Source: a virus | Lineage: Duplodnaviria; Heunggongvirae; Uroviricota; Caudoviricetes | Reading direction: 5' to 3' (one strand) | Length of the DNA stretch: 41,685 nt | Virus record (IMG/VR): IMGVR_UViG_2541047729_000013 | Shown: positions 1-41,685 of the stretch, piece by piece | Layout: the number at the start of each line of letters is the position of its first letter | Position numbering within the stretch: position 1 is the first letter of the stretch | Program-made: the position numbers and the translations under genes | Notes under the pieces: model-generated | What the model was told of the DNA's origin: nothing | What the model saw: only the letters and a program-made list of their open reading frames with translations | Databases searched by the model: none

Positions 1-516
1 ATGAAATTTAAAAAATGTCTTCTGCCTGTGGCAATGTTAGCGTCATTCACTCTGGCAGGATGCCAGTCAAATGCTGATGATCATGCCGCCGATGTTTATC
101 AAACCGATCAACTGAATACCAAACAAGAAACTAAAACCGTTAATATTATTTCCATTCTTCCCGCAAAAGTTGCCGTAGACAACGCCCAAAATAAACGGAA
201 CGCACAAGCCTTCGGCGCGCTTATTGGCGCTGTCGCTGGCGGTGTTATCGGCCACAACGTCGGGTCTGGCAGCAATTCCGGAACGACGGCAGGTGCAGTT
301 GGCGGCGGAGCTGTAGGCGCGGCAGCGGGTTCTATGGTGAATGATAAAACCTTAGTGGAAGGTGTTTCTTTAACATATAAGGAAGGCACCAAAGTGTATA
401 CCTCCACCCAGGTGGGTAAAGAGTGCCAGTTTACGACAGGTTTAGCCGTTGTTATTACCACGACGTATAACGAAACGCGTATTCAGCCAAATACCAAATG
501 TCCTGAAAAGAGCTAA
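1..516 (+). CDS. Putative lipoprotein with glycine-zipper region (probable host flank)
   Basis: Signal peptide ending in lipobox LAGC; Gly/Ala-rich stretch GALIGAVAGGVIGHNVGSG typical of glycine-zipper membrane-anchored proteins; upstream of the bidirectional terminator that precedes the phage lysis genes. Confidence 0.6.
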   Translation: MKFKKCLLPVAMLASFTLAGCQSNADDHAADVYQTDQLNTKQETKTVNIISILPAKVAVDNAQNKRNAQAFGALIGAVAGGVIGHNVGSGSNSGTTAGAVGGGAVGAAAGSMVNDKTLVEGVSLTYKEGTKVYTSTQVGKECQFTTGLAVVITTTYNETRIQPNTKCPEKS

Positions 517-531
517 TAATCAGGAGGAGTC

Positions 532-1071
532 ATGAAGAAAGTTTTTCTTTGCGCCATCTTAGCCTCCTTAAGCTATCCGGCTATCGCCTCATCATTGCAG
601 GATCAACTCTCGGCTGTCGCAGAAGCGGAACAGCAAGGTAAAAATGAAGAGCAAAGGCAGCATGACGAATGGGTCGCGGAGCGCAACAGGGAAATCCAGC
701 AAGAGAAGCAACGTCGCGCAAACGCCCAGGCCGCGGCTAATAAAAGAGCGGCAACGGCAGCAGCGAATAAGAAAGCTCGTCAGGATAAACTGGACGCCGA
801 AGCCACTGCGGACAAAAAACGCGATCAAAGTTATGAAGATGAGCTACGTAGCTTAGAGATTCAGAAACAAAAACTGGCGCTGGCGAAAGAAGAAGCCCGC
901 GTCAAGCGCGAAAACGAATTTATCGATCAGGAACTGAAGCACAAAGCTGCGCAAACCGATGTGGTGCAATCTGAAGCTGACGCAAACAGAAATATGACTG
1001 AAGGCGGTCGCGATCTGATGAAAAGCGTGGGTAAAGCAGAAGAGAATAAATCAGATAGCTGGTTTAACTAA
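532..1071 (+). CDS. Secreted coiled-coil protein, Lys/Ala/Gln/Glu-rich (probable host flank)
   Basis: RBS AGGAGG 6 nt upstream of ATG; N-terminal signal peptide (LSYPAIASS); remainder highly charged and low-complexity. Confidence 0.55.
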   Translation: MKKVFLCAILASLSYPAIASSLQDQLSAVAEAEQQGKNEEQRQHDEWVAERNREIQQEKQRRANAQAAANKRAATAAANKKARQDKLDAEATADKKRDQSYEDELRSLEIQKQKLALAKEEARVKRENEFIDQELKHKAAQTDVVQSEADANRNMTEGGRDLMKSVGKAEENKSDSWFN

Positions 1072-1110
1072 ACGATGTTAGTAACTTCAAACCTATAATT
1101 CTTTAGGATA

Positions 1111-1141
1111 AAAAAACCCTCTGTAGTAACAGAGGGTTTTG
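1111..1141. terminator. Bidirectional rho-independent terminator between convergent genes
   Basis: A-run, stem CCCTCTG / CAGAGGG with loop TAGTAA, then T-run; lies between the + gene ending at 1071 and the - spanin gene ending at 1290. Confidence 0.6.
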
Positions 1142-1289
1142 TTCATTCATAGTGCAGGGTCAAATCATTCCCACTCAATTATTTACGACAACCATAACCA
1201 ATTGAGTGATAACATTTTTCCAAATCTCAATTTTTCCCGTACCGTTTTATATACCGTCACCGGAAATCAGTACCATGAAAAATGCCATG

Positions 1290-1772
1290 CTATCTGGTCA
1301 AAGTGTCGTACTGTTTTTCGCAGACTCTTCCGGCTTCGGCTGCCCGGTCAGCATACTCTGCCAGTTGTCTGTTTCTCTCGAGAGATTTGCTGAGCACGTC
1401 GGCAAGCAAAACTCCGGTGTCTGCGGCTGACGACCCAGCGCCGACAATGGCGTTATACTGCCTGAGCTGCTCACGGATGGCAAAGAGTTGTTGCTGCAAC
1501 CGGCCAGCGCTAGCGGCAGCATCAAGAGCATCATTGCGCGCCTGGTCGATCCTCTGCTGAGCTTCACGTTCATTGGTCACTTTCTCCTGTTCGTAGTACT
1601 GACGAACTTTGTCTTCTTCGGCTTTGCTGTCTTCTTCCGCCTGAGCATACCCGGCATCGTACTGGCGACTGCCGTGTATATTCCAGGCAACCACTCCTGA
1701 TATGACCAGAACAGCAAGCACTGCCACGATAAGAAACTGTTTCCAGTATGCTTTTACGAATGCCCAGATCAT
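1290..1772 (-). CDS. Rz-like inner-membrane spanin
   Basis: N-terminal transmembrane segment followed by charged coiled-coil region; start overlaps endolysin stop (ATGA); last gene of the lysis cassette. Confidence 0.7.
1298..1573 (-). CDS. Rz1-like outer-membrane lipoprotein spanin embedded in the Rz frame
   Basis: ORF in alternative frame wholly inside the Rz gene; lipoprotein signal (RR, hydrophobic core, lipobox LAGC); Pro/Ser-rich mature part. This is the classic embedded Rz/Rz1 architecture. Confidence 0.5.
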   Translation of the reverse strand: MNVKLSRGSTRRAMMLLMLPLALAGCSNNSLPSVSSSGSITPLSALGRQPQTPEFCLPTCSANLSRETDNWQSMLTGQPKPEESAKNSTTL

Positions 1773-2398
1773 ACCGCCAGCACCTTACTGGCAGTGATGT
1801 ACCGCGCTCGCCGGTCGTCGATGCCGTTCCGGCCACCATTGATAATCAGAGTTACACGTGCAATATCGCCGGTATACTTCATGCATCCTTTGCTGGCGAA
1901 GAACCACGCCGCGCTACGAGCCGCATATTCGTCCTGCGCCAGCAGTTCAGGGCTCTCCAGCAGGTCAACCTTCAGACCGTTTCCGCAATCACGATAGTTA
2001 TTCAAACCGGTAATCTGGATAAGTCCGCGCCCTCGGTAATTCCAGCCATCACCAGGGGCATTGTTCCCCATGCGTTTGCTGTATACCAGATTTGCGATCG
2101 CGCGCTGGCGCTCAAGTGGCAATGGTGGTTCACCAGCACGGCGCCCCAGTGCATTAGCCTGCCCCTGAGTGAGACGCCCAGCCCGAACGAAGTTAGCCAG
2201 TCCGCTGACACTGTAGTTGAAATTCTCCTGCAACCTGGTGAAGCCCCCAGACTCATGCCCGACTTGAGCAATAAACATTGCCTGATCTTCTGCTTTGCTG
2301 ATACCAAACTCTTTCATCGCAGAAGTTATATGCGAGAACCAGCGTGCGGCCAGTGCCTCGCTGATACCAGCAGCTCGCTGGAATTGTTTAATCTCCAT
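1769..2398 (-). CDS. Endolysin, glycoside hydrolase family 19-like
   Basis: Start set at internal ATG ([13 protein letters not shown]...) rather than track start 2563; motifs [22 protein letters not shown] and AAWFF resemble GH19 phage lysins; sits between holin candidates and spanins. Confidence 0.8.
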
Positions 2399-2696
2399 GT
2401 TTAGACCTCGATACTTTAAAAATTTGAACGACGTTACCGCGCGTTTTAATAACCGCAGCCAGCATGACAGCGTTGATAATGACCTCAGATAAATCCACAG
2501 CCATTGGCGTACGTAACCAGATTGCATAGGCGACTCGAACAGGAATACTGGCCGCAGCAACAATCAGGAAATAAGCAAGCCATCCTCCCCACCTTCGATG
2601 TTGAGAGCCGTTACGCCGGAATGTGACAACGCGAATTGCTATGCCAGTGCAAATAACTGCATTAGTGATAAGCAAAAAAAACTCATGCGTTACCAT
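2388..2696 (-). CDS. Holin/antiholin-like small membrane protein
   Basis: About 100 aa with hydrophobic segments; overlaps the upstream membrane-protein gene and the endolysin start; position consistent with a lysis cassette. Confidence 0.45.
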
Positions 2697-3087
2697 CGTC
2701 TTTTCTCCCCGGAATTAACTCGCGTGGATTATCGGAACGGTGATAGAGCCATATACCAATACGCACAGCGACAATTGCTGACACGAATGCGCCTGCAGAG
2801 AAAACAATCCCTTTTTCAAAAGAGTCCTGCGTGATGGTAGGGATCAGGCTGGCTATGCCGATAAGAATTGATGCTGCTGGTTTGTAAAAGAGAAGGCCGC
2901 AAAGAAAGCTGAGCATCGACAGGAGCACCCGGCGACGGATGGGGTACTCTACTGCAGAGGTAACAAAAATTACCGCCCCAGCCAAAGCCCCTAAAGCAAC
3001 CTCCGGAGGGACACCTGCAATAACTGCAGCAAGAGAACCAAAACTAAGCAACTGATTTAATTGCTCACTTGTTACTTGAGCAGACAT
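2683..3087 (-). CDS. Holin-like multi-pass membrane protein
   Basis: 134 aa with several hydrophobic helices and a charged C-terminus; first gene of the lysis cassette after an AT-rich 300-bp intergenic region. Confidence 0.5.
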   Translation of the reverse strand: MSAQVTSEQLNQLLSFGSLAAVIAGVPPEVALGALAGAVIFVTSAVEYPIRRRVLLSMLSFLCGLLFYKPAASILIGIASLIPTITQDSFEKGIVFSAGAFVSAIVAVRIGIWLYHRSDNPRELIPGRKDDGNA

Positions 3088-3393
3088 ACTTTCTCCTGTT
3101 TACTATCTATAAGCCAGTCAATTATTGATGACTAAACCCGCATAGTAAACCATATATGAATCATTATTGTTCCATATCATATATCTCAATAAAAGTACTA
3201 ATGATTTTACAGAACGAGCCAGCAGAGTGGGGGCAGTTGTACAGGAACCATAGACTTAATTTTGTATTTAATAATGCTATGGTGTAATAAACCTGAACAT
3301 GTATTTAAAATACGTACTGATTCATGATAGAATTCAAAGATAACTTTTCACCAACTCCGTTTTTGATACCCGCAATATTTTGCGGGCTTTTTT

Positions 3394-6300
3394 TTAACGT
3401 TCTTCCAGAGACTGAACCCGCTCTTTTATCTTATCCATTTCTCTGCGCTGCCATGCTGCCTCGATATAGAATAAGAGATCAGGTCTGACCCCCCATCTAG
3501 ATCCTGCTGGCGTTATTTCAACGCGCTCAATGATGTCTTCTATTACCATCACTGGATTATCATCCTCATCAACAATGATGCTCCCGTCATTATCAGTCAG
3601 CGGCATTTCCCTTTGGCCAGTAATGACGTCATCATATACTGCGGGATAATCGTCATAGCAAAGAAAGGCATAGCGGCATGTTGTGCTTTCTTCTTCCATG
3701 AGTCCGTGAGAAATAAGAACATCACGAAGTTGCTGCGCGATTACACCATGATGTATCCTCGCCCCTTCTTCCCCCTTTATAGCGACAGCGTTCAGCCATT
3801 TATAAGCGATATACCTGACGTCACCCCAGGCATCCAGCAATGCTTCGTCAGGAGAGACCGGCTCTGTCTTTAATGTTCCGTCACTGGTAACCACAGGATT
3901 GGAGCCAAGATAAACTGTCGAGAACCTGTTTCCCGGACCACCAAGAGCATTTACATTATCAAGATAAGGTTTAACATCTCCGTTCTCAAAAAGATGTTCG
4001 AGTGCGTTATATACCGCGCGACGTGGAGTACTGCTTCCGGAACCATGCAACGTTATCATTGCACCATCTGCTGAAGACGTTGTTTCACCGCCGCTAACGA
4101 TTAATCTCTGAGCGGTAACATCATCAGACGGTACTTTCTTCGCAATAATGGCGTAATTACCCTCAAGTTTGACTTCCGCGCGAACTTGTCCTGATGTACC
4201 TGCATGGACAGTCAGTGACTGGACGGCAACATCATCTGTGAAATCAACGGGTACAGGAACCGTCCTCACGCCTGACGTCGACATAAAAGTAGGAAGCGTT
4301 CTGTTAGGAGTGGCTCCGTAGACAAAATCCCTTGAAACAAATTCTTCCTGTTTAATTTTCACCCTGAAACAATACAAATCAGCCGGGTGACCATCGTGAA
4401 AATAAGGATATTTTCTGTTGTTATCCCCTATGCTCCATGGGTTTAGAAAGTCTTCCCCACCGAAAATGTAGTACAGCCAGTTGTCTTTGATACAAACTGA
4501 ACCAACACCAACCGCAGAGTTAACTATTCCGCCCTGATAAATCTGATCAGTAACATTAACCCACTCTACATTATCCAGACTCCACTCATTGACGTTAACT
4601 CTGGTCATAAATGTTCTTGGATAATTTCCTGCATAACGGTTATCAGGTTCTCCTCCTTCCCACTCACCAAATGCGCGCTCACTGCCAAAAATAATCAGCT
4701 CATCGCCAACTTTGGCAAAAGGAAGGTTTGAGTGATGAACATTATTTGGGAAGCGAAGAGAATTCCATGATGTACCTAAATCAGAGCTTCTGTGCAATGA
4801 ACTACCGGGTTGAGTACTTAATGTCCCCCTGGTCGTCAGATACAGAATGCCATCATAATATTTTACACATGGCTCAGATGCATTCGCCTCATATTCTGCA
4901 GGTATGCGTCTGCGAACAAAGCTACCAGGAGAACCGAAAGCATCAGAGAAATAGAGTATCCCAAGCTCGCGTGGACCAATATCACCATTATGGTAGCCAA
5001 CAGCAAAACTGTTATCGCTAATCGTCGCAAAACTGTGAATCTCAGTAACAGGAGTGCTTCCGTCAACAAAAGAAGGAATAGTTCCAAGACTGGTTTTTCT
5101 CCATGGTGACGAGTGAAATGATGTACCAAAACTCCAGTATCTACCCTCGTTATTCTGATCCACATCCTGGGTATTTTGCGTCGTAACTGTAAAAGTATTT
5201 TTATCAATAACAGTAGTCACCGTCATATTCCCGGTAACACCTGTAACACCAGAGTTTGAGAAGTTGACAAAATCACCAGCAAATAATCCGTGATCAGTAA
5301 TGCGAATATAAGCGACTTGCTGATTTGCTGCTTTCGTTATACCACCATAAACGCGAAGGCTGCGACTCATTGGGCGATCCCACAACTCTGCAACCTGCAG
5401 TTTATTTCCGCTCACGGTCCGCGTCTCAATTACAGCAAAAAGGCGATTTCTGACAACCCCCATACTCATGCAGTGATAGTTAACTGTGGGATAGTTTTCA
5501 TGTAAATCTGTAAGCCATTCCGGCGTTGTCCAGGTCTTCCCGTCATCTCCTGAGCGAACCCATGCAACATGGAGGTTATTTACACCATGGCGGTCTCCAG
5601 CCATAAAAGGCGCATAGATGACATTGTCATATACAAACGTTTTATCCTGCGTCCAGGCGTTGTACCACGGTGTATCTGTAATTTTAAATAACTCTCCCTG
5701 GATAAAATCTTCAGAAGCATAAAAAAGAGGCTGGCCCGGTATTCTCTCAAATAAAAAACGAGCATTTTTAAATCGACTGACATCCGGAAGAGTTGATACT
5801 TTAAAAGTAAGCCCTAATCCGTCAATTTTATAACCTGGAGATGAGGCTTCAAGGCACGCGCTTATTGCAGTGGAATCGTCATTTATACCATCACCAACAG
5901 CTCCAAAATCTTTGGGGCTAATAGCATCACGCATTTTATCCTGGAACGTTCGGTACACAGCCCCAGAACCATACTGAATAAACCAACCAAAACCACCAAC
6001 AACCCCGGAGATTGCAGCATCGACATAATTACGCATTGAGCGATTATTTACAGCGTCCTGCTCAAATGATGGATCTGCAAGGTTAGAAATTTTGTTTTGC
6101 TTTGCATCGTAATATTTTGCAAGCAAAGATGGTTTCATCAATGCACGTCTGAACCACCCAAAACATTGCTGGATCAGCATCGTCAGGTAGTCAAAGGCAT
6201 CTTCATGCACTTCGGGGAAAAATTTTCCCTGATTGCGAAGGTCTGTCTCCTGCACTACATCAAGCACACGATCTATCGTAATTCGCCATCCAGTAGCAAG

Positions 6301-6513
6301 CGGAGACGGAAGAACCACAGAACCGCCACTATAAGTGCCCGCCCCAGTTACCGTATAACCGGTATCCAGAACCAATTCTGTTACGTTTCCGTTCAGGTCA
6401 GACACCTGAACAACCAGGTCTGATTTTCTGAAAACTCGAAAAGTATACGGAAACGATGTCGTAACGCCGTTACCGGTGTATTCGTTGTGGTCAACTTCGG
6501 TTGAGACCGTCAT
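3394..6513 (-). CDS. Tailspike / tail fibre with sialidase-like beta-propeller and C-terminal intramolecular chaperone domain
   Basis: 1039 aa; N-terminus MTVSTEVDHNEYTGNGVTTSFPYTF typical of enterobacterial phage fibre adaptor domains; two Asp-box motifs (SGDDGKTW, SSDLGTSW); C-terminal segment ending ...REMDKIKERVQSLEER resembles the autoproteolytic chaperone of endosialidase-type tailspikes; RBS GGAGAT upstream. Confidence 0.8.
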   Translation of the reverse strand: MTVSTEVDHNEYTGNGVTTSFPYTFRVFRKSDLVVQVSDLNGNVTELVLDTGYTVTGAGTYSGGSVVLPSPLATGWRITIDRVLDVVQETDLRNQGKFFPEVHEDAFDYLTMLIQQCFGWFRRALMKPSLLAKYYDAKQNKISNLADPSFEQDAVNNRSMRNYVDAAISGVVGGFGWFIQYGSGAVYRTFQDKMRDAISPKDFGAVGDGINDDSTAISACLEASSPGYKIDGLGLTFKVSTLPDVSRFKNARFLFERIPGQPLFYASEDFIQGELFKITDTPWYNAWTQDKTFVYDNVIYAPFMAGDRHGVNNLHVAWVRSGDDGKTWTTPEWLTDLHENYPTVNYHCMSMGVVRNRLFAVIETRTVSGNKLQVAELWDRPMSRSLRVYGGITKAANQQVAYIRITDHGLFAGDFVNFSNSGVTGVTGNMTVTTVIDKNTFTVTTQNTQDVDQNNEGRYWSFGTSFHSSPWRKTSLGTIPSFVDGSTPVTEIHSFATISDNSFAVGYHNGDIGPRELGILYFSDAFGSPGSFVRRRIPAEYEANASEPCVKYYDGILYLTTRGTLSTQPGSSLHRSSDLGTSWNSLRFPNNVHHSNLPFAKVGDELIIFGSERAFGEWEGGEPDNRYAGNYPRTFMTRVNVNEWSLDNVEWVNVTDQIYQGGIVNSAVGVGSVCIKDNWLYYIFGGEDFLNPWSIGDNNRKYPYFHDGHPADLYCFRVKIKQEEFVSRDFVYGATPNRTLPTFMSTSGVRTVPVPVDFTDDVAVQSLTVHAGTSGQVRAEVKLEGNYAIIAKKVPSDDVTAQRLIVSGGETTSSADGAMITLHGSGSSTPRRAVYNALEHLFENGDVKPYLDNVNALGGPGNRFSTVYLGSNPVVTSDGTLKTEPVSPDEALLDAWGDVRYIAYKWLNAVAIKGEEGARIHHGVIAQQLRDVLISHGLMEEESTTCRYAFLCYDDYPAVYDDVITGQREMPLTDNDGSIIVDEDDNPVMVIEDIIERVEITPAGSRWGVRPDLLFYIEAAWQRREMDKIKERVQSLEER

Positions 6514-6669
6514 GTTAAATCTCCAGATAGTCGCAGCACCCGTTGCGCCGCATATCTGGTTATTCTATTACCTGGAAAACCACATATGGATAGAAAGGCT
6601 GTAAATACGAATAGATATTACCTTTCAGGTAATTTGCAAAACGTGCTGGATAGCAAACAAATTATTTGC

Positions 6670-6689
6670 TACTGTATAAATATACAGTT
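6670..6689 (+). promoter_or_regulatory. LexA (SOS) box overlapping a -10-like element
   Basis: TACTGTATAAATATACAGTT matches CTGT-N8-ACAG with AT-rich spacer, a near-consensus LexA operator, about 20 nt upstream of the RBS GGAGAA of the 6709 gene. Confidence 0.7.
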
Positions 6690-6708
6690 ATTGCATGGAG
6701 AAGATAAG

Positions 6709-6966
6709 ATGCAGCAGTATCACTATCCACTGGAAGACGGATTTACCGAAAGGATTCACACGCCGGGAGGCGTCAGGTCACTGGTGGAGGGATCGCACTT
6801 GATGAAATTACTCCGGGATCTCGATAAGGATGGATTTAATGTCGATGGCCCACTTGCCGAACTGACTGCACTGATTAACTACGTCACCAGCTCACAGATG
6901 TCTATGCAGGATCTGCAAACACATCTCGACTATTGTGCCGAACAATTACGAAAACAAACCCGGTAA
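6709..6966 (+). CDS. SOS-regulated small protein, paralogous to the C-terminal domain of the Bro-N protein at 8352-9047 (candidate antirepressor)
   Basis: 85 aa from internal ATG with RBS; about 45 percent identity by eye between IHTPGGVRSLVEGSHLMKLLRDLDKDGFNVDGPLAELT...QTH and Bro C-terminus IHSPSGVLGLTENSLLMNLLNQLQEDGHDVSGAAAELT...QTH; LexA box immediately upstream. Confidence 0.6.
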   Translation: MQQYHYPLEDGFTERIHTPGGVRSLVEGSHLMKLLRDLDKDGFNVDGPLAELTALINYVTSSQMSMQDLQTHLDYCAEQLRKQTR

Positions 6967-6990
6967 ATTTAAAGGCCGCAAGAGCGGCCA

Positions 6991-7497
6991 TTAACAGTCG
7001 TAAAATTCCGGGTCCCACAAACTTGCATCGCGCGGCATGGATTCTAAATTTTTCAGCCGCAAAATTCTGTCACACTCGACAAGAAGTTTTTGTTTTTGTT
7101 CGTCAATTTCTACTTTTTTGTGTGCTGGCTCATCCCAGTAATCCAGAAGAAACGCATGTCGCTCAGACGTTACAAGATAAATCACATACACATCACTGGT
7201 TGGTATTTTTTTATGCTTGTTGGTGGTCTTGTCTTTCTTCCCGGATGCCCAGTTTTTCCAGCATTGTTCCGTACCGCTCTCACCAAACTTGTCAGTATAG
7301 TTTCCGATGTTTACGTGAACGTGGCGTATGTGATATTCCAGCATCTCTTTCGGTGGATCCCGAAACAGAGTGTCCTTTCCGAAATCCTTATGATGACCGT
7401 AGCGCCAGTGATCTATGAACGCGTTTTTGATAGGTATTAGCTCAGGGTCCTTCCCAAAAATTCCAGGGTGAACCAACCCCTGGAATTTATTCAGCAT
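6991..7497 (-). CDS. YafO-like putative toxin (ribosome-dependent mRNA interferase family)
   Basis: Start set at internal ATG (MLNKFQ...), overlapping the upstream gene by about 11 nt; segments PGIFGKD, HIRHVHV and VYVIYLVTSERHAFLL resemble recalled YafO segments PDIFGRD, HIHLANEN and HLVYCQGAFDEQAWLL. Assignment is from memory and needs an HMM search. Confidence 0.4.
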   Translation of the reverse strand: MLNKFQGLVHPGIFGKDPELIPIKNAFIDHWRYGHHKDFGKDTLFRDPPKEMLEYHIRHVHVNIGNYTDKFGESGTEQCWKNWASGKKDKTTNKHKKIPTSDVYVIYLVTSERHAFLLDYWDEPAHKKVEIDEQKQKLLVECDRILRLKNLESMPRDASLWDPEFYDC

Positions 7498-7942
7498 CGT
7501 CGTAGAGCTCCTGAGCCATATCTTCGGCAGTGCGTGCAAACATCCTGCGCGAGATTGCATGAGATTTCTCGACGGACATCTTTGGGACCTCATGCATAAC
7601 ATTTTTGGGAGTTGTGTAATAGCCTATTACAATTTTCACACCTGACTTATGATTAATATCAGCATAATATACTTCTTGTTCAGACGTTTCACGACGAACA
7701 TAATCTGCCAGTTTTCCACATTTAAATTCCCCTCCCTGATGTTTTAAAATCTCCTCAACTGCACTATTTTCAGTGAAATACCGAATAAGAAATTTCTGTC
7801 CAGACTCTTCAGCATGAGGTATAACAGTATTATTGGAAGCCCGAACAATGGCCTTACTCAATATTTCATGGTCTTTATTTTTTTCTGATTTCCTCAAATG
7901 CTGCATTACTGTAGCTCTCTTCGTGTTCACGGGCACCCCCAA
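7487..7942 (-). CDS. Uncharacterised protein overlapping and upstream of the YafO-like gene (candidate antitoxin or partner)
   Basis: 139-151 aa depending on start (track TTG at 7942 or ATG near 7906); acidic C-terminus AQELYDDAE; no recognisable HTH. My reading of the printed sequence near 7858-7862 gave one extra nucleotide relative to the track frame; track coordinates are used. Confidence 0.45.
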   Translation of the reverse strand: MGVPVNTKRATVMQHLRKSEKNKDHEILSKAIVRASNNTVIPHAEESGQKFLIRYFTENSAVEEILKHQGGEFKCGKLADYVRRETSEQEVYYADINHKSGVKIVIGYYTTPKNVMHEVPKMSVEKSHAISRRMFARTAEDMAQELYDDAE

Positions 7943-8038
7943 CTACCTCTAGGGTAAACATTCTATCGAAAGTATACGCATACTGGCAAAAAAATAGGCA
8001 GGTATTTTCTGAAATGGGATCAATCAAACCACATAGGG

Positions 8039-8083
8039 TTGAAATAACGTGAGTTATGCATTTATTATTACCTTTGCGGTAAA
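8039..8083 (+). promoter_or_regulatory. Candidate promoter (TTGAAA-N17-TTATTA) with overlapping ATTACC-N5-GGTAAA operator
   Basis: -35/-10-like hexamers with 17-nt spacing; operator palindrome at 8067-8083 abuts the -10; CCACATAGGG box at 8029-8038 is shared with the modules at 6580 and 26358. Confidence 0.45.
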
Positions 8084-8108
8084 TTTACATCGCACTCCTC
8101 TTGTGCCA

Positions 8109-8195
8109 TAGTAATCGGGCATTGGAAAAATCCAGTGCCGGGATTGGCGTCCCGGATTACTAAAAGGCGCATTCACCGCGCAAGCGGTTTTTTTA
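8109..8195 (+). ncRNA. Candidate small structured RNA / leader riboregulator ending in an intrinsic terminator
   Basis: Closing stem TAGTAATC (8109-8116) / GATTACTA (8155-8162) encloses two hairpins (GGCATTGGA-AAAA-TCCAGTGCC and GGGA-TTGGCG-TCCC); followed by ACCGC-GCAA-GCGGT plus T7 run (8175-8195). No ORF; 150 nt upstream of the Bro-N start. Confidence 0.3.
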
Positions 8196-8351
8196 TGCGT
8201 ATAGCACGGCCACATTCGTATTATGGTGGGCTGTGTGGGGGCACCGAAAGGTGCGCCGGGTCCTTTTAGCCGGTTACGCCAACCCTGCACAGTTCACCAC
8301 CAACCGATTGGCGTCGGTAGTGGTGATTAACCAGACTAAAAGGTAACCACT

Positions 8352-9047
8352 ATGACAGCTACAAAAAGCACGTCCATTTTTTCTTTCGAATCCCAAGCCG
8401 ATATACGGGTAATCGTCATTAATGGTGAGCCATGGTTTATCGCTTCAGATGTTTGTCGGGCTATAGGCATAGCAAATCATCGAGATGCTGTTCGAAAACT
8501 TGATGATGATGAGAAGGGCGTCGCTTCAACCGACACCCCTGGCGGTGAGCAAGAATCGATCATCATCTCCGAGTCAGGCCTCTACACACTGATCCTCCGC
8601 TGCCGCGACGCAGTGACACCAGGCACTATCCCCTACCGCTTTCGTAAATGGGTTACAGGTGAGGTTCTTCCTCAGATCCGCCGCACCGGAAGTTACATTA
8701 AAAACTCGCTCCCGCAGGAAGAACGCATAAAGATGGTTGCCGACCAGGTAGCCAACGCCACAGCATCAGCAGTGATGCAGGCAATGAAGATAGAGAACAA
8801 AACCTACAGTGCCCCACTGAAGCCCGGCTACCGCAGCCTGATTCATTCGCCGTCTGGTGTTCTCGGCCTGACGGAGAACTCACTGCTGATGAATCTGCTG
8901 AACCAGTTACAGGAAGACGGGCACGACGTATCGGGCGCGGCGGCGGAGCTGACCACCATGTTCTGCTACATCGTCGGTGTGAGCAAGTGCCTGCGTGATA
9001 TCCAGACGCACGCGGAGTACATCAACGACAAGGCTGGGTTCTTCTGA
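8352..9047 (+). CDS. Bro-N domain antirepressor-like protein
   Basis: N-terminal hallmark IRVIVINGEPWFIASDVCRAIGIANHRDAVRKLDDDEKGV; C-terminal about 65 aa paralogous to the 6709-6966 protein; RBS AAGGT upstream. Confidence 0.75.
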   Translation: MTATKSTSIFSFESQADIRVIVINGEPWFIASDVCRAIGIANHRDAVRKLDDDEKGVASTDTPGGEQESIIISESGLYTLILRCRDAVTPGTIPYRFRKWVTGEVLPQIRRTGSYIKNSLPQEERIKMVADQVANATASAVMQAMKIENKTYSAPLKPGYRSLIHSPSGVLGLTENSLLMNLLNQLQEDGHDVSGAAAELTTMFCYIVGVSKCLRDIQTHAEYINDKAGFF

Positions 9048-9112
9048 CGGGCGGCGGCACATGGATGTGCCTTTAAAATAATCATTGGCGATGTGATGTA
9101 GATTCGCGTAAT

Positions 9113-9129
9113 ATTACCTTACGGGTAAG
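9113..9129 (+). promoter_or_regulatory. ATTACC-N5-GGTAAG operator-like palindrome upstream of the 9188 gene
   Basis: ATTACCTTACGGGTAAG, same family as the immunity-region sites; about 60 nt upstream of the ATG at 9188. Confidence 0.45.
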
Positions 9130-9187
9130 AAAGCGTTTTTAATCTTCCCTTCAAAACGCGTCCTGTAGCCAAACATGGGAGGACGAA

Positions 9188-9820
9188 ATGAAAACAAATA
9201 CAACAAGAAAAGCGATGCCATACATTATCCCAGAAGCAGATTTCGACAGAAAACTGAACATGTCTGAGAAGAACACTAGTCACACCGAAAGCTACTTAGC
9301 GAAAGGTGTGGTTGATTTCGTTCTTCCGGGATTCACAACACCTTATGGTTATCGCCTTGTAAAATCTTGTAATGGCGATCATTACAGAATGATTACTACC
9401 AGCGATACTCCAGAAACGGTGTATGCGGTTAAGTTAATCTTTCGGGAAGATATCGTCGAAGCTAAAAGAACATGTACGCAGATCATGGTATGGCGTACGC
9501 CTAATGTTATTCATGACCGTGCTGTTCATGGTTTGCCTCAGATTTTTTTTCAGTTCTTCCTAGAGCAATATGCGATCGTTGTATCTGATGAGCAACAAAC
9601 AATCGATGGGAGAAGATTCTGGGAAAGAATGATTTCTTGGGCTATAAACACCCCGGGATATAATGTATACGTTTCAGATGGCTCTGAAGAAGATAGACCT
9701 CTTAGCTTCATGACATCATGGGATGATTTCTATAGCCAGTGGGCTGATTTCTGTTGGGGCAGTGATAAAGATGTGCATACCCACAGACTACTGGTTATAA
9801 GCAAAGATAAACTGCATTAA
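9188..9820 (+). CDS. Hypothetical protein (210 aa), accessory/moron gene
   Basis: Strong RBS GGAGG; followed by a clean intrinsic terminator; AT-rich codon usage unlike the structural genes; no motif I can assign. Confidence 0.6.
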   Translation: MKTNTTRKAMPYIIPEADFDRKLNMSEKNTSHTESYLAKGVVDFVLPGFTTPYGYRLVKSCNGDHYRMITTSDTPETVYAVKLIFREDIVEAKRTCTQIMVWRTPNVIHDRAVHGLPQIFFQFFLEQYAIVVSDEQQTIDGRRFWERMISWAINTPGYNVYVSDGSEEDRPLSFMTSWDDFYSQWADFCWGSDKDVHTHRLLVISKDKLH

Positions 9821-9822
9821 TA

Positions 9823-9846
9823 GAAGCCCGCAGCGCGGGCTTTTTT
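9823..9846 (+). terminator. Rho-independent terminator after the 9188-9820 gene
   Basis: GC stem GCCCGC / GCGGGC with short loop followed by TTTTTT. Confidence 0.75.
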
Positions 9847-9918
9847 GTGGACGAAACAAAAGTCAGTGCTACACTCATTGACGCCACATTGAGGTGGCTT
9901 ATAGATGGAAATTTCACA

Positions 9919-10080
9919 ATGAAAAAAGCATTTGCTGCACTGTTCGTTTTGTTGTCTCTGGTAGCTTCAACTCAGGCCTTTGCCGGTCGTTGTCAGCACG
10001 ACAGCGATACTGCTGCTGACGGCTCCCGCTGCGGTGGGCGTTCTGCGGATTCCCGCCCGGGTGGCGGTGGCATTCGTTAA
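9919..10080 (+). CDS. Small secreted peptide (53 aa precursor)
   Basis: Internal ATG of track ORF 9847-10080; canonical signal peptide MKKAFAALFVLLSLVASTQAFA followed by a Gly/Arg/Asp-rich 30-aa part with two Cys; followed by a bidirectional terminator. Confidence 0.4.
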   Translation: MKKAFAALFVLLSLVASTQAFAGRCQHDSDTAADGSRCGGRSADSRPGGGGIR

Positions 10081-10085
10081 AAACA

Positions 10086-10107
10086 AGGCCGCGAAAGCGG
10101 CCTGTTT
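10086..10107. terminator. Bidirectional terminator between convergent accessory genes
   Basis: AGGCCGC-GAAA-GCGGCCT hairpin flanked by A-run and T-run; separates the + peptide gene and the - secreted-protein gene ending at 10110. Confidence 0.6.
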
Positions 10108-10109
10108 GA

Positions 10110-10961
10110 TCACTGTGCAGTTTTCGCTGATCGATTTTCAGCTCTAAATTCAAGAACCGTTTCAATATTTCTTTCCTTCAGCATATCAATAACATTTTTA
10201 TTCATTTGACTATCACTGGTTAATAACTGGTAAACGTTGCTTCTCTCTTTATCAGAGTTTTCTTTAACAGCTGCTTTGCATGCCAAATGCTTATTGAAAT
10301 TTTCTACATCGCTAGTACAGGAATTTACGGCTGCTGATGAAATATCAGACGCTGAAGAAACACCATCATCCAAACGTTTTATAGCATTTTCTATACATGA
10401 GTTAAGGGAATAAACGACAACTGAGCGATACCCTTCAGACGCACACCATTCTAAATTTCTTGAAGGATCGAGTGGTTTTACTTCGCTGGATTGAATTAAC
10501 TTGTCAAAAACTGACTTATATTCAATCTGTTTTTTATCTATAGCCCATACTTCAGTAGCTGATTTATAATTCCCCGTATGCCTATTAACATCAAATCCAT
10601 GTTTTATAAGCAAATCTGCCCATGAAAGATTTATTGATTCATTGTTATGAGGCCATTTTCCTGTCAGAACCGCCCCCATAGACCCCATATATCCGCCATA
10701 TGATGGTATAGCACCATGGCTCAGTAACTTCTCAGCAACCACAGGGCAATTAATTACATAAGAGGCGTAAAGCCCATTCCATAAAGCCCCTCTATAGTAA
10801 TCGCCACGATTAGGTTCTTTTAAGTCGATAGCCTTTGATAATTGTTCACACGTTTTGCATGCATCAAAGTTATCCTTATTGCATTGCAATGAACTGGCAG
10901 CTGTAGGATTTACAGAGACTATTGAAAGCACTATGCCAAAAAACAAATTTATTTTTTTCAT
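10110..10961 (-). CDS. Secreted Cys-rich protein with ankyrin-like repeats (accessory gene)
   Basis: Signal peptide MKKINLFFGIVLSIVSVNPTAAS; at least 8 Cys; segments ADLLIKHGFDVNRHTG and VAEKLLSHGAIPSYGG resemble ankyrin-repeat consensus; AT-rich; directly downstream (2-nt gap) of the 1129-aa virion protein gene. Confidence 0.55.
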   Translation of the reverse strand: MKKINLFFGIVLSIVSVNPTAASSLQCNKDNFDACKTCEQLSKAIDLKEPNRGDYYRGALWNGLYASYVINCPVVAEKLLSHGAIPSYGGYMGSMGAVLTGKWPHNNESINLSWADLLIKHGFDVNRHTGNYKSATEVWAIDKKQIEYKSVFDKLIQSSEVKPLDPSRNLEWCASEGYRSVVVYSLNSCIENAIKRLDDGVSSASDISSAAVNSCTSDVENFNKHLACKAAVKENSDKERSNVYQLLTSDSQMNKNVIDMLKERNIETVLEFRAENRSAKTAQ

Positions 10962-10962
10962 C

Positions 10963-13900
10963 CTATTTCATCTGCTCTTCAACTTTATTTAGTAACGGTG
11001 ATATTGCCCACAGGTTCTGAAAAGGTAGCATTTTACGGACCGCGTGGGTTTGCTGGCTGTCAAATTCTCCGTTAAGTACACCATTCGCAACCGTCGCGGC
11101 ATCACCGCCAAGATCAAAGGTAGGACCAAGTAAAGCACCAATAGCATTACGACTCTGAAACCTTGATACCGGAGGCGCACCAAACATCGCGCCAAGACCA
11201 AACCTACCGCCGCTTATGTTCTCAACGGTATTCAGCGGCTCAGAGAGCCAGCCAAGCATTCCGCCCCGGTCGATCCCCTCTTTCACAAGGTTATTCCAGC
11301 TGTAGTCAATATCGCGACCGCTTAACTTCTGTTTCATCATATAGACCATTGAGCCAAGCGCAATCGTGCCAAGCGCACCAAGATAGAATGCAGCATCGCC
11401 CTGCTGGATACCAGATACCAGCACCCTGTTATGCTGTGCGAAGATAAACGTTTTGAACTGCGTGATCATCTTCCAGCCTTCTTTACTAAAAAACAGCGGT
11501 GTATCACCTACGCCAGGCGTTACAATCACTGAGTCTACATCTTTCAGCACTGCAGACTGGAAAATCTCTCTAGCGAAACGGTCATCCCACAGATGACTAT
11601 GCCCGGTTAACAGCCCGTCCATATCCTCTCCGTGCTTCCCGAATTGCTCCCCGATTCGGCGCAGAACATCTTCATTGATGCCGACCTGTGCCATCTTCCG
11701 CATTTCACTTTTGGAGAGCGTGCCACCAGCAGAAACTTGGCGAGCCGCGTCAAGTATCCTCGACTGCACTATCATCCCGGACCATGATTTAAGTGCGCTG
11801 TTCCACTGATTCATCAGCGTCCAGTTACCGAATTTCTGCGTCATCCAGTTCAGGCCTCGCTCAGCGGCGCTTCTCCGGCTATATGGGTCAGTAAGATCCG
11901 CTATAGCCTTTGTACGCGTAGACAGGACATAATCAAGCCCAACGGCCATTTCTCGCAAATCCCTGGTTGCAATTTTCACTGAGTCCATATTTTTAAGCAT
12001 GCTTACCATTGGTCCGAGAGATTTTCTCAGGCCATGCTGCATCATCGGTCGCATCAGATCAGTTGCAGCGGAGACAGTCATTCCACCAAGCAAACGGAGG
12101 AAGTTAATATTCCTAGCAACTCGCCCGGCACGAACAAAGAAACTGCGTGGATCTTGAGGTGCACCGTAAGTACCAAGCAGTCGATCACGCATAGCCGTAA
12201 TATCCCTAATATCAGCCTCCCGTTGCTTCTCAAGAACTGCACGTCGTTTAGGCGTTTTAGCCTCTTTTATTAGCCGGGTATATTCCTCACTAACCTGACG
12301 GATTTGCTCCCCCATATCTTTACGGCCAAACTGCGCAGTCAGCTCAATTTCTGGTGCCACCTGCCGGAGATAACTTTCCATGATGTAGTTAACATCTGAT
12401 TCAAGAAAATCTTCTATACGCTCATCAGGAATAAGCAGCGTTCTGCTTTTAGTGAAACCAGCCCGACCAACGAGTCTCTCTGGGATAATATCGGCTGGTA
12501 CAAGCCCGGAAGGTGCACCTATTATTTTATTCACGATCTCGTCAGCAGCGTCCTCTGCTTCCTCTCGGGATAGAGGCTCCATCTGCTTCAGTGCTCGTTC
12601 GCGGCTTGCATTCAGCCTTGTGGTTGAATTTGCCCGTTTTTGCAGTCGGCGAAGCTCAGAACGATATTTCCGTGGATTATCCAGCAACTCCATATGGCGC
12701 TGATAGACAGGAAGCTCACTCTTTGCCTGCGCTATATCATCAAGGCGTGTTTTAAGGTCAGAGCTTTCTTTCATCATTCTTGCCTGAAGTTTTTCTGATG
12801 AAGTCTCGGCCAACTCTTTTTCTATTCTTGTAAGACGCGCCTGTGTGTCAGTCTCCTGAGATATAAGCTTATTTCGTTTATCCAGTTCTTCCATGAGTAG
12901 AATTTTTTTACCAGACCATTTCTCCGCTTCAGCGATTTCACTAGCGAGAGCATCAGCGCGCGGTGCCGATTCCTCTGCAGTTTTTAGCAATGAATTTATC
13001 CTTTCAATTCGCTGACCTGCCTTGTCAGCACCTTTGGCACTAATCCCTTGTATCCAGTTGGCAATTCGCCCTCTGAATTCAGTGCGGTCGGAAAGTATCT
13101 TATCGAACTTATAAATGCGGGGAAGATAACTTTTCGCCGTCACGACATCGATATCCTCAGGAAGGATCCCCAGTTCCTGCATACGGGCTTTTGTGGTCTC
13201 GAAAATGGGGCGGATTCTGGCAGCTGCTTGTGAAACCTCAGGAATATCACTCTGATCACCACGGCGCATAGCCATGCCAACAGCTTCATTGAAATCAATA
13301 AAGTTCATCCTCTTCACGCCGCGGGCGCTAACAGATTTGCTGTACTGCTGGTAAGCATCACGAGTGGCTTCCATCTGCTTATAAAGCATGGCGTCGTATT
13401 GCTTAATCTTAGTCTCGACTGCCGTAAACGTAGCCAACCCCTCATCATTTTTGGCGAAGAAATAGTTATTTTCGGCAAGCTGCTGGTTAATCTGACGGGA
13501 GACAAGAGATGGTGATTGCGCCAAGCGGCCAGCAGGAGTGACACTCAACGTTTTGTTAGCAAGTCCAAGTCCAGCGAGCTGTTCCTGATCGAGTGTGGTA
13601 TTGAAAACCTGAGCTGCACCAATGCTTTGAGGAGAATCCATACCTCGCAAATGATTACCTACTGAGTTAACCACTGCCTCGCGCGCGCCAGGTCCAGCAA
13701 GTAGCTGTGCACCAGCACCAAGGATCCCACCAACGAGAGCATCAACAACAACGTTCGATACGCTCTCCATCGGTGAGCGAGCTTCCTGAGTGGCCTGTAA
13801 TGCGGCCTCTGAAGCAACACTGCCAGCAGCATTCGCCAGGGCAAAACGCCCGGCTGTTTCTGCAATACGACCGCCACGAACGACAGCGCCGAACGGAATA

Positions 13901-14352
13901 AACATAGAAATCGCATTGAATGGATCTGCTAATCTCATTGCTACAGAAGAGACTGTACCAGCAAATCCCAAGCCTGAATTGTATTCCATGTCAGCTCTCT
14001 GCTGATCGATTCGATGTTTAATTGCCATTGTTTCTTCAGGCGAACCGGAGTTGATAAACGAATCTGCAAAATCTTCATAGCCTTTAATATCTGCTGCATC
14101 GTTATCAAATGGGTTATATCCTTCAACCCTGTCAAACTGACTGAAAGGAGCACTGGCAATAAAGCTACCCAGCGTGTTATCTATACGAAATGCTGCTTGT
14201 CTAGACCTTTGAACGCGTTGATCACTGGTAAATGGGTTCACAGCAGAAAGCAAAGAAGGTGTTTCCATATAGAAATTACTGTCATCAGGTGCTGCTATTT
14301 GCTGAATATCCTCGCCAAGCAACTCTTTAGGATCCTGTTCATATATCGGCAT
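10963..14352 (-). CDS. Large internal virion / ejection protein (T7 gp16-like position)
   Basis: 1129 aa; translationally coupled to upstream 915-aa gene (shared ATGA); position after the gp15-like gene and before the fibre region. Assignment by size and synteny only. Confidence 0.55.
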   Translation of the reverse strand: MPIYEQDPKELLGEDIQQIAAPDDSNFYMETPSLLSAVNPFTSDQRVQRSRQAAFRIDNTLGSFIASAPFSQFDRVEGYNPFDNDAADIKGYEDFADSFINSGSPEETMAIKHRIDQQRADMEYNSGLGFAGTVSSVAMRLADPFNAISMFIPFGAVVRGGRIAETAGRFALANAAGSVASEAALQATQEARSPMESVSNVVVDALVGGILGAGAQLLAGPGAREAVVNSVGNHLRGMDSPQSIGAAQVFNTTLDQEQLAGLGLANKTLSVTPAGRLAQSPSLVSRQINQQLAENNYFFAKNDEGLATFTAVETKIKQYDAMLYKQMEATRDAYQQYSKSVSARGVKRMNFIDFNEAVGMAMRRGDQSDIPEVSQAAARIRPIFETTKARMQELGILPEDIDVVTAKSYLPRIYKFDKILSDRTEFRGRIANWIQGISAKGADKAGQRIERINSLLKTAEESAPRADALASEIAEAEKWSGKKILLMEELDKRNKLISQETDTQARLTRIEKELAETSSEKLQARMMKESSDLKTRLDDIAQAKSELPVYQRHMELLDNPRKYRSELRRLQKRANSTTRLNASRERALKQMEPLSREEAEDAADEIVNKIIGAPSGLVPADIIPERLVGRAGFTKSRTLLIPDERIEDFLESDVNYIMESYLRQVAPEIELTAQFGRKDMGEQIRQVSEEYTRLIKEAKTPKRRAVLEKQREADIRDITAMRDRLLGTYGAPQDPRSFFVRAGRVARNINFLRLLGGMTVSAATDLMRPMMQHGLRKSLGPMVSMLKNMDSVKIATRDLREMAVGLDYVLSTRTKAIADLTDPYSRRSAAERGLNWMTQKFGNWTLMNQWNSALKSWSGMIVQSRILDAARQVSAGGTLSKSEMRKMAQVGINEDVLRRIGEQFGKHGEDMDGLLTGHSHLWDDRFAREIFQSAVLKDVDSVIVTPGVGDTPLFFSKEGWKMITQFKTFIFAQHNRVLVSGIQQGDAAFYLGALGTIALGSMVYMMKQKLSGRDIDYSWNNLVKEGIDRGGMLGWLSEPLNTVENISGGRFGLGAMFGAPPVSRFQSRNAIGALLGPTFDLGGDAATVANGVLNGEFDSQQTHAVRKMLPFQNLWAISPLLNKVEEQMK

Positions 14353-17099
14353 TATTTGCCCCCTGCGTATATATTGCTCGGAAGGTAATTGGCTGAACCA
14401 TAACCGAATGGTTTGGTCAGATCTGGAGGAGTATATCCATCTTTATTGCTGAACTGCGGCAGCGGATTGCCTTCTCTCCGCACTCTAGCCTCATCAACAC
14501 GCTGTTGCTGGAACTGAATGGTTTGCCTGTACATTGGAGATGTCAGCTGATCCGGCTTGAAACGAACAGGGAGACCATTTTCTCCAATATAATTTCTCGG
14601 TTCTATCGCTCCGTTTGCGTCAGGCTGTAAAACCATAACAGCATAACTCCTATCCCTTGCCGTAAGGCCATCAGAAACAAGTATTAAGTCCGTATCACTG
14701 CGAGGACCGCCAAAGGATTTTGATTTAAGCTCGCGTTTTTCCTGCTCCCACTGCCCCTGTATCCAGTTACCAGCACCATTATTTACTCCGTACAATGCCT
14801 CAGGTGCATACTTCATAACCTCTGCTTTGCCATTAACTGTAGAAACTCCCCAGGTGGTTCTGATCATGGCATTGGTCATTTTCTCAGCCTGTTCTGCATC
14901 GCCACCTGTCTGTACAAAGTTAGCATCGTAAATTGTCTGGTAATCTCGCTGATAGGCCGCATTTGATTTTCCTGGATCGGTAATATCCGGAGACCACGAA
15001 CCAAAGGAAGTCAGACTGCTGGCGTTATTTTGTGCAGCAGTTGCCCTCGCCGCGACATATTTTTTGTCTCGCATGGCAGTGGAAAGCATCTGTTTCATTC
15101 GGTCATCCTGTTGGAACACCTGGCTGTAAGCCATATCAACAGCCTTATCCTCCGGCACGCCAGCGCGGGAATAATCGTAAACCTTGCCGTAAAATGCCAT
15201 CGTACTTTTATCAAGTGTTGCCGCTGCCGCCGGATTATTATCAAATAACTGACCGTAGAATTTTGCCATCGGGACAACCAGCGCAGGATCTCTTGATGTT
15301 GCTCCACTGTTAAGCATTGTTTTAACCTGAGTTGGTATCATGCCGCTTTTAGTTGTGACGGTGACCAGTGTATTGATGCTCTGCGGATCAGATATGGAAA
15401 ACGAAGGCGCGATATCCTGCGCGAAATAACGGTCTACCGCTGCCTGATTGTTTTTGTCGTTCGGGTCCAGCGGGAAGTTATTTTGCATTGAAGACACGAA
15501 CCTGTTTCTTCCCTGCTGAATCTCCCACTCCCTATCCATCTCTTTAAATTTGGCCTGCATTTTCTCCCAGCGTTGCTGGTTAGCTGCAAATCCAGGAGCG
15601 TTTGGATCCTGTGGACGTAAACGTTCAAGAATGTCTTGTCGTCCTTCTGGAGTGAGGTCTTTAGCGGCACCAATGACACCTCCATATTGTATCTGCGCCT
15701 GCATATCCTTCCACTTCATAGCGCCAATGCGCGGACCATTGGCCCGGATAAAATCGTCCTCAGAAGGTAACTTCTCAGGTTTCAATCCTTCATCAAGGGC
15801 TGAATATGCATCTTTAACTACGGTGCTAAGCTGGTCCGCATACTGCTGGCGGTACTGATTTCTCAGCTCATTAGCCTGCCTCAATGCCTGTATTTGCATT
15901 TGAGGGCTCATAGCGTCAAATGCCGCATTGCCCGTATAACGCTTAGGTGAATCAAGGTTAGTTAGACCAAGGGATGCCGAGATACCAGTTTCAAGCTGTT
16001 CGGTGCTATAAGGCATACTGCCATTTTCGTGTTTAATAATCCCAGCACATAAAGCAGCTAGTGTCTTTGGGTTAGAGATATCAAGCTGATCATTCTCCCC
16101 AACACCAAGCTCACTACACAATGCCCTAATATAAGCATCAGTATTATTACCATCACTAGCCGGAGCATAGCGATTAACAATCTCGCTAACGGTGTCATAG
16201 CCTTGACGCTGGTAAGACAACATATTTTTACCCAACGCGCGGATTCCATGCTCAGGGGTAGCAAACGTTGCAAAACGTCCATCGCTACCGATCTGACCTT
16301 CCCACGGGTTAGATTTGCTCGCTTCAATATTACCAGGGTTATTATTACGTAAACCACGAGCATCCAATGAATTACCATGTGATATTGCACGACTCACACC
16401 ATCAAGATCCCCTGGCTCTCCATTAACCTGAAGAAACTCGTTGTATTTTTGAGCGATATTTCCTATCCATGCTTGCTGCCCCATTTGTTCCTTGAGCTGA
16501 GTTTTCTGCTGAACACGCCACCCATCAGGAAGCCCATGTGCATCAGCGTATTGATCAATAGATTCAAATCGCTGCTTGGCTAAATCGACAAATGCTTGGT
16601 TATCGCTATATAGCCCCGCAGACTGAGTGACAGCCAATGCATTTCCTGACAAATACGTTTGATCTTGGAATTGCTGAAACTGCCCAACTTCATATCGACG
16701 TGCCTGATTGTAATAAGACTGCATAGACTGCTGGAGTTGAAAGGATAATTTATTCCTTTCCTCACTTTCAGGAATTGAGCCTAATAATGCCTGAGCCCTT
16801 TCCTGCATATTTTTCATAACAGCGTCACTCTGACCAAGAGCGTTTTTACCCTGTTTAGAAATCAGCCCATTTTCAGGGTTGTTAATCTGGTCATCTGCAA
16901 ATTGGTTAAATTGCAGTAACGCCTCCTGAGCCATAGCAACATTCGCTTTCTGCCTGGCTTCACCATATGCCACCGCATACTGATCTGCGACATTCGCCAG
17001 CACCTGACCTGCTTGAGGAACATCGAAGGTCTGAAAACCACCGGTTTGCACACCACGACTTTGCACCTGGCGTCCGGATGTAGTAGGAACAACTGGCAT
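14352..17099 (-). CDS. Large internal virion protein (gp15-like position), possible cell-wall hydrolase motif
   Basis: 915 aa; start coupled to upstream gene; segment GLRNNNPGNIEASKSNPWEGQ resembles motifs seen in virion-associated murein hydrolases (from memory, unverified). Confidence 0.55.
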   Translation of the reverse strand: MPVVPTTSGRQVQSRGVQTGGFQTFDVPQAGQVLANVADQYAVAYGEARQKANVAMAQEALLQFNQFADDQINNPENGLISKQGKNALGQSDAVMKNMQERAQALLGSIPESEERNKLSFQLQQSMQSYYNQARRYEVGQFQQFQDQTYLSGNALAVTQSAGLYSDNQAFVDLAKQRFESIDQYADAHGLPDGWRVQQKTQLKEQMGQQAWIGNIAQKYNEFLQVNGEPGDLDGVSRAISHGNSLDARGLRNNNPGNIEASKSNPWEGQIGSDGRFATFATPEHGIRALGKNMLSYQRQGYDTVSEIVNRYAPASDGNNTDAYIRALCSELGVGENDQLDISNPKTLAALCAGIIKHENGSMPYSTEQLETGISASLGLTNLDSPKRYTGNAAFDAMSPQMQIQALRQANELRNQYRQQYADQLSTVVKDAYSALDEGLKPEKLPSEDDFIRANGPRIGAMKWKDMQAQIQYGGVIGAAKDLTPEGRQDILERLRPQDPNAPGFAANQQRWEKMQAKFKEMDREWEIQQGRNRFVSSMQNNFPLDPNDKNNQAAVDRYFAQDIAPSFSISDPQSINTLVTVTTKSGMIPTQVKTMLNSGATSRDPALVVPMAKFYGQLFDNNPAAAATLDKSTMAFYGKVYDYSRAGVPEDKAVDMAYSQVFQQDDRMKQMLSTAMRDKKYVAARATAAQNNASSLTSFGSWSPDITDPGKSNAAYQRDYQTIYDANFVQTGGDAEQAEKMTNAMIRTTWGVSTVNGKAEVMKYAPEALYGVNNGAGNWIQGQWEQEKRELKSKSFGGPRSDTDLILVSDGLTARDRSYAVMVLQPDANGAIEPRNYIGENGLPVRFKPDQLTSPMYRQTIQFQQQRVDEARVRREGNPLPQFSNKDGYTPPDLTKPFGYGSANYLPSNIYAGGK

Positions 17100-17677
17100 C
17101 AGTAACCTCCTATTTTGAATCGGGAGTCAGAATTCATAAAACCTGAGTTAGATAACATTGGCGTCCCACCACTAGATGTACTTCCTTTAGAGAACGGACT
17201 CCACGTTCCGCCGCCCAACTTATATGCACCGTATGCTTTTAGTGGTGCTGTTAACAAAGTGCTGGTCATCGATGATTTAGCAGCCGACTGAGCAGCAGCC
17301 CCCTGTGCCTGAGCATTCATTCCCTGAACCTGATACCCATATGCCTCACGCTGAGCATTATTCACTGTCGTTAACGCATCAAGAGTGCCGAACTGAGCAT
17401 TATCCGCAAAAACGTCAAGAGCTGTTCCGCTACTTAATTCCGCACCGGTAGCCCCCATAGTGGCCGCCGCAGTGCCTGAGCGTTGACGCATTTCACGACG
17501 ACGCTGATCTGCTTCAATATTCCCACGATTGATTGAATCCTGTGCCTGAGCTTCAGCAATTTCAGCATTCCGATCAGCTATGGCTGACTGGTATTTTGCC
17601 TGCTTGCTCTGGCTGTACATTGACGCGGCTGTGGATGCCACTGTGACGGCAACCAAAGCGATGGCTGGGTTACACAT
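17099..17677 (-). CDS. Internal virion protein (gp14-like position)
   Basis: 192 aa; N-terminal hydrophobic segment, Ala/Gln-rich; overlapping start/stop with neighbours. Confidence 0.5.
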   Translation of the reverse strand: MCNPAIALVAVTVASTAASMYSQSKQAKYQSAIADRNAEIAEAQAQDSINRGNIEADQRRREMRQRSGTAAATMGATGAELSSGTALDVFADNAQFGTLDALTTVNNAQREAYGYQVQGMNAQAQGAAAQSAAKSSMTSTLLTAPLKAYGAYKLGGGTWSPFSKGSTSSGGTPMLSNSGFMNSDSRFKIGGY

Positions 17678-18141
17678 TATTTTCTCTCCATGTGAAATCT
17701 GTGGAAATTAAGACCAATAGCACCATAAGGCGCGGCTTCTTCAAGCCTGAATCCAAGCCAGTGCAGCCATGCTTTGGCAACATGGTTTCGCTCGTCGACG
17801 TAGTTTTCCAGGCGCGGATAAACTGCCAGCATCTGCTGCAATACAGGGCGGCAGTGGCGCAGAAATGTCTTCTGATATTTTTCAATACGGCTGGTCCCGA
17901 CCAGCCAGGGCGTACCATTGCCACCGATCATTGACGCCGGAGATACGCCAAACATGGTTACCAGTTCTCCGTTCGCGAACCCTGACCAGGCCATAGTCGC
18001 AGTACGCAGACCAACACGCAGCGCATCTTCGGTAGTCATCAGTGATACCGCATACAGTTCGTCAATATCAGCCTGACGAACATCCGGCAAAATCATCTGA
18101 AGATGCTCTTCGGTTGCGGGAATAATTTGAACATCGATCAT
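17677..18141 (-). CDS. Hypothetical virion-module protein
   Basis: 154 aa ORF translationally coupled on both sides within the structural operon. Confidence 0.5.
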   Translation of the reverse strand: MIDVQIIPATEEHLQMILPDVRQADIDELYAVSLMTTEDALRVGLRTATMAWSGFANGELVTMFGVSPASMIGGNGTPWLVGTSRIEKYQKTFLRHCRPVLQQMLAVYPRLENYVDERNHVAKAWLHWLGFRLEEAAPYGAIGLNFHRFHMERK

Positions 18142-20612
18142 CAGAATCCCCCAACAGTAAGGCGAGGAATAACGGCAAGAACAGACAGCGGCAACGGATC
18201 AAGCTGACGGATTTTTACACGTCCGTTTTTGCCCCAGTTACTGTCCAGTTTCACTTCTACTTTTCCGGTAGCATCATCAACAGGATCATCGTAGAACTCG
18301 AATTCACGCTGTGGATATTCGTACCATTTACCGCCGGGCGTAGTCGCCCAGATGCCGCGACTGGCATTCACAACCAGAGTAACGGAGGGGATCACCTGTT
18401 TTTTGTCCAGCAGCGTTTCCTGTCCGTTAATGTTGATATCCAGTGTTTCGAATTCAGCAGTTATTGGCAGGCCGATGTGCACTACAGCCCCCGGAGATTC
18501 CAGCGTGACGGCACCTCCGGAAACCACTTTCTGTGGTTCCACGTTCGCATCAGAGAGAATGTTTACGGTCTGGCCTTCAAGATGAGACAGGCCTCCAAAT
18601 GTCCGGCGCGCCATCTGCCAGTTCGTGGTGGCCACATTCCTGAGGGATGGCGGGACGTTCCTGTTAGCACGAACCACTACAGCGGTATTGCTGGTTACAG
18701 AAATAATGTCGCAACGTAATTCTTTTGACACTTCATCGCCAGTATCAGGATCAGTTCCGGTATAAGGGAACTGTAGTTGCGCGCCGACATCACTACTGGT
18801 GAAGTACGCACCACCAGAAACACTGATTGTATATTCCGCACGGTAATCCCATTCACCAGAACCACCAGTGATGGTCATCGTTCTGTCAGACGTATTTCTT
18901 CCATCATAGCTAAGGCCAGAATCAACAAAGAAAGCATCTTCATCGCTGGTAAATAAACGGCTGGACAGTCGCTCGATGTATCTCACTGTTTGCCCGTTAA
19001 CGGTTCGGTTAATGACGAAATACACCGCATCTTCATTGCCTTCGCTGATACTGCATGTGCTTTCATATTTTCCGGTACTGGACTGTGGTGCCCATGCAAA
19101 AACCTGTTGATCACGCAAATAGGTCATCACCAGTAATTTACCGTCATCACGAATGCAGAAGGCGCTGGAGTAAGGGACAATAGAGAAGCACCAGTCAACA
19201 ATGCTGTGCTTCTGAAAAAGATGATTGGCAAGGATAGTAAGGTCGTTCCCCTGATAGCCGTCAACATCGAATGAGTAGGCCAGATCACGGACAACACTGC
19301 CTTTCTCCTGGACGAACAGAGCAATATTCGCCACGGCAATTGGTGGGACATTGCTCGAACCATTTGATCCCTGAGAGCTGAATGCAAATGATGATGGAGT
19401 TAATACTTTGTTCTGGTCGCCGGTGATGACGTACTCACCTCCGGAAGTCAGTGCCACCAGCGAACCGACATCAATCAGGTGGCGGATCTCATTAACCTGA
19501 CGCCCGGCATAGGTGTAGATAATTCTGTCGTCATCCTGCGTAGGATTGCTTTTGCCAAAATCCTTATAATCCCCAGTACGGCTGGCCCAGATAGTCTGAG
19601 GGAACGCTGTCGATGCGGCGAAGTAAAGACGTTGTTGATAATAAACAACCGTGCCAGGATAACCGTTAACACTGTTCCAGGCATATTTAGCCCATTTATA
19701 GCTGGCATTATCCTCGCCAACGACCTGCGAAGGGATATAGGAAATCACCTCAGCAGTTGCAGTAGTGCCATTTACAGCAGTTATACGGGCAATGCCAAAA
19801 CCACTGTGCAGATACTCCCACTCAATGCCAGTATCATCATCACCGGATCCGCCCCAGCCATCCCATGATGTGCCTTCTGTATGCGAAGGGCGCAAAGTGC
19901 CTGTTTTGCCTGCTGTAACGGCGCGATAGTAGTTACTGTCTGCACGGCGAATATCGCCAATCGACGTACTCTTACTGGTTTCCCATACCGGCACAGAATC
20001 CACTGCAGGCTGTTCCAGATAGAACAATTTGCCTACCTGCTCCGCGCCAAAAATAGAGGCGCTTGCCGTTAACGTAATTGTCCCGGTGCTGGCGCTGGCA
20101 TAAACCGTCACTGACTCATCAATATTGATATCTTCAAATGGCCCGTTCTTCGTTACCACATCAACCAGTTGCCAGTTGTCATGCGCATAGCGGCGCAGCT
20201 CTTTCGGCGGGTATGCCGGGTGAACCAGCGTAAGCACGTCGGCGCTTTGCGTGAATTTAATTCGGAACAGATCGGCTTCAGTATATGGCGTGGCAATTTC
20301 ATAAATAACATTGCTGCTGTTCAGCACCAACGCACCATCTTTGATAACGCGCATGTACTGGTGTCCGAACTCCAGAGCATAAGTCTGAACCGTCGAGAAT
20401 TGGAACGGGATCAGGCGGCATTTCCGATTTGGGTATTTGGCGGCACCGACAAAACGCGTACCAGGTCGATTCTCAACGCCGCCATACTGCCGCACGATAA
20501 AGTTATCGCACTTGCGCAATGCTACCTGGTACTTCGCCATGTCAATACGCCCGTACAACGACGGTCCAATCTCACCACCGGCAAAGCTGGGCTGGATCCA
20601 ACTGATAGCCAT
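18141..20612 (-). CDS. Tail tubular protein B-like (gp12-like position)
   Basis: 823 aa, immediately after the about 200-aa tubular-A-like gene; size and order as in T7-like tail modules. Confidence 0.5.
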   Translation of the reverse strand: MAISWIQPSFAGGEIGPSLYGRIDMAKYQVALRKCDNFIVRQYGGVENRPGTRFVGAAKYPNRKCRLIPFQFSTVQTYALEFGHQYMRVIKDGALVLNSSNVIYEIATPYTEADLFRIKFTQSADVLTLVHPAYPPKELRRYAHDNWQLVDVVTKNGPFEDINIDESVTVYASASTGTITLTASASIFGAEQVGKLFYLEQPAVDSVPVWETSKSTSIGDIRRADSNYYRAVTAGKTGTLRPSHTEGTSWDGWGGSGDDDTGIEWEYLHSGFGIARITAVNGTTATAEVISYIPSQVVGEDNASYKWAKYAWNSVNGYPGTVVYYQQRLYFAASTAFPQTIWASRTGDYKDFGKSNPTQDDDRIIYTYAGRQVNEIRHLIDVGSLVALTSGGEYVITGDQNKVLTPSSFAFSSQGSNGSSNVPPIAVANIALFVQEKGSVVRDLAYSFDVDGYQGNDLTILANHLFQKHSIVDWCFSIVPYSSAFCIRDDGKLLVMTYLRDQQVFAWAPQSSTGKYESTCSISEGNEDAVYFVINRTVNGQTVRYIERLSSRLFTSDEDAFFVDSGLSYDGRNTSDRTMTITGGSGEWDYRAEYTISVSGGAYFTSSDVGAQLQFPYTGTDPDTGDEVSKELRCDIISVTSNTAVVVRANRNVPPSLRNVATTNWQMARRTFGGLSHLEGQTVNILSDANVEPQKVVSGGAVTLESPGAVVHIGLPITAEFETLDININGQETLLDKKQVIPSVTLVVNASRGIWATTPGGKWYEYPQREFEFYDDPVDDATGKVEVKLDSNWGKNGRVKIRQLDPLPLSVLAVIPRLTVGGF

Positions 20613-21220
20613 CAGGACAACCTCGCAATGGTAAACTCATCAACCGGTGGCTGTGGTTCCTGTGATTCATTCTGGCTATGCGAGCCAGCACTAAGAATCA
20701 CGCGATTGTACATATTGAGGGCAAACGTACCGAGGTCTGCATTCCCAGTCAGCGCCATGTTAATAGCTGCCGCAAGACGCCAGGCCAACGCCTCCATAAA
20801 AATGGCATCAAACATGTTCACATCTGTAACGCGAGAGACATACTTGAGCCATGCCTGAGGCTGGTCTGTGTAGATCAACTTTCCTGTTCCGTTGGTGTCT
20901 GCACCAACTTCGTACTGAACGCGCATTGCTGCTGTTGGATTGCGTACACCAGGAAGCATAATTTCAGTAATGCGCAGACAATCTGACGGGTACTGGTACG
21001 CATATTCCCAGTCAGGCGGTGGATTGCTCGTATCTGCAAGCGCCACGCGTTTGGTAGCAAAGTTCCAGTCAAAATCAGAAAGCACAGCATCACGACAGGC
21101 CTCAAAGTGCAGCGAACATTCCCCCGCTTCCTTGCTGGCTTCCGTCAGGCTGTTAATGCTGCGGCTGTTGCCAATATTGGACAGCGCACGATTACAGATC
21201 TCTACTACAGAGGCCATCAC
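20612..21220 (-). CDS. Tail tubular protein A-like (gp11-like position)
   Basis: 202 aa; order and size match a podovirus gp11 analogue; coupled start. Confidence 0.45.
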   Translation of the reverse strand: MMASVVEICNRALSNIGNSRSINSLTEASKEAGECSLHFEACRDAVLSDFDWNFATKRVALADTSNPPPDWEYAYQYPSDCLRITEIMLPGVRNPTAAMRVQYEVGADTNGTGKLIYTDQPQAWLKYVSRVTDVNMFDAIFMEALAWRLAAAINMALTGNADLGTFALNMYNRVILSAGSHSQNESQEPQPPVDEFTIARLS

Positions 21221-21546
21221 TCACCTCCGTTACCGTACAGAGTTTCAGCCGCTGATTTTTCTACATCCCCGGAAACAGGAGCGATCGCCATATCAGTGAT
21301 CTGCAGATCGGCGCTGCGATTAACGCCATCGTTAGTTTCTCTGGCAGACAGGCCTCGAATAACAGCCTTTGCAGTTATCATCACTTCCGTTCCGACGCCC
21401 TTAGGTTGCGCCTTCAGCTTATTCAATGTGTCGTTATTAAGAGTGATGCACAGCCCCCACGGGTATTCATCGCGAGTTCTGGTTTCTCCGCTCTCATCCT
21501 GGTAGCTGTCAGTGCCGGTTTTGAGGTTTACGAGTTCCATATACAC
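21217..21546 (-). CDS. Hypothetical head/tail connector-region protein
   Basis: 109-aa ORF in the structural operon; overlapping stop/start with the downstream gene. Confidence 0.5.
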   Translation of the reverse strand: MYMELVNLKTGTDSYQDESGETRTRDEYPWGLCITLNNDTLNKLKAQPKGVGTEVMITAKAVIRGLSARETNDGVNRSADLQITDMAIAPVSGDVEKSAAETLYGNGGE

Positions 21547-21551
21547 TCCTG

Positions 21552-21572
21552 CAATAAAGGGGCCGAAGCCCC
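21552..21572 (-). terminator. Intra-operon hairpin / partial terminator in the late operon
   Basis: GGGGC-TTCG-GCCCC hairpin followed on the minus strand by TTTATT; between genes ending at 21591 and starting at 21546. Confidence 0.45.
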
Positions 21573-21590
21573 TTGTCTGATCCGCGAGGC

Positions 21591-21935
21591 TTACACGCCC
21601 AGTTCTTTACGCTTATCTGCGATCTTCTCGCGGAGCGTTTCGGCTTTGGCGTTATGGTGTGGCTTCTCGTTAAAGAGCAATTCGTACTCTTCACGGAGCT
21701 TATCCAGTTCACCATCATCTGACACATCGTTGATGATTTTGGTGCTGGTTGCTGCCATAGACACCTTTCCTGCTACCTTTGCTTTTGCCTGTCTGGCTGC
21801 ATCGTTAACAGGTTCCAGTGCGCTACCAGGCTCACCTTCGTATTCGATTTCTGCCCCCTCCGGCCACAGAGTGTTATGGATATGAGAGAGGCGCAGAACG
21901 CGGTATCTTGGTTTCTCACCTGACATCGATATCAC
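21591..21935 (-). CDS. Hypothetical structural-module protein
   Basis: 114-aa charged protein between the capsid-associated genes and the hairpin. Confidence 0.5.
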   Translation of the reverse strand: MISMSGEKPRYRVLRLSHIHNTLWPEGAEIEYEGEPGSALEPVNDAARQAKAKVAGKVSMAATSTKIINDVSDDGELDKLREEYELLFNEKPHHNAKAETLREKIADKRKELGV

Positions 21936-21936
21936 C

Positions 21937-22374
21937 TTAACCAGTTACTTTTGAGAGGATCGGATACGGCGTATTGGCATCAACATCAAGACTGATACCA
22001 GCAGTGAATTCGCCAGCCGTTAGTGGGCCAGTTGCGACGGAGTAGTTAACACGCAGATATCGCTGAACACCGGCAGGCACCTTTGCAGAAACAACTCGTT
22101 TACCTGCTGTCAGGGCGGTCTTTGCCAGTGCGCCACTATCATAAATAGTGGTCCATGAGCTGTTATTCTCACTCGTCTGCAACTGGATGTTTACAGTTGC
22201 ATCACCGCTTGCCGCGGCGGCTGTGTTAACCAGCGCCCAAAACTCAAGCGGGTAACCCACGCCGATATCACGACGTTTTCCGTCAATTGGACCGAGATCG
22301 ATTACGTCAGTAGAAGCCGCGGTATTCGTAACCGCCTGAGCTTCGGAGAACATCAACAGTTTGTCGGTGATCAT
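21937..22374 (-). CDS. Hypothetical capsid-associated protein (possible decoration protein)
   Basis: 145 aa, Ala/Thr/Gly-rich, directly downstream of the major capsid gene. Confidence 0.5.
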   Translation of the reverse strand: MITDKLLMFSEAQAVTNTAASTDVIDLGPIDGKRRDIGVGYPLEFWALVNTAAAASGDATVNIQLQTSENNSSWTTIYDSGALAKTALTAGKRVVSAKVPAGVQRYLRVNYSVATGPLTAGEFTAGISLDVDANTPYPILSKVTG

Positions 22375-22425
22375 CTTCTTTCTCCATTAGTGGGTCTGTT
22401 ACGACCCACAGGTTAATAACAGGCG

Positions 22426-23418
22426 TTACACCACGCGGGCTTCTGTTTCCAGAAGCGCATCAGTTTCACGGATTGGTACACCACGGAATGAAGTCCACCA
22501 CTCGCCTTCTGTCTCTTTTACGCTGATCGCCAGAGATGTTTTCTCCAGAGATTGCAGATCAAGAGCCTGGCCTACAGTGCGGTTCATGTAGAACACCGGG
22601 CGACCCATGCCACGATTTGGAATGCGATGCAGTGCTTTAACCATCAACTTCGCAATATTTGCGGCAGAGGAAGGTTCTGAAAGATTGCTGACATCGATGT
22701 TTGCAATGCGAACAACATAACGCCAGTCACGCAGAGCAAGTCCGTTGTCCCATTTGTAATGGGTACGGTAGCCTTCGTACTTGCCGCCATTAGCATCTTC
22801 CAGTGTCACCTGGCCTTTATCTTCCATCTGAATGCCAGCCTTCTGCCCTTTCGGGAAGATGCCATGCACTGTGTTTTCGCCCCACACCACTAACCAGATT
22901 GAGGTGTTATCTGTACCCGTGCCACCAGCATCAATGATGTTCTGAGCATTACCTGCAGACAGGCTGGAATAGCGGGAGGACAGTCCCATAAACTGCTGAG
23001 GGTTAACGCTGGAATCACCATAAAACAGCGTCTGCGCCATCTGCTGATTCATCGCTTCAATAAATGCGCGGTCTTCAGACAGGCGGAATTCGGCGGTATT
23101 ACCGTTCAGATCAGCCAGTGACTTATCGACTTCAGCATAGGTTTCCAGCATTCCAACGGAATCGGTGACCTGCACTGTGGTTGATTTGCTTGGCTGTACG
23201 CCATAGTTCAGCAAACGCCAGGTGGCTGAAGGTAAACCAGAACGAATGGTGGTTCGGTGTCCGGTAGGAAGGTTCCCTTCGACAAAAGGCATATCCTGAA
23301 GGATCGGGTTAGTTTGACCGAGAAGCTCGATAATCTTATCGACTTTCCCGTTTTTATCGACGCGCTTACCCCAGTCAGCCAGCGTTAGCGCAGTTAAGCC
23401 TTTAACAGCCATTGTCAT
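22426..23418 (-). CDS. Major capsid protein
   Basis: 330 aa; follows the scaffold-like gene and portal in the canonical order; a stem-loop (GTGGGTC...GACCCAC) sits just after its stop. Confidence 0.7.
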   Translation of the reverse strand: MTMAVKGLTALTLADWGKRVDKNGKVDKIIELLGQTNPILQDMPFVEGNLPTGHRTTIRSGLPSATWRLLNYGVQPSKSTTVQVTDSVGMLETYAEVDKSLADLNGNTAEFRLSEDRAFIEAMNQQMAQTLFYGDSSVNPQQFMGLSSRYSSLSAGNAQNIIDAGGTGTDNTSIWLVVWGENTVHGIFPKGQKAGIQMEDKGQVTLEDANGGKYEGYRTHYKWDNGLALRDWRYVVRIANIDVSNLSEPSSAANIAKLMVKALHRIPNRGMGRPVFYMNRTVGQALDLQSLEKTSLAISVKETEGEWWTSFRGVPIRETDALLETEARVV

Positions 23419-23426
23419 TTCCTCTC

Positions 23427-24128
23427 TTATTTGCCATAGAGCACTTCGGCCGCACTACGCTGGCCTTCATTACCACCGGTGACCATGCCATCTTCAGACA
23501 TCGCCTTTCCGATTTTCACGAACGTTTTGACCAGATCAGGGTGATTACCCAGCCCGGTGGTGTTCAGATATTCTTTGAGTTCAGGTGTCCCGAACTGGTC
23601 AAGCGCACGCTGTGCGGCGCTAAGGTTAGAAATCAACTTGTCGCCACCGATTTCTTTGTCAGCTTTTACATCCGCAGCCCACTGCTCGGTTGTTTTCTGC
23701 CAGGCTTCTGCCTGGCGCTGCTGAACACCTGCCAGAATCTTCGGATAAGCATCAACCAGCTTTTGCGCTTGCTCGTTGGTCAGGTTAAGTTCTCGCGCCA
23801 CCGGCTCGAATTCCTTCAACGCTTCTGTATCCAGCTCTACGCCTTCGGCAGCCTGAAACTCGTACTTCTCAGGCGCACCCTCTGGTTTATCGCCGTCCTT
23901 TTTTTCATCCTGCTTATCGTTTTCAGGCTTTTTGTCATCAGCAGGTTTATCGCCATCAGCAACAGGTTGTGGCTTATCACCTTCCTGTTGTGATGGATCA
24001 CCAACTGGAGCAGGGTTATCACCTGCAGGCGCTGACGGTTCTGACGCAGCCGGAGCTGCTCCACCATCGACTGGTTGCTCATTGCAAAGACGGCTATACA
24101 GCAAACGCTCAAATAAATTCATGATCAC
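23427..24128 (-). CDS. Scaffolding protein
   Basis: 233 aa; acidic Pro/Asp/Lys-rich N-terminal half and helical C-terminal half; located between portal and capsid genes. Confidence 0.6.
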   Translation of the reverse strand: MIMNLFERLLYSRLCNEQPVDGGAAPAASEPSAPAGDNPAPVGDPSQQEGDKPQPVADGDKPADDKKPENDKQDEKKDGDKPEGAPEKYEFQAAEGVELDTEALKEFEPVARELNLTNEQAQKLVDAYPKILAGVQQRQAEAWQKTTEQWAADVKADKEIGGDKLISNLSAAQRALDQFGTPELKEYLNTTGLGNHPDLVKTFVKIGKAMSEDGMVTGGNEGQRSAAEVLYGK

Positions 24129-24421
24129 TCCTGTTCACTGGCCTCTTTGGCCATCTTCAAATACTGTTCAGGACAATGCGCCATAACGCGCTGAAACAGT
24201 TCCAGCGCCAGATTGCGTTGCCCCTCATTAAATGCCATTGCCATAGCGTCCATCGGTGAGATAGCGGAAAACACACGGCCTTTCTCCAGCACCGACCAGA
24301 CAACGCGACGCCCCTGTTCACTGCTCATGACAAAGCGAATGTCATCAATTTCACGCTGTGCCATGTCACGTTGCTTACGGGCGTTTTCTTCTTTCAGTTG
24401 ATCGTCTTCGTAATCTGTCAT
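24125..24421 (-). CDS. Hypothetical protein between portal and scaffold genes
   Basis: 98-aa acidic ORF, translationally coupled on both sides. Confidence 0.5.
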   Translation of the reverse strand: MTDYEDDQLKEENARKQRDMAQREIDDIRFVMSSEQGRRVVWSVLEKGRVFSAISPMDAMAMAFNEGQRNLALELFQRVMAHCPEQYLKMAKEASEQE

Positions 24422-26097
24422 TGTGATTGCCCACCCTGACCACTAACTGCATTCGCCATAGCTGACAAAACACTCGGATCCGAAGTTTTAGCTTCGCTTA
24501 GCGTCTTGGCACCCTGTGCCGCCGCCATCCCCATCGCCATCATTTGTTGCTGCTGTTGCTGCTGTGCCCGTTGCTGGCGAGCCTGCTCAACCTGTTCCTG
24601 CGGAACAATGACGGTTGGAGACACTCCGGACATATCAGCGAATGCATCGATCGCCTGATCAACGTTGAGTTTGTCGAGAGCTTCTGGTTTCGCTTGCGCA
24701 AGTTGACCAATGAAGTTAACCGTGGACGCCAGACTGGACAGGCCGATAGACTTCTGCGCCTGAGCCATGACGGAAATGTATTCGACCTTCAGGGGCATAC
24801 CTTCCATCACGTCTGGCGGTGGCGGCAGCATGTTTTTACGCACCATCATCGAGAAAGAGCGGTCAATGAGAGGATTAAGACATTCGTCGTTCAGACGCTC
24901 CAGAACCGGCCCCAACATCAGAAGTTTTTCTTCTTTCATTTCGATCACCGCTTCAACAGGCATCGAGCGGGTATTGATGTTCTGCAACATCATGAACAGA
25001 TCGACAAAGTAGGCGCTGTTAATGATTTGACGAGTGTCCTGAATGTCTGCCACCAAATCTGCTGTACTGGGGTTAACCAGATAAGCAGGCCTGAAACCAT
25101 CCTGACCAGTAATCTGATCGATATACGTGATGTCGCCAGGAAGAAGGGAGGCACGCTGATTCTTGAGGGAAGTCGGAGCAACCATCGGCGGATTGGTGGC
25201 TTTATCAATCAACTGCGACTTGCGCTTCTGAAGAAGCTGCAATGCCTTAACAGATCCAAGCGCCAGCATACCCGGGCATGATGATCCATAAACATCTTCG
25301 CCGTTAACTTCCCAGCGCGGAGCCATAATTGGAAACTCATCGAATCCGGACTCACGCAACAACTTGTCGTTATCGCCACCAACCTCGTAATAAACCGATT
25401 TGAATGGCTTGTTCTTGCTATCCAGCTTCGATGTATCGCGGTCAATGTTCGGGTAAACCGAATGCATCACTTCAATCCACTTCTCGTAGGTGCCGCTTTC
25501 CCACATGCTTTTTACGGATTCGCTGACGTTATTTAGTCCGAACTCCTGAACAAGCTGACGAACAGTCATAGAGAACTTGCGAAAACAGGTGTCCACACTG
25601 CCACGAGGTGAGTTAGCCAGGTAGTAACTGCCTATCGGGAATGGCATTGTGCGAATGATGTCCTCGTCATCCTCCAGCACTGCCATTGCACCAGTGCTGT
25701 ATGTGCCGAGGCTTCCGTATAACTGCGGCAGCGACTGATAGAGATTCGACTTATTGAACATATCGTTCATGCGGTTCTGCACCGCCTCAAGCCACAACTT
25801 AACAGGGCCATAATCCATCATTTCAGGATCTGGCGTAGCCAGGCGAAACCACGGACGCGCGGGGCTTGTGATGCCTGACATCATGCCGCTGGCGAGAGTG
25901 CGCGCCGCCATAGTCCCGGTCGAATCAATAATGCGTGTATTGCGTCGATCGTTACGGTTAACCTCAGAAGTCAGAAAGCGGGAACCACGCGGGTTGATGT
26001 AATCACTCAACTCGCGCCAGTGCGGCTCGAACGACTGACGCTCGCTTTCAAGTTGTGCGAACTGTTTGTTCAATCGCTCTTTAGTTGTTTCCGCCAT
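24418..26097 (-). CDS. Portal protein
   Basis: 559 aa; first large gene after the terminase genes; Gln/Ala-rich C-terminal tail; size and position typical of a podovirus portal. Confidence 0.75.
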   Translation of the reverse strand: MAETTKERLNKQFAQLESERQSFEPHWRELSDYINPRGSRFLTSEVNRNDRRNTRIIDSTGTMAARTLASGMMSGITSPARPWFRLATPDPEMMDYGPVKLWLEAVQNRMNDMFNKSNLYQSLPQLYGSLGTYSTGAMAVLEDDEDIIRTMPFPIGSYYLANSPRGSVDTCFRKFSMTVRQLVQEFGLNNVSESVKSMWESGTYEKWIEVMHSVYPNIDRDTSKLDSKNKPFKSVYYEVGGDNDKLLRESGFDEFPIMAPRWEVNGEDVYGSSCPGMLALGSVKALQLLQKRKSQLIDKATNPPMVAPTSLKNQRASLLPGDITYIDQITGQDGFRPAYLVNPSTADLVADIQDTRQIINSAYFVDLFMMLQNINTRSMPVEAVIEMKEEKLLMLGPVLERLNDECLNPLIDRSFSMMVRKNMLPPPPDVMEGMPLKVEYISVMAQAQKSIGLSSLASTVNFIGQLAQAKPEALDKLNVDQAIDAFADMSGVSPTVIVPQEQVEQARQQRAQQQQQQQMMAMGMAAAQGAKTLSEAKTSDPSVLSAMANAVSGQGGQSQ

Positions 26098-26344
26098 TTC
26101 AATGACTCCGGTTACTGACCAAGCAGCGTTTTACCGCTGGTATTAGCGGTTGATGTGTCGCCCTGAGAACCGGTAAGCAGCGTAGAACTACGACCAGCAG
26201 CAACGCGACGGCGACGTGTTTCTTCGTCGCGGGCATCAACAACGGCGGCATCCTGCTCCTGTGGTGCTGCCTGAACTTCTGGTGTTGCAGGCACTGATGG
26301 TGAGCTACCCATGCACATATCAATGACTCCGTACGCAATTAAAT

Positions 26345-26424
26345 TATTACCAATTTAACCACATATGATTTATTTATCGTAGATAGTTGACATTTAACGC
26401 ACAAATTATTACCTTTCAGGTAAC
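26345..26424 (+). promoter_or_regulatory. Repeated promoter/operator module (ATTACC-N7-CCACATATG ... TTGACA ... ATTACCTTTCAGGTAAC)
   Basis: Near-identical copy of the module at 6567-6633 (operator core ATTACCTTTCAGGTAA identical); faces the tRNA-Arg gene 320 nt downstream. Confidence 0.5.
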
Positions 26425-26745
26425 CAAAGAGTTCATTCCGGTTACTAACCTGACTGGCTTGTCGTTAAATTGAACAGGTGGAGTGAGCTTTTATTTTGAG
26501 CAGTACGGCGTATGGCACATGCGCCGATAGCGGTCTGGATACGTTTAAGGGGCACCCTCCCTTGCTCGGGCAAACGAACCAGGTAGCCGGAATGTGCAAG
26601 TCGAGCGGTTTTATTCCGCGCACGGGGATTCACCATCCCGGCGATTCGGTGTGACGCCTCGGAAGAGACGAGGGTACAACGATGAGAGCATTTATGGAGC
26701 CGCGACAAAGTGTGGCGCCTTAACAGGCTAAGTGCTCTCAGCGTT

Positions 26746-26822
26746 GTGGCATTAGCTCAGTTGGACAGAGCAACCGCCTTCTAAGCGGTTGGTCGCAGGT
26801 TCGAATCCTGCATGCCACGCCA
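26746..26822 (+). tRNA. tRNA-Arg (anticodon UCU), phage-encoded
   Basis: Hand-folded cloverleaf: acceptor GTGGCAT/ATGCCAC, D-stem GCTC/GAGC, anticodon stem ACCGC/GCGGT with loop CTTCTAA (anticodon TCT), T-arm GCAGG-TTCGAAT-CCTGC, discriminator G, encoded CCA. Confidence 0.85.
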
Positions 26823-26866
26823 GAATCACGCCTAAGGACCGTGATGCCAGAAGTTCCAGGTGCTTG

Positions 26867-26907
26867 GCGGTGATGGTTTCCCTTGAAGGACTATCACCGC
26901 CCTTTTT
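26867..26907 (+). terminator. Hairpin plus T-run downstream of the tRNA
   Basis: GGCGGTGAT ... ATCACCGCC (long loop) followed by CTTTTT. Confidence 0.4.
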
Positions 26908-27016
26908 ACAGCAGGACGCCATTGCGATGACTTCATGCTGTAAACCAGTACAGCCACGGAAGGCATAACTCATTGCTTCCGGTTCGCCGGGCATTTTTTT
27001 AAGGTGAGATTAGACT

Positions 27017-27388
27017 ATGAGTGACAAAGACATTGAATCTGAAATTCAGGCTAAAGGTTTAGCCGCGCCGCGCGTTACGCCAGACCATATCGAGAGCATT
27101 ATTGCTCAGGAGGCATATTTCACAGCAGAAGATGGTGCCTTTGGCGTAGCCATAAAAGCGAAACATACTGGCGGAGAGGTAAACTACCAGCCGCACGAAT
27201 CACTTTCTCTGCTGACGTTCTGCGTCCTGGTGCTGCGCAACGGCTTCACCGTCACCGGAGAGAGCGCCTGTGCAAGCCCGGAAAACTTTGATGCGGAAAT
27301 TGGTCGGAAGATTGCCCGGCAGAATGCTGTAAACAAAATCTGGATGCTTGAAGGTTACTTGCTGAAGCAGAAGTTAAGCGAGCAATAA
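27017..27388 (+). CDS. Hypothetical moron protein (123 aa) co-oriented with the tRNA
   Basis: RBS GGTGAG; opposite strand to the surrounding structural operon; followed by an intrinsic terminator; no function assigned. Confidence 0.6.
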   Translation: MSDKDIESEIQAKGLAAPRVTPDHIESIIAQEAYFTAEDGAFGVAIKAKHTGGEVNYQPHESLSLLTFCVLVLRNGFTVTGESACASPENFDAEIGRKIARQNAVNKIWMLEGYLLKQKLSEQ

Positions 27389-27408
27389 CACCGTGACATG
27401 TCACAAAC

Positions 27409-27435
27409 AGCCAGCCGATGAGCTGGCTTTGTTTT
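27409..27435 (+). terminator. Rho-independent terminator after the 27017-27388 gene
   Basis: AGCCAGC-CGATGA-GCTGGCT followed by TTGTTTT. Confidence 0.65.
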
Positions 27436-27478
27436 ATCCTCACCAGAGGATATCTCCGTCATTATCCCCGCTAACGGA

Positions 27479-28954
27479 TTAAGCATAGGGATCATAATCT
27501 GTAATGGCCTTGCCTTGCTGGTTCTGCTGCCCGGGAATTCGCAGACGCTTAGACACAGGGAACGCAAACGTCAGCAGTAGCGCATCGCCTTTACCCGGCG
27601 AACGCCCAAGCCGCTCCTTGATATCTTCCTTCGGTTCGATAACGATTTTACCGTCCACACGAACTTTGTACTCTGCCGCCGACAGGTCGTCTGCAGTTTC
27701 CTGGTCATCCAGCATGCCGCCGAGCCTCAGCCATGTCTTGCATGAGTTGAACATCTCCCCACGCTTGTTGAGCATCTGCGGGTCAGTAGACGCGCCACCG
27801 AACGGAACAAGTTGCCATGTACGTCCCCAGCCATCACCGATTGACTTCAAACCGGTTCCGTAACCGAAGTCGATGAACACCGCGTCAGCCTGATACTGGT
27901 CTTCAAAGTCAGCGATACGCTTCGCCATAATCAGATCGTCGGTAGTCTTGTTGCCAGTCCACAGCACCTTACTGTGTAGCCCCTGCCGCAGGTATATCAC
28001 CGCGTCATCAACGCCTGAATATGCCGGGTCAACACCGATTATCACCGGAGCATGTGCAACCTGCGCAGCGGTAACCACCCGCTTCATGGCCTCGTCTGTA
28101 AGGCCTGTTGGGATAAACTGGAGTTCTGACGCGTCAGGGAAGATCCCCCGCACGCGGACCTTCACGAAGTCGCTGTCTTCGCCGTAGTCGTCAACCCATT
28201 TCTGCAGCTGCTGCTTGTTTGTGCCTTCCACGGTGCGGCTGTCAATCTGCGCGCACTTCCAGCGGTGCTTGTACTTGCGGAAGCATTCGCGGAAGCGCCC
28301 GGTGTTACGCGTCGGGTTCCCAAACGCCACCCAGATAATTTCCGTGTCTTCGTCCGTAAGCGCACCCTCAGCAACTTCCCACACCAGATCCGCAATGTTC
28401 GACGCTTCATCGAATACCACGATGATGCGTTTGCGCTCGTTGTGTAGTCCGGCGAATGCCTCGGTGTTGTGCTCAGACCAGGGTATTGCGTCAGCCCGCC
28501 ACCGCTTGTCGTGCCCTAGGTCATTGCTGTACATCGCGGTAGCGGTACAGGTAAACCAGTCTTTCGTGATAGCAAGGTTCGACCACTTGATAATTTCCGG
28601 CCAGGTCTTCGTTCGTAGCTGGTTGTCGGTGTTGGCGGTCACCACGACCTTACAATCCTCGCAAGTGGACATGCCCCAGTTGATCAGCATTGAGATGAAT
28701 GCGGATTTACCAATACCGTGACCAGAAGCGCGTGCCAGCATAAGCGGCTGATAGCGCGTCTCTGGATTCTGCAGGTGATCACGTATCTCTCGGAACGCAT
28801 CAGCCTGCCACTGACGTGGGCCGGTGGCATGTGCCAGTTCAGTCCCCTCTTCCCCCCACGGGAACGCATAGAGGGCATAGCCAAGCGGATCGTGAGTGAA
28901 CCCTGCAATATCCTCGATTAACTGCTCTTCAGGAGATAACGCTGTATCTGTCAC
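27479..28954 (-). CDS. Terminase large subunit
   Basis: 491 aa; Walker A-like RASGHGIGKS near the N-terminus and acidic nuclease-region motifs; overlaps TerS stop. Confidence 0.85.
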   Translation of the reverse strand: MTDTALSPEEQLIEDIAGFTHDPLGYALYAFPWGEEGTELAHATGPRQWQADAFREIRDHLQNPETRYQPLMLARASGHGIGKSAFISMLINWGMSTCEDCKVVVTANTDNQLRTKTWPEIIKWSNLAITKDWFTCTATAMYSNDLGHDKRWRADAIPWSEHNTEAFAGLHNERKRIIVVFDEASNIADLVWEVAEGALTDEDTEIIWVAFGNPTRNTGRFRECFRKYKHRWKCAQIDSRTVEGTNKQQLQKWVDDYGEDSDFVKVRVRGIFPDASELQFIPTGLTDEAMKRVVTAAQVAHAPVIIGVDPAYSGVDDAVIYLRQGLHSKVLWTGNKTTDDLIMAKRIADFEDQYQADAVFIDFGYGTGLKSIGDGWGRTWQLVPFGGASTDPQMLNKRGEMFNSCKTWLRLGGMLDDQETADDLSAAEYKVRVDGKIVIEPKEDIKERLGRSPGKGDALLLTFAFPVSKRLRIPGQQNQQGKAITDYDPYA

Positions 28955-29625
28955 TGATTGCCATCCTGACGTTCTTTCAGTCTCTTCCTGGCTGCCGCTA
29001 TGCGATCAGCAATTGTCACATTCACATTAACATCCAGGCGTTCTTTGAATGCGTTGACGTCGACGTGCTTACCAATCAGTTCGAGGTTCTTCACCTTGTC
29101 AGGCCATTTAATTTTTTTGAGGATTGTCTCTATCGAATCCTCGTTCATGTTCATGATGGTCGATGACAGATCAAAGCCACTAAGCGTAGTGCGCCAGATT
29201 TTCGGCCACTCGCGGATTGGCTTAAGGCTCCCATCGTCGTTGAGGATGTCGATCACGTCCATCTGGTCGATCTCCACCAGGCGCATGAGAACGTAATCAG
29301 CACTGACGCGCATTCGTTTGTTGCGCTCCTCCATCAACTCGGCAATCCGTTTTTGAATGCGTTCATCGCGCATCATGACACTGGCTTTAACTGCCGCTGT
29401 ATTTGGGGAGAATCCTGCGTTAATCGCTGCCTGAGTCTGGTTTTCAGGCGTTTTGATGTATGACTGGCAATAAGCCTCCTGCATTGCTGTTAGTGGCTTA
29501 AATTGCGTTGATTTGCGTTTATAGGCTTTAGGTTCAGCAGGCATCATAACCACCGTGGTAATAGTTACCGTTGTGGTAATAGTACCATGCAAAATAAAGC
29601 CGCCATAGTTGGCGGCAGTATTCAA
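28951..29625 (-). CDS. Terminase small subunit
   Basis: Basic DNA-binding-like protein immediately upstream of TerL with 4-nt overlap; true start may be the internal Met pair near 29547. Confidence 0.65.
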   Translation of the reverse strand: MNTAANYGGFILHGTITTTVTITTVVMMPAEPKAYKRKSTQFKPLTAMQEAYCQSYIKTPENQTQAAINAGFSPNTAAVKASVMMRDERIQKRIAELMEERNKRMRVSADYVLMRLVEIDQMDVIDILNDDGSLKPIREWPKIWRTTLSGFDLSSTIMNMNEDSIETILKKIKWPDKVKNLELIGKHVDVNAFKERLDVNVNVTIADRIAAARKRLKERQDGNQ

Positions 29626-29665
29626 ACCCCATCAAATTCATCATGCATAATCTACTCGTGACATG

Positions 29666-30007
29666 TCACACTATTAATTTCGTTTCATGCCAGCCTTTAG
29701 TCACCCAGCATTGCGAGTCACCATCACACGGGCATGAATTCACAGGAACTCTCTCGCCGCACTTACCGCAACGTTTTCTGCTGATCGATTTTATACGCCC
29801 GTGCACGCGTGCATCATCCTGGCGGATCAGTAACGCTATATACTCACCAAATTCGTAAGGCGCACGCCCGGGGCGACGCGTGGCACAGTTACGCTCCAGC
29901 ATTTCAATTTCCTGAGCATCAAGCACAATTTCCAGCTTACGCACACCAGATGCAGCTTGTCTGGCTCTCTGAGCGGCTTTGCGCTCTGCTGCTGATTTAG
30001 CCATCAA
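29666..30007 (-). CDS. Small basic protein with C-terminal Cys-rich zinc-ribbon-like motif (possible late-gene regulator)
   Basis: Arg/Lys-rich N-terminus; CGKCG...CPCDGDSQC near the C-terminus; last gene before the terminase operon. Confidence 0.45.
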   Translation of the reverse strand: MMAKSAAERKAAQRARQAASGVRKLEIVLDAQEIEMLERNCATRRPGRAPYEFGEYIALLIRQDDARVHGRIKSISRKRCGKCGERVPVNSCPCDGDSQCWVTKGWHETKLIV

Positions 30008-30278
30008 TATTCACCTTTATCGCGAACACCTTTACCGGTTTATCGCCGAAGTGGGGATGTGTGATTGTCTTGATTTCATATCCGTCATACGGAATATCAA
30101 TTCTGCGGCTGGAATCGTCGCGCTTCGGATATCCCTTTGTGATAATCAGGCGGTCATACTCGCGGAACATAATTCGCTTATTCCAGTAGTCATTACACAG
30201 GCGATACTCTTCCGTTTTCTCTCCGCGAATCATGGCATCGAAGTATTCACCTTTAACGGCAAGTTGCAGGTTAGCCAC
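29997..30278 (-). CDS. ASCH/PUA-like small protein
   Basis: 93 aa; MANLQLAVKGEYFDAMIRGEKTEEYR resembles ASCH-domain N-termini (from memory). Confidence 0.45.
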   Translation of the reverse strand: MANLQLAVKGEYFDAMIRGEKTEEYRLCNDYWNKRIMFREYDRLIITKGYPKRDDSSRRIDIPYDGYEIKTITHPHFGDKPVKVFAIKVNIDG

Positions 30279-30555
30279 GACCTTCCTCCTTTGGCTTGTG
30301 AATTTGTATCGTCATGCCGCTTTGAGTGGTGACTACAACGACAGAACCAGGCTGAAGACTGTTAAGATTGAATGCTTCGTAAAACGAAGCCAAGGCCAGC
30401 GCTTTTTTTATTCTTTCGGTTCCACCAACGCCATCCATTGCTACAGGCTACACTGACAATCCACTGTCCACTCCTGTAAGCCATATAAAACCAGATGAGC
30501 AAAACCTGAATGAATGCTATCCAGTCAATAATCGTATATTTCGCGAAGGAGACCA

Positions 30556-31209
30556 TCAATTAACCTCCTGCGGCGGTTCCGGTAGAGGCATCCAGTACAA
30601 GGCGTTCCCTAACCACGATAAAGTGCCGTCGCTCAACTCCACGTATTCCCCTTGTACCTGTCCTGCCATATACTCGCCGTGCTTTGAATAAATTAAAATC
30701 CAATCATCTTGAGCGGGCATTCGCTCACTACAGCTTATCCAACCATCCGGAGTTACCGGATAGTTGCCCGACAGCTCGTTCAACTTGTAAGTTTGGCTTA
30801 CAGGTTCGGCTTCCAGTTCTGCAATGCGCTTCTCTGCAGCTTCCAGCTCAACGCGCAGCTTCCCTACCGTTAGCGCAATTTCCTCGTTCTCCTGGTCGCG
30901 GCGTTTGATGTATTGCTGGTTTCTTTCCCGTTCATCCAGCAGCGCCAGCACGGTTTCTGGTCCGGTCAGAAATTTGAAGGCGTTGAGCGCATCAATATCC
31001 ACACCGTAATCCTTAAGTTCCTGTTCACTTAACAAATCATCATCAACTGGCAACATTAACAGGCGTTCCATTGCCGGAATTGCACGTTCTGCCGCCTCAC
31101 GCAGTGCCTGATAGTCAATCTTGTTCACTGGTTGTCTCCCTTGCAGGGCTTTCGAATGTATCAAACTCAAACAACTTAACCACGTCATCAAACAGGACAT
31201 AATCGCCAT
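30556..31209 (-). CDS. Ead/Ea22-like protein with DUF551-like C-terminus
   Basis: C-terminal YWMPLPEPP motif; coiled-coil middle; start uncertain because of overlap with the upstream gene. Confidence 0.5.
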   Translation of the reverse strand: MAIMSCLMTWLSCLSLIHSKALQGRQPVNKIDYQALREAAERAIPAMERLLMLPVDDDLLSEQELKDYGVDIDALNAFKFLTGPETVLALLDERERNQQYIKRRDQENEEIALTVGKLRVELEAAEKRIAELEAEPVSQTYKLNELSGNYPVTPDGWISCSERMPAQDDWILIYSKHGEYMAGQVQGEYVELSDGTLSWLGNALYWMPLPEPPQEVN

Positions 31210-31420
31210 CAGGATCTTCAGTCATGTCAGCGCCACACTCCTGACCGAACGAGTCACAACCATCCATATCAAGCTCGTATCGCTTCAGGTTTGCGATATT
31301 TGATAAATTCAGCGCCAGTACAGCTAGGGCATAAACCTCTTCGGCGGTATACCCTGCGCCATGCCCATACATTTCAATGCGGGATATGATTTCTTCTACC
31401 CGTTGTTTTGTGATCGTCAT
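31115..31420 (-). CDS. Hypothetical acidic early protein
   Basis: 101-aa ORF in the early-right operon, overlapping stop/start with neighbours. Confidence 0.5.
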   Translation of the reverse strand: MTITKQRVEEIISRIEMYGHGAGYTAEEVYALAVLALNLSNIANLKRYELDMDGCDSFGQECGADMTEDPDGDYVLFDDVVKLFEFDTFESPARETTSEQD

Positions 31421-31896
31421 TTTTGCTCACCTCCATGTTCTTCCAGAAAAATACGCATAGCCTCAAGCATCTCTTCGGTGTCATACGGAGACAGCTTGTC
31501 ACGCAGGATGTGTTCAATGCTGTTAATGAACTTTCGGATTGCTTTGCGTTCAATTTCAGTCAGGAAAGCATCGGTGGCTGGGGTGTCTGATTGCAGAGAC
31601 TTTGCGCGATAGTCATTCCACCCTCTTGCATACATGGGATTAACTCGCACTCCATCTTTTACGCAATATGCCTGCCCTCCACGGTTGATAACCTTGATTT
31701 CGTCCATAGCGCCAGACTTCAGCCCCGCATTCTCTGCCGCCAGCGCATTAGCACGCACCAGTTGCACTTCCAGTTGCGTTGCCAAATCGCTGATCAGCTT
31801 TGCCACACTGCGCATATCAACGGCACCACATTCTGCTTTCAGTTCCGAAGCCATCTCATGCCCGGCGGCAACTAACCCTTTGATATTACTTTCCAT
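31417..31896 (-). CDS. Hypothetical early protein
   Basis: 159-aa ORF in the nin/ead-like region downstream of the replication genes. Confidence 0.5.
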   Translation of the reverse strand: MESNIKGLVAAGHEMASELKAECGAVDMRSVAKLISDLATQLEVQLVRANALAAENAGLKSGAMDEIKVINRGGQAYCVKDGVRVNPMYARGWNDYRAKSLQSDTPATDAFLTEIERKAIRKFINSIEHILRDKLSPYDTEEMLEAMRIFLEEHGGEQK

Positions 31897-31957
31897 CTTT
31901 ACCCTCGCTTATCCACATAACTTATTGATTACATTGATAACTAAAAAGATCGTCGAT

Positions 31958-32302
31958 TCAGAACTCTTCGATGTTCCAGCCACCACCTGCTTTCTTTGGT
32001 TTAACCGTTACCCCGATGATTCGGAACGGATACTGATCTGCGGCGACTTTGGTTTTCACCCTGGCGTCGTCGGTCCAGAAACCTTTCACTTCGTGCAGTT
32101 CCATCTCTCCGGTGGCGAGCATCACAGCGAAATCTGGCGTATAGAACGTGTTGTCAGCTAACCGCAGCTTGATACCCTCGAATCGATACTAGGCGATTTC
32201 CCCTGCACGTTTACGCAGCTCAAGGTGCTGGCAATACGCAGATTCAGTTTTGTTCATCTGGCCTGTTTTGAGTCGACCAAGAGCCTGTATCTGTTTTCTC
32301 AT
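31958..32302 (-). pseudogene. DUF1064-like phage gene interrupted by an in-frame amber codon
   Basis: Minus-strand ATG at 32302 reads 37 codons, then TAG at 32191-32189, then continues in the same frame for 76 codons (YRFEGIKLRLADNTFYTPDF...HEVKGFW...) to TGA at 31958; absent from the ORF track because of the internal stop. Confidence 0.5.
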
Positions 32303-32304
32303 GA

Positions 32305-32383
32305 TTTACCTCTGAGGTAATTAAAAACCACATAAGACATGAAATCAATAGAGTTTATAATATTTTGTTACCTAACAGGTAAT
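32305..32383 (-). promoter_or_regulatory. Two operator-like palindromes flanking a candidate internal promoter
   Basis: TTTACCTCTGAGGTAAT (32305-32321) and GTTACCTAACAGGTAAT (32367-32383) between the P-like gene stop and the DUF1064-like start; TATAAT-like element between them. Confidence 0.4.
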
Positions 32384-32419
32384 TATCGAGGCGTAAAAAA
32401 ATGCGCTATCGCGCTGGTA

Positions 32420-33196
32420 TTACTTGATAAATCCTGCCGCCTTTCCCCGCCTGTATTCCTCCATCAGCCACTGCGCCGGTGTTATTCCCCCAAGGGTGGC
32501 GGCGTTAGGCATGCACCCGAAACTTCGCCCTGGTGGATGGTAAACGTCTCTCCCTGTGTCCGGAGGTGTACTCATGGGCTCTGGCTTTGCCTGTATGCTG
32601 ATCACCGGATCGGGTATCTGCTGTCCGGAAGCCACCTTTTTCGCCCAATCATCGAGCAGCCTGCGCGCGTGTTTCTCAACCTCACTCTCGCTAAGCTGGC
32701 GCTGATACATTGCACGACGGGTATCACATACGACCCAGTACATAACCGGATGCCGCCACGGGAATCTTTCGGGACCACCAGGATATAAACTTTTTTCCTT
32801 GCTGTACCGGTGAAACTCCGCCATCACATCGTCAATGGTGACGCCAAGAACCATCTTGCTGTCTTTGCACCACTTGATGAATTGCCCTGGCGACGGCCAG
32901 AACGGAGATTCACTGGCGCGGGCGTGGCGCATACCAGCGTTAACCTGTTCCATTGTAGTGATCCCATTCTCCAGAAACGCAAGCATCCATTGCTTACGGA
33001 ATTCATTAAGTTTGTTCTGCTCCCTTATGGTCGAAACGCTTGCAGGAAATGCAGCCTGTAACTGGACAAATAGTTCATTGAAAATTCTAGCAACCTGCTC
33101 CTTTTTGCCATTGCTGTCACGCCGCTCTTCATGCACAGCAACACCATGCTCACGTAAGCGATCGTACTCATTGAGAAGTTCTGGAGTTGATTTCAT
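32420..33196 (-). CDS. Replication protein P-like (DnaB helicase loader)
   Basis: FPASVSTIREQNKLNEFRKQWMLAFLENGITTMEQVNAGMR closely parallels the recalled lambda P segment FPASLANRDQNEVNEIRRQWVLAFRENGITTMEQVNAGMR. Confidence 0.8.
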   Translation of the reverse strand: MKSTPELLNEYDRLREHGVAVHEERRDSNGKKEQVARIFNELFVQLQAAFPASVSTIREQNKLNEFRKQWMLAFLENGITTMEQVNAGMRHARASESPFWPSPGQFIKWCKDSKMVLGVTIDDVMAEFHRYSKEKSLYPGGPERFPWRHPVMYWVVCDTRRAMYQRQLSESEVEKHARRLLDDWAKKVASGQQIPDPVISIQAKPEPMSTPPDTGRDVYHPPGRSFGCMPNAATLGGITPAQWLMEEYRRGKAAGFIK

Positions 33197-34016
33197 CCCA
33201 CACCCCTTCTATCCAGTCAGTGTTATTCCAGTCAAGCTCATCGCTTTTCCCGGCATTTTTTGATTTTCCCCTGATATGATTTACGTGCCTGGCGAATTTT
33301 TGTTCCCACTGAACCTGCGTGAACACTTTGCCCTCAGCCATCCAGTAATCCCGGAATGCAGCAAGTTCAGCAGGTGTAAATTCCGGTTCCGGCAGGGCCG
33401 TTCCCCACAGCGCAGCACGCCGCCGAAAATCTGGCGACGGTAGCCAGCCATCTGTCATCGGAAATTTCCCGATGGGTTCACTCAGGCCATCCAGAAATTC
33501 AGGTTCTGCCACCTGCAACGGCGTACTGTTCGCTTCACTGGTCGGAGCACCCTCGCACACGTGCGCTATGTGTGGGGTTTTATATATATCTTCCTCTTCC
33601 TCTTCCTCTGGTAACTCCTTTTGTAACGCTGTTGGCGTTACTTTTTGCGTTACTCGTTTTCGATGCTCTGCCACTCTTCTATTCGTAAGTGCACGTTTTT
33701 TCGATGATTCTCCATTATGTCGCTCAAAGTTTGGAAGAATTAGTTTGCCGTCATGATAAGCAAGCCATCCGACGCTAATGAGGGCGTCAGCAAATCCTGT
33801 AATAAAAGCGAGTCTATCAAGTACTCCTTTTGTAACGCTGCCAGCGTTACCGTCTATTGTTTGCTGGTCAGCCCATGCCCATATACGAACCAGCTTTCCA
33901 AGAACAGCATCTGGATCAATACCCAGAATTTCTGCTATCTGAAAAATTTCAGGTTTATCAGGAGTGATAACTTCAACCTTAATCCAGCTGCTTGCCATAG
34001 GTTTCCCCTCTTGCAC
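33168..34016 (-). CDS. Replication initiator / replisome organiser (O-like)
   Basis: N-terminal organiser-like segment (IWAWADQQTIDGN...), acidic linker (EEEEEED), DnaT-like C-terminal part; immediately upstream of and overlapping the P-like gene. Confidence 0.65.
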   Translation of the reverse strand: MQEGKPMASSWIKVEVITPDKPEIFQIAEILGIDPDAVLGKLVRIWAWADQQTIDGNAGSVTKGVLDRLAFITGFADALISVGWLAYHDGKLILPNFERHNGESSKKRALTNRRVAEHRKRVTQKVTPTALQKELPEEEEEEDIYKTPHIAHVCEGAPTSEANSTPLQVAEPEFLDGLSEPIGKFPMTDGWLPSPDFRRRAALWGTALPEPEFTPAELAAFRDYWMAEGKVFTQVQWEQKFARHVNHIRGKSKNAGKSDELDWNNTDWIEGVWDEINSRTSQ

Positions 34017-34191
34017 TCTTTAGTGCACAAGCAAATTCATTACGATGGCGGTTGGCGCTATTCATTGCACATTCAACACATGTTCCGTTCAGAACATACC
34101 TTTCAGAGAGATGGCCGTGACGGCACCGCTTTCCTGTGAAATAGCGATTTAACCCGGCTTTTGCGGCCTCCATTCTGGTTACTATCTTCAA
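33979..34191 (-). CDS. Small Cys-rich ORF between cro-like and O-like genes (uncertain)
   Basis: 70 aa from a TTG start; CRHGH...CVEC motif; occupies the cII-like position but with no similarity to lambda CII that I can see. Confidence 0.3.
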   Translation of the reverse strand: MKIVTRMEAAKAGLNRYFTGKRCRHGHLSERYVLNGTCVECAMNSANRHRNEFACALKSARGETYGKQLD

Positions 34192-34267
34192 TTTTTCCGC
34201 CCCTTTTTGTTATTGATATTGGCTATTTTGCACAATTGGAAAATTTGATCAACCAGATTTGGTTTTT

Positions 34268-34317
34268 TATTACCTTTGAGGTACGAATAGATATGAAAAG
34301 ACCGCCGGGTGGCGGTC
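34268..34317 (-). promoter_or_regulatory. tR1-like hairpin plus operator half-site downstream of the cro-like gene
   Basis: Minus-strand hairpin AGACCGCC-ACCC-GGCGGTCT followed by TTTTCA (34291-34317); adjacent ATTACCTTTGAGGTAC (34268-34284). Confidence 0.4.
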
Positions 34318-34339
34318 TACAGAGGGTTGTAGCTGGATA

Positions 34340-34570
34340 TCATGAGTAGAAGAAGTATGCCAGTTCTGCTTTTGAGCGCAGCCATTGTCTTGTTTTACAG
34401 GCTTTAAAAAGCCCATTCATCAATACCTTACCTGGCATTTTGCGCTTACCTGTTAAGTGAGTCTGGATATAGTGACTCGTCGTTCCGGCTTCCTGTGCGA
34501 AGGCTTCACGCTCATCCGGAGTAAGTGCAAGCCAGTGCTTTTTGAAATCGAAATGTCCGTTATCGCTCAT
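34340..34570 (-). CDS. Cro-like HTH regulator
   Basis: 76 aa, divergent from the repressor gene across the operator region; HTH-like segment REAFAQEAGTTSHYIQTHLTGKR. Confidence 0.55.
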   Translation of the reverse strand: MSDNGHFDFKKHWLALTPDEREAFAQEAGTTSHYIQTHLTGKRKMPGKVLMNGLFKACKTRQWLRSKAELAYFFYS

Positions 34571-34610
34571 AGCTATTGCCTGATATTTATTTCAGATAAT
34601 AAATATTCAC

Positions 34611-34670
34611 CCATAAGGTAACAAAAATCAAGGATAGTTACCTATGGGGTGCATTTACCTGTTGGGTAAT
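34611..34670. promoter_or_regulatory. Immunity-region operator cluster (OR-like), three ATTACC-N5-GGTAAT-type sites
   Basis: TTCACCCATAAGGTAAC, TTACCTATGGGGTGC and TTTACCTGTTGGGTAAT within the 154-bp repressor/cro-like intergenic region. Confidence 0.6.
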
Positions 34671-34724
34671 ATTGCTTTAAATTGAATCATCTACTGATTC
34701 ATATATGAGGCGATTTCCCAGAAA

Positions 34725-35309
34725 ATGAAAAGTATCCAGGACGTCCGCAGGCAAAATCTCAACGACTTGATCGACCGTGAATTCAATGGTGTTCAGACGC
34801 GGATGGCTGAAAAACTTGGAACTCAGGCAAATCTGGTAAACCGCTGGGCTCTTGGCAAGAAGGTTATCGGCGACCAGGTTGCACGAAAAATTGAAGCTGC
34901 CGCCAATAAACCCCGTAACTGGCTTGATATTGATCGCTCGCTTTCTCAGGAGGGTTTTCAGCCTGTCGGCCCGAGCGATATAGGTCAGCTGGCGGCTCAC
35001 AACCTGGAACGCTGGATGAGCGAAAGCCGCGACCTTTCAACGCAGGGAAAACTACACCGCGCATCCGGCGTCGCCCAGGTGACAATCAGCCGCCTGTTAA
35101 ACAATGAGGTCAGCGTTTCCATTTCCACCCTGGAGAATGTTGCATCCGCATTCGGGCGTCACGGCTATGAATTACTGATTCACCCGCACGACCCTGCGAC
35201 CATCAACTATGATCGCTCGCGCTACGCATTGTTACCCGAAACCGAGAAAGCAAAGATCGAAAGTTACATTGAATTTGTCATCAACCAGAACGAAAAAAAC
35301 AAACAATAA
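34725..35309 (+). CDS. CI-like prophage repressor without peptidase S24 domain
   Basis: N-terminal XRE-type HTH (TRMAEKLGTQANLVNRWALGKK) and a second HTH-like segment; no Ser-Lys autocleavage motifs; divergent from the cro-like gene; followed by a terminator. Confidence 0.7.
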   Translation: MKSIQDVRRQNLNDLIDREFNGVQTRMAEKLGTQANLVNRWALGKKVIGDQVARKIEAAANKPRNWLDIDRSLSQEGFQPVGPSDIGQLAAHNLERWMSESRDLSTQGKLHRASGVAQVTISRLLNNEVSVSISTLENVASAFGRHGYELLIHPHDPATINYDRSRYALLPETEKAKIESYIEFVINQNEKNKQ

Positions 35310-35330
35310 AATCATATTTTTCAGTAAGTA

Positions 35331-35354
35331 AGCCGCCTTCTGGCGGCTTTTTTA
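35331..35354 (+). terminator. Rho-independent terminator after the repressor gene
   Basis: AGCCGCC-TTCT-GGCGGCT followed by TTTTTT. Confidence 0.75.
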
Positions 35355-35365
35355 TTGCCTATACG

Positions 35366-35444
35366 ATTACCTAACGGGTAATTTTTTTAACTCATATCTA
35401 TTGACATCAAACCAGATACGCATAATCATTACCTCAACGGTAAC
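35366..35444 (+). promoter_or_regulatory. OL-like operators and early-left promoter
   Basis: ATTACCTAACGGGTAAT (35366-35382), TTGACA at 35401-35406, ATTACCTCAACGGTAAC (35428-35444) and a further GGTAA half-site, upstream of the first early-left ORF. Confidence 0.55.
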
Positions 35445-35462
35445 AGACCGAGGTAACAAGTT

Positions 35463-35624
35463 ATGCAGTGGAAAATCATCAACGGTTGGTACTGCGTTAC
35501 TGCATGCGGATTCATGAGCTGGAAGTTCCGCACCTTACAGGAAGGCATTAAGTGGGCTTTCGTCAGCAAAGAAGCTCGCGATGTGGCAAACGATAACGAG
35601 ATATGGGAGGAGGTTAGCAAATGA
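35463..35624 (+). CDS. Small early protein (53 aa), first gene of the early-left operon
   Basis: ATG preceded by GAGGT; stop overlaps the next gene start (ATGA); translation MQWKIINGWYCVTACGFMSWKFRTLQEGIKWAFVSKEARDVANDNEIWEEVSK; below the track size cutoff. Confidence 0.35.
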   Translation: MQWKIINGWYCVTACGFMSWKFRTLQEGIKWAFVSKEARDVANDNEIWEEVSK

Positions 35625-36655
35625 GTGAATTATCAATCATCGAAATCACACCAGATATGGCACCAAGAATTTACGTTGAAAAAGGACTAGAAAAGTTTCT
35701 CGAGCAGATCCGCGAAGGTGTTAATGAAGTGCCTGACATTAGCACAGACAAAGGAAGAAAGCGCATTGCATCTCTGGCTGCGAAGGTTTCAAGAAGTAAA
35801 ACAGCGGTAGAAAAACCAGGACGTGATTATCTGAAACGCCTGAAAGAACAGCCGAAAGTAGTTGAAGCAGAGTTGCGACGCTTCGTAACCGAATGCGATC
35901 GGCTTCGTGATGAAGTACGCCGCCCACTCACCGAGTGGGAAAATGCTGAGAAATTACGCACTGAAGCACTGCAACAACGCCTGACAAATTTGCGAGCACT
36001 GGCTGACGTGATCGATCTCTCCGGAAACTACTTGCCATCATCTGATATTCAGGAACGAATTCAAGAGGCTAAATCAGTAGCACTTGATGAAAGTTGGCAG
36101 GAGTACGCAGCAGAAGCTGGAGTAGCCAAGGATTCAACCATCCAGAAACTGGAAGAATCACTCGCAGTAGCTCAAAAACGCGAGCATGAAGCCGCTGAGC
36201 TGGAGCGACTTCGCAAAGAAGCGGAGGAAAAAGCGCGCATTGAGCGAGAAGAGAATATCCGCCGGGAAGCTGCTGAACAGGCCAGGCTCGAAGCTGAACA
36301 AAAAGCGAAAGCTGAAATTGATGCTGCGGCACGCCTGGCGGCGGAAGAAAAAGCACGTGCTGAAGTAGCAGAACGTCAGCGAATTGAAGCAGAGCAGCGT
36401 GCACGACGCGAAAAAGAAGAAGCCGTTGCCGAGGAACGCCGACGCCAAGAGGCGGAAGAAAAAGCCCGCCTTGACGAACAGAAGCGTATCGCCGACGAAG
36501 AAGCGCGCCGAGCTGCAGATAAAGAGCATCGCCGTACCGTTAACCGCAGAGTAATCGCAGATCTGATAGCCCAAGGCATTCCCGAAGAATTCGCGCAGAA
36601 AGCAATGTTGGCTATCGCTGGCGGCAAAGTGCAGGACGCGTATATCAAATATTGA
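35621..36655 (+). CDS. Coiled-coil protein with Glu/Ala/Lys/Arg-rich repeats (DUF1351-like position)
   Basis: 344 aa; central AEEKAR/EAEQ-type repeats; precedes the YqaJ/RecT module. Confidence 0.55.
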   Translation: MSELSIIEITPDMAPRIYVEKGLEKFLEQIREGVNEVPDISTDKGRKRIASLAAKVSRSKTAVEKPGRDYLKRLKEQPKVVEAELRRFVTECDRLRDEVRRPLTEWENAEKLRTEALQQRLTNLRALADVIDLSGNYLPSSDIQERIQEAKSVALDESWQEYAAEAGVAKDSTIQKLEESLAVAQKREHEAAELERLRKEAEEKARIEREENIRREAAEQARLEAEQKAKAEIDAAARLAAEEKARAEVAERQRIEAEQRARREKEEAVAEERRRQEAEEKARLDEQKRIADEEARRAADKEHRRTVNRRVIADLIAQGIPEEFAQKAMLAIAGGKVQDAYIKY

Positions 36656-36662
36656 GGTGGGT

Positions 36663-36962
36663 ATGAACGTTAATCAGCAGAAAAATCTTCAAAAAATCAT
36701 GCTGGCATTCGACAAGGACTACCGCCTGTCAGAACAGCTATATGACCGACAAGTTGAACTGATCGATAGCATCCGGCTTCATCAACTGGCCTCAACTTTT
36801 GACGCTGTAACAGGCAAAGGAGTTCGCCAGGAAGTGCTGGAGGCTGCTAAAGACAGCCCTGAGTTCGAAGAACTGACAGATTCCTACCGGCGCGAGGCAA
36901 TGGCAATTATCGCACGCTGGGATCTGGCGGATCGGATTGATGGGCAGAGGGAAGCGGCATGA
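36663..36962 (+). CDS. Hypothetical early protein
   Basis: RBS GAGGTGGG before ATG at 36663 (track begins at GTG 36657); stop overlaps the exonuclease start. Confidence 0.5.
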   Translation: MNVNQQKNLQKIMLAFDKDYRLSEQLYDRQVELIDSIRLHQLASTFDAVTGKGVRQEVLEAAKDSPEFEELTDSYRREAMAIIARWDLADRIDGQREAA

Positions 36963-37858
36963 TGCAGAACGCTGGAATCATGGATAGAACAAAATACATC
37001 GGAGGAAGCGATGTTGCAGGGATTCTTGGAATTAGCCCATGGCGCACCCCGCTTGAGGTTTATCTGGATAAGGTCCAGCCACGTGTCAAACCAGTAGACC
37101 CAAGCAAGCAGAAAGTTTTCACGCGTGGCCAGCGTATGGAGCCATACGTAATAGACCTGCTTTCTGAGGAAACAGGGATGGAAATCGTTCATCGCGGAAA
37201 CCGCTATATCCACCGTGATTACGATTTTATTGCAGCTGAGATCGATGCAGAAGCAGCGTCAGGCGAGAACATTGAGATCAAAACAGTTAGTCCGTTCAAA
37301 GCCAAAGAATGGGGAGAAATCCAGACAGATGCAATTCCTGTGCATTACACGGCCCAGGCCATGCACGGGTTGATGGTTACAAACAAACAGGTATGCGTTT
37401 TCGGTGTGCTTATCGGTGGCGACGACTTCCGAATCTATCGGGTTGAGCGTGATGAAGAAACTATCCAGGCGATCTTAGAAAAAGAAATCGCTTTCTGGGA
37501 CCGAGTGAAAAATCTTAACCCGCCGGAAGCTACCAGCGTAAGCGATGTATCGCTGATGTTTGAGAAAGATGCCGGGACAAGTATCGAGGCTGACGGAAAG
37601 GCACTCGCACTATTCAACGATCTACGAGACATGAAGTCACGCAGAAAATCACTGGAAGAAGAAATAGCTATATCAGAAGAGAAGCTGAAGATGTACATGC
37701 AAGAGCACTCAGTCCTGACCCTGGACGGAAAGCCGCTCTGCACATGGAAATCTCAGATCAGCAACAGATTCGACCAGAAGCTATTCCAGTCAGTACACCC
37801 TGAGTTATTCGAAAAATTCAAAACAACAACGACACAACGCGTCTTCAGAATGAAGTAA
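36959..37858 (+). CDS. YqaJ-like recombination exonuclease
   Basis: N-terminal motif IGGSDVAGILGISPWRTPLEVY typical of YqaJ/lambda-Exo-type nucleases; directly upstream of RecT. Confidence 0.8.
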   Translation: MMQNAGIMDRTKYIGGSDVAGILGISPWRTPLEVYLDKVQPRVKPVDPSKQKVFTRGQRMEPYVIDLLSEETGMEIVHRGNRYIHRDYDFIAAEIDAEAASGENIEIKTVSPFKAKEWGEIQTDAIPVHYTAQAMHGLMVTNKQVCVFGVLIGGDDFRIYRVERDEETIQAILEKEIAFWDRVKNLNPPEATSVSDVSLMFEKDAGTSIEADGKALALFNDLRDMKSRRKSLEEEIAISEEKLKMYMQEHSVLTLDGKPLCTWKSQISNRFDQKLFQSVHPELFEKFKTTTTQRVFRMK

Positions 37859-37867
37859 GGAGAAAAA

Positions 37868-38890
37868 ATGTCTATCAATGCACTTAAGGCAGCGGCTACC
37901 GGTAACCAAGTTGCACATCATAATGAGAAACTAACAACTCTGGCCGGACTTCTGGCAGACCCAAAAATTAAAGCTCAGATGGCTTTGGCACTTCCAAAGC
38001 ACATGACAGCAGACCGTCTGGCGCGCATAGCAACCACAGAGATCCGAAAGGTTCCAAAACTTGCATCATGCGACCAAGCCAGCTTCCTGGGGGCAATTAT
38101 GCAATGTGCCCAATTGGGTCTTGAACCAGGCGGAGCTCTTGGACACGCTTACCTGATACCGTTCGACAAACGCCAGAAAGTAAATGGAAGATGGGAAACC
38201 GTATCTACAGAAGCACAGCTGATTATCGGCTATCGCGGAATGATTGACCTTGCCCGCCGCTCTGGGCAGATCCTGAGTATCTCGGCTCGTACCGTACATA
38301 CAAACGACAAATTCAGCTACTCATACGGCCTGGAAGAAACGCTCGAGCATTTACCTTGCGAAACAGGTGACCGCGGAGAATTAACGCACGTTTACGCCGT
38401 TGCACGACTGAAAGATGGCGGAGTCCAATTTGAAGTTATGAGCCGGGCAGACATTGAGAAAGTTCGTGCACTGAGCAAAGCCGGTAGCAGTGGCCCATGG
38501 GTTGATCACTTCGATGAGATGGCTAAAAAAACAGTAATTCGCCGACTATTCAAATATCTTCCTGTTTCTATTGAAATGCAGAAGGCTGTTGTTATGGATG
38601 AGCGCGCTGAAGCTGGACTTAGCCAAGATAACGCAGCTGTTATCACTGGTGAATATTCCGTAGTTGACGATGAGCGTCAACACCTGTCGCCAATTTCAGA
38701 TTCAGAACGAGAAGAAGCTCGAGAATATATCATCGCGATACTTAATAGCCTGGATCCATCTGCTGAAGATGCAAAAACGATGTTCAAGCGCGCTGAAAAT
38801 GAGATTAACACCATGGCTGAAAAGCTCGGTGATGAATATCACCAAAAATTCATGATGACGCTTAACGATATGCGTCCAGAATTCGAGTAA
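37868..38890 (+). CDS. recT: RecT-family single-strand annealing protein
   Basis: 340 aa; segments ASFLGAIMQCAQLGLEPGG and LIIGYRGMIDLARRSGQ resemble RecT family; paired with YqaJ exonuclease. Confidence 0.8.
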   Translation: MSINALKAAATGNQVAHHNEKLTTLAGLLADPKIKAQMALALPKHMTADRLARIATTEIRKVPKLASCDQASFLGAIMQCAQLGLEPGGALGHAYLIPFDKRQKVNGRWETVSTEAQLIIGYRGMIDLARRSGQILSISARTVHTNDKFSYSYGLEETLEHLPCETGDRGELTHVYAVARLKDGGVQFEVMSRADIEKVRALSKAGSSGPWVDHFDEMAKKTVIRRLFKYLPVSIEMQKAVVMDERAEAGLSQDNAAVITGEYSVVDDERQHLSPISDSEREEAREYIIAILNSLDPSAEDAKTMFKRAENEINTMAEKLGDEYHQKFMMTLNDMRPEFE

Positions 38891-38939
38891 CCACCACCGC
38901 GGTGCCACACGCGCCGCACTGCAACCAAGAGAGGTATTT

Positions 38940-39188
38940 ATGAAAGGTGCATTAGGTAAGAAGGAACTCCTGGCGGTGGTGCCACTGTCATGGAGCACTA
39001 TCGACCGTATGGAGCGCGCAGGGGAATTTCCTAAACGCTGGTATATCACTGACAAACGCTGCGCATGGAACCGTGACGAAGTTGAGCGTTGGCTTGATGA
39101 ACGTCAGGCAGCAAGCCCGGCAGAGTTCCAGGGTAAAAAACCTCCTGTTCAGCAACGTGTATATCGTCCTGTGAGCAACGCGGCATGA
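38940..39188 (+). CDS. AlpA-family regulator / excisionase-like protein
   Basis: 82 aa; LSWSTIDRMERAGEFPK HTH typical of AlpA-like prophage regulators; RBS GAGAGG. Confidence 0.65.
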   Translation: MKGALGKKELLAVVPLSWSTIDRMERAGEFPKRWYITDKRCAWNRDEVERWLDERQAASPAEFQGKKPPVQQRVYRPVSNAA

Positions 39189-39301
39189 GTGTGCTGCTAA
39201 GGCACTGGAGCAAATGGTCAGGATGGTACTTATTCCTGGCCTCTGTTTCAGCATGGCTTTATCTGCTGGCATTAATTTTCAGAGAGGGTTGGATTAAGTG
39301 A
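39185..39301 (+). CDS. Small hydrophobic peptide (38 aa), translationally coupled
   Basis: ATG overlaps the AlpA-like stop (ATGA) and its TGA overlaps the next GTG start; MSVLLRHWSKWSGWYLFLASVSAWLYLLALIFREGWIK has one predicted transmembrane helix; below track cutoff. Confidence 0.35.
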   Translation: MSVLLRHWSKWSGWYLFLASVSAWLYLLALIFREGWIK

Positions 39302-39597
39302 GAAAGTTAAGCCGACTTGAAAAATATCACATGAACAAGGTTTCAATGCGCAGCCCTTCAAAGGTTGTTGCCGTTACTCCTGCGGCGATAGAGATCGAAA
39401 AACGCGCGATTGAAAGAGAGAAAAAAGGGCAATTCCGCATTGCCGCTCACCTTTGGCTTCAGTGTATGGATGTTGCTTCTGGTGATGTTGAACGTGCAAG
39501 GATCGCGGTTCGCAGGGACCAATGTATCACAAAAGGTAACGGCCTTCGCCGTGGCGACTATAGCGGCATAGGATGTTGTGGGGTGGTTTATGACTAA
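39298..39597 (+). CDS. Hypothetical protein
   Basis: 99-aa ORF from GTG (or ATG near 39331); overlaps the methyltransferase start. Confidence 0.4.
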   Translation: MRKLSRLEKYHMNKVSMRSPSKVVAVTPAAIEIEKRAIEREKKGQFRIAAHLWLQCMDVASGDVERARIAVRRDQCITKGNGLRRGDYSGIGCCGVVYD

Positions 39598-40240
39598 GAA
39601 ATACACACTAATCTATGCAGATCCACCCTGGGTATACCGGGACAAAGCCGCAGATGGTAATCGCGGTGCCGGTTTTAAATATCCGGTTATGAGTGTGCTG
39701 GATATCTGCCGCCTTCCTGTGTGGGATTTGGCCGATGAAAACTGTCTGTTGGCCATGTGGTGGGTGCCAACACAACCACTCGAAGCACTAAAAGTTGTTG
39801 AAGCCTGGGGATTCCGTCTGATGACCATGAAGGGCTTCACGTGGATAAAATGTGGTAGTCGACAACCAGATAAACTGGTTATGGGTATGGGACACATGAC
39901 TCGCGCCAATAGTGAAGATTGCCTGTTTGCGGTAAAGGGAAAACTACCTACGCGCATTAATGCAGGGATCGTTCAGTCATTTACCGCACCGCGGCTTGAG
40001 CATTCAAGAAAGCCAGATATCGTTCGTGAAAAACTTGTGCAATTATTAGGCGATGTTTCTCGCATTGAACTGTTCGCCCGCCAGACGTCTCATGGCTTCG
40101 ATGTTTGGGGTAATCAGTGCGAAGACCCGGCAGTGCAACTACACCCTGGATACGCGTTGGATATTGGCGGATTAACAAATGCATTCAGCAATGCTCCGCT
40201 GTCACCAACAGACAACCAGGGGCGGGAGCGTGCTGCATGA
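39590..40240 (+). CDS. MT-A70-family N6-adenine DNA methyltransferase (orphan)
   Basis: Start at MTKKYTLIYADPPWVY; DPPW catalytic motif; no adjacent restriction-endonuclease-sized gene. Confidence 0.8.
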   Translation: MTKKYTLIYADPPWVYRDKAADGNRGAGFKYPVMSVLDICRLPVWDLADENCLLAMWWVPTQPLEALKVVEAWGFRLMTMKGFTWIKCGSRQPDKLVMGMGHMTRANSEDCLFAVKGKLPTRINAGIVQSFTAPRLEHSRKPDIVREKLVQLLGDVSRIELFARQTSHGFDVWGNQCEDPAVQLHPGYALDIGGLTNAFSNAPLSPTDNQGRERAA

Positions 40241-40431
40241 ACAGGGCATCACCAGCAGATTTAAGAAAATGCCTTGAAACTGCAAACATGCTTGCACACA
40301 GCGGGATCAGGTTTGTTCCAATTCCCGCTGTCACTGATGCTGAATTTGCAACACTGTCAGCAATATTCGAAAACAAAATTGAATCACTGGCAGCAGAAGC
40401 AGAGATGGAAGAAAATCAGCAGAACTATTAA
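40237..40431 (+). CDS. Small protein (DUF1382-like)
   Basis: 64 aa from an ATG overlapping the MTase stop; MNRASPADLRKCLETANMLAHSGIRFVPIP...; family assignment from memory. Confidence 0.45.
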   Translation: MNRASPADLRKCLETANMLAHSGIRFVPIPAVTDAEFATLSAIFENKIESLAAEAEMEENQQNY

Positions 40432-40434
40432 ACG

Positions 40435-41685
40435 TTATTCCCCCGCCATCCACTTCTCAAACTTCGACGGGGAGAACGGAATCAGATCCGTATGCTCCCC
40501 GTCAATCCATGAATCAATCATATCGGCCCACTGCTGCAACATGTAGGCGCGCTGTCTGGCGTATTCCGCTTTGTTATATACGGCGCGCACACCTTTCTGC
40601 TCATGTGCCAGAGCCTTTTCAATCCAGTCTGAAGGATAACCAGCCTCATGCAACAACGTACTGGCTGTACGGCGCATATCATGTACAGTGAAGTCCTGAA
40701 TATGCTCACCATCTTCATTTATTATTTTCACCGTTCTGTCGATCAGAGAGTTCAGCGCGGCATTAGATAATGGCTTCCGGAAATTGTAACGACCAGGAAC
40801 CAGATATTCACTTCCACCAGCGCACATCTGCAACCCGACCAATATATCCTGTGCCTGTTTAGGCAGGTAAATAACGTGCGCCCGGCTTCCCTTCATGCGG
40901 TCTGGAGGAATTGTCCATGTCCATTTTTTAAAATCTATTTCATCCCACGTTGCATTGGTGAATTCGCCCTTACGAACCATAGTGATAAGCACCAGTTTTA
41001 AAGCCATTTTCATAGTGCCCATAGCACCAATGGCATCCAGCGTGCGGAAGAACAGGCCAATTTCTTCTGGTGTCAGTGTTCGCTCTCGTGGTTTAAATAT
41101 GGCGATAGACGAAGGTTTAATGTCAGCCGCAGGATTAAACAAACCATGACCACGGTCATTGGCGTGACGGTATACGCTACTGATGATCTCCCTGGCCTGC
41201 ACTGCTGTTGCCCGGCCACCGCGTTCGACAATCCGGTCACACAAATCACGAACCATCGATGTGGTAATTTCAGCCATCATTTTATTGCCAAGAACCGGAA
41301 GTATGTCACGGTCGATCACCGCCTGTTTCATTGCGCGGGTACTGTCAGCCAGGATGACGTGTTTCATATAACTGTCGGTATGTACCGCAAACGTCTCGGC
41401 ACCACGAATCTTTTTGATACCGTCACGTTTAGCCGCAGCCGGTGACTGGCCTGCTTTAAGCAGCTTCTTTGCAGCAATCAGTTCTTCTCGCGCTTCTGCC
41501 AGGCTGATACCGTCATGCCCATACTGCCCGATTACCAGTGTTTCGCGGCGACCGTTGATACGGTAGTCATAGCGAAACGAGACCGTGCCTGACGTAAGCA
41601 CAGCTACATACAGCCCGTCACGATCGGAGACCTTGTACAGTTTGTCCTGCGGCTTGAGGTTTTTTAATTTTGTATCGGTAAGCAC
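40435..41685 (-). CDS. int: Tyrosine integrase, P4-like; N-terminus at window edge
   Basis: N-terminus LTDTKLKNLKPQDKLYKVSDRDGLYVAV typical of P4-type integrases; catalytic-region residues (HDMRRTASTLL, ALAH, VRAVYNKAEY); first codon in window is GTG at 41683-41685, so the true start may lie outside. Confidence 0.85.
   Translation of the reverse strand: MLTDTKLKNLKPQDKLYKVSDRDGLYVAVLTSGTVSFRYDYRINGRRETLVIGQYGHDGISLAEAREELIAAKKLLKAGQSPAAAKRDGIKKIRGAETFAVHTDSYMKHVILADSTRAMKQAVIDRDILPVLGNKMMAEITTSMVRDLCDRIVERGGRATAVQAREIISSVYRHANDRGHGLFNPAADIKPSSIAIFKPRERTLTPEEIGLFFRTLDAIGAMGTMKMALKLVLITMVRKGEFTNATWDEIDFKKWTWTIPPDRMKGSRAHVIYLPKQAQDILVGLQMCAGGSEYLVPGRYNFRKPLSNAALNSLIDRTVKIINEDGEHIQDFTVHDMRRTASTLLHEAGYPSDWIEKALAHEQKGVRAVYNKAEYARQRAYMLQQWADMIDSWIDGEHTDLIPFSPSKFEKWMAGE

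Follow-up and report, generated by a model that had tools for sequence, protein, structure and literature searches.

Gene context of the repeated blocks

The window, that is, the whole stretch of 41,685 nucleotides that was analysed, is an epsilon15/phiV10-like (Uetakevirus) prophage. In the interval between its tailspike and ant genes, the 17-bp palindrome ATTACC-N5-GGTAAT and the sequence AACCACATA are both present at 6567-6633 (locus A), and both recur at 26346-26424, upstream of gp3 (locus B), and at 8027-8083, ahead of an isrK/C4/Bro-N unit (locus C), far above chance. A sequence-only reading had reported the repeated block at these three loci, and all the strings quoted in it are present, with one start moved by 1 nt (26346 in place of 26345). 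All promoters named below are predicted from sequence alone. Locus A contains the following features:

6562-6572, minus strand: GGTAATAGAAT, an operator-like half-site (the first ATTACC of the earlier reading) fused to the putative tailspike -10 TAGAAT, 6567->6562
6567-6572: ATTACC of locus A
6578-6591, minus strand: box A AACCACATATGGAT, a 14-bp imperfect palindrome (late strand ATCCA-TATG-TGGTT) that contains CCACATATG
6590->6585, late strand: predicted -35 of the tailspike promoter, TCCATA, inside box A
6617-6633, unstranded: putative Rep operator A, ATTACCTTTCAGGTAAT, a perfect palindrome in the interval between the divergent tailspike and ant genes
6647-6688, plus strand: putative Pant, TGGATA-17-TACTGT, with TACTGT at 6670-6675 and the LexA box TACTGTATAAATATACAGT (6670-6688) lying across it
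6709-6966, plus strand: ant, SPC32H-type antirepressor of 85 aa (PDB 5D50_E, E = 4e-47)

Residues 2-84 of the window Ant align with 5D50_E, and the match to the 86-aa SPC32H Ant runs from end to end. The SOS small protein, which had been counted as accessory cargo, is thus the Ant antirepressor of the lysis–lysogeny switch and has its own LexA-boxed predicted promoter, located about 35 bp downstream of operator A. The LexA box at 6670-6688 is the sole such site in the window, and its presence at the ant promoter is conserved in epsilon15, SPC32H, Tyrion and a Klebsiella phage. The long open reading frame 6586-6966 had rightly been called artefactual, as it is a 5' extension opened by the ATG at 6586 within CCACATATG, the real ant gene starting at 6709. 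The conserved promoter-like hexamers inside module A are on the other strand and point toward the tailspike gene. Both operator A and GGTAATAGAAT are invariant in 5 lineages, and the orthologue of operator A in epsilon15 (19895-19911) is annotated 'protein_bind: repressor'. An RNA hairpin formed by box A was rejected, as conservation of its pairing partner AACCAGATATG (inverted, 6553-6561) does not extend to epsilon15, Tyrion or the Klebsiella phage.

Locus B is composed as follows:

26346-26351, minus strand: ATTACC half-site
26357-26370, minus strand: box B AACCACATATGATT, late strand AATCA-TATG-TGGTT
26387-26392 (-35), plus strand: promoter-like TTGACA-17-TACCTT, conserved by position, sigma70-like, reading toward tRNA-Arg
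26408-26424, unstranded: putative Rep operator B ATTACCTTTCAGGTAAC, which contains the -10 TACCTT (26410-26415)
26746-26822, plus strand: tRNA-Arg(TCT), downstream of the plus-strand promoter-like site of module B

Box B and the half-site belong to a block, TGGTTAAATTGGTAATAATTTAA, which lies upstream of gp3 and is invariant in 9 of 9 aligned sequences; 80 related prophages show collinearity over about 670 nt ahead of gp3. The epsilon15 orthologue of operator B (2931-2947) is again annotated as a repressor site, and SPC32H carries a tRNA-Arg at the same locus as the window. A permissive Rfam search of the leader (26425-26745) gave no known RNA family.

At locus C, the elements are these:

8027-8040, minus strand: box C AACCACATAGGGTT, its last two bases being the first two of the -35 TTGAAA
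8039-8068: promoter-like TTGAAA-18-TATTAT, toward isrK/C4/Bro-N
8067-8083, unstranded: putative Rep operator C ATTACCTTTGCGGTAAA, between two promoter-like sites
8084-8112: promoter-like TTTACA-17-CATAGT, directly after operator C
8119-9047, plus strand: immI-like unit under putative module C control, with isrK, the C4 antisense RNA and the Bro-N antirepressor gene

In this unit, isrK (8119-8194) was recognized by Rfam with 74.5 bits and the C4 antisense RNA (8219-8304) with 77.7 bits (gathering threshold 45), the latter upstream of the Bro-N antirepressor gene (8352-9047, Pfam). Operator C overlaps the -10/+1 of the predicted promoter TTGAAA-18-TATTAT and precedes the predicted TTTACA-17-CATAGT. 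Published overexpression data on ORF4 of phage ZX5 bear on the immI-like unit (PMC9782041).

The view that the three loci drive the cargo named earlier thus holds in part: predicted promoters with the operator over -10/+1 exist at B and C, whereas at A the hexamers face the tailspike gene and ant has its own promoter. Besides the conserved hexamers directed at the cargo of B and C, there are others directed at late genes (tailspike, gp3).

The palindrome as the probable operator of a repressor regulon

Beyond these three loci, the palindrome is found in 11 copies at no more than one mismatch in the window. At up to two mismatches, 15 copies were observed against 1.10 expected under dinucleotide-preserving shuffles, and 0 of 100 shuffles reached 15, which rules out the chance recurrence of short AT-rich words. 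Copies overlooked by the sequence-only reading start at 9113, 29546, 29564, 32305, 32367, 34654, 35366 and 35428, with weaker ones at 7942 and 34269. The remaining loci, together with the repressor gene, are:

7942-7989, minus strand: promoter-like TTGCCA-18-TAGAAT with a 2-mismatch operator (7942-7958), ahead of ORFs 7942->6991
9113-9129, unstranded: putative Rep operator D, upstream of ORF 9188-9820, abutting a -10-like hexamer TAATAT (by eye)
29546-29562 and 29564-29580, unstranded: operator pair E, immediately ahead of the terS coding region
32305-32383, minus strand: putative early promoter F, with O_up 32367-32383, -35 TTGATT, TCA, box 32326-32339, -10 TTTAAT 32325->32320 and O_down 32305-32321
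34251-34264 and 34269-34285, minus strand: perfect box AACCAGATTTGGTT and a 2-mismatch operator, 4 nt apart, downstream of the cro-like gene
34606-34670, unstranded: PR/PRM-like control region in the cro-like/rep interval, with an operator (34654-34670) and two weaker operator-like sites; no box
34725-35309, plus strand: rep, SPC32H Rep homologue of 194 aa (PDB 5D50_A, E = 4e-42; Pfam)
35366-35444, plus strand: putative PL-like promoter H, with O_up 35366-35382, -35 TTGACA 35401-35406, TCA, box 35410-35423, -10 AATCAT 35424-35429 and O_down 35428-35444

Promoters F and H share the same geometry, the two operators of F being 62 bp apart. The hexamers of F were read by eye in the window, and a promoter scan matched their equivalents in epsilon15, SPC32H and the Klebsiella phage. 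ORFs 7942->6991 form a window-specific two-gene insert with its own promoter-like site and operator.

The palindromes are almost all intergenic and stand at the heads of transcription units. In the GenBank record of epsilon15, an identical consensus is annotated 'protein_bind: repressor' at positions orthologous to the window operators, namely upstream of terS, upstream of gp3, in the ant/tail fibre interval, beside rep and after the replication genes. A full-text literature search for the operator consensus returned nothing relevant. From the annotation and the literature on the repressor we infer that the prophage master repressor, Rep, uses the palindrome as its operator. Repressors of this type consist of an N-terminal DNA-binding domain followed by middle and C-terminal domains for oligomerisation, and the alignment of the window Rep with 5D50_A covers residues 1-190; the protein is 100% identical to the repressors of phiV10 and ZX5 and only about 42% identical to epsilon15/SPC32H Rep, with the operator unchanged. 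The operator is dispersed over about 11-13 sites, on or beside nearly every promoter-like site of the phage. Overexpression of the ZX5 repressor lowered the transcription of endolysin and holin by 99.99% and 99.97%, respectively (PMC9782041).

The operator and the 14-bp box are found in orthologous places in phages of E. coli, Salmonella, Enterobacter and Klebsiella, and also in prophages from other genera of the Enterobacterales. This arrangement is kept whatever the cargo, in phiV10, ZX5, TL-2011b, epsilon15, SPC32H, Tyrion, BUCT711 and prophages of seven more species. An anchor search with one genome per species yielded eight more Enterobacterales prophages, with operator and box unchanged in all. 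In multi-genus alignments, the operator, the box and GGTAATAGAAT or TGGTTAAATTGGTAATAATTTAA are invariant and the spacers vary. The promoter-like hexamers keep their positions in every lineage.

These observations bear directly on the proposal that a portable promoter–operator cassette was copied and travelled along with morons acquired independently (the SOS protein, the tRNA-Arg and the structured RNA/Bro-N locus), which we regard as very improbable. Operators A and B indeed differ at a single one of their 17 positions and have the same central pentamer, ATTACC stands 5 nt before the box in both, and cargo-ward promoter-like sites exist at B and C; moreover, the insert 7942->6991 indicates that newly arrived genes can join the same control. 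The pentamer identity, however, is restricted to the E. coli lineage, and all that the blocks have in common is the 17-bp operator and the 14-bp box, plus one extra half-site in A and B. On alignment of the three loci, only box and operator were significant; the spacers (25, 37 and 26 nt in A, B and C, unrelated in sequence) and the 40-nt flanks were no better than shuffles (p 0.10-0.99). Modular acquisition is also contradicted by the relatives, in which the modules stay at fixed genomic positions in every lineage examined, irrespective of the genes beside them: epsilon15 has module B without an annotated tRNA, and SPC32H has both. The same elements flank core early promoters, and Ant is a core switch protein.

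Since the directly observed similarity of A, B and C is limited to the cores, a pattern that the sequence-only reading had itself set against its cassette, a fixed repressor regulon is the better description. The blocks are regulatory, as had been supposed, in that they carry the operator at the heads of transcription units, but they are not one duplicated promoter module. It is quite probable that each consists of two protein-binding sites, the Rep operator and the box, of a fixed regulon and is not a mobile promoter. The recurrence of both elements at nearly every promoter, and in the same places in relatives, makes this ordinary and largely known phage wiring.

According to published studies, Rep is a tetramer that binds palindromic sites via pairs of DNA-binding domains (DBDs) formed in trans (PMC9638917), with its two DBD-bearing ends about 100 A apart and a tetramerisation domain structurally similar to the tetrameric looping repressor Rco of pLS20 (PMC9986798). 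Published work also describes the SPC32H Rep tetramer as being disassembled by LexA-controlled Ant. A paper from 2023 states that the mode of repression by Rep 'has not been extensively characterized'.

In a lysogen, Rep on its operator would directly occlude the promoters whose -10 or +1 is overlapped (the tRNA-Arg promoter of B, the isrK/C4/Bro-N promoter of C, and those at D and ORF 7942). The promoters of late genes (tailspike at A, gp3 at B) would likewise be held down by Rep, most likely with the two DBD pairs of one tetramer bridging operator and box. Upon DNA damage, LexA would leave Pant, Ant would break the Rep tetramer, and all units would fire.

The 14-bp box beside the operators

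The second element of the blocks was recognized from CCACATATG, which is part of a 14-bp imperfect palindrome, AACCA-N4-TGGTT, found beside operators at at least seven loci. The sequence AACCACATA occurs in exactly four copies in the window, all adjoining operators, the fourth being at 32326, beside operator 32305. The motif CCACATAKG was observed three times against 0.69 expected, and of the seven sites that match the dyad at 9/10 or better, four are no more than 60 bp away from an operator, in a zone that makes up 3.2% of the window. Measured from centre to centre, box and operator are 40.5-43.5 or 52.5 bp apart (about 4 or 5 helical turns); elsewhere a gap of 4 nt separates the two. The box always lies on the late-strand side of the operator, at fixed offsets, in phiV10, ZX5, TL-2011b, epsilon15, SPC32H, Tyrion and Klebsiella BUCT711, and the arrangement is found in at least 120 viral contigs, in five positional classes. 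No description of the box was found in the epsilon15 annotation or the literature searched, and one may stand in Kim & Ryu 2013, Kim et al. 2016 or Kropinski et al. 2007.

Box and operator differ both in their spacing (ACC-N6-GGT versus ACC-N5-GGT) and in their flanks (GGTT[T/A] versus GGTAA). The GGTT of the box shows no drift toward GGTAA, which speaks for a DNA-binding specificity of its own rather than for a degenerate Rep site. As to the binding protein, for which candidates can be named from sequence only, Rep is proposed tentatively, at rather less than an even chance; another phage regulator is possible, if somewhat doubtful, and a promoter or host-factor element would be unlikely. A comparison of covariation gave no variation to match to a binder, the operator and box being constant throughout.

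Several candidates were set aside. The box is not a sigma70 -10 element, as the position of the conserved final T is always G and the distance to the candidate -10 varies by class (0, 7 or 10 nt). The gp49-like regulator (29666-30007) was rejected as a binder because its close homologues occur in Chlobot and ZF40, which are without operators and have the box at background level. In a comparison by eye with the DnaA, CRP, IHF and HipB consensuses, box B alone came within a single mismatch of a DnaA box, and the conserved core did not match. A search of PDB sequences gave no match for the Cro-like and gp49-like proteins.

One tentative reading, which we hold with less than even confidence, is that the Uetakevirus lysis–lysogeny circuit has in the box a second operator that had not been described before, helically phased with the Rep operator, lying within core promoter elements of early and late units, and read by the Rep tetramer or by another regulator restricted to the genus. 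Co-evolution would then have to involve about a dozen operators and at least seven boxes, so that specificity would be frozen in every genus sampled despite the approximately 42% identity level to which Rep has diverged. With Rep as the reader, a second DNA-binding pair would provide short-range bridging and extend repression to promoters 40-50 bp from a strong site. With another regulator, early promoters would be flipped off and late promoters on.

A somewhat unlikely alternative assigns only the palindrome to Rep and the box to a post-induction regulator, either Cro-like (34340-34570, minus strand) or PerC-like (39298-39597), acting as a lytic-phase switch. Several features are consistent with it. 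The half-site GGTT[T/A] is consistently unlike the operator GGTAA, the 14-bp dyad fits a small HTH dimer, and the orientation of the strong half with respect to the late strand is the same at every locus. A box without an operator nearby lies upstream of the lysis cassette (3148-3161), and the putative late-strand promoters have poor -35 hexamers (3-4 matches of 6). The Cro-like and PerC-like proteins are well conserved (59-77% and 64-79% identity) and, like the box, genus-restricted. Rep is restricted in the same way: all three proteins co-occur with the box, and the distributions cannot tell the binders apart. Furthermore, the box-to-promoter geometry is not uniform, and no lineage has a box in the PR/PRM-like region, where a Cro-type protein would be expected.

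Such a regulator would shut off the early promoters F and H, whose -35/-10 spacer is occupied by the box, and would switch on promoters in which the box stands in place of a weak -35 or next to it (tailspike at A, the lysis cassette in relatives, and C and 34251, where the box centre is near -41).

The box also overlaps core promoter elements, namely the -35/-10 spacer at F and H and the putative tailspike -35 at A. Another idea, quite unlikely in our view, is that the box is no protein site in its own right and represents a conserved promoter element or host-factor site (an odd -35/spacer context or a bend), or partly a coding constraint. Such an idea draws on the -35 inside the box at A, on the IHF sites annotated beside the operators at A and B in the epsilon15 record, and on the C-type box of TL-2011b and Tyrion, which overlaps the last codons and stop of ant. 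The place of the box within the promoter nevertheless varies from class to class, and the box stays conserved at non-coding loci of all genera sampled and has a dyad symmetry that is perfect at 34251 and in the lysis module of Tyrion.

Relation to known phage switches

With SPC32H and epsilon15 (Uetakevirus) the window shares Rep and Ant homologues, a LexA box ahead of ant and the palindrome at the same genome positions. Compared with them, the window has an extra immI-like isrK/C4/Bro-N unit and the inserted two-gene unit, each with its own operator. The system is already known, and the conserved 14-bp box may be the only new item.

The phage appears to be wired as a one-repressor regulon, with a logic similar to that of the C1 regulon of P1. 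In P1 and P7, the C1 repressor acts at many dispersed operators on separate units, operator specificity is fixed across relatives, and immI consists of the c4 antisense RNA, icd and ant. The window similarly has an antirepressor operon that would be gated by a C4 antisense RNA (Rfam match), and operator C, between two promoter-like sites, is reminiscent of P51a/P51b with Op51 in P1 and P7. P1 C1 has no relationship to Rep, and each of its operators is an asymmetric 17-mer; in contrast to P1, the window operator is truly palindromic and predicted to be tetramer-bound, and a second, LexA-controlled antirepressor, Ant, provides an SOS input.

The stoperators of gp71 in mycobacteriophage L5 are likewise many short repressor sites spread genome-wide, including within and between late-gene blocks. 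They are asymmetric and orientation-dependent and act on elongation within transcription units, whereas the sites of the window are palindromic and stand at promoters. Lambda CI represses cooperatively, with looping, at OL/OR and is inactivated by RecA-stimulated self-cleavage. The window resembles it in having several operators per control region, an oligomeric repressor and helically phased spacing (62 bp pairs; 40-52 bp from operator to box). Unlike CI, Rep is inactivated by an antirepressor, and its bridging or looping is a proposal.

For annotation, the blocks should be labelled Rep operators of an SPC32H/epsilon15-type switch, the SOS gene named ant, and ORF 6586-6966 trimmed to 6709-6966. 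The repeated blocks give no evidence for recent moron acquisition. With early, late and accessory units each singly under one repressor, inserted genes on either strand would be kept silent or co-induced, as exemplified by the tRNA-Arg unit, the immI-like unit and the insert 7942->6991. Such unit-by-unit wiring may also explain why operator specificity has not drifted within the group. If the box is a true second site, it adds to the description of Rep repression and offers a testable handle on late-gene control in a phage group that serves in the detection and biocontrol of Salmonella and E. coli.

Probable Rep operators of an epsilon15-like phage

The window represents an epsilon15/phiV10-like podovirus of the genus Uetakevirus, and its region 5500-9500 is 95-99% identical to phiV10, ZX5, EC.W1-9 and TL-2011b. 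Late genes occupy the minus strand (the late strand), and the plus strand carries rep, the early-left operon and several inserts. The product of rep, the master repressor Rep, is a homologue of the SPC32H repressor (PDB 5D50_A, E = 4e-42) and is 100% identical to the repressors of phiV10 and ZX5. The SOS small protein, which the sequence-only reading had taken for accessory cargo, is homologous to Ant, the SPC32H antirepressor (5D50_E, E = 4e-47), and is a core protein of the switch.

Gene context in the window
28951-29625, minus strand: terS, followed by terL, portal and virion genes
3394-6513, minus strand: endosialidase tailspike, at the end of this late series with the lysis cassette
34725-35309, plus strand: rep
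6709-6966: ant
6670-6688: LexA box preceding ant, the only one in the window
8119-8194: isrK, in the immI-like unit headed by locus C
8219-8304: C4 antisense RNA, same unit
8352-9047: Bro-N protein, same unit
26746-26822: tRNA-Arg(TCT)

The 17-bp palindrome ATTACC-N5-GGTAAT occurs at 15 sites with at most two mismatches, against 1.10 expected in the window, and none of 100 dinucleotide-preserving shuffles gave 15; at 11 sites, there is at most one mismatch. In the curated epsilon15 record, all seven "protein_bind: repressor / lysogeny" features read ATTACC-N5-GGTAAT. The window operators follow the epsilon15 layout, with extra sites at 8067, 7942 and 9113.

Repressor sites annotated in epsilon15
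One site: upstream of terS
2931-2947: upstream of gp3 (equivalent of locus B)
19895-19911: between gp19 (Ant) and the tail fibre gene (equivalent of locus A)
Three sites: beside the repressor gene
One site: after the replication genes

SPC32H Rep is a tetramer that occupies palindromic sites with its DNA-binding domains pairing in trans; Ant, also a tetramer, breaks it down to dimers (PMC9638917). The repressor consists of an N-terminal DNA-binding domain, a middle dimerisation domain and a C-terminal tetramerisation domain, with its two DNA-binding ends about 100 A apart (PMC9986798). In ZX5, overexpression of the repressor lowered endolysin transcription by 99.99%, and lytic growth was promoted by the overexpressed counterpart of the window's Bro-N protein (PMC9782041). 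From the epsilon15 annotation, we infer that Rep binds exactly ATTACC-N5-GGTAAT, and the palindrome is probably the Rep operator of a dispersed regulon. The window is a member of the SPC32H/epsilon15 Rep-Ant switch, showing all of its testable defining features. Since the dispersed operator is already annotated in epsilon15, this core finding is known biology in a new genome, and the interest lies mainly in a conserved 14-bp box beside the operators.

At the terS operator pair, the mechanically called ORF (TTG at 29625; region 29542-29625, minus strand) is probably overlong. Comparison with the ZX5 annotation indicates that terS probably starts at the ATG directly after the operators (29546-29580), which would place them over the ribosome-binding region. 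Just upstream, on the late strand, is a terminator-like hairpin.

Fixed positions of the repeated blocks

The sequence-only reading described three copies of a promoter block, here loci A, B and C, and all of its quoted strings are found in the window.

Repeated strings at the three loci
Locus A: ATTACC 6567-6572; AACCACATATGGAT 6578-6591; ATTACCTTTCAGGTAAT 6617-6633
Locus B: ATTACC 26346-26351; AACCACATATGATT 26357-26370; ATTACCTTTCAGGTAAC 26408-26424
Locus C: AACCACATAGGGTT 8027-8040; ATTACCTTTGCGGTAAA 8067-8083

These copies are real but incomplete as a set, as the window contains more than a dozen sites. CCACATAKG is confined to loci A, B and C, and AACCACATA has a fourth exact copy at 32326, beside operator 32305. 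As proposed, an ATG within CCACATATG, at 6586, opens ORF 6586-6966.

The blocks had been interpreted as a portable cassette marking the acquisition of morons. When their parts were aligned separately and compared with 2000 shuffles, box and operator were significant, with no shuffle equalling the observed score. The 40-nt upstream flanks, the spacers (25, 37 and 26 nt in A, B and C) and the 40-nt downstream flanks were not, with a fraction of 0.10-0.99 of shuffles scoring at least as high. Beyond box and operator, the only shared item is an ATTACC half-site, which A and B have at a distance of 5 nt from the box. The likeness is thus limited to the cores, which is the outcome that the reading itself had named as refuting a duplicated cassette.

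Comparison with relatives leads the same way. The region upstream of gp3 is collinear over about 670 nt in 80 related prophages, with operator and box invariant and substitutions in between. A search anchored on the block beside box B, excluding the full box and the operator, retrieved eight Enterobacterales prophages (two Citrobacter species and one each of Klebsiella, Erwinia, Superficieibacter, Pseudocitrobacter, Scandinavium and Pseudescherichia), all eight with the same operator, box and TGTCAAT. In multi-genus alignments, the invariant columns are TTACC..GGTAAT, GTCAA, CTACG, AAATAA and C.TAT.TGGTTAAATTGGTAATAATTTAA at locus B, and the LexA box, TCCAG, the operator, AT.CATAT..GGTT and GGTAATAGAAT at locus A. 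In epsilon15, module B (operator plus box) is present without an annotated tRNA; in SPC32H, a tRNA-Arg occupies the same locus. This conservation, with or without the tRNA, marks the modules as old, fixed parts of the genome. Chance-level flanks and spacers together with fixed positions refute the portable cassette; what stands of the interpretation is that the blocks are regulatory, contain an operator and, at B and C, have predicted promoters reading toward the cargo.

Between operators A and B, 16 of 17 positions agree, the central pentamer TTTCA among them. This near-identity is shared by phiV10-like E. coli phages and absent from epsilon15, Tyrion and the Klebsiella phage; it could be due to chance or to gene conversion inside the E. 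coli lineage.

A conserved 14-bp dyad

The CCACATATG element forms one half of another conserved dyad. Along the late strand, with all genomes so oriented, it reads TATGTGGTT, and its fuller form is the imperfect 14-bp palindrome AACCA-N4-TGGTT. The TGGTT half is essentially invariant, and the other half usually matches at four or five of five positions (ATCCA in A, AATCA in B, AACCC in C). Perfect palindromes are found at 34251-34264 (AACCAGATTTGGTT) and in the Tyrion lysis module (AACCATATATGGTT).

At a threshold of 9/10 or better, the dyad has seven sites in the window, four of them no more than 60 bp from an operator; such operator-near zones make up 3.2% of the sequence. In phiV10, ZX5, TL-2011b, epsilon15, SPC32H, Tyrion and Klebsiella phage BUCT711, the box without exception lies to the late-strand side of the operator, at fixed offsets: 30-33 nt, 42 nt or, in a "near" class, 9 nt. 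Centre-to-centre distances are 40.5-43.5, 52.5 or 19.5 bp, about 4, 5 and 2 helical turns. More than 120 loci came from a pattern scan of viral contigs, in five positional classes (ahead of gp3; ahead of the tailspike; ahead of the nin-like genes; ahead of the lysis cassette; at the immI junction). No description of the box was found in the sequence records and literature covered; the box may be new or may already appear in the primary papers.

Rep is 42-45% identical between lineages (epsilon15, SPC32H, Klebsiella BUCT711 and prophages of other genera), with operator consensus, box and positions unchanged, and the sampled phages and prophages included no heteroimmune variant. This pattern fits a dispersed regulon that freezes repressor specificity. 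By analogy with P1 and P7, one might speculate that heteroimmunity arises in antirepressor modules. In its logic, the Rep regulon is similar to the P1/P7 C1 regulon and its immI operon; L5 stoperators and looping repressors are looser parallels.

Two further box-like sites were observed. A good box, ATTCATATATGGTT, lies at 3148-3161 (late strand) in intergenic region 3088-3393, upstream of the lysis cassette, with no Rep operator nearby. An inverted near-copy at 6553-6561 (plus strand; late strand AACCAGATATG) follows downstream of box A after 16 nt, so that the pair reads CATATGTGGTT-N16-AACCAGATATG; it is probably incidental, as other lineages do not conserve it.

Predicted promoters and a candidate mechanism

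Sigma70-like hexamer pairs were scored on both strands in five lineages, and only position-conserved pairs were kept; every promoter named here is a prediction.

Predicted promoters
A, late strand: T[T/C/A]CATA-17-TAGAAT toward the tailspike, -35 in the box (6590->6585, 6567->6562)
A, plus strand: TGGATA-17-TACTGT (Pant), overlapping the LexA box, some 35 bp away from the operator
B, plus strand: TTGACA-17-TACC[T/C]T, -10 in the operator, directed at the structured leader and at tRNA-Arg
B, late strand, weaker: ATGTCA-17-AATCAT toward gp3
C, plus strand: TTGAAA-18-TATTAT, which abuts the operator; TTTACA-17-CATAGT just past it
H (early promoter, 35366-35444), plus strand: TTGACA-17-AATCAT, PL-like
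F (early promoter, 32305-32383), late strand: TTGAAA/TTGATA-18-TAAATT in epsilon15, SPC32H and the Klebsiella phage

In the window, F reads TTGATT-17-TTTAAT by eye, a pair that did not come up in the scan. F and H are built alike (O_up, 18 nt, -35, TCA, 14-bp box, -10, O_down), with paired operators 62 bp apart. A module promoter directed toward the cargo, as earlier suggested, is thus predicted at B and C but not at A.

Late-strand transcription appears to be restarted by modules A and B past inserts on the opposite strand. In line with this, a module of operator plus box precedes the lysis cassette in epsilon15, SPC32H and Tyrion, where opposite-strand O-antigen genes stand between the cassette and the tail fibre gene. 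At the matching position, phiV10 carries an operator; in the window and ZX5, lysis genes directly follow the tailspike.

In a lysogen, Rep tetramers would sit on the dispersed operators. Where the operator overlaps -10 or +1 (B plus strand, C, operator 9113-9129, ORF 7942, O_down of F and H), Rep would act by simple occlusion. At A, probably B, and the lysis class of relatives, the operator would lie about 40-50 bp upstream of a late-strand promoter with its -35 in the box. The most economical model for these promoters is bridging, in which one DNA-binding-domain pair of a tetramer would hold the palindrome and the other the box, on the same helix face. DNA damage would inactivate LexA, Ant would be made, the Rep tetramer would be broken and all units would be released together.

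That Rep itself binds the box is a tentative proposal. The consistent differences in half-site (GGTT[T/A] versus GGTAA in the operator) and spacing (ACC-N6-GGT versus ACC-N5-GGT) argue for a separate specificity. The main rival is a second, genus-specific regulator, Cro-like or PerC-like, acting as an early-off/late-on switch; relatives conserve the Cro-like protein at 59-77% and the PerC-like protein at 64-79%. The box is absent from the PR/PRM-like region in every lineage examined, which speaks against a Cro-type binder. Covariation gives no lead to the binder, since neither operator nor box varies in the relatives found. A gp49-like regulator was rejected, as Chlobot and ZF40 have close homologues, no operators and background-level box.

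Operator 8067-8083 is bracketed by two promoter-like sites (8039-8112, plus strand) ahead of isrK/C4, an arrangement conserved in Tyrion. The immI operon of P1 has tandem promoters P51a/P51b with Op51, of which this arrangement is reminiscent. Two late-strand ORFs without known function (7487-7942, phrog_9503; 6991-7602, phrog_1651) form an insert separating ant from the immI-like unit. This window-specific insert (7942->6991) has TTGCCA-18-TAGAAT and then a two-mismatch operator at 7942-7958 (region 6991-7989, minus strand). TL-2011b and Tyrion lack it, and in them the final codons of ant, stop codon included, are overlapped by box C.

The tailspike (3394-6513, minus strand) is a full endosialidase with N-terminal extension, beta-propeller, beta-barrel, tailspike domain and Peptidase_S74 chaperone, which implies specificity for a polysialic-acid (K1-type) capsule. 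Its N-terminal 200 or so residues are the conserved Uetakevirus head-binding part, and in the contig scan, tailspike lengths vary downstream of the same module. Between module B and tRNA-Arg, a non-coding leader of about 320 nt (26425-26745, plus strand) is conserved among related prophages. It matches no Rfam family and is moderately structured as RNA (MFE -120.9 kcal/mol, z = -3.0), and the epsilon15 record annotates an RNase III processing site at its equivalent.

Follow-up and report, generated by a model that had tools for sequence, protein, structure and literature searches.

The 41,685-nt stretch of DNA that we analysed, in the following called the window, carries a prophage of the epsilon15/phiV10 type (Uetakevirus) from the host E. 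coli. Within the Uetakevirus late region, a gene for a protein of 85 amino acids, here termed ant, is arranged divergently from the gene for the tailspike, a K1-specific endosialidase, and the same layout is found in phiV10, SPC32H, epsilon15, Tyrion and BUCT554 as well as in three Klebsiella phages. Directly 3' of ant follows a GC-rich hairpin, scored as an intrinsic terminator of the minus-strand genes that run towards ant, and the epsilon15 record has a terminator annotated at the equivalent place. A gene for a Bro-N protein and the gene for the prophage repressor, rep, are also encoded in the window (Table 1). Three cargo open reading frames (6991–7602, 7487–7942 and 9188–9820) found no match in PADLOC, Pfam or NCBIfam; the two minus-strand cargo genes at 6991–7942 are absent from phage ZX5.

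Table 1. Positions of genes, RNAs and regulatory elements in the window
Feature	Position	Strand	Remarks
Predicted Rep operator	6617..6633		perfect ATTACC-N5-GGTAAT palindrome, flanked by the candidate promoters of the divergent tailspike and ant genes; conserved in 9 relatives
Candidate ant promoter	6647..6675	+	−35 TGGATA 6647–6652, 17-nt spacer, TG-extended −10 TACTGT 6670–6675
LexA (SOS) box	6670..6689		TACTGTATAAATATACAGTT; perfect CTGT-N8-ACAG cores, AT-only spacer
ant Shine-Dalgarno sequence	6697..6700	+	GGAG, 8 nt upstream of ATG; invariant in 9 relatives
ant	6709..6966	+	85-aa antirepressor, very probable SPC32H Ant ortholog; 88% identity to SPC32H_020; PDB 5D50_E
Hairpin, terminator-like	6974..6989		GGCCGCTCTTGCGGCC
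Promoter-like site	8039–8068	+	TTGAAA-18-TATTAT, 10/12 match
Rep-operator-like palindrome	8067–8083		ATTACCTTTGCGGTAAA; over −10 and start region of the promoter-like site
isrK-family sRNA with own terminator	8119..8194	+	Rfam RF01394, 74.5 bits (gathering score 50)
C4-family antisense RNA	8219..8304	+	Rfam RF01695, 77.7 bits (gathering score 45)
Downstream C4 target pair	8308..8343	+	TTGGCGT 8308–8314, CTAAAAGG 8336–8343
Bro-N::Ant-like antirepressor gene	8352..9047	+	231 aa; Bro-N residues 17–107 (8400–8672), Ant-like residues ~150–226 (8799–9029)
cro-like gene	34340–34570	-	matches PHROG 35, transcriptional repressor family
Predicted Rep-operator palindrome	34654..34670		between rep and divergent cro-like gene
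rep	34725..35309	+	194-aa prophage repressor of SPC32H Rep type; 5D50_A; no S24 domain
Two predicted Rep-operator palindromes	35366–35382 and 35428–35444		downstream of rep, ahead of early genes

The ant gene starts with the ATG at 6709 (not 6710), and its stop codon ends at 6966. In many database entries a longer open reading frame of 126 amino acids (6586–6966) is called. We rejected it as an over-extended start and gene-caller artefact, because the additional part, 6586–6708, contains a repressor operator, the LexA box and the divergent promoter of the tailspike gene, and relatives differ in it by indels of 1 and 2 nt. The 85-aa product is 88% identical to that of the gene annotated as ant in SPC32H and SPC32N and matches chain E of PDB entry 5D50, 'Anti-repressor protein', with an E-value of 4e-47 over residues 2–84; antirepressors of the SPC32H Ant type are small proteins of about 86 amino acids. 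No Pfam or NCBIfam model matches Ant above threshold; a Pfam match to DUF724 (17.6 bits against a cutoff of 38.4) was dismissed as chance. The corresponding PHROG, 450, is listed with 'unknown function', and in the about 530 of 5,426 complete E. coli genomes that contain the gene, its product is labelled 'hypothetical protein' in all sampled rows. Ant and the Rep family occur together: of the 36 phage records in which Rep is matched over its full length, 35 contain Ant as well.

A reading of the locus made from the sequence alone (in the following the sequence-only reading) had placed a near-consensus SOS box over the promoter of this gene. The box itself is certain. It deviates at two positions from the 20-mer consensus TACTGTATATATATACAGTA, whereas no other 20-mer in the two strands of the whole 41.7-kb window has fewer than seven mismatches, which makes the box unique. 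It lies 19 nt upstream of the 85-aa gene, and in nine diverged phages the orthologous gene is preceded by the box at the corresponding position, even though the relatives are otherwise only 73% identical per column; in the Klebsiella relatives the left arm reads ATGT instead of CTGT. SPC32H and its variant SPC32N differ by two bases across a 5.2-kb locus, and one of these differences is located in the core of the homologous box, where ACAG is changed to AAAG in SPC32N. A LexA box mutation of the SPC32N type reportedly renders Ant synthesis constitutive, and the difference between the two phages fits this report.

Overlap of the box with the promoter is plausible, the promoter having been assigned from a weak match. 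A generic sigma-70 scan returned no site of at least 9/12 at the LexA box, and the candidate listed in Table 1 was retrieved by a relaxed, conservation-filtered scan, with a match of only 7/12 plus the TG extension. It is the sole candidate that keeps its position in six of the nine relatives, its −10 hexamer is identical with the left arm of the LexA box, and we infer that it serves ant. Two further sites, TTGCAA-18-CAAATT and TATACA-18-TAAGAT, were rejected since their positions are not conserved; with the latter, the transcription start would also fall inside the ribosome-binding site. The predicted Rep operator ends 13 bp upstream of the candidate −35 element.

The repressor is a full-length homolog of chain A of 5D50, 'Repressor' (E 4e-42 over residues 1–190). 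It is identical to Rep of phiV10 and ZX5 and shares 42% of its residues with Rep of SPC32H. Ant is reported to dock on the C-terminal half of SPC32H Rep, and by our own count on the alignment the C-terminal halves of the two proteins are about 39% identical. A Pfam search with Rep returned HTH-type matches only and no Peptidase_S24, just as the sequence-only reading had claimed a repressor without an S24 autocleavage domain; the C-terminal half matches HTH_3 and the Rep oligomerisation domain of 5D4Z/5D50. The operator palindrome occurs 15 times in the window with two mismatches or fewer, compared with 1.1 copies expected, and the epsilon15 record annotates the same palindrome as a repressor-binding site, including the position equivalent to 6617–6633. 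Five copies flank rep in SPC32H, and the operator layout around rep is the same in epsilon15 and SPC32H. The phiV10-type and the SPC32H-type Rep thus share the palindrome, and the putative recognition helix NLVNRW is unchanged between the two proteins.

The Bro-N gene is separated from ant by 1386 bp, close to the 1.4 kb given before. Its product carries an N-terminal Bro-N domain (Pfam PF02498, residues 17–107, E 2e-21, 76.7 bits) and belongs to PHROG 130, 'anti-repressor Ant'. Its C-terminus is related to the small protein: residues 2–75 of Ant align without gaps to residues 150–223 of the Bro-N protein with 31 of 74 positions identical (42%, E 8e-16), so that the similarity extends over 74 residues and not merely the 60 noted in the sequence-only reading, and the same C-terminus matches 5D50_E with an E-value of 1e-13. 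A match of the linker to PDB 7OYC (E 0.007) was dismissed as chance. The Bro-N protein is 100% identical to ORF4 of phage ZX5, and the Rep proteins and small Ant proteins of window and ZX5 are likewise identical. Overexpression of ZX5 ORF4 lowered prophage titres from 10^9 to 10^6 and led to lower lysogeny (PMC9782041); by analogy, the same phenotype would be expected in the prophage of the window. The ZX5 study, the only experimental account of an E. coli phage with this ant gene, offers no mechanism for ORF4 and says nothing of its Ant-like C-terminal domain, of a LexA-controlled small gene or of the isrK/C4 leader; the small ant gene is nowhere mentioned.

No LexA box precedes the Bro-N gene (the 41.7-kb window was scanned on both strands). 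Instead, it has an elaborate leader, in which a promoter-like site is overlapped by a Rep-operator-like palindrome, both of them conserved in ZX5, phiV10, Tyrion and a Klebsiella phage. The isrK-family RNA directly downstream carries decoy copies of both C4 target sites, TTGGCGT at 8144–8150 and CTAAAAGG at 8160–8167, and the second target pair covers, with its copy at 8336–8343, the ribosome-binding site of the Bro-N gene. The antisense segments of C4 are CCUUUUAG (8262–8269), complementary to 8160–8167 and 8336–8343, and ACGCCAA (8276–8282), complementary to 8144–8150 and 8308–8314. C4 and both target copies show three-way covariation in seven phages representing four specificity types, the b-site ends 7–9 nt before the start codon in all seven, and isrK and C4 are present only in those relatives that carry the Bro-N gene. 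No orf45/icd-like reading frame that terminates in the ATGA at the start of the Bro-N gene was found in that frame; an open reading frame at 8233–8346 (GTG start, 37 aa) ends 5 nt before the Bro-N ATG and is named 'ash family protein' in the ZX5 annotation.

This arrangement is reminiscent of established antirepressor operons. The immI operon of P1 and P7 is said to have the order c4-icd-ant. The isrK-orf45-anrP locus of Gifsy-1 consists of a promoter, the IsrK sRNA with a leaky terminator, a C4-type processed RNA and the antirepressor gene (PMC4825925), and the position of isrK in the window, between the promoter-like site and the antirepressor gene, corresponds to that layout. As in Gifsy-1 and P1 immI, each C4 target is present twice, once upstream and once downstream, and it is the downstream one that covers a ribosome-binding site. 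The window differs in that the apparent target of C4 is the ribosome-binding site of the Bro-N gene itself, in that there is no clear coupled upstream reading frame of the orf45/icd type, and in that the antirepressor has a C-terminal domain of the SPC32H Ant type and a promoter with a Rep-type operator. The identity with ZX5 ORF4, the lack of a LexA box and the isrK/C4 leader with its palindrome all agree with the earlier proposal of the Bro-N protein as a second antirepressor responding to a different input.

The closest described counterpart of ant and rep is the pair of SPC32H, in which Ant synthesis depends on LexA (Kim & Ryu 2013, J Virol 87:11775, cited in PMC7380047) and the Rep tetramer is broken up by a tetramer of Ant that binds two Rep dimers (Kim et al. 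2016, PNAS 113:E2480, cited in PMC9638917); structures of the two proteins are deposited as PDB 5D50 and 5D4Z. Shared traits are the orthologous Ant, the genus Uetakevirus, the position divergent from the tailspike gene, the placement of the LexA box, the S24-less Rep family and the operator palindrome. Distinguishing traits of the window are its divergent Rep, the E. coli host and the extra Bro-N::Ant-like paralog with isrK/C4, which SPC32H lacks. The central claim of the sequence-only reading, a small LexA-controlled antirepressor directed against a non-cleavable repressor, matches what is cited as experimentally established for SPC32H, with an 88% identical Ant and a full-length Rep homolog. 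That reading had drawn its comparison with Gifsy-type phages and with Tum of coliphage 186. The logic is the same, since Tum and the Gifsy proteins GfoA/GfhA (PMC3121763) likewise combine a small antirepressor under a LexA box with a non-cleavable repressor inactivated by protein–protein contact, as we suppose by analogy for Ant; the closest known relative, however, is SPC32H Ant instead. No relation of Ant to Tum or GfoA was detectable with Pfam and NCBIfam models, and the only PDB match was 5D50_E. SPC32H Ant is said to be structurally distinct from antirepressors of the Tum and Gifsy type. Tum and the Gifsy antirepressors are thus probably functional analogues of Ant and not members of its family.

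Taken together, the 85-aa gene is very probably ant, the SOS-controlled antirepressor gene of an epsilon15/phiV10-like prophage and the ortholog of SPC32H ant. What the analysis shows directly are sequence features, homologies, conservation and RNA covariation. In the lysogen, a dimer of host LexA would occupy the box over the −10 and start region of the ant promoter, and because of this overlap ant would be silent. Rep, unable to cleave itself, would repress the lytic genes through its ATTACC-N5-GGTAAT operators. Upon DNA damage, activated RecA would provoke self-cleavage of LexA and ant would be transcribed; Ant would then bind Rep by protein–protein contact and disassemble the DNA-bound Rep tetramer, and lytic transcription would start as a consequence. 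By analogy with SPC32H, LexA control and Ant–Rep binding are thus likely also in the prophage of the window; the Ant–Rep interaction is carried over by inference, since Rep is only 42% identical to its counterpart although Ant is 88% identical. The Bro-N antirepressor would stand outside LexA control, with the Rep operator in its promoter, C4 on its ribosome-binding site and the isrK decoys as its own devices, and would most likely reinforce derepression once Rep fails or act when the phage infects an immune cell.

The different degrees of conservation of Ant and Rep also leave room for explanations in which SOS-induced Ant does not inactivate Rep directly. Ant could assemble into mixed oligomers together with the Bro-N antirepressor, thereby switching that protein on or off. 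Oligomer contacts shared by the two proteins are conceivable, as 14 residues are invariant in stand-alone and fused forms, the C-terminus of the Bro-N protein is a paralog of Ant, and SPC32H Ant is described as a tetramer in the work cited above. Still, we consider this explanation very improbable. SPC32H, epsilon15, BUCT554 and BUCT711 all hold Ant but lack the Bro-N gene, therefore Ant must work without a Bro-N protein there, and in phiV10 the Bro-N gene is frameshifted while ant is intact. Just as improbable is the idea that ant is a conserved leftover in the E. coli lineage, blind to the phiV10-type Rep, and that induction proceeds via the Bro-N antirepressor or another route. Such a view could draw on the same disparity between Rep and Ant and on the fact that the anti-repressor phenotype in ZX5 was seen with ORF4 alone (PMC9782041), but in a leftover one would hardly expect the gene, its ribosome-binding site and the LexA box to be both intact and conserved, as they are in about 530 complete genomes of E. 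coli and all the phage relatives. Moreover, with no LexA box at the Bro-N gene, ant is the only visible SOS input, and both types of Rep share the operator palindrome and the unchanged NLVNRW motif.

The box, too, could be read differently, namely as a chance AT-rich inverted repeat or as a site for a phage regulator, in which case expression of ant would be constitutive or belong to the lytic programme. The ATGT in the left arm of the Klebsiella relatives would be compatible with this. The low number of mismatches compared with any other site in 41.7 kb, the position held among otherwise strongly diverged relatives, and the fact that SPC32H and SPC32N differ in the locus at just two bases, one of them in the box, all speak against it, and of the explanations discussed here we regard this one as the most improbable. 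LexA control of a direct antirepressor of Rep remains the reading that we prefer.

The domain represented by Ant is not restricted to the small protein. An exhaustive profile search (a word-indexed search with the C-terminal domain of the Bro-N protein gave mostly fragments) showed that it is a C-terminal module shuffled among proteins with at least five kinds of N-terminal domain, including Bro-N, AntA, Rha, ORF6N and P22_AR_N. Fourteen residues do not vary between the stand-alone and the fused forms: Y4, H17, P19, G21, L25, S29, L35, D41, G42, V45, E51, Y58, T71 and H72. In phage TL-2011b, the Rep of which is 98.5% identical to that of the window, an Arc-like gene is followed by a P22_AR_N antirepressor, an order that resembles P22 immI (mnt-arc-ant), and the C-terminus of this antirepressor is an Ant-like module with 89% identity to the C-terminal domain of the Bro-N protein. 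The window contains only two copies of the Ant domain and does not have the Arc-like/P22_AR_N cassette.

It is quite possible, if not quite probable, that the Ant fold is a portable Rep-binding module through which a single Rep integrates several inputs for induction and anti-immunity. In phages of the Rep family, the module of about 80 residues would then be used in three ways: as a stand-alone protein controlled by a LexA box, attached to Bro-N with isrK/C4 and a Rep operator in control, and, in TL-2011b, attached to P22_AR_N with an Arc-like repressor as regulator. Outside these phages the module follows AntA, Rha and ORF6N domains. This reading includes a feed-forward loop, in which the SOS response would lead to Ant synthesis, Rep would leave its operators and the isrK promoter, presumably controlled by Rep, would be derepressed; IsrK decoys would then titrate C4, the Bro-N::Ant protein would be made and lytic growth would be locked in. 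If the reading holds, the conservation of Ant (88%) in the face of the divergence of Rep (42%) predicts that prophages of the group from Salmonella and from E. coli would cross-induce each other.

The core finding is a rediscovery, because the closest known relative is SPC32H Ant itself; it was already published for this ortholog, which is 88% identical and solved at atomic resolution, and the identification of ant in the window changes nothing that is known. Its practical value is one of annotation, given the 'hypothetical protein' label in the sampled E. coli rows, the missing Pfam/NCBIfam model and a PHROG of 'unknown function'. Modestly new is the observation that one C-terminal module is combined with at least five N-terminal domains and that a second copy occurs here under C4/IsrK control. 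The module picture also supplies a mechanistic hypothesis for ORF4 of ZX5 and points to the prophage as a tractable system for studying how one repressor integrates several induction signals.

The product of the 85-codon gene, ant, proved to correspond to a known antirepressor. A tblastn search with the protein retrieved 35 phage records. All belong to the epsilon15/phiV10-like group, podophages in the genus Uetakevirus, which the region itself also matches. The orthologs from the Salmonella phages SPC32H and SPC32N are annotated as 'ant: anti-repressor protein' and are 88% identical to the window protein, which also matches the 'Anti-repressor protein' in PDB entry 5D50 (chain E, E 4e-47). 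The sequence-only reading, which had proposed a small LexA-controlled antirepressor at this place, is thereby borne out, and every sequence element that it named was confirmed. In two papers, Ant is described as being produced upon LexA self-cleavage and as inhibiting the repressor via protein-protein interaction (PMC7380047, citing Kim & Ryu 2013), and the SPC32H repressor Rep as a tetramer on DNA that is broken when tetrameric Ant associates with two Rep dimers (PMC9638917). The system is already known and the finding is therefore a correct rediscovery.

The LexA box upstream of ant, TACTGTATAAATATACAGTT, has perfect CTGT-N8-ACAG cores around an AT-only spacer and departs from the E. coli LexA-box consensus, TACTGTATATATATACAGTA, at two positions, both outside the cores, so that its description as near-consensus holds. 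When both strands of the 41,685-bp window were scanned with the full 20-mer, the next-best match had seven mismatches, and the box is therefore unique in the window; the degenerate core pattern is not enriched there (17 matches with at most one mismatch versus 14.8 expected). SPC32H and SPC32N reportedly differ by two nucleotides, one of which is said to lie within a LexA site overlapping the ant promoter and to render Ant production constitutive. Across the 5,249-bp locus, exactly two differences separate the deposited sequences of these phages, one of which turns the ACAG of the box core into AAAG.

The intergenic region between tailspike and ant was aligned for nine phages (the window, phiV10, SPC32H, epsilon15, Tyrion, BUCT554 and three Klebsiella phages). 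Column identity averages 73%, and LexA box, GGAG and start codon are conserved. In the Klebsiella phages the left arm of the box reads ATGT, not CTGT, and ant may there respond to SOS less strongly or in another way. The start codon, originally placed one base too far at 6710, is the ATG at 6709, 19 bases 3' of the box. An extended ORF of 126 aa, reported by many gene callers, is excluded by 1- and 2-nt indels among the relatives within 6586-6708. A generic promoter scan found no site over the LexA box; a relaxed scan of the nine sequences yielded one candidate that stays in place in the six relatives other than the Klebsiella phages. The left arm of the box doubles as its -10 hexamer, which makes the claimed overlap of box and promoter plausible, to the extent that a 7/12 match allows, and agrees with the arrangement reported for SPC32H.

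Features of the ant, Bro-N and rep regions (window coordinates unless stated otherwise)
Feature	Position	Strand	Characteristics
Tailspike, K1 endosialidase	3394-6513	-	PDB 3GVL/1V0E, residues 204-875, E = 0
Candidate tailspike promoter	-35, 6590 to 6585; -10, 6567 to 6562	-	TCCATA or TTCATA, 17 nt, TAGAAT; 9/9 relatives
Candidate ant promoter	6647-6652; 6670-6675	+	TGGATA, 17 nt, TG-n-TACTGT; relaxed scan, 7/12 match
LexA box	6670-6689		20-mer
GGAG before ant	6697-6700	+	
ant	6709-6966		85 codons
Two cargo ORFs	6991-7942	-	about 168 and 151 aa; PHROG 1651, 9503, function unknown
Promoter-like site before Bro-N gene	8039-8068		TTGAAA-18-TATTAT; promoter scan
Operator palindrome over -10/start region	8067-8083		
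isrK-family sRNA with terminator	8119-8194	+	74.5 bits, above Rfam gathering score
C4-family antisense RNA	8219-8304	+	77.7 bits, above Rfam gathering score
37-codon ORF	8233-8346; 1965-2078 in L012	+	GTG start; 'ash family protein' in ZX5
Bro-N gene	8352-9047		231 aa
rep	34725-35309		194 aa
Palindrome ATTACC-N5-GGTAAT	2728, 6617, 7942, 8067, 9113, 14373, 26408, 29546, 29564, 32305, 32367, 34269, 34654, 35366, 35428		17 bp

Rep gave only HTH-type matches in Pfam, where Peptidase_S24 was absent, in keeping with the earlier statement that the repressor lacks an S24 domain, and it matched the 'Repressor' of 5D50 (chain A) over residues 1-190 (E 4e-42) as well as the related entry 5D4Z. The repressors of phiV10 and ZX5 have the same sequence (100% identity), but SPC32H Rep shares only 42% of its residues; hand counting on the latter alignment gave about 55% for the N-terminal domain and 39% for the C-terminal half. 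The putative recognition helix, NLVNRW by our own assignment, is unchanged in SPC32H Rep. The palindrome ATTACC-N5-GGTAAT occurs in 15 copies in the window (at most two mismatches) versus 1.1 expected, among them copies on both sides of rep (34654, 35366 and 35428), upstream of ant (6617-6633) and, in the interval from ant to the Bro-N gene, at two divergent promoter-like sites (7942 and 8067). Five copies surround rep in SPC32H, and in the epsilon15 record the same palindrome is annotated as repressor-binding sites, including upstream of the ant ortholog gp19. It is probably the Rep operator, and its recurrence around rep in SPC32H together with the epsilon15 annotation makes one operator appear common to both Rep lineages, which are 42% identical to each other. 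The copy upstream of ant sits between the candidate promoters for ant and for the minus-strand tailspike gene, 13 bp and 26 bp upstream of their respective -35 elements, and a half-site ATTACC (6567-6572) adjoins the -10 of the latter. A tRNA-Arg gene (anticodon TCT, 26746-26822, plus strand) was seen in the terminase/portal region, with an operator-like palindrome 340 bp upstream, at 26408.

The best explanation, and a very probable one given homology, conservation and the literature on the orthologs, is that the SPC32H mechanism has been carried over to the window prophage. LexA would keep ant off, SOS induction would lift this block, and Ant would bind Rep and strip it from the ATTACC-N5-GGTAAT operators. 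The weakest link is an asymmetry: the E. coli and Salmonella lineages share 88% identity in Ant and only 42% in Rep. Either Ant meets a conserved surface of Rep, or a shift in specificity is hidden from sequence comparison; the asymmetry suggests a conserved docking surface with possible cross-induction, or else mosaic exchange of the immunity region.

The Bro-N protein combines a Pfam Bro-N domain at its N-terminus (E 2e-21) with an Ant-like C-terminus. Its residues 150-223 align with Ant without gaps (31/74 identical, E 8e-16), a similarity that had been noticed over about 60 residues without database searches, and its C-terminus also matches 5D50 chain E (E 1e-13) and PHROG 450, the family of small Ant. 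The Bro C-terminal domain turns up in 34 records of the phage collection, none of them outside the group carrying this Rep family. From 1.84 billion representative proteins, a profile built on stand-alone and fused forms retrieved only 65 at E 1e-3 or better: stand-alone proteins of 80-95 aa and proteins of 183-319 aa with the domain at the C-terminus, behind Bro-N, AntA, Phage_pRha or ORF6N. Fourteen residues are invariant in all stand-alone and fused forms. TL-2011b encodes a third Ant-domain protein (31060-32244), in which P22_AR_N precedes an Ant-like C-terminus with 89% identity to the window Bro C-terminal domain. Its gene comes after one for an Arc-like repressor, forming a cassette in the style of P22 immI, and TL-2011b Rep is 98.5% identical to that of the window. 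HEMP4 likewise has three Ant-domain copies. We read the Ant-like domain as a repressor-specific effector module with interchangeable N-terminal domains and control cassettes. Domain shuffling among phage Bro/KilA/Ant regulators is known and is extended by this module, a description of which was not found in the literature searched.

Phage vB_EcoP_ZX5 encodes the same protein as the Bro-N gene (ORF4, 100% identity), and its Rep and small Ant likewise do not differ from those of the window. Overexpression of ORF4 reduced prophage titres from 10^9 to 10^6 and overexpression of Rep abolished free phage; no mechanism was given, and LexA, SPC32H and the small gene were not mentioned (PMC9782041). 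The 20-mer scan of the window found no LexA box upstream of the Bro-N gene, the leader of which contains an isrK-family sRNA and a C4-family antisense RNA. These three observations support the earlier view of the Bro-N protein as a second antirepressor on another input. The C4 segments CCUUUUAG and ACGCCAA have complementary copies inside isrK (8160-8167 and 8144-8150) and again in the leader (8336-8343 and 8308-8314), where the copy at 8336-8343 covers AAGG 8 nt 5' of the Bro-N ATG. Such duplicated targets around C4 resemble the a1b1-c4-a2b2 layout reported for P1 immI. The region also resembles the isrK-orf45-anrP layout of Gifsy-1, shown there experimentally (PMC4825925).

The isrK/C4 module is present in seven phages and absent from phages without the Bro-N gene. 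It comes in four C4 specificity types, within each of which all three partners shift together (for example, CCUUUGUAG with CUACAAAGG or CUACAGAGG, CCGUUUAG with CUAAACGG or CUAAGCGG, AGACCAA with UUGGUCU, and GUCUCAA with UUGAGAC), and in all seven the start codon follows the end of the b-site by 7-9 nt; EC.W1-9, the closest relative across this region, differs in C4 type from the window. This three-way covariation is good evidence for a working RNA switch. By analogy with P1 and Gifsy-1, C4 would block translation and IsrK would lift the block as a decoy. The 37-codon ORF, which runs across part of the C4 RNA and stops 5 nt short of the Bro-N ATG, may serve for coupling in the manner of orf45/icd or may be a spurious call on conserved RNA. 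We give at best even odds to the Bro-N paralog being an antirepressor that is repressed by Rep, gated by C4 and used for reinforcement or against immunity. In phiV10 the Bro-N antirepressor gene (3876-4555) is split into ORFs of 194 and 29 aa, apparently by a frameshift within the Ant-like domain, and the small ant is intact.

Between ant and the isrK promoter sit two cargo ORFs without Pfam or PADLOC match; EC.W1-9 has them, and phiV10, ZX5 and SPC32H lack them. Their promoter-like site (7989 to 7960), with an operator-like palindrome (7942-7958) immediately behind it, mirrors the isrK promoter. The tailspike has a C-terminal chaperone domain (3GW6) and an epsilon15-type N-terminus, and its endosialidase part predicts that the phage is K1-capsule specific, which fits the match of 6560-6990 to the E. 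coli APEC O18 chromosome at 100% identity.

About 530 of 5,426 complete E. coli genomes, roughly a tenth, carry the ant locus, and every sampled E. coli row covering the gene labels it 'hypothetical protein'; small Ant has no Pfam or NCBIfam model, and PHROG 450 is tagged 'unknown function'. Two results are of value. The first is this annotation gap, a gene that is 'hypothetical' in E. coli and without a curated family model. The second is the picture of a module serving two or three inputs, which is testable and suggests a mechanism for ZX5 ORF4. If Ant does dock on a conserved Rep surface, prophages of Salmonella and E. coli would be expected to induce one another.

Follow-up and report, generated by a model that had tools for sequence, protein, structure and literature searches.

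The cassette analyzed here is probably a bicistronic type II toxin–antitoxin cargo module, composed of a long-form YafO toxin, an antitoxin that would bind it through a C-terminal tail, and regulation linked to the phage. It lies within a window (the whole stretch of viral DNA that was analyzed) of 41,685 nucleotides and comes from an Escherichia coli K1 prophage that is phiV10/epsilon15-like (Uetakevirus-like). Most likely the module is fairly ordinary for a toxin–antitoxin system, apart from an unusual connection to regulatory sites of the phage itself. The first-pass annotation had described two minus-strand reading frames that overlap by about 11 nt. Both are present, the downstream one at positions 6991 to 7497 and the upstream one ending at position 7487, and the overlap is exactly 11 nt (ATGCTGAATAA). 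The anatomy is that of a toxin–antitoxin operon, as had been proposed, with two overlapping genes, a promoter-like site, a terminator-like hairpin, and a pairing that recurs in 45 of 48 related loci, with an overlap of 11 or 14 nt between the partner and the toxin start.

The cassette is an insertion relative to phage vB_EcoP_ZX5 (Table 1), and its flanks are 98 to 99.6% identical to this phage. In a blastn search with window positions 6400 to 8500, homology to phage records stops at position 6960 and restarts at position 8062. The partly matching phages ZX5 and phiV10 align with the flanks only, showing that the cassette is dispensable. The direct repeat at its boundary occurs twice in the window, where 0.05 copies are expected, and once in ZX5. 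The operator-like site that overlaps the right copy, at positions 8068 to 8082, is part of the neighboring c4/antirepressor promoter. Relatives carry HicA/HicB-like genes and other small cargo in this region, which bears out its earlier description as a variable part of the prophage. The cassette is found in 52 of 5,426 complete E. coli genomes (about 1%), and the toxin-partner pair occurs in E. coli, Klebsiella, Enterobacter, Serratia, and others; a scan of genome contigs retrieved one locus, in Serratia. The inserted DNA holds just two genes between promoter and terminator. A TAC-type module, considered because the partner has a conserved C-terminal tail, was ruled out because there is no third (SecB-like chaperone) gene. 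No RNA antitoxin was retrieved within the cassette by Rfam; the Rfam matches at positions 8106 to 8304 belong to the operon next door.

Table 1. Positions of the cassette, its genes, and its sequence elements in the window
Feature	Position	Strand	Description
Whole cassette	6961..8061	-	1,101 bp, inserted with respect to phage vB_EcoP_ZX5
Direct repeat, left copy	6961..6971	.	CGGTAAATTTA, 11 bp; cassette boundary
Terminator-like hairpin	6974..6989	-	Intrinsic-terminator-like, GGCCGC-TCTT-GCGGCC then TTTAAATTTA; consensus match only
Toxin gene	6991..7497	-	168 aa; long-form YafO-family putative endoribonuclease (predicted RelE/ParE fold)
Toxin C-terminal tail	6994..7059	-	Codons 147 to 168; missing from canonical YafO; invariant R156 and W161
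Toxin insertion segment	7204..7311	-	Codons 63 to 98; about 20 residues without counterpart in canonical YafO, from alignments
Hairpin in mRNA	7458..7488	-	Perfect 11-bp stem, 9-nt loop, toxin codons 4 to 13, then U-run
Partner gene	7487..7930	-	147 aa from GTG 7930; RefSeq WP_224171553.1, same coordinates
Partner tail	7490..7594	-	Last 35 codons (HEVPKMSVEKSHAISRRMFARTAEDMAQELYDDAE); conserved; putative toxin-neutralizing element
Operator-like palindrome	7943..7957	-	TTACCCTAGAGGTAG; TTACC-N5-GGTAA copy with one mismatch (GGTAG)
Sigma-70-type promoter	7960..7989	-	TTGCCA-N18-TAGAAT; 10 of 12 positions, consensus match only
Direct repeat, right copy	8077..8087	.	CGGTAAATTTA, 11 bp; overlaps operator-like site 8068-8082

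The toxin gene is preceded, 10 nt upstream of its start, by a Shine-Dalgarno sequence (AGGAG) that lies within the partner gene. A longer reading frame from ATG 7602 (203 aa) was discarded, as the homologues and the RefSeq entry start at the MLNKF/MPNKF position. The resemblance to YafO claimed by the first-pass annotation is real: it is weak in single-sequence comparison, with 31% identity to E. coli K-12 YafO over 54 aa (BLASTP E value of 0.006), and decisive in profile comparison, where hhalign of the long-form family alignment against K-12 YafO and nine relatives gives a probability of 99.5% and an E value of 6.6e-23 over 125 columns. The window toxin retrieves no match to the Pfam YafO_toxin model PF13957 even at an E value of ≤10; 11 of 15 close homologues match this model weakly (best E value of 1.6e-5), and precomputed PF13957 matches are present for a few family members. 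A search of 1.84 billion cluster representatives with the family profile recovers canonical YafO relatives, and the recovered proteins are tied to K-12 YafO by phmmer with E values down to 4e-26. In a MAFFT alignment, the motifs FG[KR]D, [RK]xHVH, TSD..hhY, and AH[KE] are collinear with those of K-12 YafO, and their residues show little or no variation across 41 members of the family. The histidine, arginine, lysine, and aspartate motifs are common to the toxin and canonical YafO, and the invariant histidines and arginine of the toxin are H36, R58, H61, and H126. K-12 YafO, the protein of Pfam PF13957, is a RelE/ParE-superfamily mRNA interferase, and the literature assigns YafO to the mRNA-cleaving toxins of this superfamily with a BECR fold (PMC11980606). 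Judged from its sequence, the downstream protein is most likely a distant long-form relative of YafO and a putative RNA-cutting toxin.

Two features that had been attributed to this protein were not confirmed. It was thought to start just a few residues before its first conserved segment, whereas its N-terminal length equals that of YafO, with the family-conserved FGKD motif at residues 39 to 42 in the toxin and 38 to 41 in YafO. The earlier description apparently arose from alignment on a second, clade-specific GIFGKD at residues 12 to 17. It was also credited with a long basic C-terminal extension. This region is not basic, since residues 127 to 168 have a net charge of −2, and the extra length with respect to the 132-aa K-12 protein consists of an internal insertion and a C-terminal tail of about 20 residues each. 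The insertion segment (residues 63 to 98) has a net charge of +4 and contains a conserved CW..W..G helix, with C79, W80, W83, and G86 invariant, and a basic patch (KKDKTTNKHKK). For the toxin, a Foldseek search of the PDB returned nothing significant; PDB searches retrieved no YafO-type structure or complex, and the literature retrieved no functional study (toxicity, binding, or RNA cleavage) of the pair or a close relative.

The start of the partner gene is placed at GTG 7930, as homologues begin with MNTKR and match the GTG-initiated peptide through the conserved NTKR. Alternative starts are ATG 7906 (139 aa) and TTG 7942 (151 aa). These lengths, together with a net charge of −6 over the last 12 residues, agree with the acidic-tailed product of 139 to 151 aa reported from the first inspection. 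The partner matches phrog_9503, of unknown function. Neither the partner nor 24 homologues match a Pfam or NCBIfam model, and the partner has no PADLOC or PDB-sequence match, with eight further partner types likewise giving only noise. The proposal that this protein is unrelated to Phd/YefM or DinJ antitoxins therefore stands, as no sequence search returned such a match. A YafN-like tail was considered, based on the similarity by eye of …DDDFNDFKE to …EEEFDVFE, and is unsupported: YafN scores −2.5 bits against the tail HMM, below many of 5,000 shuffles, and Smith-Waterman comparisons across six tail types give p values of 0.02 to 0.33 against shuffles. The model of the partner monomer has a pLDDT of 46, being of low confidence apart from a C-terminal helix, and would be consistent with an antitoxin that takes up its fold when bound. 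The partner most likely represents an undescribed putative antidote family.

Conservation within the partner is concentrated at its C terminus: the tail hardly varies, in contrast to the divergent N-terminal parts. A single ungapped alignment of the tail covers all clades, a helix is predicted in it with low confidence, and mini-partners of 55 to 64 aa contain little besides this tail. Toxins that are at least 90% identical have tails that are at least 91% identical, with N-terminal parts down to 22%, and the identities of toxin and tail are correlated (Mantel r of 0.73, p of 0.0005). The toxin has a dN of 0.03 to 0.04 at a dS of 0.9 to 1.7 (dN/dS of 0.02 to 0.04) and the tail a dN of about 0.06, whereas the dN of the N-terminal part is 0.54 to 0.59, about 15 times that of toxin or tail, with a dN/dS of 0.3 to 0.8. 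This part is exchanged among at least six types, with toxin and tail staying fixed. The conservation of the tail is partly forced, because the toxin start overlaps it, with the codon GAT of an invariant aspartate supplying the ATG of the toxin.

The toxin belongs to the YafO branch within the RelE/ParE superfamily and, from this homology, would most likely arrest growth through mRNA cleavage. The co-variation and conservation suggest that the upstream protein would neutralize it by direct binding of the tail of about 35 residues, which is probably disordered alone and helical once bound. The fast-evolving and exchangeable N-terminal part would be dispensable for neutralization, and the 11-nt overlap would couple the expression of both genes.

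The promoter assigned to the operon lies about 30 nt upstream of GTG 7930 and has the top score of the region in a consensus scan, tied with a candidate at positions 8039 to 8068 on the plus strand. The operator-like palindrome is situated two bases downstream of its −10 hexamer. The motif TTACC-N5-GGTAA has ten perfect copies elsewhere in the window, compared with 0.09 expected, and the palindrome marks the region between cI and cro as well as no fewer than nine further promoter-proximal sites in the prophage. The c4/antirepressor promoter, with the same palindrome, is 80 to 110 bp away on the opposite strand. Of 48 related loci, 37 have the palindrome, with zero to two mismatches, ahead of the pair. 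Classical antitoxin autoregulation is unsupported, because searches with all 8 partner types gave no DNA-binding domain, and the presence at this promoter of a palindrome set that spans the prophage points to a putative phage regulator instead. The palindrome would cover the start site of the sigma-70-type promoter, and since it also marks cI–cro and other prophage promoters, the operon is probably controlled by the phage repressor or a Cro-like protein, instead of or besides antitoxin autoregulation. An HTH protein of the prophage is encoded at positions 34725 to 35309 and a cro-like gene lies at positions 34340 to 34570. Given the operator-like site of the prophage regulon at the promoter, expression of the operon in the lysogen is uncertain, the behavior of a clone under the native promoter would depend on whether the prophage repressor is present, and the role of the module may lie in induction more than in the resting lysogen.

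The hairpin inside the toxin gene is terminator-like by scan and is kept in the centroid fold (z = −2.0). It is kept in clade 1 and absent from clades 2 and 3, and one related locus (L027) shows two compensatory double changes in it. This hairpin possibly damps translation or transcription of the toxin, so that toxin output would probably be held below antitoxin output. The terminator-like hairpin at the end of the operon begins 2 nt past the toxin stop codon.

The biological role of the module may be stabilization of the element, exclusion of other phages, or a function at induction. A dedicated abortive-infection or anti-phage system, where the pair is inactive in the lysogen until the N-terminal part of the partner senses a product of an invading phage or is destroyed upon infection, and the freed RNase kills or arrests the cell before the invader has finished its cycle, appears unlikely. 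A location in variable prophage cargo, where relatives have HicA/HicB-like and other small genes, would suit such a system, as would the arms-race pattern expected of a sensor domain, seen in an N-terminal part that evolves fast and is swapped next to a fixed toxin and tail. However, relaxed constraint explains this fast evolution equally well. RelE/ParE-superfamily toxins are known from defense systems (PMC11980606), but the two proteins and two neighbors have no match among the 5,027 models of PADLOC-DB v2.0.0 at an E value of ≤1, and the resemblance to known defense systems claimed earlier is thus not borne out. The non-canonical partner, taken at first as a sign of defense, is no special signal, because orphan partners are common among YafO toxins. 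In six plasmid-borne toxins of canonical size (136 to 152 aa, compared with 168 aa in the prophage-borne cassette) from Klebsiella, Enterobacter, and Pseudomonas, an uncharacterized partner of 165 to 205 aa, and not YafN, overlaps or abuts the toxin gene upstream; these partners lack the tail motif of the cassette partners as well as their N-terminal parts. A survey of E. coli retrieved 13 partner clusters for YafO_toxin, with 8% being known antitoxins (PMC10790755). Furthermore, a defense system encoded by a prophage would need to be expressed in the lysogen, and the operator-like site, which may silence the promoter there, weakens the case.

A function in the lytic cycle or at induction, with a repressor-controlled operon that is switched on at infection or induction, whose RNase reshapes host or phage mRNA for host shut-off, timing, or the exclusion of co-infecting phages and whose partner is a brake on dosage or timing, is doubtful. 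It would account for the palindrome placed right after the −10 hexamer and common to cI–cro, c4/antirepressor, and other promoter-proximal sites, and for its association with the pair in most relatives irrespective of partner type. On the other hand, the local copy is imperfect, some relatives have no palindrome, and ZX5 and phiV10 do without the cassette. An overlapping neutralizing partner would also be unusual, as none is known for phage-encoded host shut-off RNases.

Similarly improbable is a repressor-gated toxin–antitoxin module that the immunity repressor of the prophage silences or throttles via TTACC-N5-GGTAA and that is released once repression collapses, either upon induction or when a naive cell is entered, with the swappable N-terminal part acting as a specificity or sensor domain, for a competing phage or a host cue, that gates the RNase. 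If true, it would place the lysis–lysogeny switch and an RNase checkpoint under joint control and constitute a new antitoxin architecture, with a fixed neutralizing tail of 35 residues and swappable heads. That there is no working pair, the YafO-like protein being catalytically dead or serving another role and the upstream gene encoding an unrelated phage protein, would fit the missing direct Pfam match, the non-significant Foldseek result, and a partner with no known domain, but is highly improbable in view of the canonical YafO motifs invariant in 41 sequences, the extreme purifying selection on the toxin, and a pairing that is strictly conserved, together with the co-variation of tail and toxin, in E. 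coli, Klebsiella, Enterobacter, Serratia, and others.

As a toxin–antitoxin module, the cassette is closest to YafN–YafO of E. coli K-12, with which it shares a homologous toxin and the order of antitoxin then toxin in closely spaced or overlapping genes. The two differ in the partner, which is of the Phd/YefM type in YafN and not in the cassette, and in their setting, as the cassette is borne by a prophage and has a phage operator-like site, whereas YafN–YafO lies in the dinB operon. In K-12, this operon is LexA controlled. The HigB/HigA and RelE/RelB systems (5mje, 7nbu, 1wmi, and 6af3) follow the same logic, in which a protein antitoxin keeps a small RNase in check, although the toxin has 8 to 16% sequence identity with the HigB and RelE structures and its Foldseek comparison with them is not significant. 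The gene order of HigBA is the reverse of that of the cassette, and antitoxins of the HigA and RelB types have recognizable HTH or RHH DNA-binding domains, in contrast to the cassette partner.

The long-form YafO branch is missed by Pfam and NCBIfam, and its partner is left annotated as hypothetical. If confirmed, the toxin–antitoxin reading would establish an antitoxin family for long-form YafO toxins, with a neutralizing tail of about 35 residues and interchangeable heads of 20 to 140 residues, and the tail would provide a minimal peptide that inhibits a YafO-type RNase. In other respects, the cassette would be an ordinary two-gene toxin–antitoxin cargo module. A modular design is also found in the hyperpromiscuous Panacea (PanA) antitoxins, where one conserved antitoxin domain serves many different toxins. 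In the cassette, too, the putative neutralizing element and the rest are exchangeable modules, but the polarity is opposite, as the cassette keeps the short tail and the toxin together and exchanges the large N-terminal part.

Searched alone, the 168-aa toxin had no match in Pfam, NCBIfam or PADLOC, and it aligned only weakly with K-12 YafO (31% identity over 54 aa; E value, 0.006). Profiles nevertheless back the resemblance to YafO reported in the first-pass annotation and support the RefSeq name, "type II toxin-antitoxin system YafO family toxin." The Pfam YafO family PF13957 was matched by 11 of 15 close homologues (best E value, 1.6e-5), and hhalign of the toxin family against a K-12 YafO-centred alignment gave 99.5% probability with an E value of 6.6e-23 over 125 columns. 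The FG[KR]D, HVH, TSD..hhY and AH motifs are collinear with those of YafO and are invariant or nearly so within the family. A profile of 41 family sequences retrieved only 79 proteins at E ≤ 1e-3 from 1.84 billion cluster representatives; at the weaker end of this list stand canonical YafO relatives of ~130 to 150 aa, tied to K-12 YafO by phmmer (E values down to 4e-26). The toxin is under strongly purifying selection, with a dN of 0.03 to 0.04 at a dS of 0.9 to 1.7 between alleles ~95% identical in protein.

The N terminus is as long as that of canonical YafO, with the family FGKD at residues 39 to 42 versus 38 to 41. The contrary impression, that only a few residues precede the first conserved segment, probably arose from a second, clade-specific GIFGKD at residues 12 to 17 of the window toxin. 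The C-terminal extension is likewise not the long basic one described earlier, as the C-terminal 42 residues have a net charge of −2. Instead, the ~36 residues in excess of YafO form an internal insertion and a C-terminal tail of ~20 residues with invariant R156 and W161. The insertion, between the HVH and TSD strands, contains the KKDKTTNKHKK patch and four invariant residues (C79, W80, W83 and G86); residues 63 to 98 have a net charge of +4. This long-form YafO branch, which Pfam misses, is new in a descriptive sense.

The two genes overlap by 11 nt (ATGCTGAATAA), as first read. For the partner, GTG 7930 (147 aa) is the favoured start, because RefSeq uses it and the added peptide NTKRAT agrees with the MNTKR(V/I)T N terminus of ATG-starting homologues. 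A promoter, two overlapping open reading frames (ORFs), a terminator-like hairpin and an exact, repeat-bounded insertion together define a discrete promoter-gene-gene-terminator cassette. Relative to phage vB_EcoP_ZX5 (ZX5), whose flanks are 98 to 99.6% identical, the insertion is exact; the bounding repeat has two copies in the window (0.05 expected) and one in ZX5, and could be microhomology used at acquisition. Its right copy overlaps an operator-like site. A second hairpin, within the toxin gene, is kept throughout clade 1, the toxin clade of the window, and is absent from clades 2 and 3. In one related locus (L027), its 5' arm has two substitutions that change amino acids, and synonymous substitutions in the 3' arm preserve both pairs. 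The hairpin may limit toxin synthesis relative to antitoxin.

Features of the cassette and its surroundings in the window
Feature	Position	Strand	Remark
Tailspike	3394-6513		endosialidase
85-aa gene	6709-6966	+	convergent with toxin
Cassette	6961-8061		insertion relative to ZX5
Direct repeat	6961-6971 and 8077-8087		11 bp, CGGTAAATTTA; bounds cassette
Hairpin, GC-rich	6989-6974	-	T-rich tail; 2 nt past toxin stop
Toxin ORF	ATG 7497 to stop 6991-6993	-	168 codons
Hairpin, perfect 11 bp	7458-7488	-	followed by U-run; toxin codons 4-13
Partner ORF	TAA 7487-7489; starts ATG 7906, GTG 7930, TTG 7942	-	candidate starts
Operator-like site	7943-7957	-	TTACCCTAGAGGTAG; directly after -10 hexamer; one mismatch from TTACC-N5-GGTAA
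Sigma-70-type promoter	7989-7960	-	TTGCCA-N18-TAGAAT; precedes operon
immI/antirepressor promoter	8039-8068		back-to-back with cassette
a1/b1 targets	8106-8158	+	Rfam 39 bits, just below gathering score
isrK-like RNA	8119-8194	+	Rfam 74.5 bits
C4 antisense RNA	8219-8304	+	Rfam 77.7 bits
Bro-N antirepressor gene	8352-9047		
210-aa gene	9188-9820	+	phrog_1349
HTH_3 CI-like gene	34725-35309		
Perfect palindromes	6618-6632, 8068-8082, 9114-9128, 26409-26423, 29565-29579, 32306-32320, 32368-32382, 34655-34669, 35367-35381, 35429-35443		TTACC-N5-GGTAA

The partner matched nothing in Pfam, NCBIfam or PADLOC and no sequence in the PDB, in line with the earlier reading; its only match was a PHROG of unknown function. 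A noncanonical partner is, however, not the special signal that it was taken for. Six canonical-size toxins of the YafO family on IncF-type and other plasmids (L062 to L067) were examined, and each of them also follows an orphan upstream protein. These proteins, of 165 to 205 aa, are of at least three unrelated types, none of them Phd/YefM and none with a known antitoxin domain. In an E. coli-wide survey (PMC10790755), the 6 clusters of YafO_toxin had 13 clusters of partners, and known antitoxins made up only 8% of these; in an older survey (PMC3141249), YafO was paired either with Phd or with partners left unclassified.

Extraction of the pair covered 48 loci, 47 on IMG/VR contigs and one in a Serratia genome; in 45 of them, the toxin start lies within the end of the immediately preceding gene, with an overlap of 11 or 14 nt. 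Partners are 108 to 175 aa long and fall into at least six types by their N-terminal part, none with a Pfam domain; the 139-aa type of the window is alignable with the MNTKR type (43 to 51%), and N-part identity is ≤28% where toxins are <50% identical. In the partner alignment, the final ~36 residues hardly vary while the remainder diverges, and one ungapped, alignable tail ends all types (VPKMSVEKSHAISRRMFARTAEDMAQELYDDAE, LPSMSREQVISLSDRMYSRTLEEMQGEMYDDAE, PRVKKMSFTEACALSRELSDSREERLLRASFDGPE, IKKLSSAESKEISFRQLNSLETHMKEEEFDVFE), each tail type being paired with one toxin clade. Tail identity tracks toxin identity (31 unique pairs; Mantel r = 0.73, p = 0.0005). Pairs whose toxins are ≥90% identical have tails ≥91% identical and N-parts as little as 22% identical; tail dN is ~0.06 versus 0.54 to 0.59 for the N-part, at similar dS. 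For three more distant loci the script returned no partner, and in two of the three, upon inspection, the upstream gene is reduced to 55 to 64 aa, essentially the tail motif. Modelled alone, the partner is of low confidence (pLDDT 46) except for a C-terminal helix. Together, these observations point to the tail as the probable toxin-binding, neutralising element, with the head accessory. The terminal conservation is partly mechanical, because the ATG of the toxin is formed from the GAT of an invariant Asp codon and the G after it. Similarity of the tail to the YafN C terminus, as a possible relic, was not significant. The putative antitoxin family, with a fixed 35-residue tail and exchangeable heads, is undescribed, and new in the descriptive sense.

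The palindrome TTACC-N5-GGTAA (15 bp) has 10 perfect copies in the window versus 0.09 expected, mostly right after -10-like hexamers. The copy at 6618 precedes the 85-aa gene, that at 8068 the antirepressor operon and that at 9114 the 210-aa gene. They cluster between the CI-like gene and a divergent cro-like ORF (34655, plus two degenerate copies), two more lie downstream of cI (35367 and 35429), and two pairs are spaced 62 bp apart. In every toxin clade, most related loci also have the motif ahead of the pair, regardless of partner N-terminal type. By sequence, the set looks like the operators of the prophage's repressor or Cro, and the simplest reading is that a candidate phage regulator, probably one of these two, controls the cassette and its neighbours. 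No description of the palindrome was found in the ZX5 paper (PMC9782041), and the probable tie between the cassette and the operator network of the prophage is new, descriptively.

E. coli K1 strains IHE3034 and APEC O18 match positions 6500 to 8400 at 99.9% identity. In IHE3034 the counterpart lies within a prophage adjoining yfgI, with genes for holins, a GH19 endolysin and the tailspike. Partial matches to phiV10, TL-2011b and ZX5 place the prophage among phiV10/epsilon15-like (Uetakevirus-like) temperate podophages, and the whole region is also found, at 95% identity, in one isolated phage, EC.W1-9. Between tailspike and antirepressor, related Klebsiella and E. coli prophages (L009 to L011 and L007) carry a HicA toxin with a DUF1902 protein, presumably HicB-like, as well as DUF2335, DUF4760 and AntA-type antirepressors; this varied small cargo marks the region as a cargo exchange spot. 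In L040 and its relatives, the tailspike is 99% identical to that of the window across the 731 aa that the locus contains, and the pair is a different allele in another gene arrangement: its toxin is only 44% identical, and its partner has 108 aa and a tail of clade 3. It follows that exchange of the cassette was independent of the receptor-binding module.

The cassette is probably a type II toxin-antitoxin pair, in which a YafO-type toxin would cleave mRNA, the partner's C-terminal tail would neutralise it, both would be expressed from one phage-regulated promoter, and the hairpin would damp toxin output. As to its role, an anti-phage function by abortive infection, a function at induction or infection, and plain selfish maintenance fit equally well. 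The cargo setting, with HicAB-like genes and DUF4760 near the site in relatives, and the fast-evolving, swappable head are consistent with defence; the lack of a PADLOC match, the ordinariness of orphan partners among YafO toxins and the operator-like site at the promoter, through which a resting lysogen may throttle the operon, argue against it. The toxin name (RefSeq) and the canonical architecture are already known; a literature search returned no experimental work on the pair.

The 85-aa protein is similar to the last ~50 residues of Bro-N antirepressors (phrog_1760 anti-repressor, E value 4.5e-7; tblastn match to the neighbouring Bro-N gene in relatives), is kept beside the tailspike in ZX5, phiV10 and epsilon15, and may be a stand-alone antirepressor C-domain. 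Ahead of the Bro-N gene, the Rfam matches at 8106 to 8304 (+) make up an immI arrangement of the P1 type. The hypothetical 210-aa protein, an uncharacterised cargo gene of the same region with a perfect operator-like site ahead, has no Pfam or PADLOC match. In a distant locus (L060, 1630 to 2056), two tandem mini-partner ORFs (71 and 55 aa) lie upstream of a 186-aa long-form YafO toxin; a tail-like motif ends each, and the N terminus of the first resembles, by eye, a ribbon-helix-helix strand and helix.

Follow-up and report, generated by a model that had tools for sequence, protein, structure and literature searches.

The window analysed here is a stretch of 41,685 nt from a Caudoviricetes virus (IMG/VR record IMGVR_UViG_2541047729_000013). 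Its positions 8039-8351 form the leader of a gene for a 231-aa Bro-N domain protein (Pfam Bro-N E = 2.3e-21; PHROG 130 'anti-repressor Ant' E = 3.7e-63). The gene shares 98.5% DNA identity with ORF4 of ZX5, overexpression of which lowered the prophage titre ~1000-fold (PMC9782041). By its domain, its PHROG match and this near-twin, the Bro-N protein is an antirepressor. A search for defence systems gave no match among the four unknown flanking genes. The leader and gene carry the following features.

8039-8068, plus strand: upstream promoter-like site, TTGAAA-18-TATTAT (consensus scan, 10/12)
8068-8082, no strand assigned: palindrome TTACC-N5-GGTAA (TTACCTTTGCGGTAA), candidate repressor operator (dispersed repeats)
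8084-8112, plus strand: family-conserved promoter, TTTACA-17-CATAGT with TG upstream of the -10 (9/12 plus TG)
8119-8194, plus strand: IsrK-like leader RNA with hairpins H1 (8119-8138) and H2 (8139-8154), b1 and the terminator (Rfam isrK)
8142-8151, plus strand: a1, GATTGGCGTC, displayed by the H2 loop; complement of a' (repeat D1, inverted repeat I5)
8159-8167, plus strand: b1, ACTAAAAGG, complementary to the c4 loop b' (D3, I8)
8167-8200, plus strand: outer helix GCGCAU/AUGCGU (8167-8172 with 8195-8200) around the terminator (36/38 loci)
8175-8194, plus strand: intrinsic terminator, ACCGC-GCAA-GCGGT and seven T, with a 5-bp stem (scan, fold)
8223-8330, plus strand: 35-codon ORF through c4, counterpart of Gifsy-1 'orf45' (ORF list)
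8225-8301, plus strand: c4 antisense RNA, predicted mature length 77 nt (Rfam C4; ends placed by P1 c4, 48343-48419)
8262-8269, plus strand: b', CCTTTTAG, specificity element in the 10-nt loop of c4 hairpin 2 (complementarity)
8276-8282, plus strand: a', ACGCCAA, in the single-stranded joint of c4 (inverted repeats I5, I12)
8304-8317, plus strand: a2 hairpin with a2 (GATTGGCGTC, 8306-8315) at its tip (inverted repeat I12, covariation)
8320-8326, plus strand: GTGGTGA, able to pair with 8294-8300, the 3´ side of the c4 closing stem (covariation)
8335-8343, plus strand: b2, ACTAAAAGG, overlapping the Shine-Dalgarno sequence (D3, I9)
8352-9047, plus strand: regulated gene, Bro-N domain antirepressor, 231 aa (Pfam, PHROG)

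Two Rfam families match adjacent parts of the leader on one strand, both above their gathering thresholds: isrK (RF01394; 74.5 bits vs a gathering score of 50, E = 3e-14, model positions 1-77 at 8119-8194) and the C4 antisense RNA (RF01695; 77.7 bits vs 45, E = 1.1e-13, model positions 1-87 at 8219-8304). By these E-values, the sequence features of the leader are far beyond chance. A third family, c4-a1b1 (RF03163), fell short of its gathering score (39.4 vs 46.7 bits) although both of its hairpins are present; the deficit lies in the sequence 5´ of H1 and in H1 itself. For the immI region of P1, the same three matches were obtained in identical order (c4-a1b1 at 51.0), again with a terminator-like hairpin ahead of c4. 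An alignment of 37 loci plus P1 (alignment A1, 38 loci) is in register at the promoter, H1, H2/a1, b1, the T run, c4, a2, b2 and the ATG. Its helices are 87.7% paired overall, with changes on both sides in 232 cells vs 72 in shuffles, and the substitutions keep base pairs, not reading frames. Covariation across homologues, which the preliminary description of this leader had put forward as a check, is present for these helices, and every sequence feature listed in that description lies in 8039-8351.

The IsrK-like leader RNA corresponds in part to a 54-nt element described earlier as two hairpins within an 8-bp closing stem. The minimum-energy fold does contain this structure (hairpins 8119-8138 and 8139-8154 closed by 8109-8116 with 8155-8162), and the fold of 8075-8195 (-51.3 kcal/mol, z = -5.25) was equalled by 0 of 200 shuffles. 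Both hairpins are conserved across the 38 loci, H1 being 90% and H2 99.5% paired with compensatory changes. The closing stem was rejected as a conserved element: 49% of its cells are paired, compared with 32-44% in slid controls, and its 5´ arm is overlapped by the promoter at 8084-8112. A third stem of this type had already been called sporadic (Weinberg 2010). The 54-nt element had been proposed as the regulator. Control of the antirepressor gene by RNA stands, but its matches to isrK and c4-a1b1 identify the two-hairpin element as a leader serving as a1/b1 target or decoy, and the antisense RNA lies at 8225-8301. Hfq binding and trans activation of the downstream gene by isrK are known for Gifsy-1 only. 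The strong terminator of the earlier account was recovered at 8175-8194, with a T run that is mostly invariant in the 38 loci including P1. The short leader RNA would stop at this terminator, and only transcripts that run past it would reach c4 and the gene.

Two predicted promoters precede the leader RNA. The upstream one, the promoter noticed previously, has TTGAAA at 8039-8044 and an AT-rich -10 at 8062/8063-8068; TL-2011b and phiV10 retain its -35 and -10 approximately, around an unrelated spacer, and it is possibly the counterpart of P1 P2c4 (P51a). The second, at 8084-8112, is in register in alignment A1 with TTGAC-N17-TATAnT elsewhere in the family and with the promoter annotated in P1 at 48195-48223, and by this alignment is the homologue of P1 P1c4 (P51b). 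Transcription from it is predicted to start near G8119; in a Gifsy-1-type locus (L007), counting from the corresponding base gives back the coordinates in print. A terminated RNA of ~76 nt would be made from the conserved promoter, and the ~120 nt anticipated in the preliminary description would be reached from the upstream promoter only. In the window, a consensus scan gave no promoter-like site between the terminator and c4. We also noted that some relatives have a ~45-nt insertion with TATAAT between terminator and c4 (alignment A1).

An operator overlapping the upstream promoter had also been suggested. As a candidate for it, the repeat ATAAC-N4-GTTAT in the spacer (8044-8057) was rejected: it has a single exact copy in the window, and its four one-mismatch matches lie outside regulatory positions. 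The idea of an operator is plausible for the palindrome at 8068-8082, flanked by the upstream promoter's -10 on one side and the conserved promoter's -35 on the other and present in 14 dispersed copies within the window vs 0.75 expected by chance. In phiV10 there are likewise 14 copies, all intergenic, two of them between the repressor gene p40 and p41. The dispersed palindromes cluster around the repressor gene in both phages, and the copy at 8068-8082 probably serves as the phage repressor's operator, the product of 34725-35309 being a candidate to bind it.

The c4 region folds at -45.6 kcal/mol (z = -4.7), and the minimum-energy fold gives the architecture of the C4 family: a 17-bp closing stem encloses hairpin 1, capped by GAAA (a GNRA loop, as noted for the family), and hairpin 2, which carries loop b'; a' is single-stranded, and the 3´ tail reads ACC(A). 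Across the 38 loci the closing stem is 93% paired, hairpin 1 97% and hairpin 2 87%; the stems have many compensatory changes, and all five pairs of hairpin 1 show changes on both sides. G8225 pairs with C8298, after which comes ACCA, as at the 3´ end of a tRNA. With a long stem ending in ACCA, c4 resembles a tRNA acceptor arm, and excision by RNase P would be expected by homology with P1. What is said here of RNase P processing and of icd in P1 is background drawn from the P1 GenBank annotation and secondary citations.

The c4 words a' and b' have exact complements of 7 and 8 nt, respectively, on both the upstream and the downstream side. The b-type words had been seen in the preliminary description, which gave the repeated ACTAAAAGG and its complement correctly; the second repeat GATTGGCGTC with its complement ACGCCAA, the c4 fold, the promoter at 8084-8112 and the non-conservation of the closing stem had been overlooked. 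The P1 annotation places a1 at the position equivalent to 8142-8151. On the downstream side, the inner three pairs of the a2 hairpin are 97% paired, with both sides changed in 9 to 16 of 38 loci per pair. The b2 word contains AAAGG, 8 nt ahead of the ATG at 8352, and in most loci b2 includes or precedes GGAG/GAGG just upstream of the start codon.

These complementarities change together. The 37 loci display 37 different b' loops, and for every loop the b1 and b2 of that locus match it. Counting matches of at least 7 nt, the loop complement was found at the b1 position in 68% of comparisons within loci vs 4% across loci, and at the b2 position in 89% vs 4%. The pattern used for collecting isrK-c4 loci fixed the a' word, and the joint variation of a1, a' and a2 is seen in P1 (CTGTCAA with TTGACAG) and in the three tandem modules of L037. 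The a1b1:c4 duplex is contiguous, with an energy of -32.3 kcal/mol that was equalled by 1 of 1000 shuffles. The segment duplexes gave -16.4 (a':a1), -10.3 (a':a2) and -9.2 kcal/mol (b':b2). RNAcofold predicted no c4-target pairing, a result that says little either way because loop-loop contacts cannot be modelled. RNAcofold and whole-molecule duplexfold runs of c4 with its partners were set aside as uninformative, the shuffled controls overlapping, and energies of defined segments were used. A hairpin that presents b2 and hides the ATG (8318-8324 with 8346-8352) appears in the window fold, but is 67% paired across loci (-7.8 kcal/mol within a locus vs -7.0 across loci) and was rejected.

Collectively, these data lead us to read 8039-8351 and the Bro-N gene as an 'immunity I' module of the P1 type, in which the antirepressor is silenced by a small antisense RNA, with a probability of about 0.85. 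The P1 annotation runs operator, promoters, a1, b1, c4, a2, b2 and icd/ant. The immI regions of P1 and P7 share with the window a one-strand order of operator (a candidate one in the window), tandem promoters, two hairpins with a1, b1, terminator-like hairpin, 77-nt c4, a2/b2 and antirepressor. By sequence, the region at 8039-8351 is homologous to P1 immI over its entire length, so that the likeness to P1 c4 drawn in the preliminary description is more than an analogy. In P1, the c4 RNA is cut from its transcript by RNase P, acts in trans and gives immunity between phages, and repression by c4 has been demonstrated in P1 and P7. There are differences. P1 immI has the icd ORF, whereas the window has no ORF between b2 and the Bro-N ATG, a layout shared with APSE; unlike in P1, b2 of the window lies directly over the antirepressor gene's own Shine-Dalgarno sequence. 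The site words are TTGGCGT and CTAAAAGG here and TTGACAG and GTTAGTGA in P1; given the mismatch in both, no cross-immunity would be expected. A Bro-N protein takes the place of P1 Ant as antirepressor, the putative operator is another palindrome, and the phage is an epsilon15-like podovirus, unlike P1.

A parallel in layout is an APSE cluster (LR794149; bioRxiv 10.1101/2020.03.17.996009), which has identical gene order with an annotated isrK, a C4 with a' and b' and a BRO-N gene, and which is ~71% identical over the RNA region, though from another phage group and host. The genes downstream across the family are of antirepressor type (Bro-N, Rha, ORF6N, P22_AR_N). The isrK-orf45-anrP locus of Gifsy-1 likewise has an isrK leader, a terminator, read-through into c4 and an antirepressor-type gene (PMC4825925), and L007 aligns throughout with the window module. 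It differs in that its gene, with isrJ downstream, codes for an ORF6N protein, and in that its ORF through c4 has 45 codons and overlaps the gene start, whereas the window ORF stops 21 nt short. Once coordinates are mapped, Gifsy-1 'orf45' turns out to be the c4 RNA, and 'helix b-I' the a1:a' pairing; a c4 antisense RNA does not figure in the Gifsy-1 authors' account of the region (PMC4825925). This mapping joins two literatures that are still kept separate in the reviews consulted. The same authors called IsrK a structural homologue of seqA (PMC4825925). According to the literature, the CI RNA of satellite phage P4 is a small RNA, processed from its own operon's leader, that pairs with seqA upstream and seqC downstream; it causes premature transcription termination of replication genes, whereas the outcome in the window would be a block of antirepressor translation.

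From family membership, structures and complementarities, including their joint change across loci, we infer for this phage how start sites, terminator efficiency, processing, repressor binding and a decoy role would fit together. Transcription would begin at the conserved promoter 8084-8112, possibly also at the upstream promoter 8039-8068, and the phage repressor probably acts at the palindrome between both. Most transcripts would end at the terminator, giving the short IsrK-like RNA with a1 and b1. Read-through transcripts would contain c4, which by homology with P1 would be excised by RNase P, and its b' (CCUUUUAG) and a' would pair with b2 and a2. Since b2 covers the Bro-N ribosome-binding site, translation would thereby be blocked and lysogeny protected. 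The leader has both sites contiguous and pairs more strongly, and so could capture c4 and relieve the block. P1 icd couples translation to ant transcription. As there is no icd-like ORF here, the downstream outcome, a translation block alone or Rho termination too, may differ. A decoy of this kind was put forward for P1 in Additional file 1 of Weinberg 2010, citing Citron and Schuster 1990. In Gifsy-1, IsrK supplied in trans raised anrP translation >100-fold (PMC4825925). Of the published Gifsy-1 mutations, G28/G31 fall in a1 and C159/C162 in a' of L007. Mutations of a1 in cis made expression higher, not lower (PMC4825925), an effect that the simple decoy model does not predict.

Four other explanations were weighed against a trans-acting c4. 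The preliminary description had the words acting in cis only, with CCUUUUAG pairing with the upstream or the downstream ACUAAAAGG to hide or free the ribosome-binding site and no processed RNA acting in trans. The words do supply the regulatory pairings, and a switch confined to one transcript is consistent with the presence of all three words on it, with two more conserved helices confined to read-through RNA, and with the Gifsy-1 read-through RNA, which pairs a1 with a' and is translationally silent (PMC4825925). It is nevertheless improbable that cis pairing is all there is: the complementary word sits inside the 77-nt Rfam C4 fold with its tRNA-like ACCA end, the minimum-energy fold of the whole leader puts c4 and its targets in separate hairpins, and 37 specificities, three in tandem on one contig, make most sense for discrimination of targets in trans. 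In P1 the same fold is released and acts in trans, and the Gifsy-1 leader acts in trans as well. The model published for Gifsy-1, in which the IsrK-like RNA activates the ORF in the c4 region ('orf45'), finishing ribosomes start the antirepressor and c4 is mRNA structure, is somewhat less doubtful, though still unlikely as the explanation here. It has the experiments of PMC4825925 behind it, and the window has its 35-codon ORF from the same conserved AUG (8223), ending 21 nt ahead of the ant ATG. This ORF, however, stops before reaching the ant start and lacks a recognisable Shine-Dalgarno sequence. From the conserved AUG, ORFs of related loci run from 5 codons to at least 45, some with no stop in the compared stretch (14 codons in P1), in a frame that varies relative to the gene. 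A conserved peptide from it was ruled out by these varying lengths and frames; it has no Pfam match and is probably not a conserved protein. In Gifsy-1 itself, the a' mutants C159U and C162U derepress most strongly (PMC4825925), and double mutants that regain a1:a' but not a':a2 stay derepressed, as c4 repression predicts. The Gifsy-1 and c4 models are not mutually exclusive.

The remaining two carry very little weight. Control of the P22 sar type, also raised in the preliminary description, would require opposite-strand transcription through the ribosome-binding site of ant; sar likewise limits antirepressor translation, but is made from the strand opposite to its target. The Bro-N gene adjoins the tailspike, much like ant in P22 immI. 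Against it, consensus matching, a weak test, gave no minus-strand promoter-like site in or just downstream of 8300-8400, the leader offers a single terminator-like site on that strand, with a stem of 5 bp and a poor T run, no Rfam match of this kind was found, and the conserved structure is all on the plus strand, making this reading highly improbable. Equally remote is conservation due to small protein-coding genes (the 'similar to hypothetical protein SF0880' of the records, or a minus-strand ORF). ORFs of 35-78 codons on both strands and notes in the phiV10 and TL-2011b records speak for it. What is kept across loci, though, is base pairs and not frames, there is no Pfam match, and two RNA families match with E near 1e-13.

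Within the c4 reading, two further helices suggest more complex behaviour of the read-through RNA. The helix of 8294-8300 with 8320-8326 is 90.9% paired, with both sides changed in 39 cells vs 9.8 in shuffles and energies of -10.95 kcal/mol within a locus vs -8.11 across loci; it excludes the c4 fold and has no role in the P1 model. The outer helix around the terminator (-8.5 kcal/mol within a locus vs -6.1 across loci) is possible in read-through RNA only. We tentatively propose, as something that may well prove wrong, that the read-through transcript is a multi-fold switch and not a simple precursor, with a c4-making form (repression) and an open form from which the antirepressor is translated. 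The short leader RNA, a stronger pairing partner of c4 than the mRNA, would tip the balance. If true, this would merge the P1 c4 and Gifsy-1 IsrK/orf45 models into one mechanism and account for the higher expression from cis a1 mutations.

The c4 module at 8039-8351 is complete, real and well built, yet ordinary; the system was already known, and our findings leave the picture of how such modules work unchanged. In principle, the b' loop and a' word could label immunity specificity in a form readable from sequence, allowing prediction of which prophages silence one another's antirepressors. RNA control goes unmentioned in the study of the ZX5 antirepressor (PMC9782041). In phiV10, TL-2011b and the best eight E. 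coli genomes among the matches listed, RNA annotation is absent or the region carries spurious 'hypothetical protein' notes. E. coli IHE3034 and APEC O18 each have a copy at 99.6% identity. Similar sequence is present in 935 of 5426 complete E. coli genomes.

The leader of the Bro-N gene gave two Rfam matches over the curated thresholds, isrK at 8119-8194 (74.5 bits) and C4 antisense RNA at 8219-8304 (77.7 bits), both missed in the preliminary description, while a c4-a1b1 match at 8106-8158 fell under threshold. The module is a member of a well-known family that standard RNA family models detect. c4 is predicted to fold as a 77-nt RNA closed by a 17-bp stem (z = -4.7). The repeated 9-mer and the intervening complement that had been noted are all present, but the complement, far from being free-standing in the spacer, is part of a c4 loop. 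We also found a second repeat pair that had been overlooked, again with its complement in c4. The names of the sites follow the nomenclature of the P1 record.

8039-8068, plus strand: upstream promoter-like site, TTGAAA-18-TATTAT (consensus scan)
8084-8112, plus strand: family-conserved promoter, TTTACA-17-CATAGT (scan and alignment register)
8142-8151, plus strand: a1, GATTGGCGTC, in the loop of leader hairpin H2
8159-8167, plus strand: b1, ACTAAAAGG, directly after H2
8175-8194, plus strand: intrinsic terminator (scan and fold)
8262-8269, plus strand: b', CCTTTTAG, in the 10-nt loop of c4 hairpin 2
8276-8282, plus strand: a', ACGCCAA, in a single-stranded joint of c4
8306-8315, plus strand: a2, GATTGGCGTC, at the tip of the a2 hairpin
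8335-8343, plus strand: b2, ACTAAAAGG, over the Shine-Dalgarno sequence
8352-9047, plus strand: Bro-N gene of 231 codons, directly after the leader (8039-8351)

Scanning viral contigs with a sequence pattern yielded 77 loci that have a c4-like unit, with 37 different b' loops among them, and one locus per distinct loop was aligned together with P1 (38 sequences). Every part was in register from the -35 box through the start codon. The proposed helices were 87.7% paired, compared to 40-47% in slid controls, with 232 cells changed on both sides versus 72 in shuffles; the a2 site, too, lies in a covarying hairpin. The strongest test concerns specificity. When a locus's own flanks were searched, a complement of its loop (at least 7 nt) was found ~95 nt upstream in 68% of loci and ~50 nt downstream in 89%, whereas the flanks of other loci gave a match in only 4%. 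Both b sites change along with the loop. The a sites look invariant among the 77 loci because the search pattern fixed the a' word; P1 has another a word, with a1, a' and a2 all matching. One contig (L037:9700-11210, minus strand) has three isrK-c4-gene modules in tandem, each with its own a word and b word matched upstream, in c4 and downstream, and the three genes are close paralogues. Another locus, L059, has two modules.

The promoter-like site previously described is present at 8039-8068, but the promoter kept across the family is the one at 8084-8112. Transcription from it is predicted to start near G8119, where the isrK model begins, and would give a terminated RNA of ~76 nt; the ~120 nt proposed earlier would apply only to transcripts from the upstream site. 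The two neighbouring hairpins are closed by an outer 8-bp stem in the minimum-energy fold (-51.3 kcal/mol, z = -5.25) and followed by the terminator, as described. As a kept feature, however, the closing stem did not hold up, being unconserved in the alignment test against slid controls; its 5´ arm falls within the -10 region of the conserved promoter, and Weinberg and colleagues (2010) already describe it as an occasional third stem. In the window, a consensus scan revealed no promoter in the interval from the leader terminator to c4, and thus c4 and the antirepressor gene should need readthrough, a dependence reported for the Salmonella prophage Gifsy-1 (PMC4825925). Eight relatives (L029, L034, L041, L046, L084, L098, L114 and L121) have a ~45-nt insertion between terminator and c4 (alignment columns 148-190), with a TATAAT-like word in several; the insertion may supply a c4 promoter of its own in these relatives.

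Family membership, structure, complementarity and the joint changes of the sites across loci were observed directly in this analysis. The earlier observation is confirmed, and its interpretation was partly right. In P1 and P7, RNase P cuts c4 out of the operon transcript, and the free RNA prevents translation by base-pairing to sites a2 and b2. By analogy, the window's c4 would be processed by RNase P and would bind its own a2 and b2, blocking translation; it has the features expected of a substrate (G8225 paired with C8298, then ACCA). The short leader would compete for c4 through a1 and b1. These form a nearly continuous duplex with c4 (-32.3 kcal/mol, equalled by only 1 of 1000 shuffles), and the a2 and b2 duplexes, 19 nt apart, have -10.3 and -9.2 kcal/mol. 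The leader is probably a competitor for c4, an idea put forward for P1 in Weinberg 2010 (citing Citron and Schuster 1990). Such a role would fit the >100-fold increase in anrP translation by IsrK in trans in Gifsy-1, reported in PMC4825925.

Two further helices suggest that the readthrough RNA has alternative folds. Just past a2, GTGGTGA at 8320-8326 repeats the partner of the c4 closing stem's 3´ strand (8294-8300) and can pair with that strand instead. This helix, mutually exclusive with the c4 fold, is 90.9% paired in the 38 loci, with 39 cells changed on both sides versus 9.8 in shuffles, and its own-versus-other-locus energy contrast resembles that of the genuine c4 stem. The second, GCGCAU/AUGCGU (8167-8172 with 8195-8200), brackets the leader terminator, is possible only in readthrough RNA and has equivalents in 36 of 38 loci, including P1. 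Neither has a role in the P1 model, and the former has none in published models.

The Gifsy-1-type locus L007 (2895-3080, minus strand) carries isrK, C4 and isrJ in Gifsy-1 order, and numbering from its first isrK-match base gives every published Gifsy-1 coordinate. The c4 5´ end has two AUGs, at A107 and A119-G121; G28 and G31 fall within a1, C159 and C162 within a'. The positions changed in the published compensatory mutants, G28/C162 and G31/C159, form a1:a' base pairs, and the published orf45 begins at the conserved AUG at the c4 5´ end and traverses c4; the L007 ORF has 45 codons and overlaps the next ATG. Given this agreement in coordinates, "orf45" is the c4 RNA and "helix b-I" the a1:a' pairing, and the IsrK and c4 literatures describe the same module. 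PMC4825925 reports that a' mutants show the strongest derepression and that double mutants, which restore a1:a' but not a':a2, stay derepressed, as predicted by c4 repression. It also reports derepression by a1 mutants in cis, which is not predicted by a simple decoy model. Neither the length nor the frame of the ORF through c4 is conserved among the related loci compared, and it was therefore not counted as a coding feature in the window.

The product of the downstream gene has a Bro-N domain and matches PHROG 130, "anti-repressor Ant" (E = 3.7e-63). Overexpression of the 98.5% identical ZX5 counterpart brought the prophage titre down from 1e9 to 1e6 and reduced repressor transcription (PMC9782041). 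Across the family, the genes 3´ of b2 include Bro-N, Rha, ORF6N and P22_AR_N proteins or small proteins. P1 immI is annotated in the order C1 operator, promoters P2c4 and P1c4, a1, b1, c4 (48343-48419), a2, b2, icd and ant; it gives Rfam c4-a1b1, isrK (under threshold) and C4 in the same order as the window and also has a stem-loop with a U run between b1 and c4. No icd-like ORF was found in the window, where b2 covers the antirepressor gene's own Shine-Dalgarno sequence. APSE phages share this layout, already annotated as isrK, C4 and BRO (LR794149; bioRxiv 10.1101/2020.03.17.996009).

The epsilon15-like coliphages TL-2011b and vB_EcoP_ZX5 match the window at 98% identity from 8062 to ~9080, and phiV10 does so at 95%. 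In the deposited phiV10 (L001:3099-3166) and TL-2011b (L003:2165-3253) records, the c4 region is labeled "similar to hypothetical protein", without RNA annotation, and no feature lies under the match in the best 8 RefSeq E. coli genomes listed. Of 5426 complete E. coli genomes, 935 carry a similar sequence (96 at ≥95% identity); the module is thus widespread. It has not yet been discussed for this phage group.

An operator overlapping the promoter had also been described. The inverted repeat in the 8039-8068 spacer was rejected as an operator, being unique in the window, but a neighbouring palindrome is one of 14 copies of TTACC-N5-GGTAA (10 exact; 0.75 expected by chance).

8068-8082: palindrome TTACCTTTGCGGTAA, between the two promoters
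6618, 7943, 8068, 9114, 26409, 29547, 29565, 32306, 32368, 34270, 34607, 34655, 35367, 35429: TTACC-N5-GGTAA, 15 nt each
26746-26822, plus strand: tRNA-Arg gene (anticodon TCT), ~325 nt downstream of one palindrome copy
3394-6513, minus strand: K1 endosialidase tailspike with C-terminal chaperone domain
6991-7942, minus strand: two genes of unknown function (PHROG 1651, PHROG 9503), between the tailspike region and the antirepressor leader

The palindrome likewise occurs 14 times in phiV10, where all copies are intergenic by annotation save one pair, which lies at the small terminase gene's 5´ end; as far as checked, the window's copies lie in corresponding regions. The helix-turn-helix repressor gene is flanked in both phages by two copies immediately before its start and two just past its end. 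The dispersed palindrome probably serves epsilon15-like phages as their set of operators, similar to the scattered C1 operators of P1, and supports control of the module by the repressor, with 8068-8082 as a candidate operator comparable to the P1 C1 operator at the c4 promoters.

The two genes at 6991-7942, transcribed away from the leader, gave no Pfam or PADLOC matches; TL-2011b and phiV10 are unrelated to the window here, with similarity beginning at 8062, and the region is possibly an accessory gene cassette. Among the matches listed, the K1 strains IHE3034 and APEC O18 carry the genomic copies most similar to the RNA module, which fits the neighbouring endosialidase tailspike. Given this tailspike and these copies, the window appears to be an epsilon15-like prophage with K1-capsule specificity.

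Follow-up and report, generated by a model that had tools for sequence, protein, structure and literature searches.

Introduction

The GNAT toxins TacT, AtaT and KacT acetylate aminoacyl-tRNA, and AcrVA5 acetylates Cas12a. Phages use GNAT effectors in infection, as described for Mu Mom and for phiKMV Rac (RNA polymerase alpha subunit) (PMC13219725, PMC7552054, PMC7824862). For the phiV10-type repressor, published work covers only the general repression of lytic genes; overexpression of the ZX5 repressor ORF21, whose sequence is that of phiV10 ORF40, blocks lytic transcription (PMC9782041). The gene analysed here lies in an epsilon15/phiV10-like prophage, contained in a viral DNA of 41,685 nt (Caudoviricetes; IMG/VR record IMGVR_UViG_2541047729_000013) that is referred to in its entirety as the window.

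Conservation and composition of the gene

The open reading frame at 9188-9820 (+) starts with ATG, ends with TAA followed by an in-frame TAG and encodes 210 amino acids. Based on the reading frame, its homologues, a structural model and dN/dS values, it is treated as a coding sequence for a predicted divergent GNAT-fold protein of PHROG 1349. It is a real, conserved phage gene, because a strong Shine-Dalgarno sequence (GGGAGGAC, 9177-9184) is located 5' of the frame, 63 homologues with 37-99% identity were found, and the NG86 dN/dS is 0.06-0.07 in comparisons with homologues that are 83% identical in protein, at which distance dS is near saturation. The coordinates at which a sequence-only reading had placed an 'orphan' frame are exact, and the atypical composition that it had noted was borne out by a GC content of 40.8% in the gene vs 48.3% in the window, with 2.7% of the 633-nt windows being lower. 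Its description of a self-contained accessory unit also agrees with the location of the gene in a variable region, where it adjoins a Bro-N antirepressor. Among 5426 E. coli genomes, the gene was present in 93 and its downstream flank in 498. Typical features of a moron were found, namely a terminator, a deviant GC content and presence/absence among close relatives.

Operators and repressor

A palindrome located at 9114-9128 (TTACCTTACGGGTAA; TTACC-TTACG-GGTAA, extended to ATTACC...GGTAAG at 9113-9129) is an exact copy of TTACC-N5-GGTAA and abuts the -10 hexamer of the promoter described below. When up to one mismatch was allowed, the window contained 14 copies of this pattern, compared with a mean of 0.75 in shuffled sequences, and none of the 100 shuffles reached 14. 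The RefSeq record of epsilon15 labels identical half-sites 'protein_bind: repressor, lysogeny', and ATTACC...GGTAAT operators are reportedly described in the epsilon15 genome paper. Further copies identified by the pattern scan were placed as follows. Two putative operators (34607-34621 and 34655-34669) lie in an OR-like arrangement in the interval between a cro-like gene (-) and the repressor gene, and two more (35367-35381 and 35429-35443) are located in an OL-like position 3' of the repressor gene, at the promoter of the recombination operon. Another copy (8068-8082) abuts the ant promoter, one with a single mismatch (7943-7957) is found just 3' of the minus-strand promoter (7989-7960) of a two-gene unit at 7942-6991, and one (6618-6632) lies between the tailspike gene and an 85-aa gp19-like gene, a position that matches the annotated epsilon15 site at 19895-19911. 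The operators thus flank the repressor gene and sit at early promoters.

The prophage repressor is a 194-aa helix-turn-helix protein encoded at 34725-35309 (+), assigned by identity, by a match to Pfam HTH_3 and by the flanking operators. It is 100% identical to phiV10 p40 and 42% identical to the epsilon15 repressor, and it presumably binds the operator at 9114-9128. Judged by its sequence, this site is an epsilon15-type operator of the main repressor of the prophage; as in the epsilon15/phiV10 regulon, the palindrome is positioned at a promoter, and a candidate cognate repressor is encoded in the window. With this operator directly adjoining the -10 hexamer, the gene is predicted to be silent in the lysogen, and its expression probably takes place in the course of infection and not in the dormant prophage.

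Promoter, leader and terminator

A sigma-70-like promoter (9085-9114, +) was read from the sequence upstream of the gene. It consists of the -35 hexamer TTGGCG (9085-9090), an 18-nt spacer and the -10 hexamer TAATAT (9109-9114), agrees with the consensus at 8 of 12 positions, which is under the threshold of the promoter scan, and is considered plausible but weak. The ant promoter (TTGAAA-18-TATTAT, 8039-8068) is a better match that was detected by the scan and has the same layout, with the last T of the -10 hexamer being the first base of the palindrome in both cases. In L033, a second promoter variant is found 5' of the same gene. Downstream of the ant stop codon at 9047, a hairpin (GGCACATGGATGTGCC) followed by TTTAAAAT was read from the sequence at 9056-9071 (+). 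It is kept in sibling phages regardless of their cargo, was absent from the output of the terminator scan and may act as a weak terminator between ant and the slot; because it would be only a weak one, read-through from the ant promoter into the 210-aa gene is possible.

The 5' untranslated leader (9133-9184, +), which ends with the Shine-Dalgarno sequence, contains an inverted repeat (GCGTTTT at 9133-9139, AAAACGC at 9153-9159) and two C-rich boxes (CTTCCC at 9144-9149 and GTCCTG at 9160-9165) complementary to the Shine-Dalgarno sequence. In the minimum-free-energy fold, CUUCCCU pairs with GGGAGG, with a z-score of only -1.3, and RNAalifold predicted no consensus structure for the leader. The combination of a C-rich box and GGAGGAC recurs 5' of homologues in unrelated phages. 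A hand-drawn anti-Shine-Dalgarno helix was rejected as a structure, having 75% of its cells paired, no compensatory change and a value not above that of shuffled sequences.

On the other side of the gene, an intrinsic terminator (AAGCCCGCAGCGCGGGC followed by TTTTTTG; 9824-9847, +) forms the right edge of the exchangeable cargo. The sequence AAGCCCGCAGCGCGGGCTTTTTTG folds into a 10-bp G+C-rich stem followed by U6; it was not among the output of the consensus scan. This terminator is common to siblings with other cargo, and the similarity between phages restarts there, having stopped right after the operator at 9114-9128, which marks the left cargo edge in comparisons of phages with different cargo. 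Of the unit that had been credited with its own operator-bearing promoter and terminator, the operator and the terminator are real, but promoter and operator come with the slot and are found with other cargoes as well.

Exchange of cargo genes and distribution of the family

This slot is hypervariable. In sibling prophages, the space enclosed by the operator and the terminator is filled by at least four other cargoes, among them a YafO-family pair (occupying the slot in TL-2011b), a DUF2335 pair, a DUF4760 protein and another pair without assigned family. Two versions of the promoter occur in changing combinations with the cargoes, with the switch point located exactly at the operator. What the sequence-only reading had called an accessory island is a true hypervariable slot in this sense, whereas the neighbouring pair that it had called toxin-like bears a YafO-family name in RefSeq but obtained no match in scans of Pfam and NCBIfam. 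A literature search on the cargo domains DUF4760 and DUF2335 gave no functional lead. Whatever the function of the 210-aa protein, the slot is a clean example of accessory-gene exchange, with at least five unrelated cargoes found between a 15-bp operator and a terminator.

The whole unit, including the operator, has moved into the lambdoid phage LLS, in which the gene occupies the final position at the right genome end. Since the repressor of LLS is unrelated, the gene would be unregulated by the operator in this phage. Overall, the gene occurs as a single-gene insert in the podovirus of the window, in LLS, in Serratia siphovirus prophages and in P1-like elements. The palindrome found in the Serratia type (ACAACCGTAGTTGT) did not recur elsewhere in the 12-kb loci, and no P1 C1 operator was evident by eye 5' of the P1-like homologues. 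Close homologues are mostly found in prophages, and few are present in cultured phages (4 of 50,697 records). A Yersinia ruckeri homologue adjoins ParE-type and HigB-like toxin-antitoxin genes, a distant family member lies between SbcCD-like and NrdD/NrdG/ThyA/DHFR genes in virulent-type phage contigs, and another member is encoded by the Burkholderia jumbo phage BCSR5. The last two settings are in line with a function in the lytic cycle.

These surroundings bear on the leading idea of the sequence-only reading, according to which the gene would serve in prophage defence or superinfection exclusion, being expressed in the lysogen and protecting the host from other phages. Such a role would fit the hypervariable slot, whose neighbours are an antirepressor and a pair with a toxin name in RefSeq, as well as the toxin-antitoxin neighbours in Y. 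ruckeri, the near restriction of the close subfamily to prophages and the nature of other cargoes: a YafO-family toxin pair and some small membrane proteins are among them, which is typical of abortive-infection and exclusion genes. However, the predicted silence in the lysogen argues against a constitutive prophage defence and would rather suit a function at an early stage of infection or following induction. Family members are found in virulent-type contigs and a jumbo phage, and PADLOC-DB 2.0 yielded no match for the protein, 8 distant relatives and 9 alternative cargo proteins. A defence gene of this kind is thus unlikely, and the broader label 'defence or anti-defence' is still a guess from context, with no match to a defence or anti-defence family.

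Predicted fold and conserved residues

An AlphaFold2 model of the protein (pLDDT 81.7, pTM 0.79) resembles a highly divergent GNAT-like fold, in which the elements follow the order beta1-alpha1-alpha2-beta2-4-alpha3-beta5-alpha4-beta6/7. In a Foldseek search against the PDB, all top matches were GNATs, with weak scores (E >= 0.01, TM 0.3-0.4). Against viral models, Foldseek matched uncharacterised phage proteins with E values of 1e-10 to 1e-4, which led onward to entries named 'NAT_SF' and 'Acyl-CoA N-acyltransferase'.

At the level of sequence, the earlier statement that no motif can be assigned stands: searches with the single protein and two profiles found no named relatives in Pfam, NCBIfam, PADLOC or PDB sequences, the PDB profile searches were empty, and no GNAT profile in Pfam matched the protein (E <= 1) or 135 family members (E <= 0.1). 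It does not extend to the fold, for which structure prediction and structural comparison, as proposed in the same reading, gave a GNAT-like result. No structural or housekeeping phage protein was found to be homologous. In PHROGs, only families of 'unknown function' were matched (1349 and, weakly, 3307). The literature yielded nothing under the accession, the PHROG number or the epsilon15 operator string.

Across 135 family representatives, the residues Y79 (94%), Q98 (86%), W102 (96%), R103 (83%), D134 (90%), Q137 (77%), T138 (81%), G141 (82%), F144 (90%), W145 (99%) and Y161 (84%) are conserved, and in the AlphaFold2 model they map to predicted strand-loop-helix elements. The region of motif A reads R111-A-V-H-G115-L-P117, and the wider family has G (60%) followed by x-A/P. 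The canonical Q/R-x-x-G-x-G/A is not present as such, being replaced by H-G-L-P in this protein and by G-x-A in the wider family. An hhalign comparison of the family with RimI gave a probability of only 0.2% and placed H114-Q127 on RimI Q78-E91, an alignment in which the first position of the canonical motif is not retained. Among the RimI homologues listed (at least 120), all were at least 80% identical, so that a RimI profile would add nothing over the single sequence and was dropped.

Because the canonical motif is altered, cofactor binding is conjectural, and a protein without enzymatic activity is conceivable. Comparable to the GNAT-like C-terminal domain in mycobacterial ICL2/Rv1916, it might then be a scaffold that works by binding, for example by inhibiting or regulating a host or phage protein or by sensing acyl-CoA. 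Apart from the altered pyrophosphate-binding motif, the presence of Phe144-Trp145 at the position in alpha4 that is usually held by the catalytic Tyr points in this direction. We regard a non-catalytic scaffold as distinctly unlikely, however, given that the polar residues Y79, Q98, R103, D134, Q137, T138 and Y161 are strongly conserved in spite of the great divergence of the family, a pattern that suggests an active site more than an interface.

The fold would also be compatible with a toxin of the TacT/AtaT/KacT type, acting in host translation shut-off or as an abortive-infection effector, with transcriptional and translational control taking the place of an antitoxin. TacT2, KacT and AtaT are among the low-ranking structural matches, the slot is shared with the YafO toxin pair of TL-2011b, one relative has an MqsA antitoxin zinc-ribbon domain at its N-terminus, and the operator and the conserved box complementary to the Shine-Dalgarno sequence could provide a double control. 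Yet dozens of other GNATs are at least as similar to the protein as the toxins are, the acetyl-CoA motif is not present in its canonical form, and the hairpin that would sequester the Shine-Dalgarno sequence is without covariation support. No antitoxin gene is adjacent, with no plus-strand frame of at least 40 aa in 9048-9187 and the terminator directly 3', and the gene stands alone elsewhere, too. A GNAT toxin is therefore very unlikely.

Even less credence is given to an enzyme that, like Mom, transfers acyl or aminoacyl groups to DNA or RNA bases and thereby mediates restriction evasion. Mu Mom is a phage GNAT that uses Gly-tRNA as donor and modifies DNA adenine (PMC13219725). The present gene is placed last at the right end of LLS, as is mom in Mu, and a distant member is found among nucleotide-metabolism genes. 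One relative (P0137) showed a weak SRA-like N-terminal Pfam match (E 0.002, below the cut-off). Against this possibility, hhalign gave a probability of 0.16% for the family profile vs Mom, so that homology to Mu Mom was rejected, and there is neither a Com-like partner nor a reading frame 5' of the gene. A comparison with PDB sequences did not bear out the SRA signal, and a fusion of this type in P0137 is retained as no more than a faint hint.

PHROG 1349 is absent from Pfam and comprises about 900 clusters at 50% identity. In a wider interpretation, which we consider speculative and rather improbable, it would constitute a widespread, previously unrecognised class of phage effectors with a GNAT fold and an unconventional donor or target, carried as plug-in cargo under repressor control, with operator and terminator serving as recombination boundaries. 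Conceivable examples are aminoacyl-tRNA-dependent or nucleic-acid-directed activities as in Mom and the acylation of a host immune protein as with AcrVA5.

Proposed role

With somewhat less than even confidence, we favour the interpretation that the gene encodes a divergent GNAT enzyme, carried as exchangeable, repressor-controlled cargo in the accessory slot of an epsilon15/phiV10-like prophage and acting in host takeover or counter-defence. Transcription would start at the slot promoter and be switched off in the lysogen by the main repressor, bound to the operator that abuts the -10 hexamer. When the repressor is absent, as in a newly infected non-immune cell or an induced lysogen, the gene would be turned on together with the neighbouring antirepressor. 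The protein would then most likely acylate a host or phage macromolecule or metabolite, with predicted catalytic elements formed by beta4, the G-x-(A/P) loop and alpha3 and by beta5-Asp134, Q-T-x-x-G and alpha4. Points that weigh against this interpretation are the moderate structural scores, the lack of Pfam matches among the 135 family members, the low hhalign probability obtained with RimI, the altered motif A, the incomplete match of the slot promoter to the consensus, the possible read-through from the ant promoter, the unrelated repressor of LLS, the lack of a match to defence or anti-defence families and the small number of close homologues in cultured phages.

If the enzyme is active, the family would represent a large uncharacterised branch of GNATs, essentially confined to phages, and the gene a tractable single-gene candidate for host-takeover or counter-defence activity. 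The locus also calls for caution in that a promoter-gene-terminator unit in a prophage is not always a moron expressed in the lysogen; in this case, the arrangement of the regulatory elements suggests lytic-cycle expression.

Comparison with known systems

The closest GNAT structures are NatD/Naa40 (4ua3), the C-terminal domain of Rv1916/ICL2 (8g8k), Hat1 (1bob) and AAC(2')-Ia (5us1). Like GNATs, the protein is predicted to have N-terminal helices, an antiparallel beta meander, a beta4-loop-alpha3 and a beta5-alpha4 unit and a C-terminal strand, with a conserved Gly-x-(Ala/Pro) preceding a hydrophobic helix in chain order and a conserved acidic residue at the end of beta5, where RimI has Glu103. 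Unlike GNATs, it shows no similarity by sequence profile, does not have Q/R-x-x-G-x-G/A in its canonical form and contains an extra short helix between beta4 and alpha3 as well as a 35-residue insert before the last strand; in place of the catalytic Tyr of many GNATs, it has Phe-Trp.

With the known phage GNAT effectors, which act on host functions or immunity, the gene shares its phage-borne, single-gene nature and the GNAT fold, which in this case is predicted. Its presumably tight control and its genome-end position in one phage, LLS, are reminiscent of mom, but no sequence relationship to Mom is detectable (hhalign 0.16%). The toxins TacT, AtaT, KacT and ItaT resemble it in the (here predicted) GNAT fold and in their occurrence on mobile elements, and in siblings its slot is shared with a toxin-antitoxin pair. 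They differ in having an antitoxin partner, a length of about 160-175 aa as opposed to 210 aa, the canonical motif A, and autoregulation in place of the predicted control by a phage repressor operator.

As a single gene that is bounded by a promoter and a terminator, has a low GC content and a patchy presence and neighbours an antirepressor, it is similar to morons and to the P22 immI region with ant. Unlike a classical moron, which is expressed from the repressed prophage, it has what is presumably the operator of the main repressor at its promoter; and promoter and operator belong to the recipient slot, with operator and terminator as the boundaries of exchange.

Setting and transcription unit of the 210-aa gene

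The window is an E. coli prophage that resembles epsilon15 and phiV10 (Uetakevirus-type). Around the 210-aa gene, its DNA matches the chromosomes of ST95 strains (e.g. IHE3034 and APEC O18) at 100% identity; in these the prophage is placed between yfgI and guaA, and its integrase gene adjoins guaA. Phages phiV10, TL-2011b and EC.W1-9 share 96-97% identity with the window over large parts. Despite this backbone, the tailspike (3394-6513, minus strand) is a K1 capsule-specific endosialidase.

The open reading frame occupies exactly 9188-9820 (plus strand), as the sequence-only reading had proposed, and encodes 210 aa between an ATG start and a TAA stop followed by an in-frame TAG. Given its strong Shine-Dalgarno sequence (GGGAGGAC, 9177-9184), 63 homologues across Enterobacterales (37-99% identity) and a dN/dS of 0.06-0.07 (measured against homologues with 83% protein identity, with dS near saturation), it is almost certainly a real gene. 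The proposed atypical composition and terminator were borne out as well. GC content is 40.8% in the gene against 48.3% in the window, with only 2.7% of same-length windows lower, and AAGCCCGCAGCGCGGGC followed by TTTTTT (9824-9847), directly after the stop codon, folds as a textbook intrinsic terminator, which a simple terminator scan did not pick up. The promoter (TTGGCG, 18 nt, TAATAT; 9085-9114) is weak, matching 8 of 12 consensus positions, and overlaps the palindrome TTACCTTACGGGTAA (9114-9128) by one base, the last of the -10 hexamer and the first of the palindrome.

In the 5' leader (9144-9184; same position in the compared loci L036-L066, L009 and L019), homologues of the gene in unrelated phages have an almost invariant Shine-Dalgarno sequence, GGAGGAC, and, some 10 nt 5' of it, a (G)TCC/CTCC box that could pair with it. 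In this helix 75% of cells are paired; among the homologues' leaders no compensatory change was seen and RNAalifold gave no consensus structure.

Predicted fold

None of the sequence methods puts a name on the protein, and to that extent the earlier statement that it carries no assignable motif stands; at the level of fold it does not, since the model is GNAT-like. An AlphaFold2 model built with 43 homologues was confident (pLDDT 81.7, pTM 0.79). When it was compared with the PDB using Foldseek, the top matches were all GNATs, with AAC(2')-Ia first, albeit weak (E >= 0.01, TM 0.3-0.4). Viral models gave matches to uncharacterised phage proteins (E 1e-10 to 1e-4), and from these onward to proteins named "NAT_SF" or "Acyl-CoA N-acyltransferase". 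The modelled protein thus very probably has a GNAT-like fold.

The putative GNAT core was mapped by combining the order of secondary structures in the model with the conservation profile and a low-probability hhalign alignment, in which H114-Q127 was aligned to motif A of RimI. It would comprise beta4 (residues 96-103, TQ-x-VWR), a loop G115-L-P117 (G-x-A/P in the wider family), alpha3 (residues 116-127, FF..LL), beta5 (residues 130-134, ending in Asp134, which is 90% conserved family-wide) and alpha4 (residues 139-154, with the cap Q137-T138-x-x-G141). The family does not retain the canonical motif Q/R-x-x-G-x-G/A, and none of its members was matched by the Pfam acetyltransferase models, so that membership in the superfamily rests on the fold. 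As modelled, the protein is a very divergent, uncharacterised member of a known superfamily. The odds that it is catalytically active appear even, and it may instead be a non-catalytic GNAT-like binder.

Repressor operators across the prophage

When one mismatch at most is allowed, the window contains 14 copies of TTACC-N5-GGTAA against 0.75 expected, a count reached in 0 of 100 shuffles. Sites are found between a cro-like gene and the gene for a 194-aa helix-turn-helix repressor (34607 and 34655; OR-like region), just 3' of the repressor gene at the recombination-operon promoter (35367 and 35429; OL-like region), after the replication genes (32306 and 32368), at the start of the terminase gene (29547 and 29565), upstream of a tRNA-Arg gene (26409), at 34270, and at each of four accessory units near the tailspike (6618, 7943, 8068 and 9114). 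The set (15 nt each) spans the whole prophage, at nearly every promoter; several sites abut or overlap -10 hexamers, and at some (32306, 7943) the next gene has its ribosome-binding site within the spacer. A promoter scan placed the promoter of the antirepressor gene ant (TTGAAA-18-TATTAT) at 8039-8068, with the same layout as that at 9085-9114. The two-gene unit at 6991-7942 (minus strand) has a promoter (7989-7960), then an operator with one mismatch; its distal gene is named "YafO family toxin" by RefSeq, and neither of its proteins has a Pfam or NCBIfam match.

Five sites with identical half-sites (ATTACC-N5-GGTAAT) are annotated "protein_bind: repressor, lysogeny" in the RefSeq record of epsilon15, whose repressor is 42% identical to that of the window; identity to phiV10 p40 is 100%. 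The ORF21 repressor of phage ZX5 is identical in sequence to phiV10 ORF40, and its overexpression abolished free phage and lowered holin transcription by 99.97% (PMC9782041). Judged by sequence, the operators are real and belong to the prophage repressor. We infer that the 9114 site is bound by it, and the 210-aa gene is probably under its control.

An exchangeable cargo slot

Window positions 9048-9847 were compared with seven loci of sibling phages and prophages (L003, L004, L033, L071-L074). All share the order ant stop codon, conserved hairpin, promoter and operator; similarity stops right after GGTAA and restarts at the terminator. Between these edges lie at least five unrelated cargoes: the 210-aa gene (window), a 59-aa protein with a YafO-family toxin (TL-2011b), a 108-aa protein with a DUF2335 membrane protein (EC.W1-9, TUM9975), a DUF4760 protein (PKF11), and 55-aa and 146-aa proteins of unknown function. 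The operator-bearing promoter described earlier as the gene's own does exist, but both elements are property of the slot, with the 210-aa gene as cargo. One promoter variant precedes the 210-aa gene in the window and a 55/147-aa pair in L073, and a second is found before the same gene in L033 and before the 55/146-aa pair in L074; two variants with the same cargoes indicate recombination at the operator. Of 5426 complete E. coli genomes, 498 have the downstream flank and only 93 the gene. The slot is an instructive case of cassette exchange.

The toxin-antitoxin cargo of sibling phages, together with the tight control, agrees with the idea that the protein may be a GNAT toxin lacking an antitoxin, against which stands the absence of specific similarity to GNAT toxins.

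Directly 3' of the terminator, 9919-10080 (plus strand) encodes a protein of 53 aa whose N-terminus resembles a signal peptide; it belongs to PHROG 14503 ("membrane associated protein", moron category), and the flank carrying it occurs in the 498 genomes regardless of upstream cargo. The 283-aa protein encoded at 10110-10961 (minus strand; GC 36.7%, very low) also has a signal-peptide-like N-terminus and belongs to PHROG 6118 (unknown function), with no Pfam match; sibling phages have other genes there, so the position is variable.

Distribution of the family

In the lambdoid phage LLS, a homologue (42140-42772) is the final gene at the right end of the genome. The homologous leader is kept, and the only exact operator copy in 42.9 kb (42053-42067) lies 87 nt upstream of the gene, although the LLS repressor is unrelated; the whole unit can evidently move. 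The LLS operator is either a regulatory fossil brought with the cassette or used when an epsilon15-like prophage is co-resident.

Homologues in several phage types are single-gene inserts with an intergenic spacer on either side. They lie between tail chaperone and tape-measure genes in Serratia siphovirus prophages (often adjoining a P22-type antirepressor and Arc), between baseplate genes and an SLT-domain gene in P1-like elements of Citrobacter, and next to toxin-antitoxin genes in a Yersinia ruckeri contig. Such placements mark the gene as mobile across phage types. Tandem paralogues 15 nt apart in two contigs (L014, 851-1516 and 1531-2148; L015, 4186-4851 and 4866-5480) suggest diversification after duplication.

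Serratia-type cassettes (L005-L008, L054-L058) carry a good promoter (TTGAAA-17-TAGTAT), then the palindrome ACAACCGTAGTTGT, about 80 nt upstream of the homologue (e.g. L005, 5918-5931). In the variant ATAACCGTGGTTAT, changes in both arms preserve the symmetry; no second copy was found in the 12-kb loci. A different operator at the homologue's promoter is suggested for these phages.

Among 1.84 billion representatives, a profile search returned 897 clusters (E<=0.001), nearly all of about 200 aa, and all 135 family members tested fell into PHROG 1349 ("unknown function"). Rare fusions (P0153, P0137, P0150, P0134) include one to an MqsA-antitoxin zinc-ribbon N-terminus (Pfam E 3e-20), one to a weak SRA-like domain (E 0.002, below cut-off), and others to DUF5397 or a 300-aa N-terminal region without assignment. 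Among cultured phage records, only 4 of 50,697 contained the family (tblastn). A member is present in Burkholderia phage BCSR5 (227 kb), and a distant one on virulent-type phage contigs, between SbcCD-like and NrdD/NrdG/ThyA/DHFR genes.

Proposed role and comparison with known phage GNATs

The interpretation given by the sequence-only reading, a defence or anti-defence function, finds partial support. A defence gene expressed in the lysogen would suit the neighbourhood, but does not agree with the operator and the virulent-type relatives. Based on the latter two, the protein would rather be made while the repressor is absent, along with the adjoining antirepressor, and would work in lytic development as an enzyme that transfers acyl groups to a host or phage target. 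A role in host takeover or counter-defence is a tentative proposal, somewhat less probable than its converse. The protein is of moderate interest, which would grow markedly were an unusual activity to be demonstrated.

Precedents are Mom, which modifies DNA adenine via Gly-tRNA (PMC13219725), and Rac of phiKMV, which targets RNA polymerase alpha (PMC7552054). The 210-aa protein may be a Mom-like nucleic-acid modifier; homology to Mom was tested and rejected. A further phage GNAT, AcrVA5, targets Cas12a. In sequence, the 210-aa protein is unrelated to Mom, Rac and AcrVA5.

Follow-up and report, generated by a model that had tools for sequence, protein, structure and literature searches.

A predicted periplasmic ankyrin-like protein encoded behind prophage ejection genes as a candidate inhibitor of Enc34-type peptidoglycan hydrolases

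The immunity proteins of T6SSs are periplasmic binders encoded beside effectors that degrade the cell wall or the membrane. For one Enc34-like effector domain of a T6SS, secreted immunity proteins have been reported (PMC13340143), and muralytic activity has been shown for the Enc34/7Q47 family (PMC8943055). In phage T4, Spackle (Sp, gene 61.3) is a small helical periplasmic protein that inhibits the gp5 lysozyme of incoming virions, and it confers superinfection exclusion as well as resistance to lysis from without (PMC7677548). Bd3460 of Bdellovibrio bacteriovorus is a secreted ankyrin protein which binds and neutralises a hydrolase encoded adjacent to it, and protects Bdellovibrio from its own DD-endopeptidases (PMC4686830).

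We analysed a prophage on a stretch of 41,685 nucleotides (hereafter the window), where two genes, ORF-A (53 aa, 9919-10080, + strand) and ORF-B (283 aa, 10110-10961, - strand), face each other. Both are annotated as CDSs in RefSeq (WP_000708858.1 and WP_000723561.1, respectively), and the comparison of E. coli and Klebsiella copies indicates purifying selection (dN/dS of 0.06 for ORF-A and 0.17 for ORF-B); we therefore regard both as real genes. For ORF-B we propose, with slightly less than even confidence, that the product binds and inhibits Enc34-type peptidoglycan hydrolases in the periplasm, and would thereby shield infected or lysogenic cells from related phages.

ORF-B shares with Spackle a phage origin and, by prediction, a signal peptide, and would likewise block a hydrolase. 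Yet its proposed target is of the Enc34/PHA02564 type and not of the T4 lysozyme type, it consists of two domains (N and C) and is ankyrin-based, and it sits at the end of the late operon, whereas the Spackle gene is early. In the PDB, neither ORF-B nor either of its domain profiles retrieved Spackle, so that no kinship in sequence or fold is apparent. The likeness to Bd3460 lies in N-domain homologues from Bdellovibrionota MAGs that adjoin a muralytic gene, but ORF-B is phage-borne, has an added Cys-rich cap and C domain, and would target Enc34-type glycosidase-like enzymes instead of DD-endopeptidases. Bd3460 was absent from the results of the PDB profile search with the N domain. T6SS immunity proteins (Rap1a/Tai/Tsi, and the ankyrin-type Tli of Enterobacter cloacae) have a signal peptide and often disulfides, as predicted for ORF-B, but ORF-B has no counterpart among the Pfam and PADLOC immunity models and its C domain is unlike the Rap1a-like protein (a relationship of the C domain to Rap1a was rejected at an hhalign E of 0.42). 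Compared to canonical ankyrins (Pfam Ank clan), ORF-B has about three irregular repeats after a four-cysteine cap, and is predicted to be periplasmic. Pfam, NCBIfam and PADLOC gave zero matches for ORF-A or ORF-B, no PADLOC-DB model matched either of them or four neighbouring genes, and in PHROGs the two match only families without a functional assignment or with the generic label 'membrane associated'.

Signal peptides were judged by sequence inspection and by the conservation pattern among homologues, the criteria for Sec (SPI) export being a positive n-region, an h-region of 10-16 hydrophobic residues and small residues at -3/-1. Both N-termini show MKK, a hydrophobic run of 14-16 residues and a small-residue cleavage motif (AFA↓G and TAAS↓S), reading MKK/AFAALFVLLSLVAS/TQAFA↓G in ORF-A and MKK/INLFFGIVLSIVSV/NPTAAS↓S in ORF-B. 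The signal peptide thus delimited spans residues 1-22 in ORF-A (MKKAFAALFVLLSLVASTQAFA) and residues 1-24 in ORF-B (MKKINLFFGIVLSIVSVNPTAASS; 10890..10961, - strand, read from the sequence). Among homologues of both, the N-terminus varies in sequence and keeps its hydrophobicity while the mature part is conserved, and in those of ORF-B the signal region ends with an ALA↓K or AxA-type motif just ahead of the first invariant cysteine. A lipobox ([LVI][ASTVI][GAS]C, SPII) is absent from both, the cysteine contexts being SLQ-C in ORF-B and AGR-C in ORF-A, and almost every homologue has Q, K or N/R immediately before this cysteine. Both products are thus predicted to be exported via Sec. The initial annotation had described two convergent genes with signal-peptide products of 53 and 283 aa, and had seen in them exported products of accessory prophage genes; the coordinates, the RefSeq CDSs and the N-terminal pattern in homologues bear out the former, and the N-terminal features together with their conservation support the latter. 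It had also called both genes AT-rich, which holds for ORF-B (36.7% GC) but not for ORF-A (56.8%, with 48.3% for the whole window).

Several hairpins frame the two genes. A terminator-like hairpin read from the sequence (GCCCGC-AGC-GCGGGC followed by T6; 9826..9846, + strand) lies 3' of a 210-aa gene and is found at the same position in TL-2011b and in Klebsiella loci; it ends the upstream transcription unit just ahead of ORF-A, and is absent from the list returned by a consensus terminator scan of the window. About 20 nt 5' of the ORF-A start codon, a stem-loop (GCCAC-ATTGAG-GTGGC; 9883..9898, + strand) has five pairs, two of which vary in both partners, in an RNAalifold alignment of six homologous upstream regions, a support that is weak because it comes from six sequences only. 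The 29-bp spacer between the convergent genes contains a G+C-rich hairpin (AGGCCGC-TTTC-GCGGCCT; 10086..10103) that resembles a terminator when read on the minus strand and is kept in phiV10, where it carries a terminator annotation, and in TL-2011b. This hairpin forms the shared end of both transcription units. A promoter candidate for ORF-A (TTGACG-16-TATAGA) was rejected, as it is not conserved in the Klebsiella loci. Of the traits that mark a moron (a promoter and a terminator of its own, deviant composition, presence or absence among close relatives), ORF-A shows terminators on both flanks and a patchy distribution, and it seems to be a conserved gene in a small transcription unit of its own. 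No CUS-3/neuO-type repeats were seen.

ORF-A (PHROG phrog_14503) falls into 57 clusters across Enterobacterales, in which the signal peptide is variable and the mature 31 residues (GRCQHDSDTAADGSRCGGRSADSRPGGGGIR), with two invariant cysteines, are nearly invariant. We thus predict a secreted, disulfide-looped peptide of 31 residues. An Excalibur or DxDxDG calcium loop was ruled out, since the spacing is mismatched and Pfam gives no match. That the peptide acts on the envelope, in lysogenic conversion or exclusion, is a low-confidence guess. Among 5426 complete E. coli genomes, ORF-A occurs in 499 and ORF-B in only 65, and unrelated prophages also carry ORF-A; the two genes are therefore independent, and the idea that they form a functional pair had to be given up.

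ORF-B is the final gene of the late operon, its start codon lying 1 nt past the stop codon of a gene for a 1129-aa virion protein, in agreement with the earlier placement directly behind a giant ejection protein gene. A consensus scan found no sigma-70-like promoter upstream, which makes expression in lysogens doubtful; together with the abutting late operon, it suggests that ORF-B may be a late lytic gene and not a moron expressed in the lysogen. Its moron traits are mixed: GC content deviates, distribution is patchy and a terminator is present, but no promoter was found and the upstream gene is 1 nt away.

A profile search divides ORF-B into two domains, each with free-standing secreted homologues (about 160 aa for the N domain, 110-155 aa for the C domain). 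The "at least 8 cysteines" of the initial annotation are exactly eight (C27, 35, 38, 72, 173, 189, 215, 228), and none of them varies among 14 homologues. The N domain (residues ~25-158; 10488..10889, - strand), delimited by homologue alignments, profile searches and the structural model, has a Cys-rich cap with C27, C35, C38 and C72, followed by some three divergent repeats of ankyrin-like type, and displays the motifs YYRGALWNGLY, LLxxGAxPxxGG and KWPHNN. At the profile level it is homologous to canonical Ank arrays, and its repeats have a helix-turn-helix fold; there is no Pfam Ank-clan match at E up to 0.1, and the gathering threshold is not reached. The ankyrin-like signatures noted earlier thus stand as a profile-level relationship, with divergent repeats that fall below Pfam thresholds, and we classify the N domain on this basis as a divergent ankyrin-repeat domain. 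The C domain (residues ~159-283; 10113..10487, - strand), delimited by the model and by free-standing homologues, is a helical bundle that carries the motif LDDGVSSASDIS (pattern LDDG[VI]SxASDI) together with C173, C189, C215 and C228. Selection between the E. coli and Klebsiella copies gives dN/dS of 0.10 for the N domain and 0.20 for the C domain. The structure prediction that had been called for was partly informative: the C domain reached pLDDT >90 and the N domain a moderate 50-80, and in the AF2 model of ORF-A the signal helix alone is confident. Foldseek searches against PDB and BFVD returned nothing significant, and a PDB profile search with the C domain returned no relative. C-domain paralogues form tandem arrays; the C-domain loci retrieved (L079-L081, L112) are too short to show a context, or are mobile elements without an obvious partner gene. 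The C domain probably contributes a further function, in binding or in oligomerisation.

Ankyrin repeats are a protein-binding scaffold with many kinds of partners. Free-standing secreted homologues occur in Bdellovibrionota MAGs and other environmental bacteria. Outside enterobacterial phages, 8 of 28 N-domain loci have an Enc34-type protein, whose gene is directly adjacent in seven of them, in upstream-overlapping, convergent or downstream-overlapping arrangement; in the eighth (L005), a myovirus-like prophage, the Enc34-type domain is part of a virion protein of 542 aa that is encoded 3.2 kb upstream. Free-standing homologues thus show effector-immunity-style pairing in several lineages, whereas for ORF-B itself the enzyme domain lies two genes upstream, within a virion protein. 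The other 20 loci have no partner; many of these contigs are short, and some long ones lack it too. Adjacency could also mean that the N domain is an activator, a chaperone or a targeting partner and not an inhibitor.

An HMM built from these partners matched a single ORF of the window, a 915-aa virion protein encoded two genes upstream of ORF-B (14352-17099, - strand; E 9.6e-22). The Enc34-type (PHA02564) muralytic domain, assigned by HMM and PDB matches, covers residues ~243-402 (15894..16373, - strand), with the motifs RNNNPGNI, FATFATPEHGIRA, NRYAP and KHENGS (catalytic Glu position), and matches the 7Q47 endolysin (E 2.8e-15) and Gp29 (9vvp_L, E 9.7e-35) in the PDB. Between this gene and ORF-B lies the gene of the 1129-aa internal virion (ejection) protein (10963..14352, - strand), in the position of T7 gp16. 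It matches phrog_342, 'internal virion protein with endolysin domain', from profile position 192 on; because the match starts there, the N-terminal lysin part of the family seems to be missing, and the 1129-aa protein was rejected as the lysin carrier that the PHROG name led us to expect. Reading the 915-aa and 1129-aa products as ejection (core) proteins is supported by their neighbour, a 192-aa T7 gp14-like internal virion protein (17099..17677, - strand; PF24072 T7_gp14, E 6.5e-9).

All nine relatives with ORF-B that were examined, down to 40% identity, have it directly behind the 1129-aa gene and retain an Enc34-type domain, although this co-occurrence within the phage group is confounded because one module links the two. 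Klebsiella phage ST512-KPC3phi13.3 shares the ejection proteins, Enc34-type domain included, but its slot is occupied by an unrelated protein of 204 aa that is cytoplasmic, so ORF-B is dispensable. One could also see in ORF-B a periplasmic brake on stray muralytic activity in the phage's own cycle (of the virion protein or, in relatives, an Enc34-type endolysin) that tunes the timing of lysis instead of excluding other phages, as its last place in the late operon after a 1-nt gap would allow, and as would the relative L040, which holds an ORF-B homologue and an Enc34-type endolysin within its own lysis cassette. We find this very improbable: in our window the lysis cassette has no Enc34-type enzyme and only the 915-aa protein carries the domain; moreover, a producing cell has the virion protein in its cytoplasm, and a close relative manages without ORF-B. 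L040 also counts against our own proposal, since an ORF-B inhibitor of broad specificity would impede lysis by that phage.

The slot itself can house further genes of immunity-like character, in keeping with an inhibitor role of ORF-B. In the equivalent place, a Klebsiella relative has a Rap1a-family T6SS immunity-like gene and one for a small secreted protein that faintly resembles the C domain (a 134-aa protein of L114; suggestive only, at a probability of 32%). The ejection proteins of the Klebsiella prophage with the Rap1a-family gene show no matching amidase domain, which would fit ORF-B being an orphan interbacterial immunity gene that inhibits Enc34-type hydrolases of T6SS or contact-dependent effectors from competing bacteria and not those of phages. 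The T6SS effector with an Enc34-like domain and signal-peptide immunity proteins (PMC13340143) points the same way, as do the free-standing Enc34-type partners, which lack signal peptides like exported effectors, and the tandem C-domain paralogues, which resemble immunity gene arrays. We nevertheless hold this explanation to be unlikely: no T6SS genes lie beside any N-domain homologue at the loci examined, ORF-B is tightly linked to a virion protein that bears the Enc34-type domain itself, and constitutive expression in the lysogen would be needed, which is uncertain for a gene without its own promoter.

Exchange of ORF-B seems to have been more recent than that of its neighbour, given dS of 0.41 versus 1.32 between E. 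coli and Klebsiella phages, and ORF-B is found in ExPEC/APEC K1 strains. An AT-rich gene with such a history resembles a fitness moron, and might encode a periplasmic accessory protein whose target is unrelated to peptidoglycan hydrolases, either a K1 ExPEC envelope or host-interaction factor or a protein that binds a periplasmic host component. AnkB of P. aeruginosa is an ankyrin protein that binds a host periplasmic protein; the diversity of ankyrin partners and the 20 of 28 free-standing loci without a hydrolase fit such a role. Yet it would leave unexplained both the adjacency to Enc34-type genes, in three arrangements and several lineages, and the domain encoded in the same operon, and homologues in environmental and predatory bacteria argue against a role specific to animal hosts. 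We give a non-hydrolase target a low probability as well.

Returning to ORF-B as an inhibitor of Enc34-type hydrolases, the protein would be exported by its Sec signal peptide into the periplasm and stabilised by up to four disulfide bonds. There, the ankyrin-like N domain may bind and block Enc34-type (PHA02564) hydrolase domains such as that of the injected 915-aa internal virion protein, and also those of many other coliphages and of some T6SS effectors. In a cell that produces ORF-B, superinfecting phages, sibling or related, would be hindered from damaging the wall and from introducing their DNA, and lysis from without would likewise be resisted, by a logic that parallels Spackle against gp5 lysozyme. 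Observed are the reality of the gene, its export signal, its two domains, its kinship to ankyrins, the Enc34-type domain in its operon and the recurrent proximity of free-standing N-domain homologues to Enc34-type genes; physical binding, inhibition, expression timing and the biological target are what we infer for ORF-B from its sequence and genomic context. Blocking the injected Enc34-type domain thus provides a concrete candidate mechanism for the superinfection exclusion or envelope protection previously suggested for this gene.

A wider picture, which we put forward more tentatively still, is that the N domain represents a widespread new family of secreted ankyrin-like immunity proteins against Enc34/PHA02564 hydrolases, to which temperate podophages would have fused a second periplasmic module, placing the resulting 'anti-lysin' behind their ejection genes. 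It may exclude phages with such a core protein, such as the Kayfunavirus-type K1 phages, and perhaps T6SS effectors too, and ORF-A would separately supply an ultra-conserved secreted 31-residue disulfide-loop peptide with an envelope target of its own. We found the Enc34/PHA02564 enzyme family in 808 phage records, among them T7-like K1 phages considered for therapy against K1 E. coli. If our proposal is true, ORF-B would, next to T4 Spackle, define only the second mechanistic class of periplasmic proteins by which phages inhibit virion-borne lysins, and the first such inhibitor for this enzyme family, providing cognate inhibitors for a poorly studied class of lysins. Prophages with ORF-B (65 of 5426 complete E. 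coli genomes, ExPEC/APEC K1 strains included) could then blunt such T7-like K1 phages, and likewise lysin-based antibacterials that use the Enc34 fold, and the slot after the ejection genes would be a place to seek further periplasmic immunity genes.

A temperate, podophage-like prophage makes up the window. Database comparison found the region to be 100% identical in the E. coli K1 strains IHE3034 and APEC O18, and the sewage isolate phage EC.W1-9 shares 99% identity with it. Besides an endosialidase tailspike (3394-6513), it has on the minus strand a late operon that closes with the genes for a T7 gp14-like protein (17099-17677), for a protein of 915 aa (14352-17099), and for one of 1129 aa (10963-14352; assigned to phrog_342, "internal virion protein"); these we read as ejection (core) proteins. 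The left end of the window holds two more accessory genes (1-516 and 532-1071, both +), encoding a glycine-zipper/TraT-like and a DUF5384 protein, and a YafO-family type II toxin according to RefSeq, with an overlapping upstream gene (6991-7497 and 7487-7930, both -), is placed between the tailspike and a BRO-N antirepressor-like gene. The prophage also carries a tRNA-Arg gene (anticodon TCT; 26746-26822, +).

The 53-aa signal-peptide gene (ORF-A, 9919-10080, +) and the 283-aa cysteine-rich gene (ORF-B, 10110-10961, -) were found exactly as first described, and both are hypothetical proteins in RefSeq. They converge on a 29-bp spacer with a G+C-rich hairpin (10086-10103); the same hairpin is labeled a terminator in the phiV10 annotation. 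ORF-B lies directly behind the 1129-aa gene, as had been stated, starting 1 nt past its stop codon. Both ORFs had been called AT-rich, which holds for ORF-B (36.7% GC versus 48.3% for the window) and not for ORF-A (56.8% GC). Between the E. coli and Klebsiella copies, dN/dS is 0.17 for ORF-B (0.10 in its N-terminal and 0.20 in its C-terminal domain) and 0.06 for ORF-A; both are therefore genuine coding genes. The initial description of the two genes was largely right.

ORF-A belongs to a family of 57 clusters (phrog_14503, called "transmembrane anchored protein" in the sources) found in Escherichia, Shigella, Citrobacter, Klebsiella, Cronobacter, Salmonella, Pectobacterium, Dickeya, and Franconibacter. 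In the homologue alignment, residues 1-22 vary in sequence while keeping their hydrophobicity and an AxA end, and the next 31 residues, G[NR]CQHDSDTAADGSRCGGRSADSRPGG.., are near-invariant and include two cysteines; no lipobox was found in the sequence. This conservation pattern marks ORF-A as a predicted cleaved signal peptide plus functional secreted peptide, rather than a membrane anchor. Confidence in its AF2 model is limited to the signal helix. The gene is flanked by a terminator-like hairpin following the gene upstream (9826-9846) and by the hairpin shared with ORF-B. The 210-aa gene at 9188-9820 (phrog_1349) matched no known family. A small stem-loop (9883-9898), approximately 20 nt before the start codon of ORF-A, has counterparts of differing sequence in other genera (stems GCCAC/GTGGC, CCACC/GGTGG, GCCGC/GCGGA, and AGCCA/TGGCT, comparing the window with homologous positions in the related loci L035, L039, L113, L114, and L115), is followed by a T-run in some loci, and could be a 5' stabilizer or an attenuator. 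Among 5426 complete E. coli genomes, 499 carry ORF-A and 65 carry ORF-B; ORF-A is also present in an unrelated Pectobacterium prophage. It is an accessory unit independent of ORF-B, and a clearly real, strongly conserved putative secreted peptide.

The full-length ORF-B family comprises 22 clusters, from E. coli, Klebsiella, Serratia, Morganella, and Providencia, and the claim of cysteine richness is matched by eight invariant cysteines. An exhaustive profile search divides the protein into an N domain (residues ~25-158) and a C domain (~159-283). The N domain also occurs by itself in many free-standing homologues (roughly 160 aa), each bearing a signal peptide. Its profile matches canonical multi-ankyrin proteins over several stretches, and ankyrins are its sole matches in the PDB, so that the "ankyrin-like" label is borne out as a divergent relationship. 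The marine contigs L066, L068, L071, and L072 encode fusion proteins of 460-485 aa in which a signal peptide and a series of MORN-like repeats (GxxYxGEFKDG) precede the N-domain module (e.g., L071:3548-4987). Free-standing secreted homologues of the C domain (110-155 aa) have in common C-x9-LDDG[VI]SxASDIA-x5-C and a C-terminal VLxxR; a profile search against the PDB found no known relative. On one metagenomic contig, free-standing C-domain homologues stand in tandem (L079:749-1327 and L079:1345-1683): the module is present twice in a 192-aa protein, after which comes a 112-aa paralogue, an arrangement resembling immunity-gene arrays.

Scanning genomes and metagenomes with the N-domain alignment yielded 28 loci outside enterobacterial phages, mostly from Bdellovibrionota and Deltaproteobacteria MAGs, Marinobacter, and soil and marine contigs. 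Clustering of the neighboring genes gave one recurrent family (210-260 aa; motifs RN(N/Q)NPGNI, F.F...E.G..A, and AP..EN..Y), which carries an Enc34-type domain and directly adjoins the N-domain gene in seven loci with three distinct gene arrangements. In an eighth case, the myovirus-like prophage L005, the domain forms part of a virion protein of 542 aa encoded 3.2 kb upstream of the N-domain gene. No partner was found at 20 of the 28 free-standing N-domain loci, many of these contigs being short. By our own estimate, the binomial chance of these co-occurrences is ~5e-8 under an assumed per-locus background of 2%, or ~5e-6 over approximately six independent lineages. At another locus (L070:724-2905), two small signal-peptide proteins come after an N-domain homologue, and then a 217-aa protein that has a YLDSEGYVTVGCG motif and matches Phage_lysozyme weakly, below threshold (E 0.0018).

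An HMM built from the partner proteins matched exactly one ORF of the window, the 915-aa virion protein (residues ~243-402, E 9.6e-22). This domain has PDB matches in 7Q47, the solved catalytic domain of the endolysin from Hafnia phage Enc34 (E 2.8e-15), and in entry 9vvp, at the N-terminus of the 1295-aa chain Gp29 (E 9.7e-35). The Enc34 family (PHA02564) is muralytic by experiment; its helical fold is lysozyme-like, and its catalytic Glu (PMC8943055) aligns with the E of KHENGS in the 915-aa protein. The domain was detected in 808 phage records, for example in internal virion protein D of Kayfunavirus-type phages, and an Enc34-like domain is part of a T6SS effector having signal-peptide immunity proteins (PMC13340143). 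In the window, the muralytic domain occupies the middle of the 915-aa protein, which has the gp15 position, rather than the N-terminus of the 1129-aa, gp16-like protein; the match of the latter to its PHROG family begins only at profile position 192, so that the family's lysin part is presumably missing.

The most economical reading of these gene neighborhoods is that the N domain would act in the periplasm as a cognate partner that binds and inhibits Enc34-type peptidoglycan hydrolases, an activity that ORF-B would carry into the periplasm of expressing cells. The adjacency could alternatively reflect an activator or a chaperone. Precedents for an inhibitor exist: T4 Spackle inhibits the gp5 tail lysozyme, a virion-borne enzyme, in the periplasm, causing superinfection exclusion (PMC7677548), the ankyrin protein Bd3460 of Bdellovibrio neutralizes the predator's own DD-endopeptidases (PMC4686830), and T6SS immunity proteins work in the same way.

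In the phage group, every ORF-B homologue, even at only 40% identity, lies directly after the 1129-aa homologue, and the Enc34-type domain is kept in the 915-aa homologue at 9/9 ORF-B-bearing loci. The phiV10, TL-2011b, and Cronobacter and Klebsiella epsilon15-like loci are without ORF-B, and the domain was not seen in their retrieved stretches; linkage confounds this correlation. Both the 915-aa and the 1129-aa protein (92% identity, domain present) are found in Klebsiella phage ST512-KPC3phi13.3, where an unrelated cytoplasmic 204-aa protein takes the place of ORF-B, which is hence dispensable. The slot after the 1129-aa gene is a hot spot for accessory genes, holding small membrane proteins in phiV10 and Cronobacter prophages and, in the Klebsiella epsilon15-like prophage L114, a Rap1a-family protein (PF18602, T6SS amidase immunity; L114:6711-7094, -) followed by a secreted 134-aa protein (L114:6238-6642, -) whose core, C-x-DD-x-D-x-A-x-C, bears a weak resemblance to the C domain of ORF-B (hhalign probability 32%). 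When the E. coli phage is compared with the Klebsiella one (L035), synonymous divergence is 0.41 for ORF-B versus 1.32 for the adjacent 1129-aa gene; exchange of the AT-rich cassette is therefore more recent than the divergence of its neighbor. Inspection of the window's own lysis cassette and the partner HMM revealed no Enc34-type enzyme there. The Morganella-type relative L040 has both an ORF-B homologue and a 158-aa Enc34-type endolysin (L040:10196-10672, +), encoded between holin-like genes and an Rz-like gene, a combination that requires either a narrow specificity or a role in tuning lysis. It raises the question of whether a periplasmic ORF-B homologue spares or tunes the phage's own lysin.

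Since ORF-B abuts the late operon and a consensus scan found no sigma-70-like promoter upstream of it, it may be made late in the lytic cycle, a timing that fits less well with a classical moron expressed in lysogens. The initial proposal of superinfection exclusion or envelope modification remains plausible for ORF-B, now with a specific candidate mechanism. We regard ORF-B as a candidate anti-lysin or immunity protein of the periplasm which, if made late, would shield the cells that produce it when sibling virions damage the wall.
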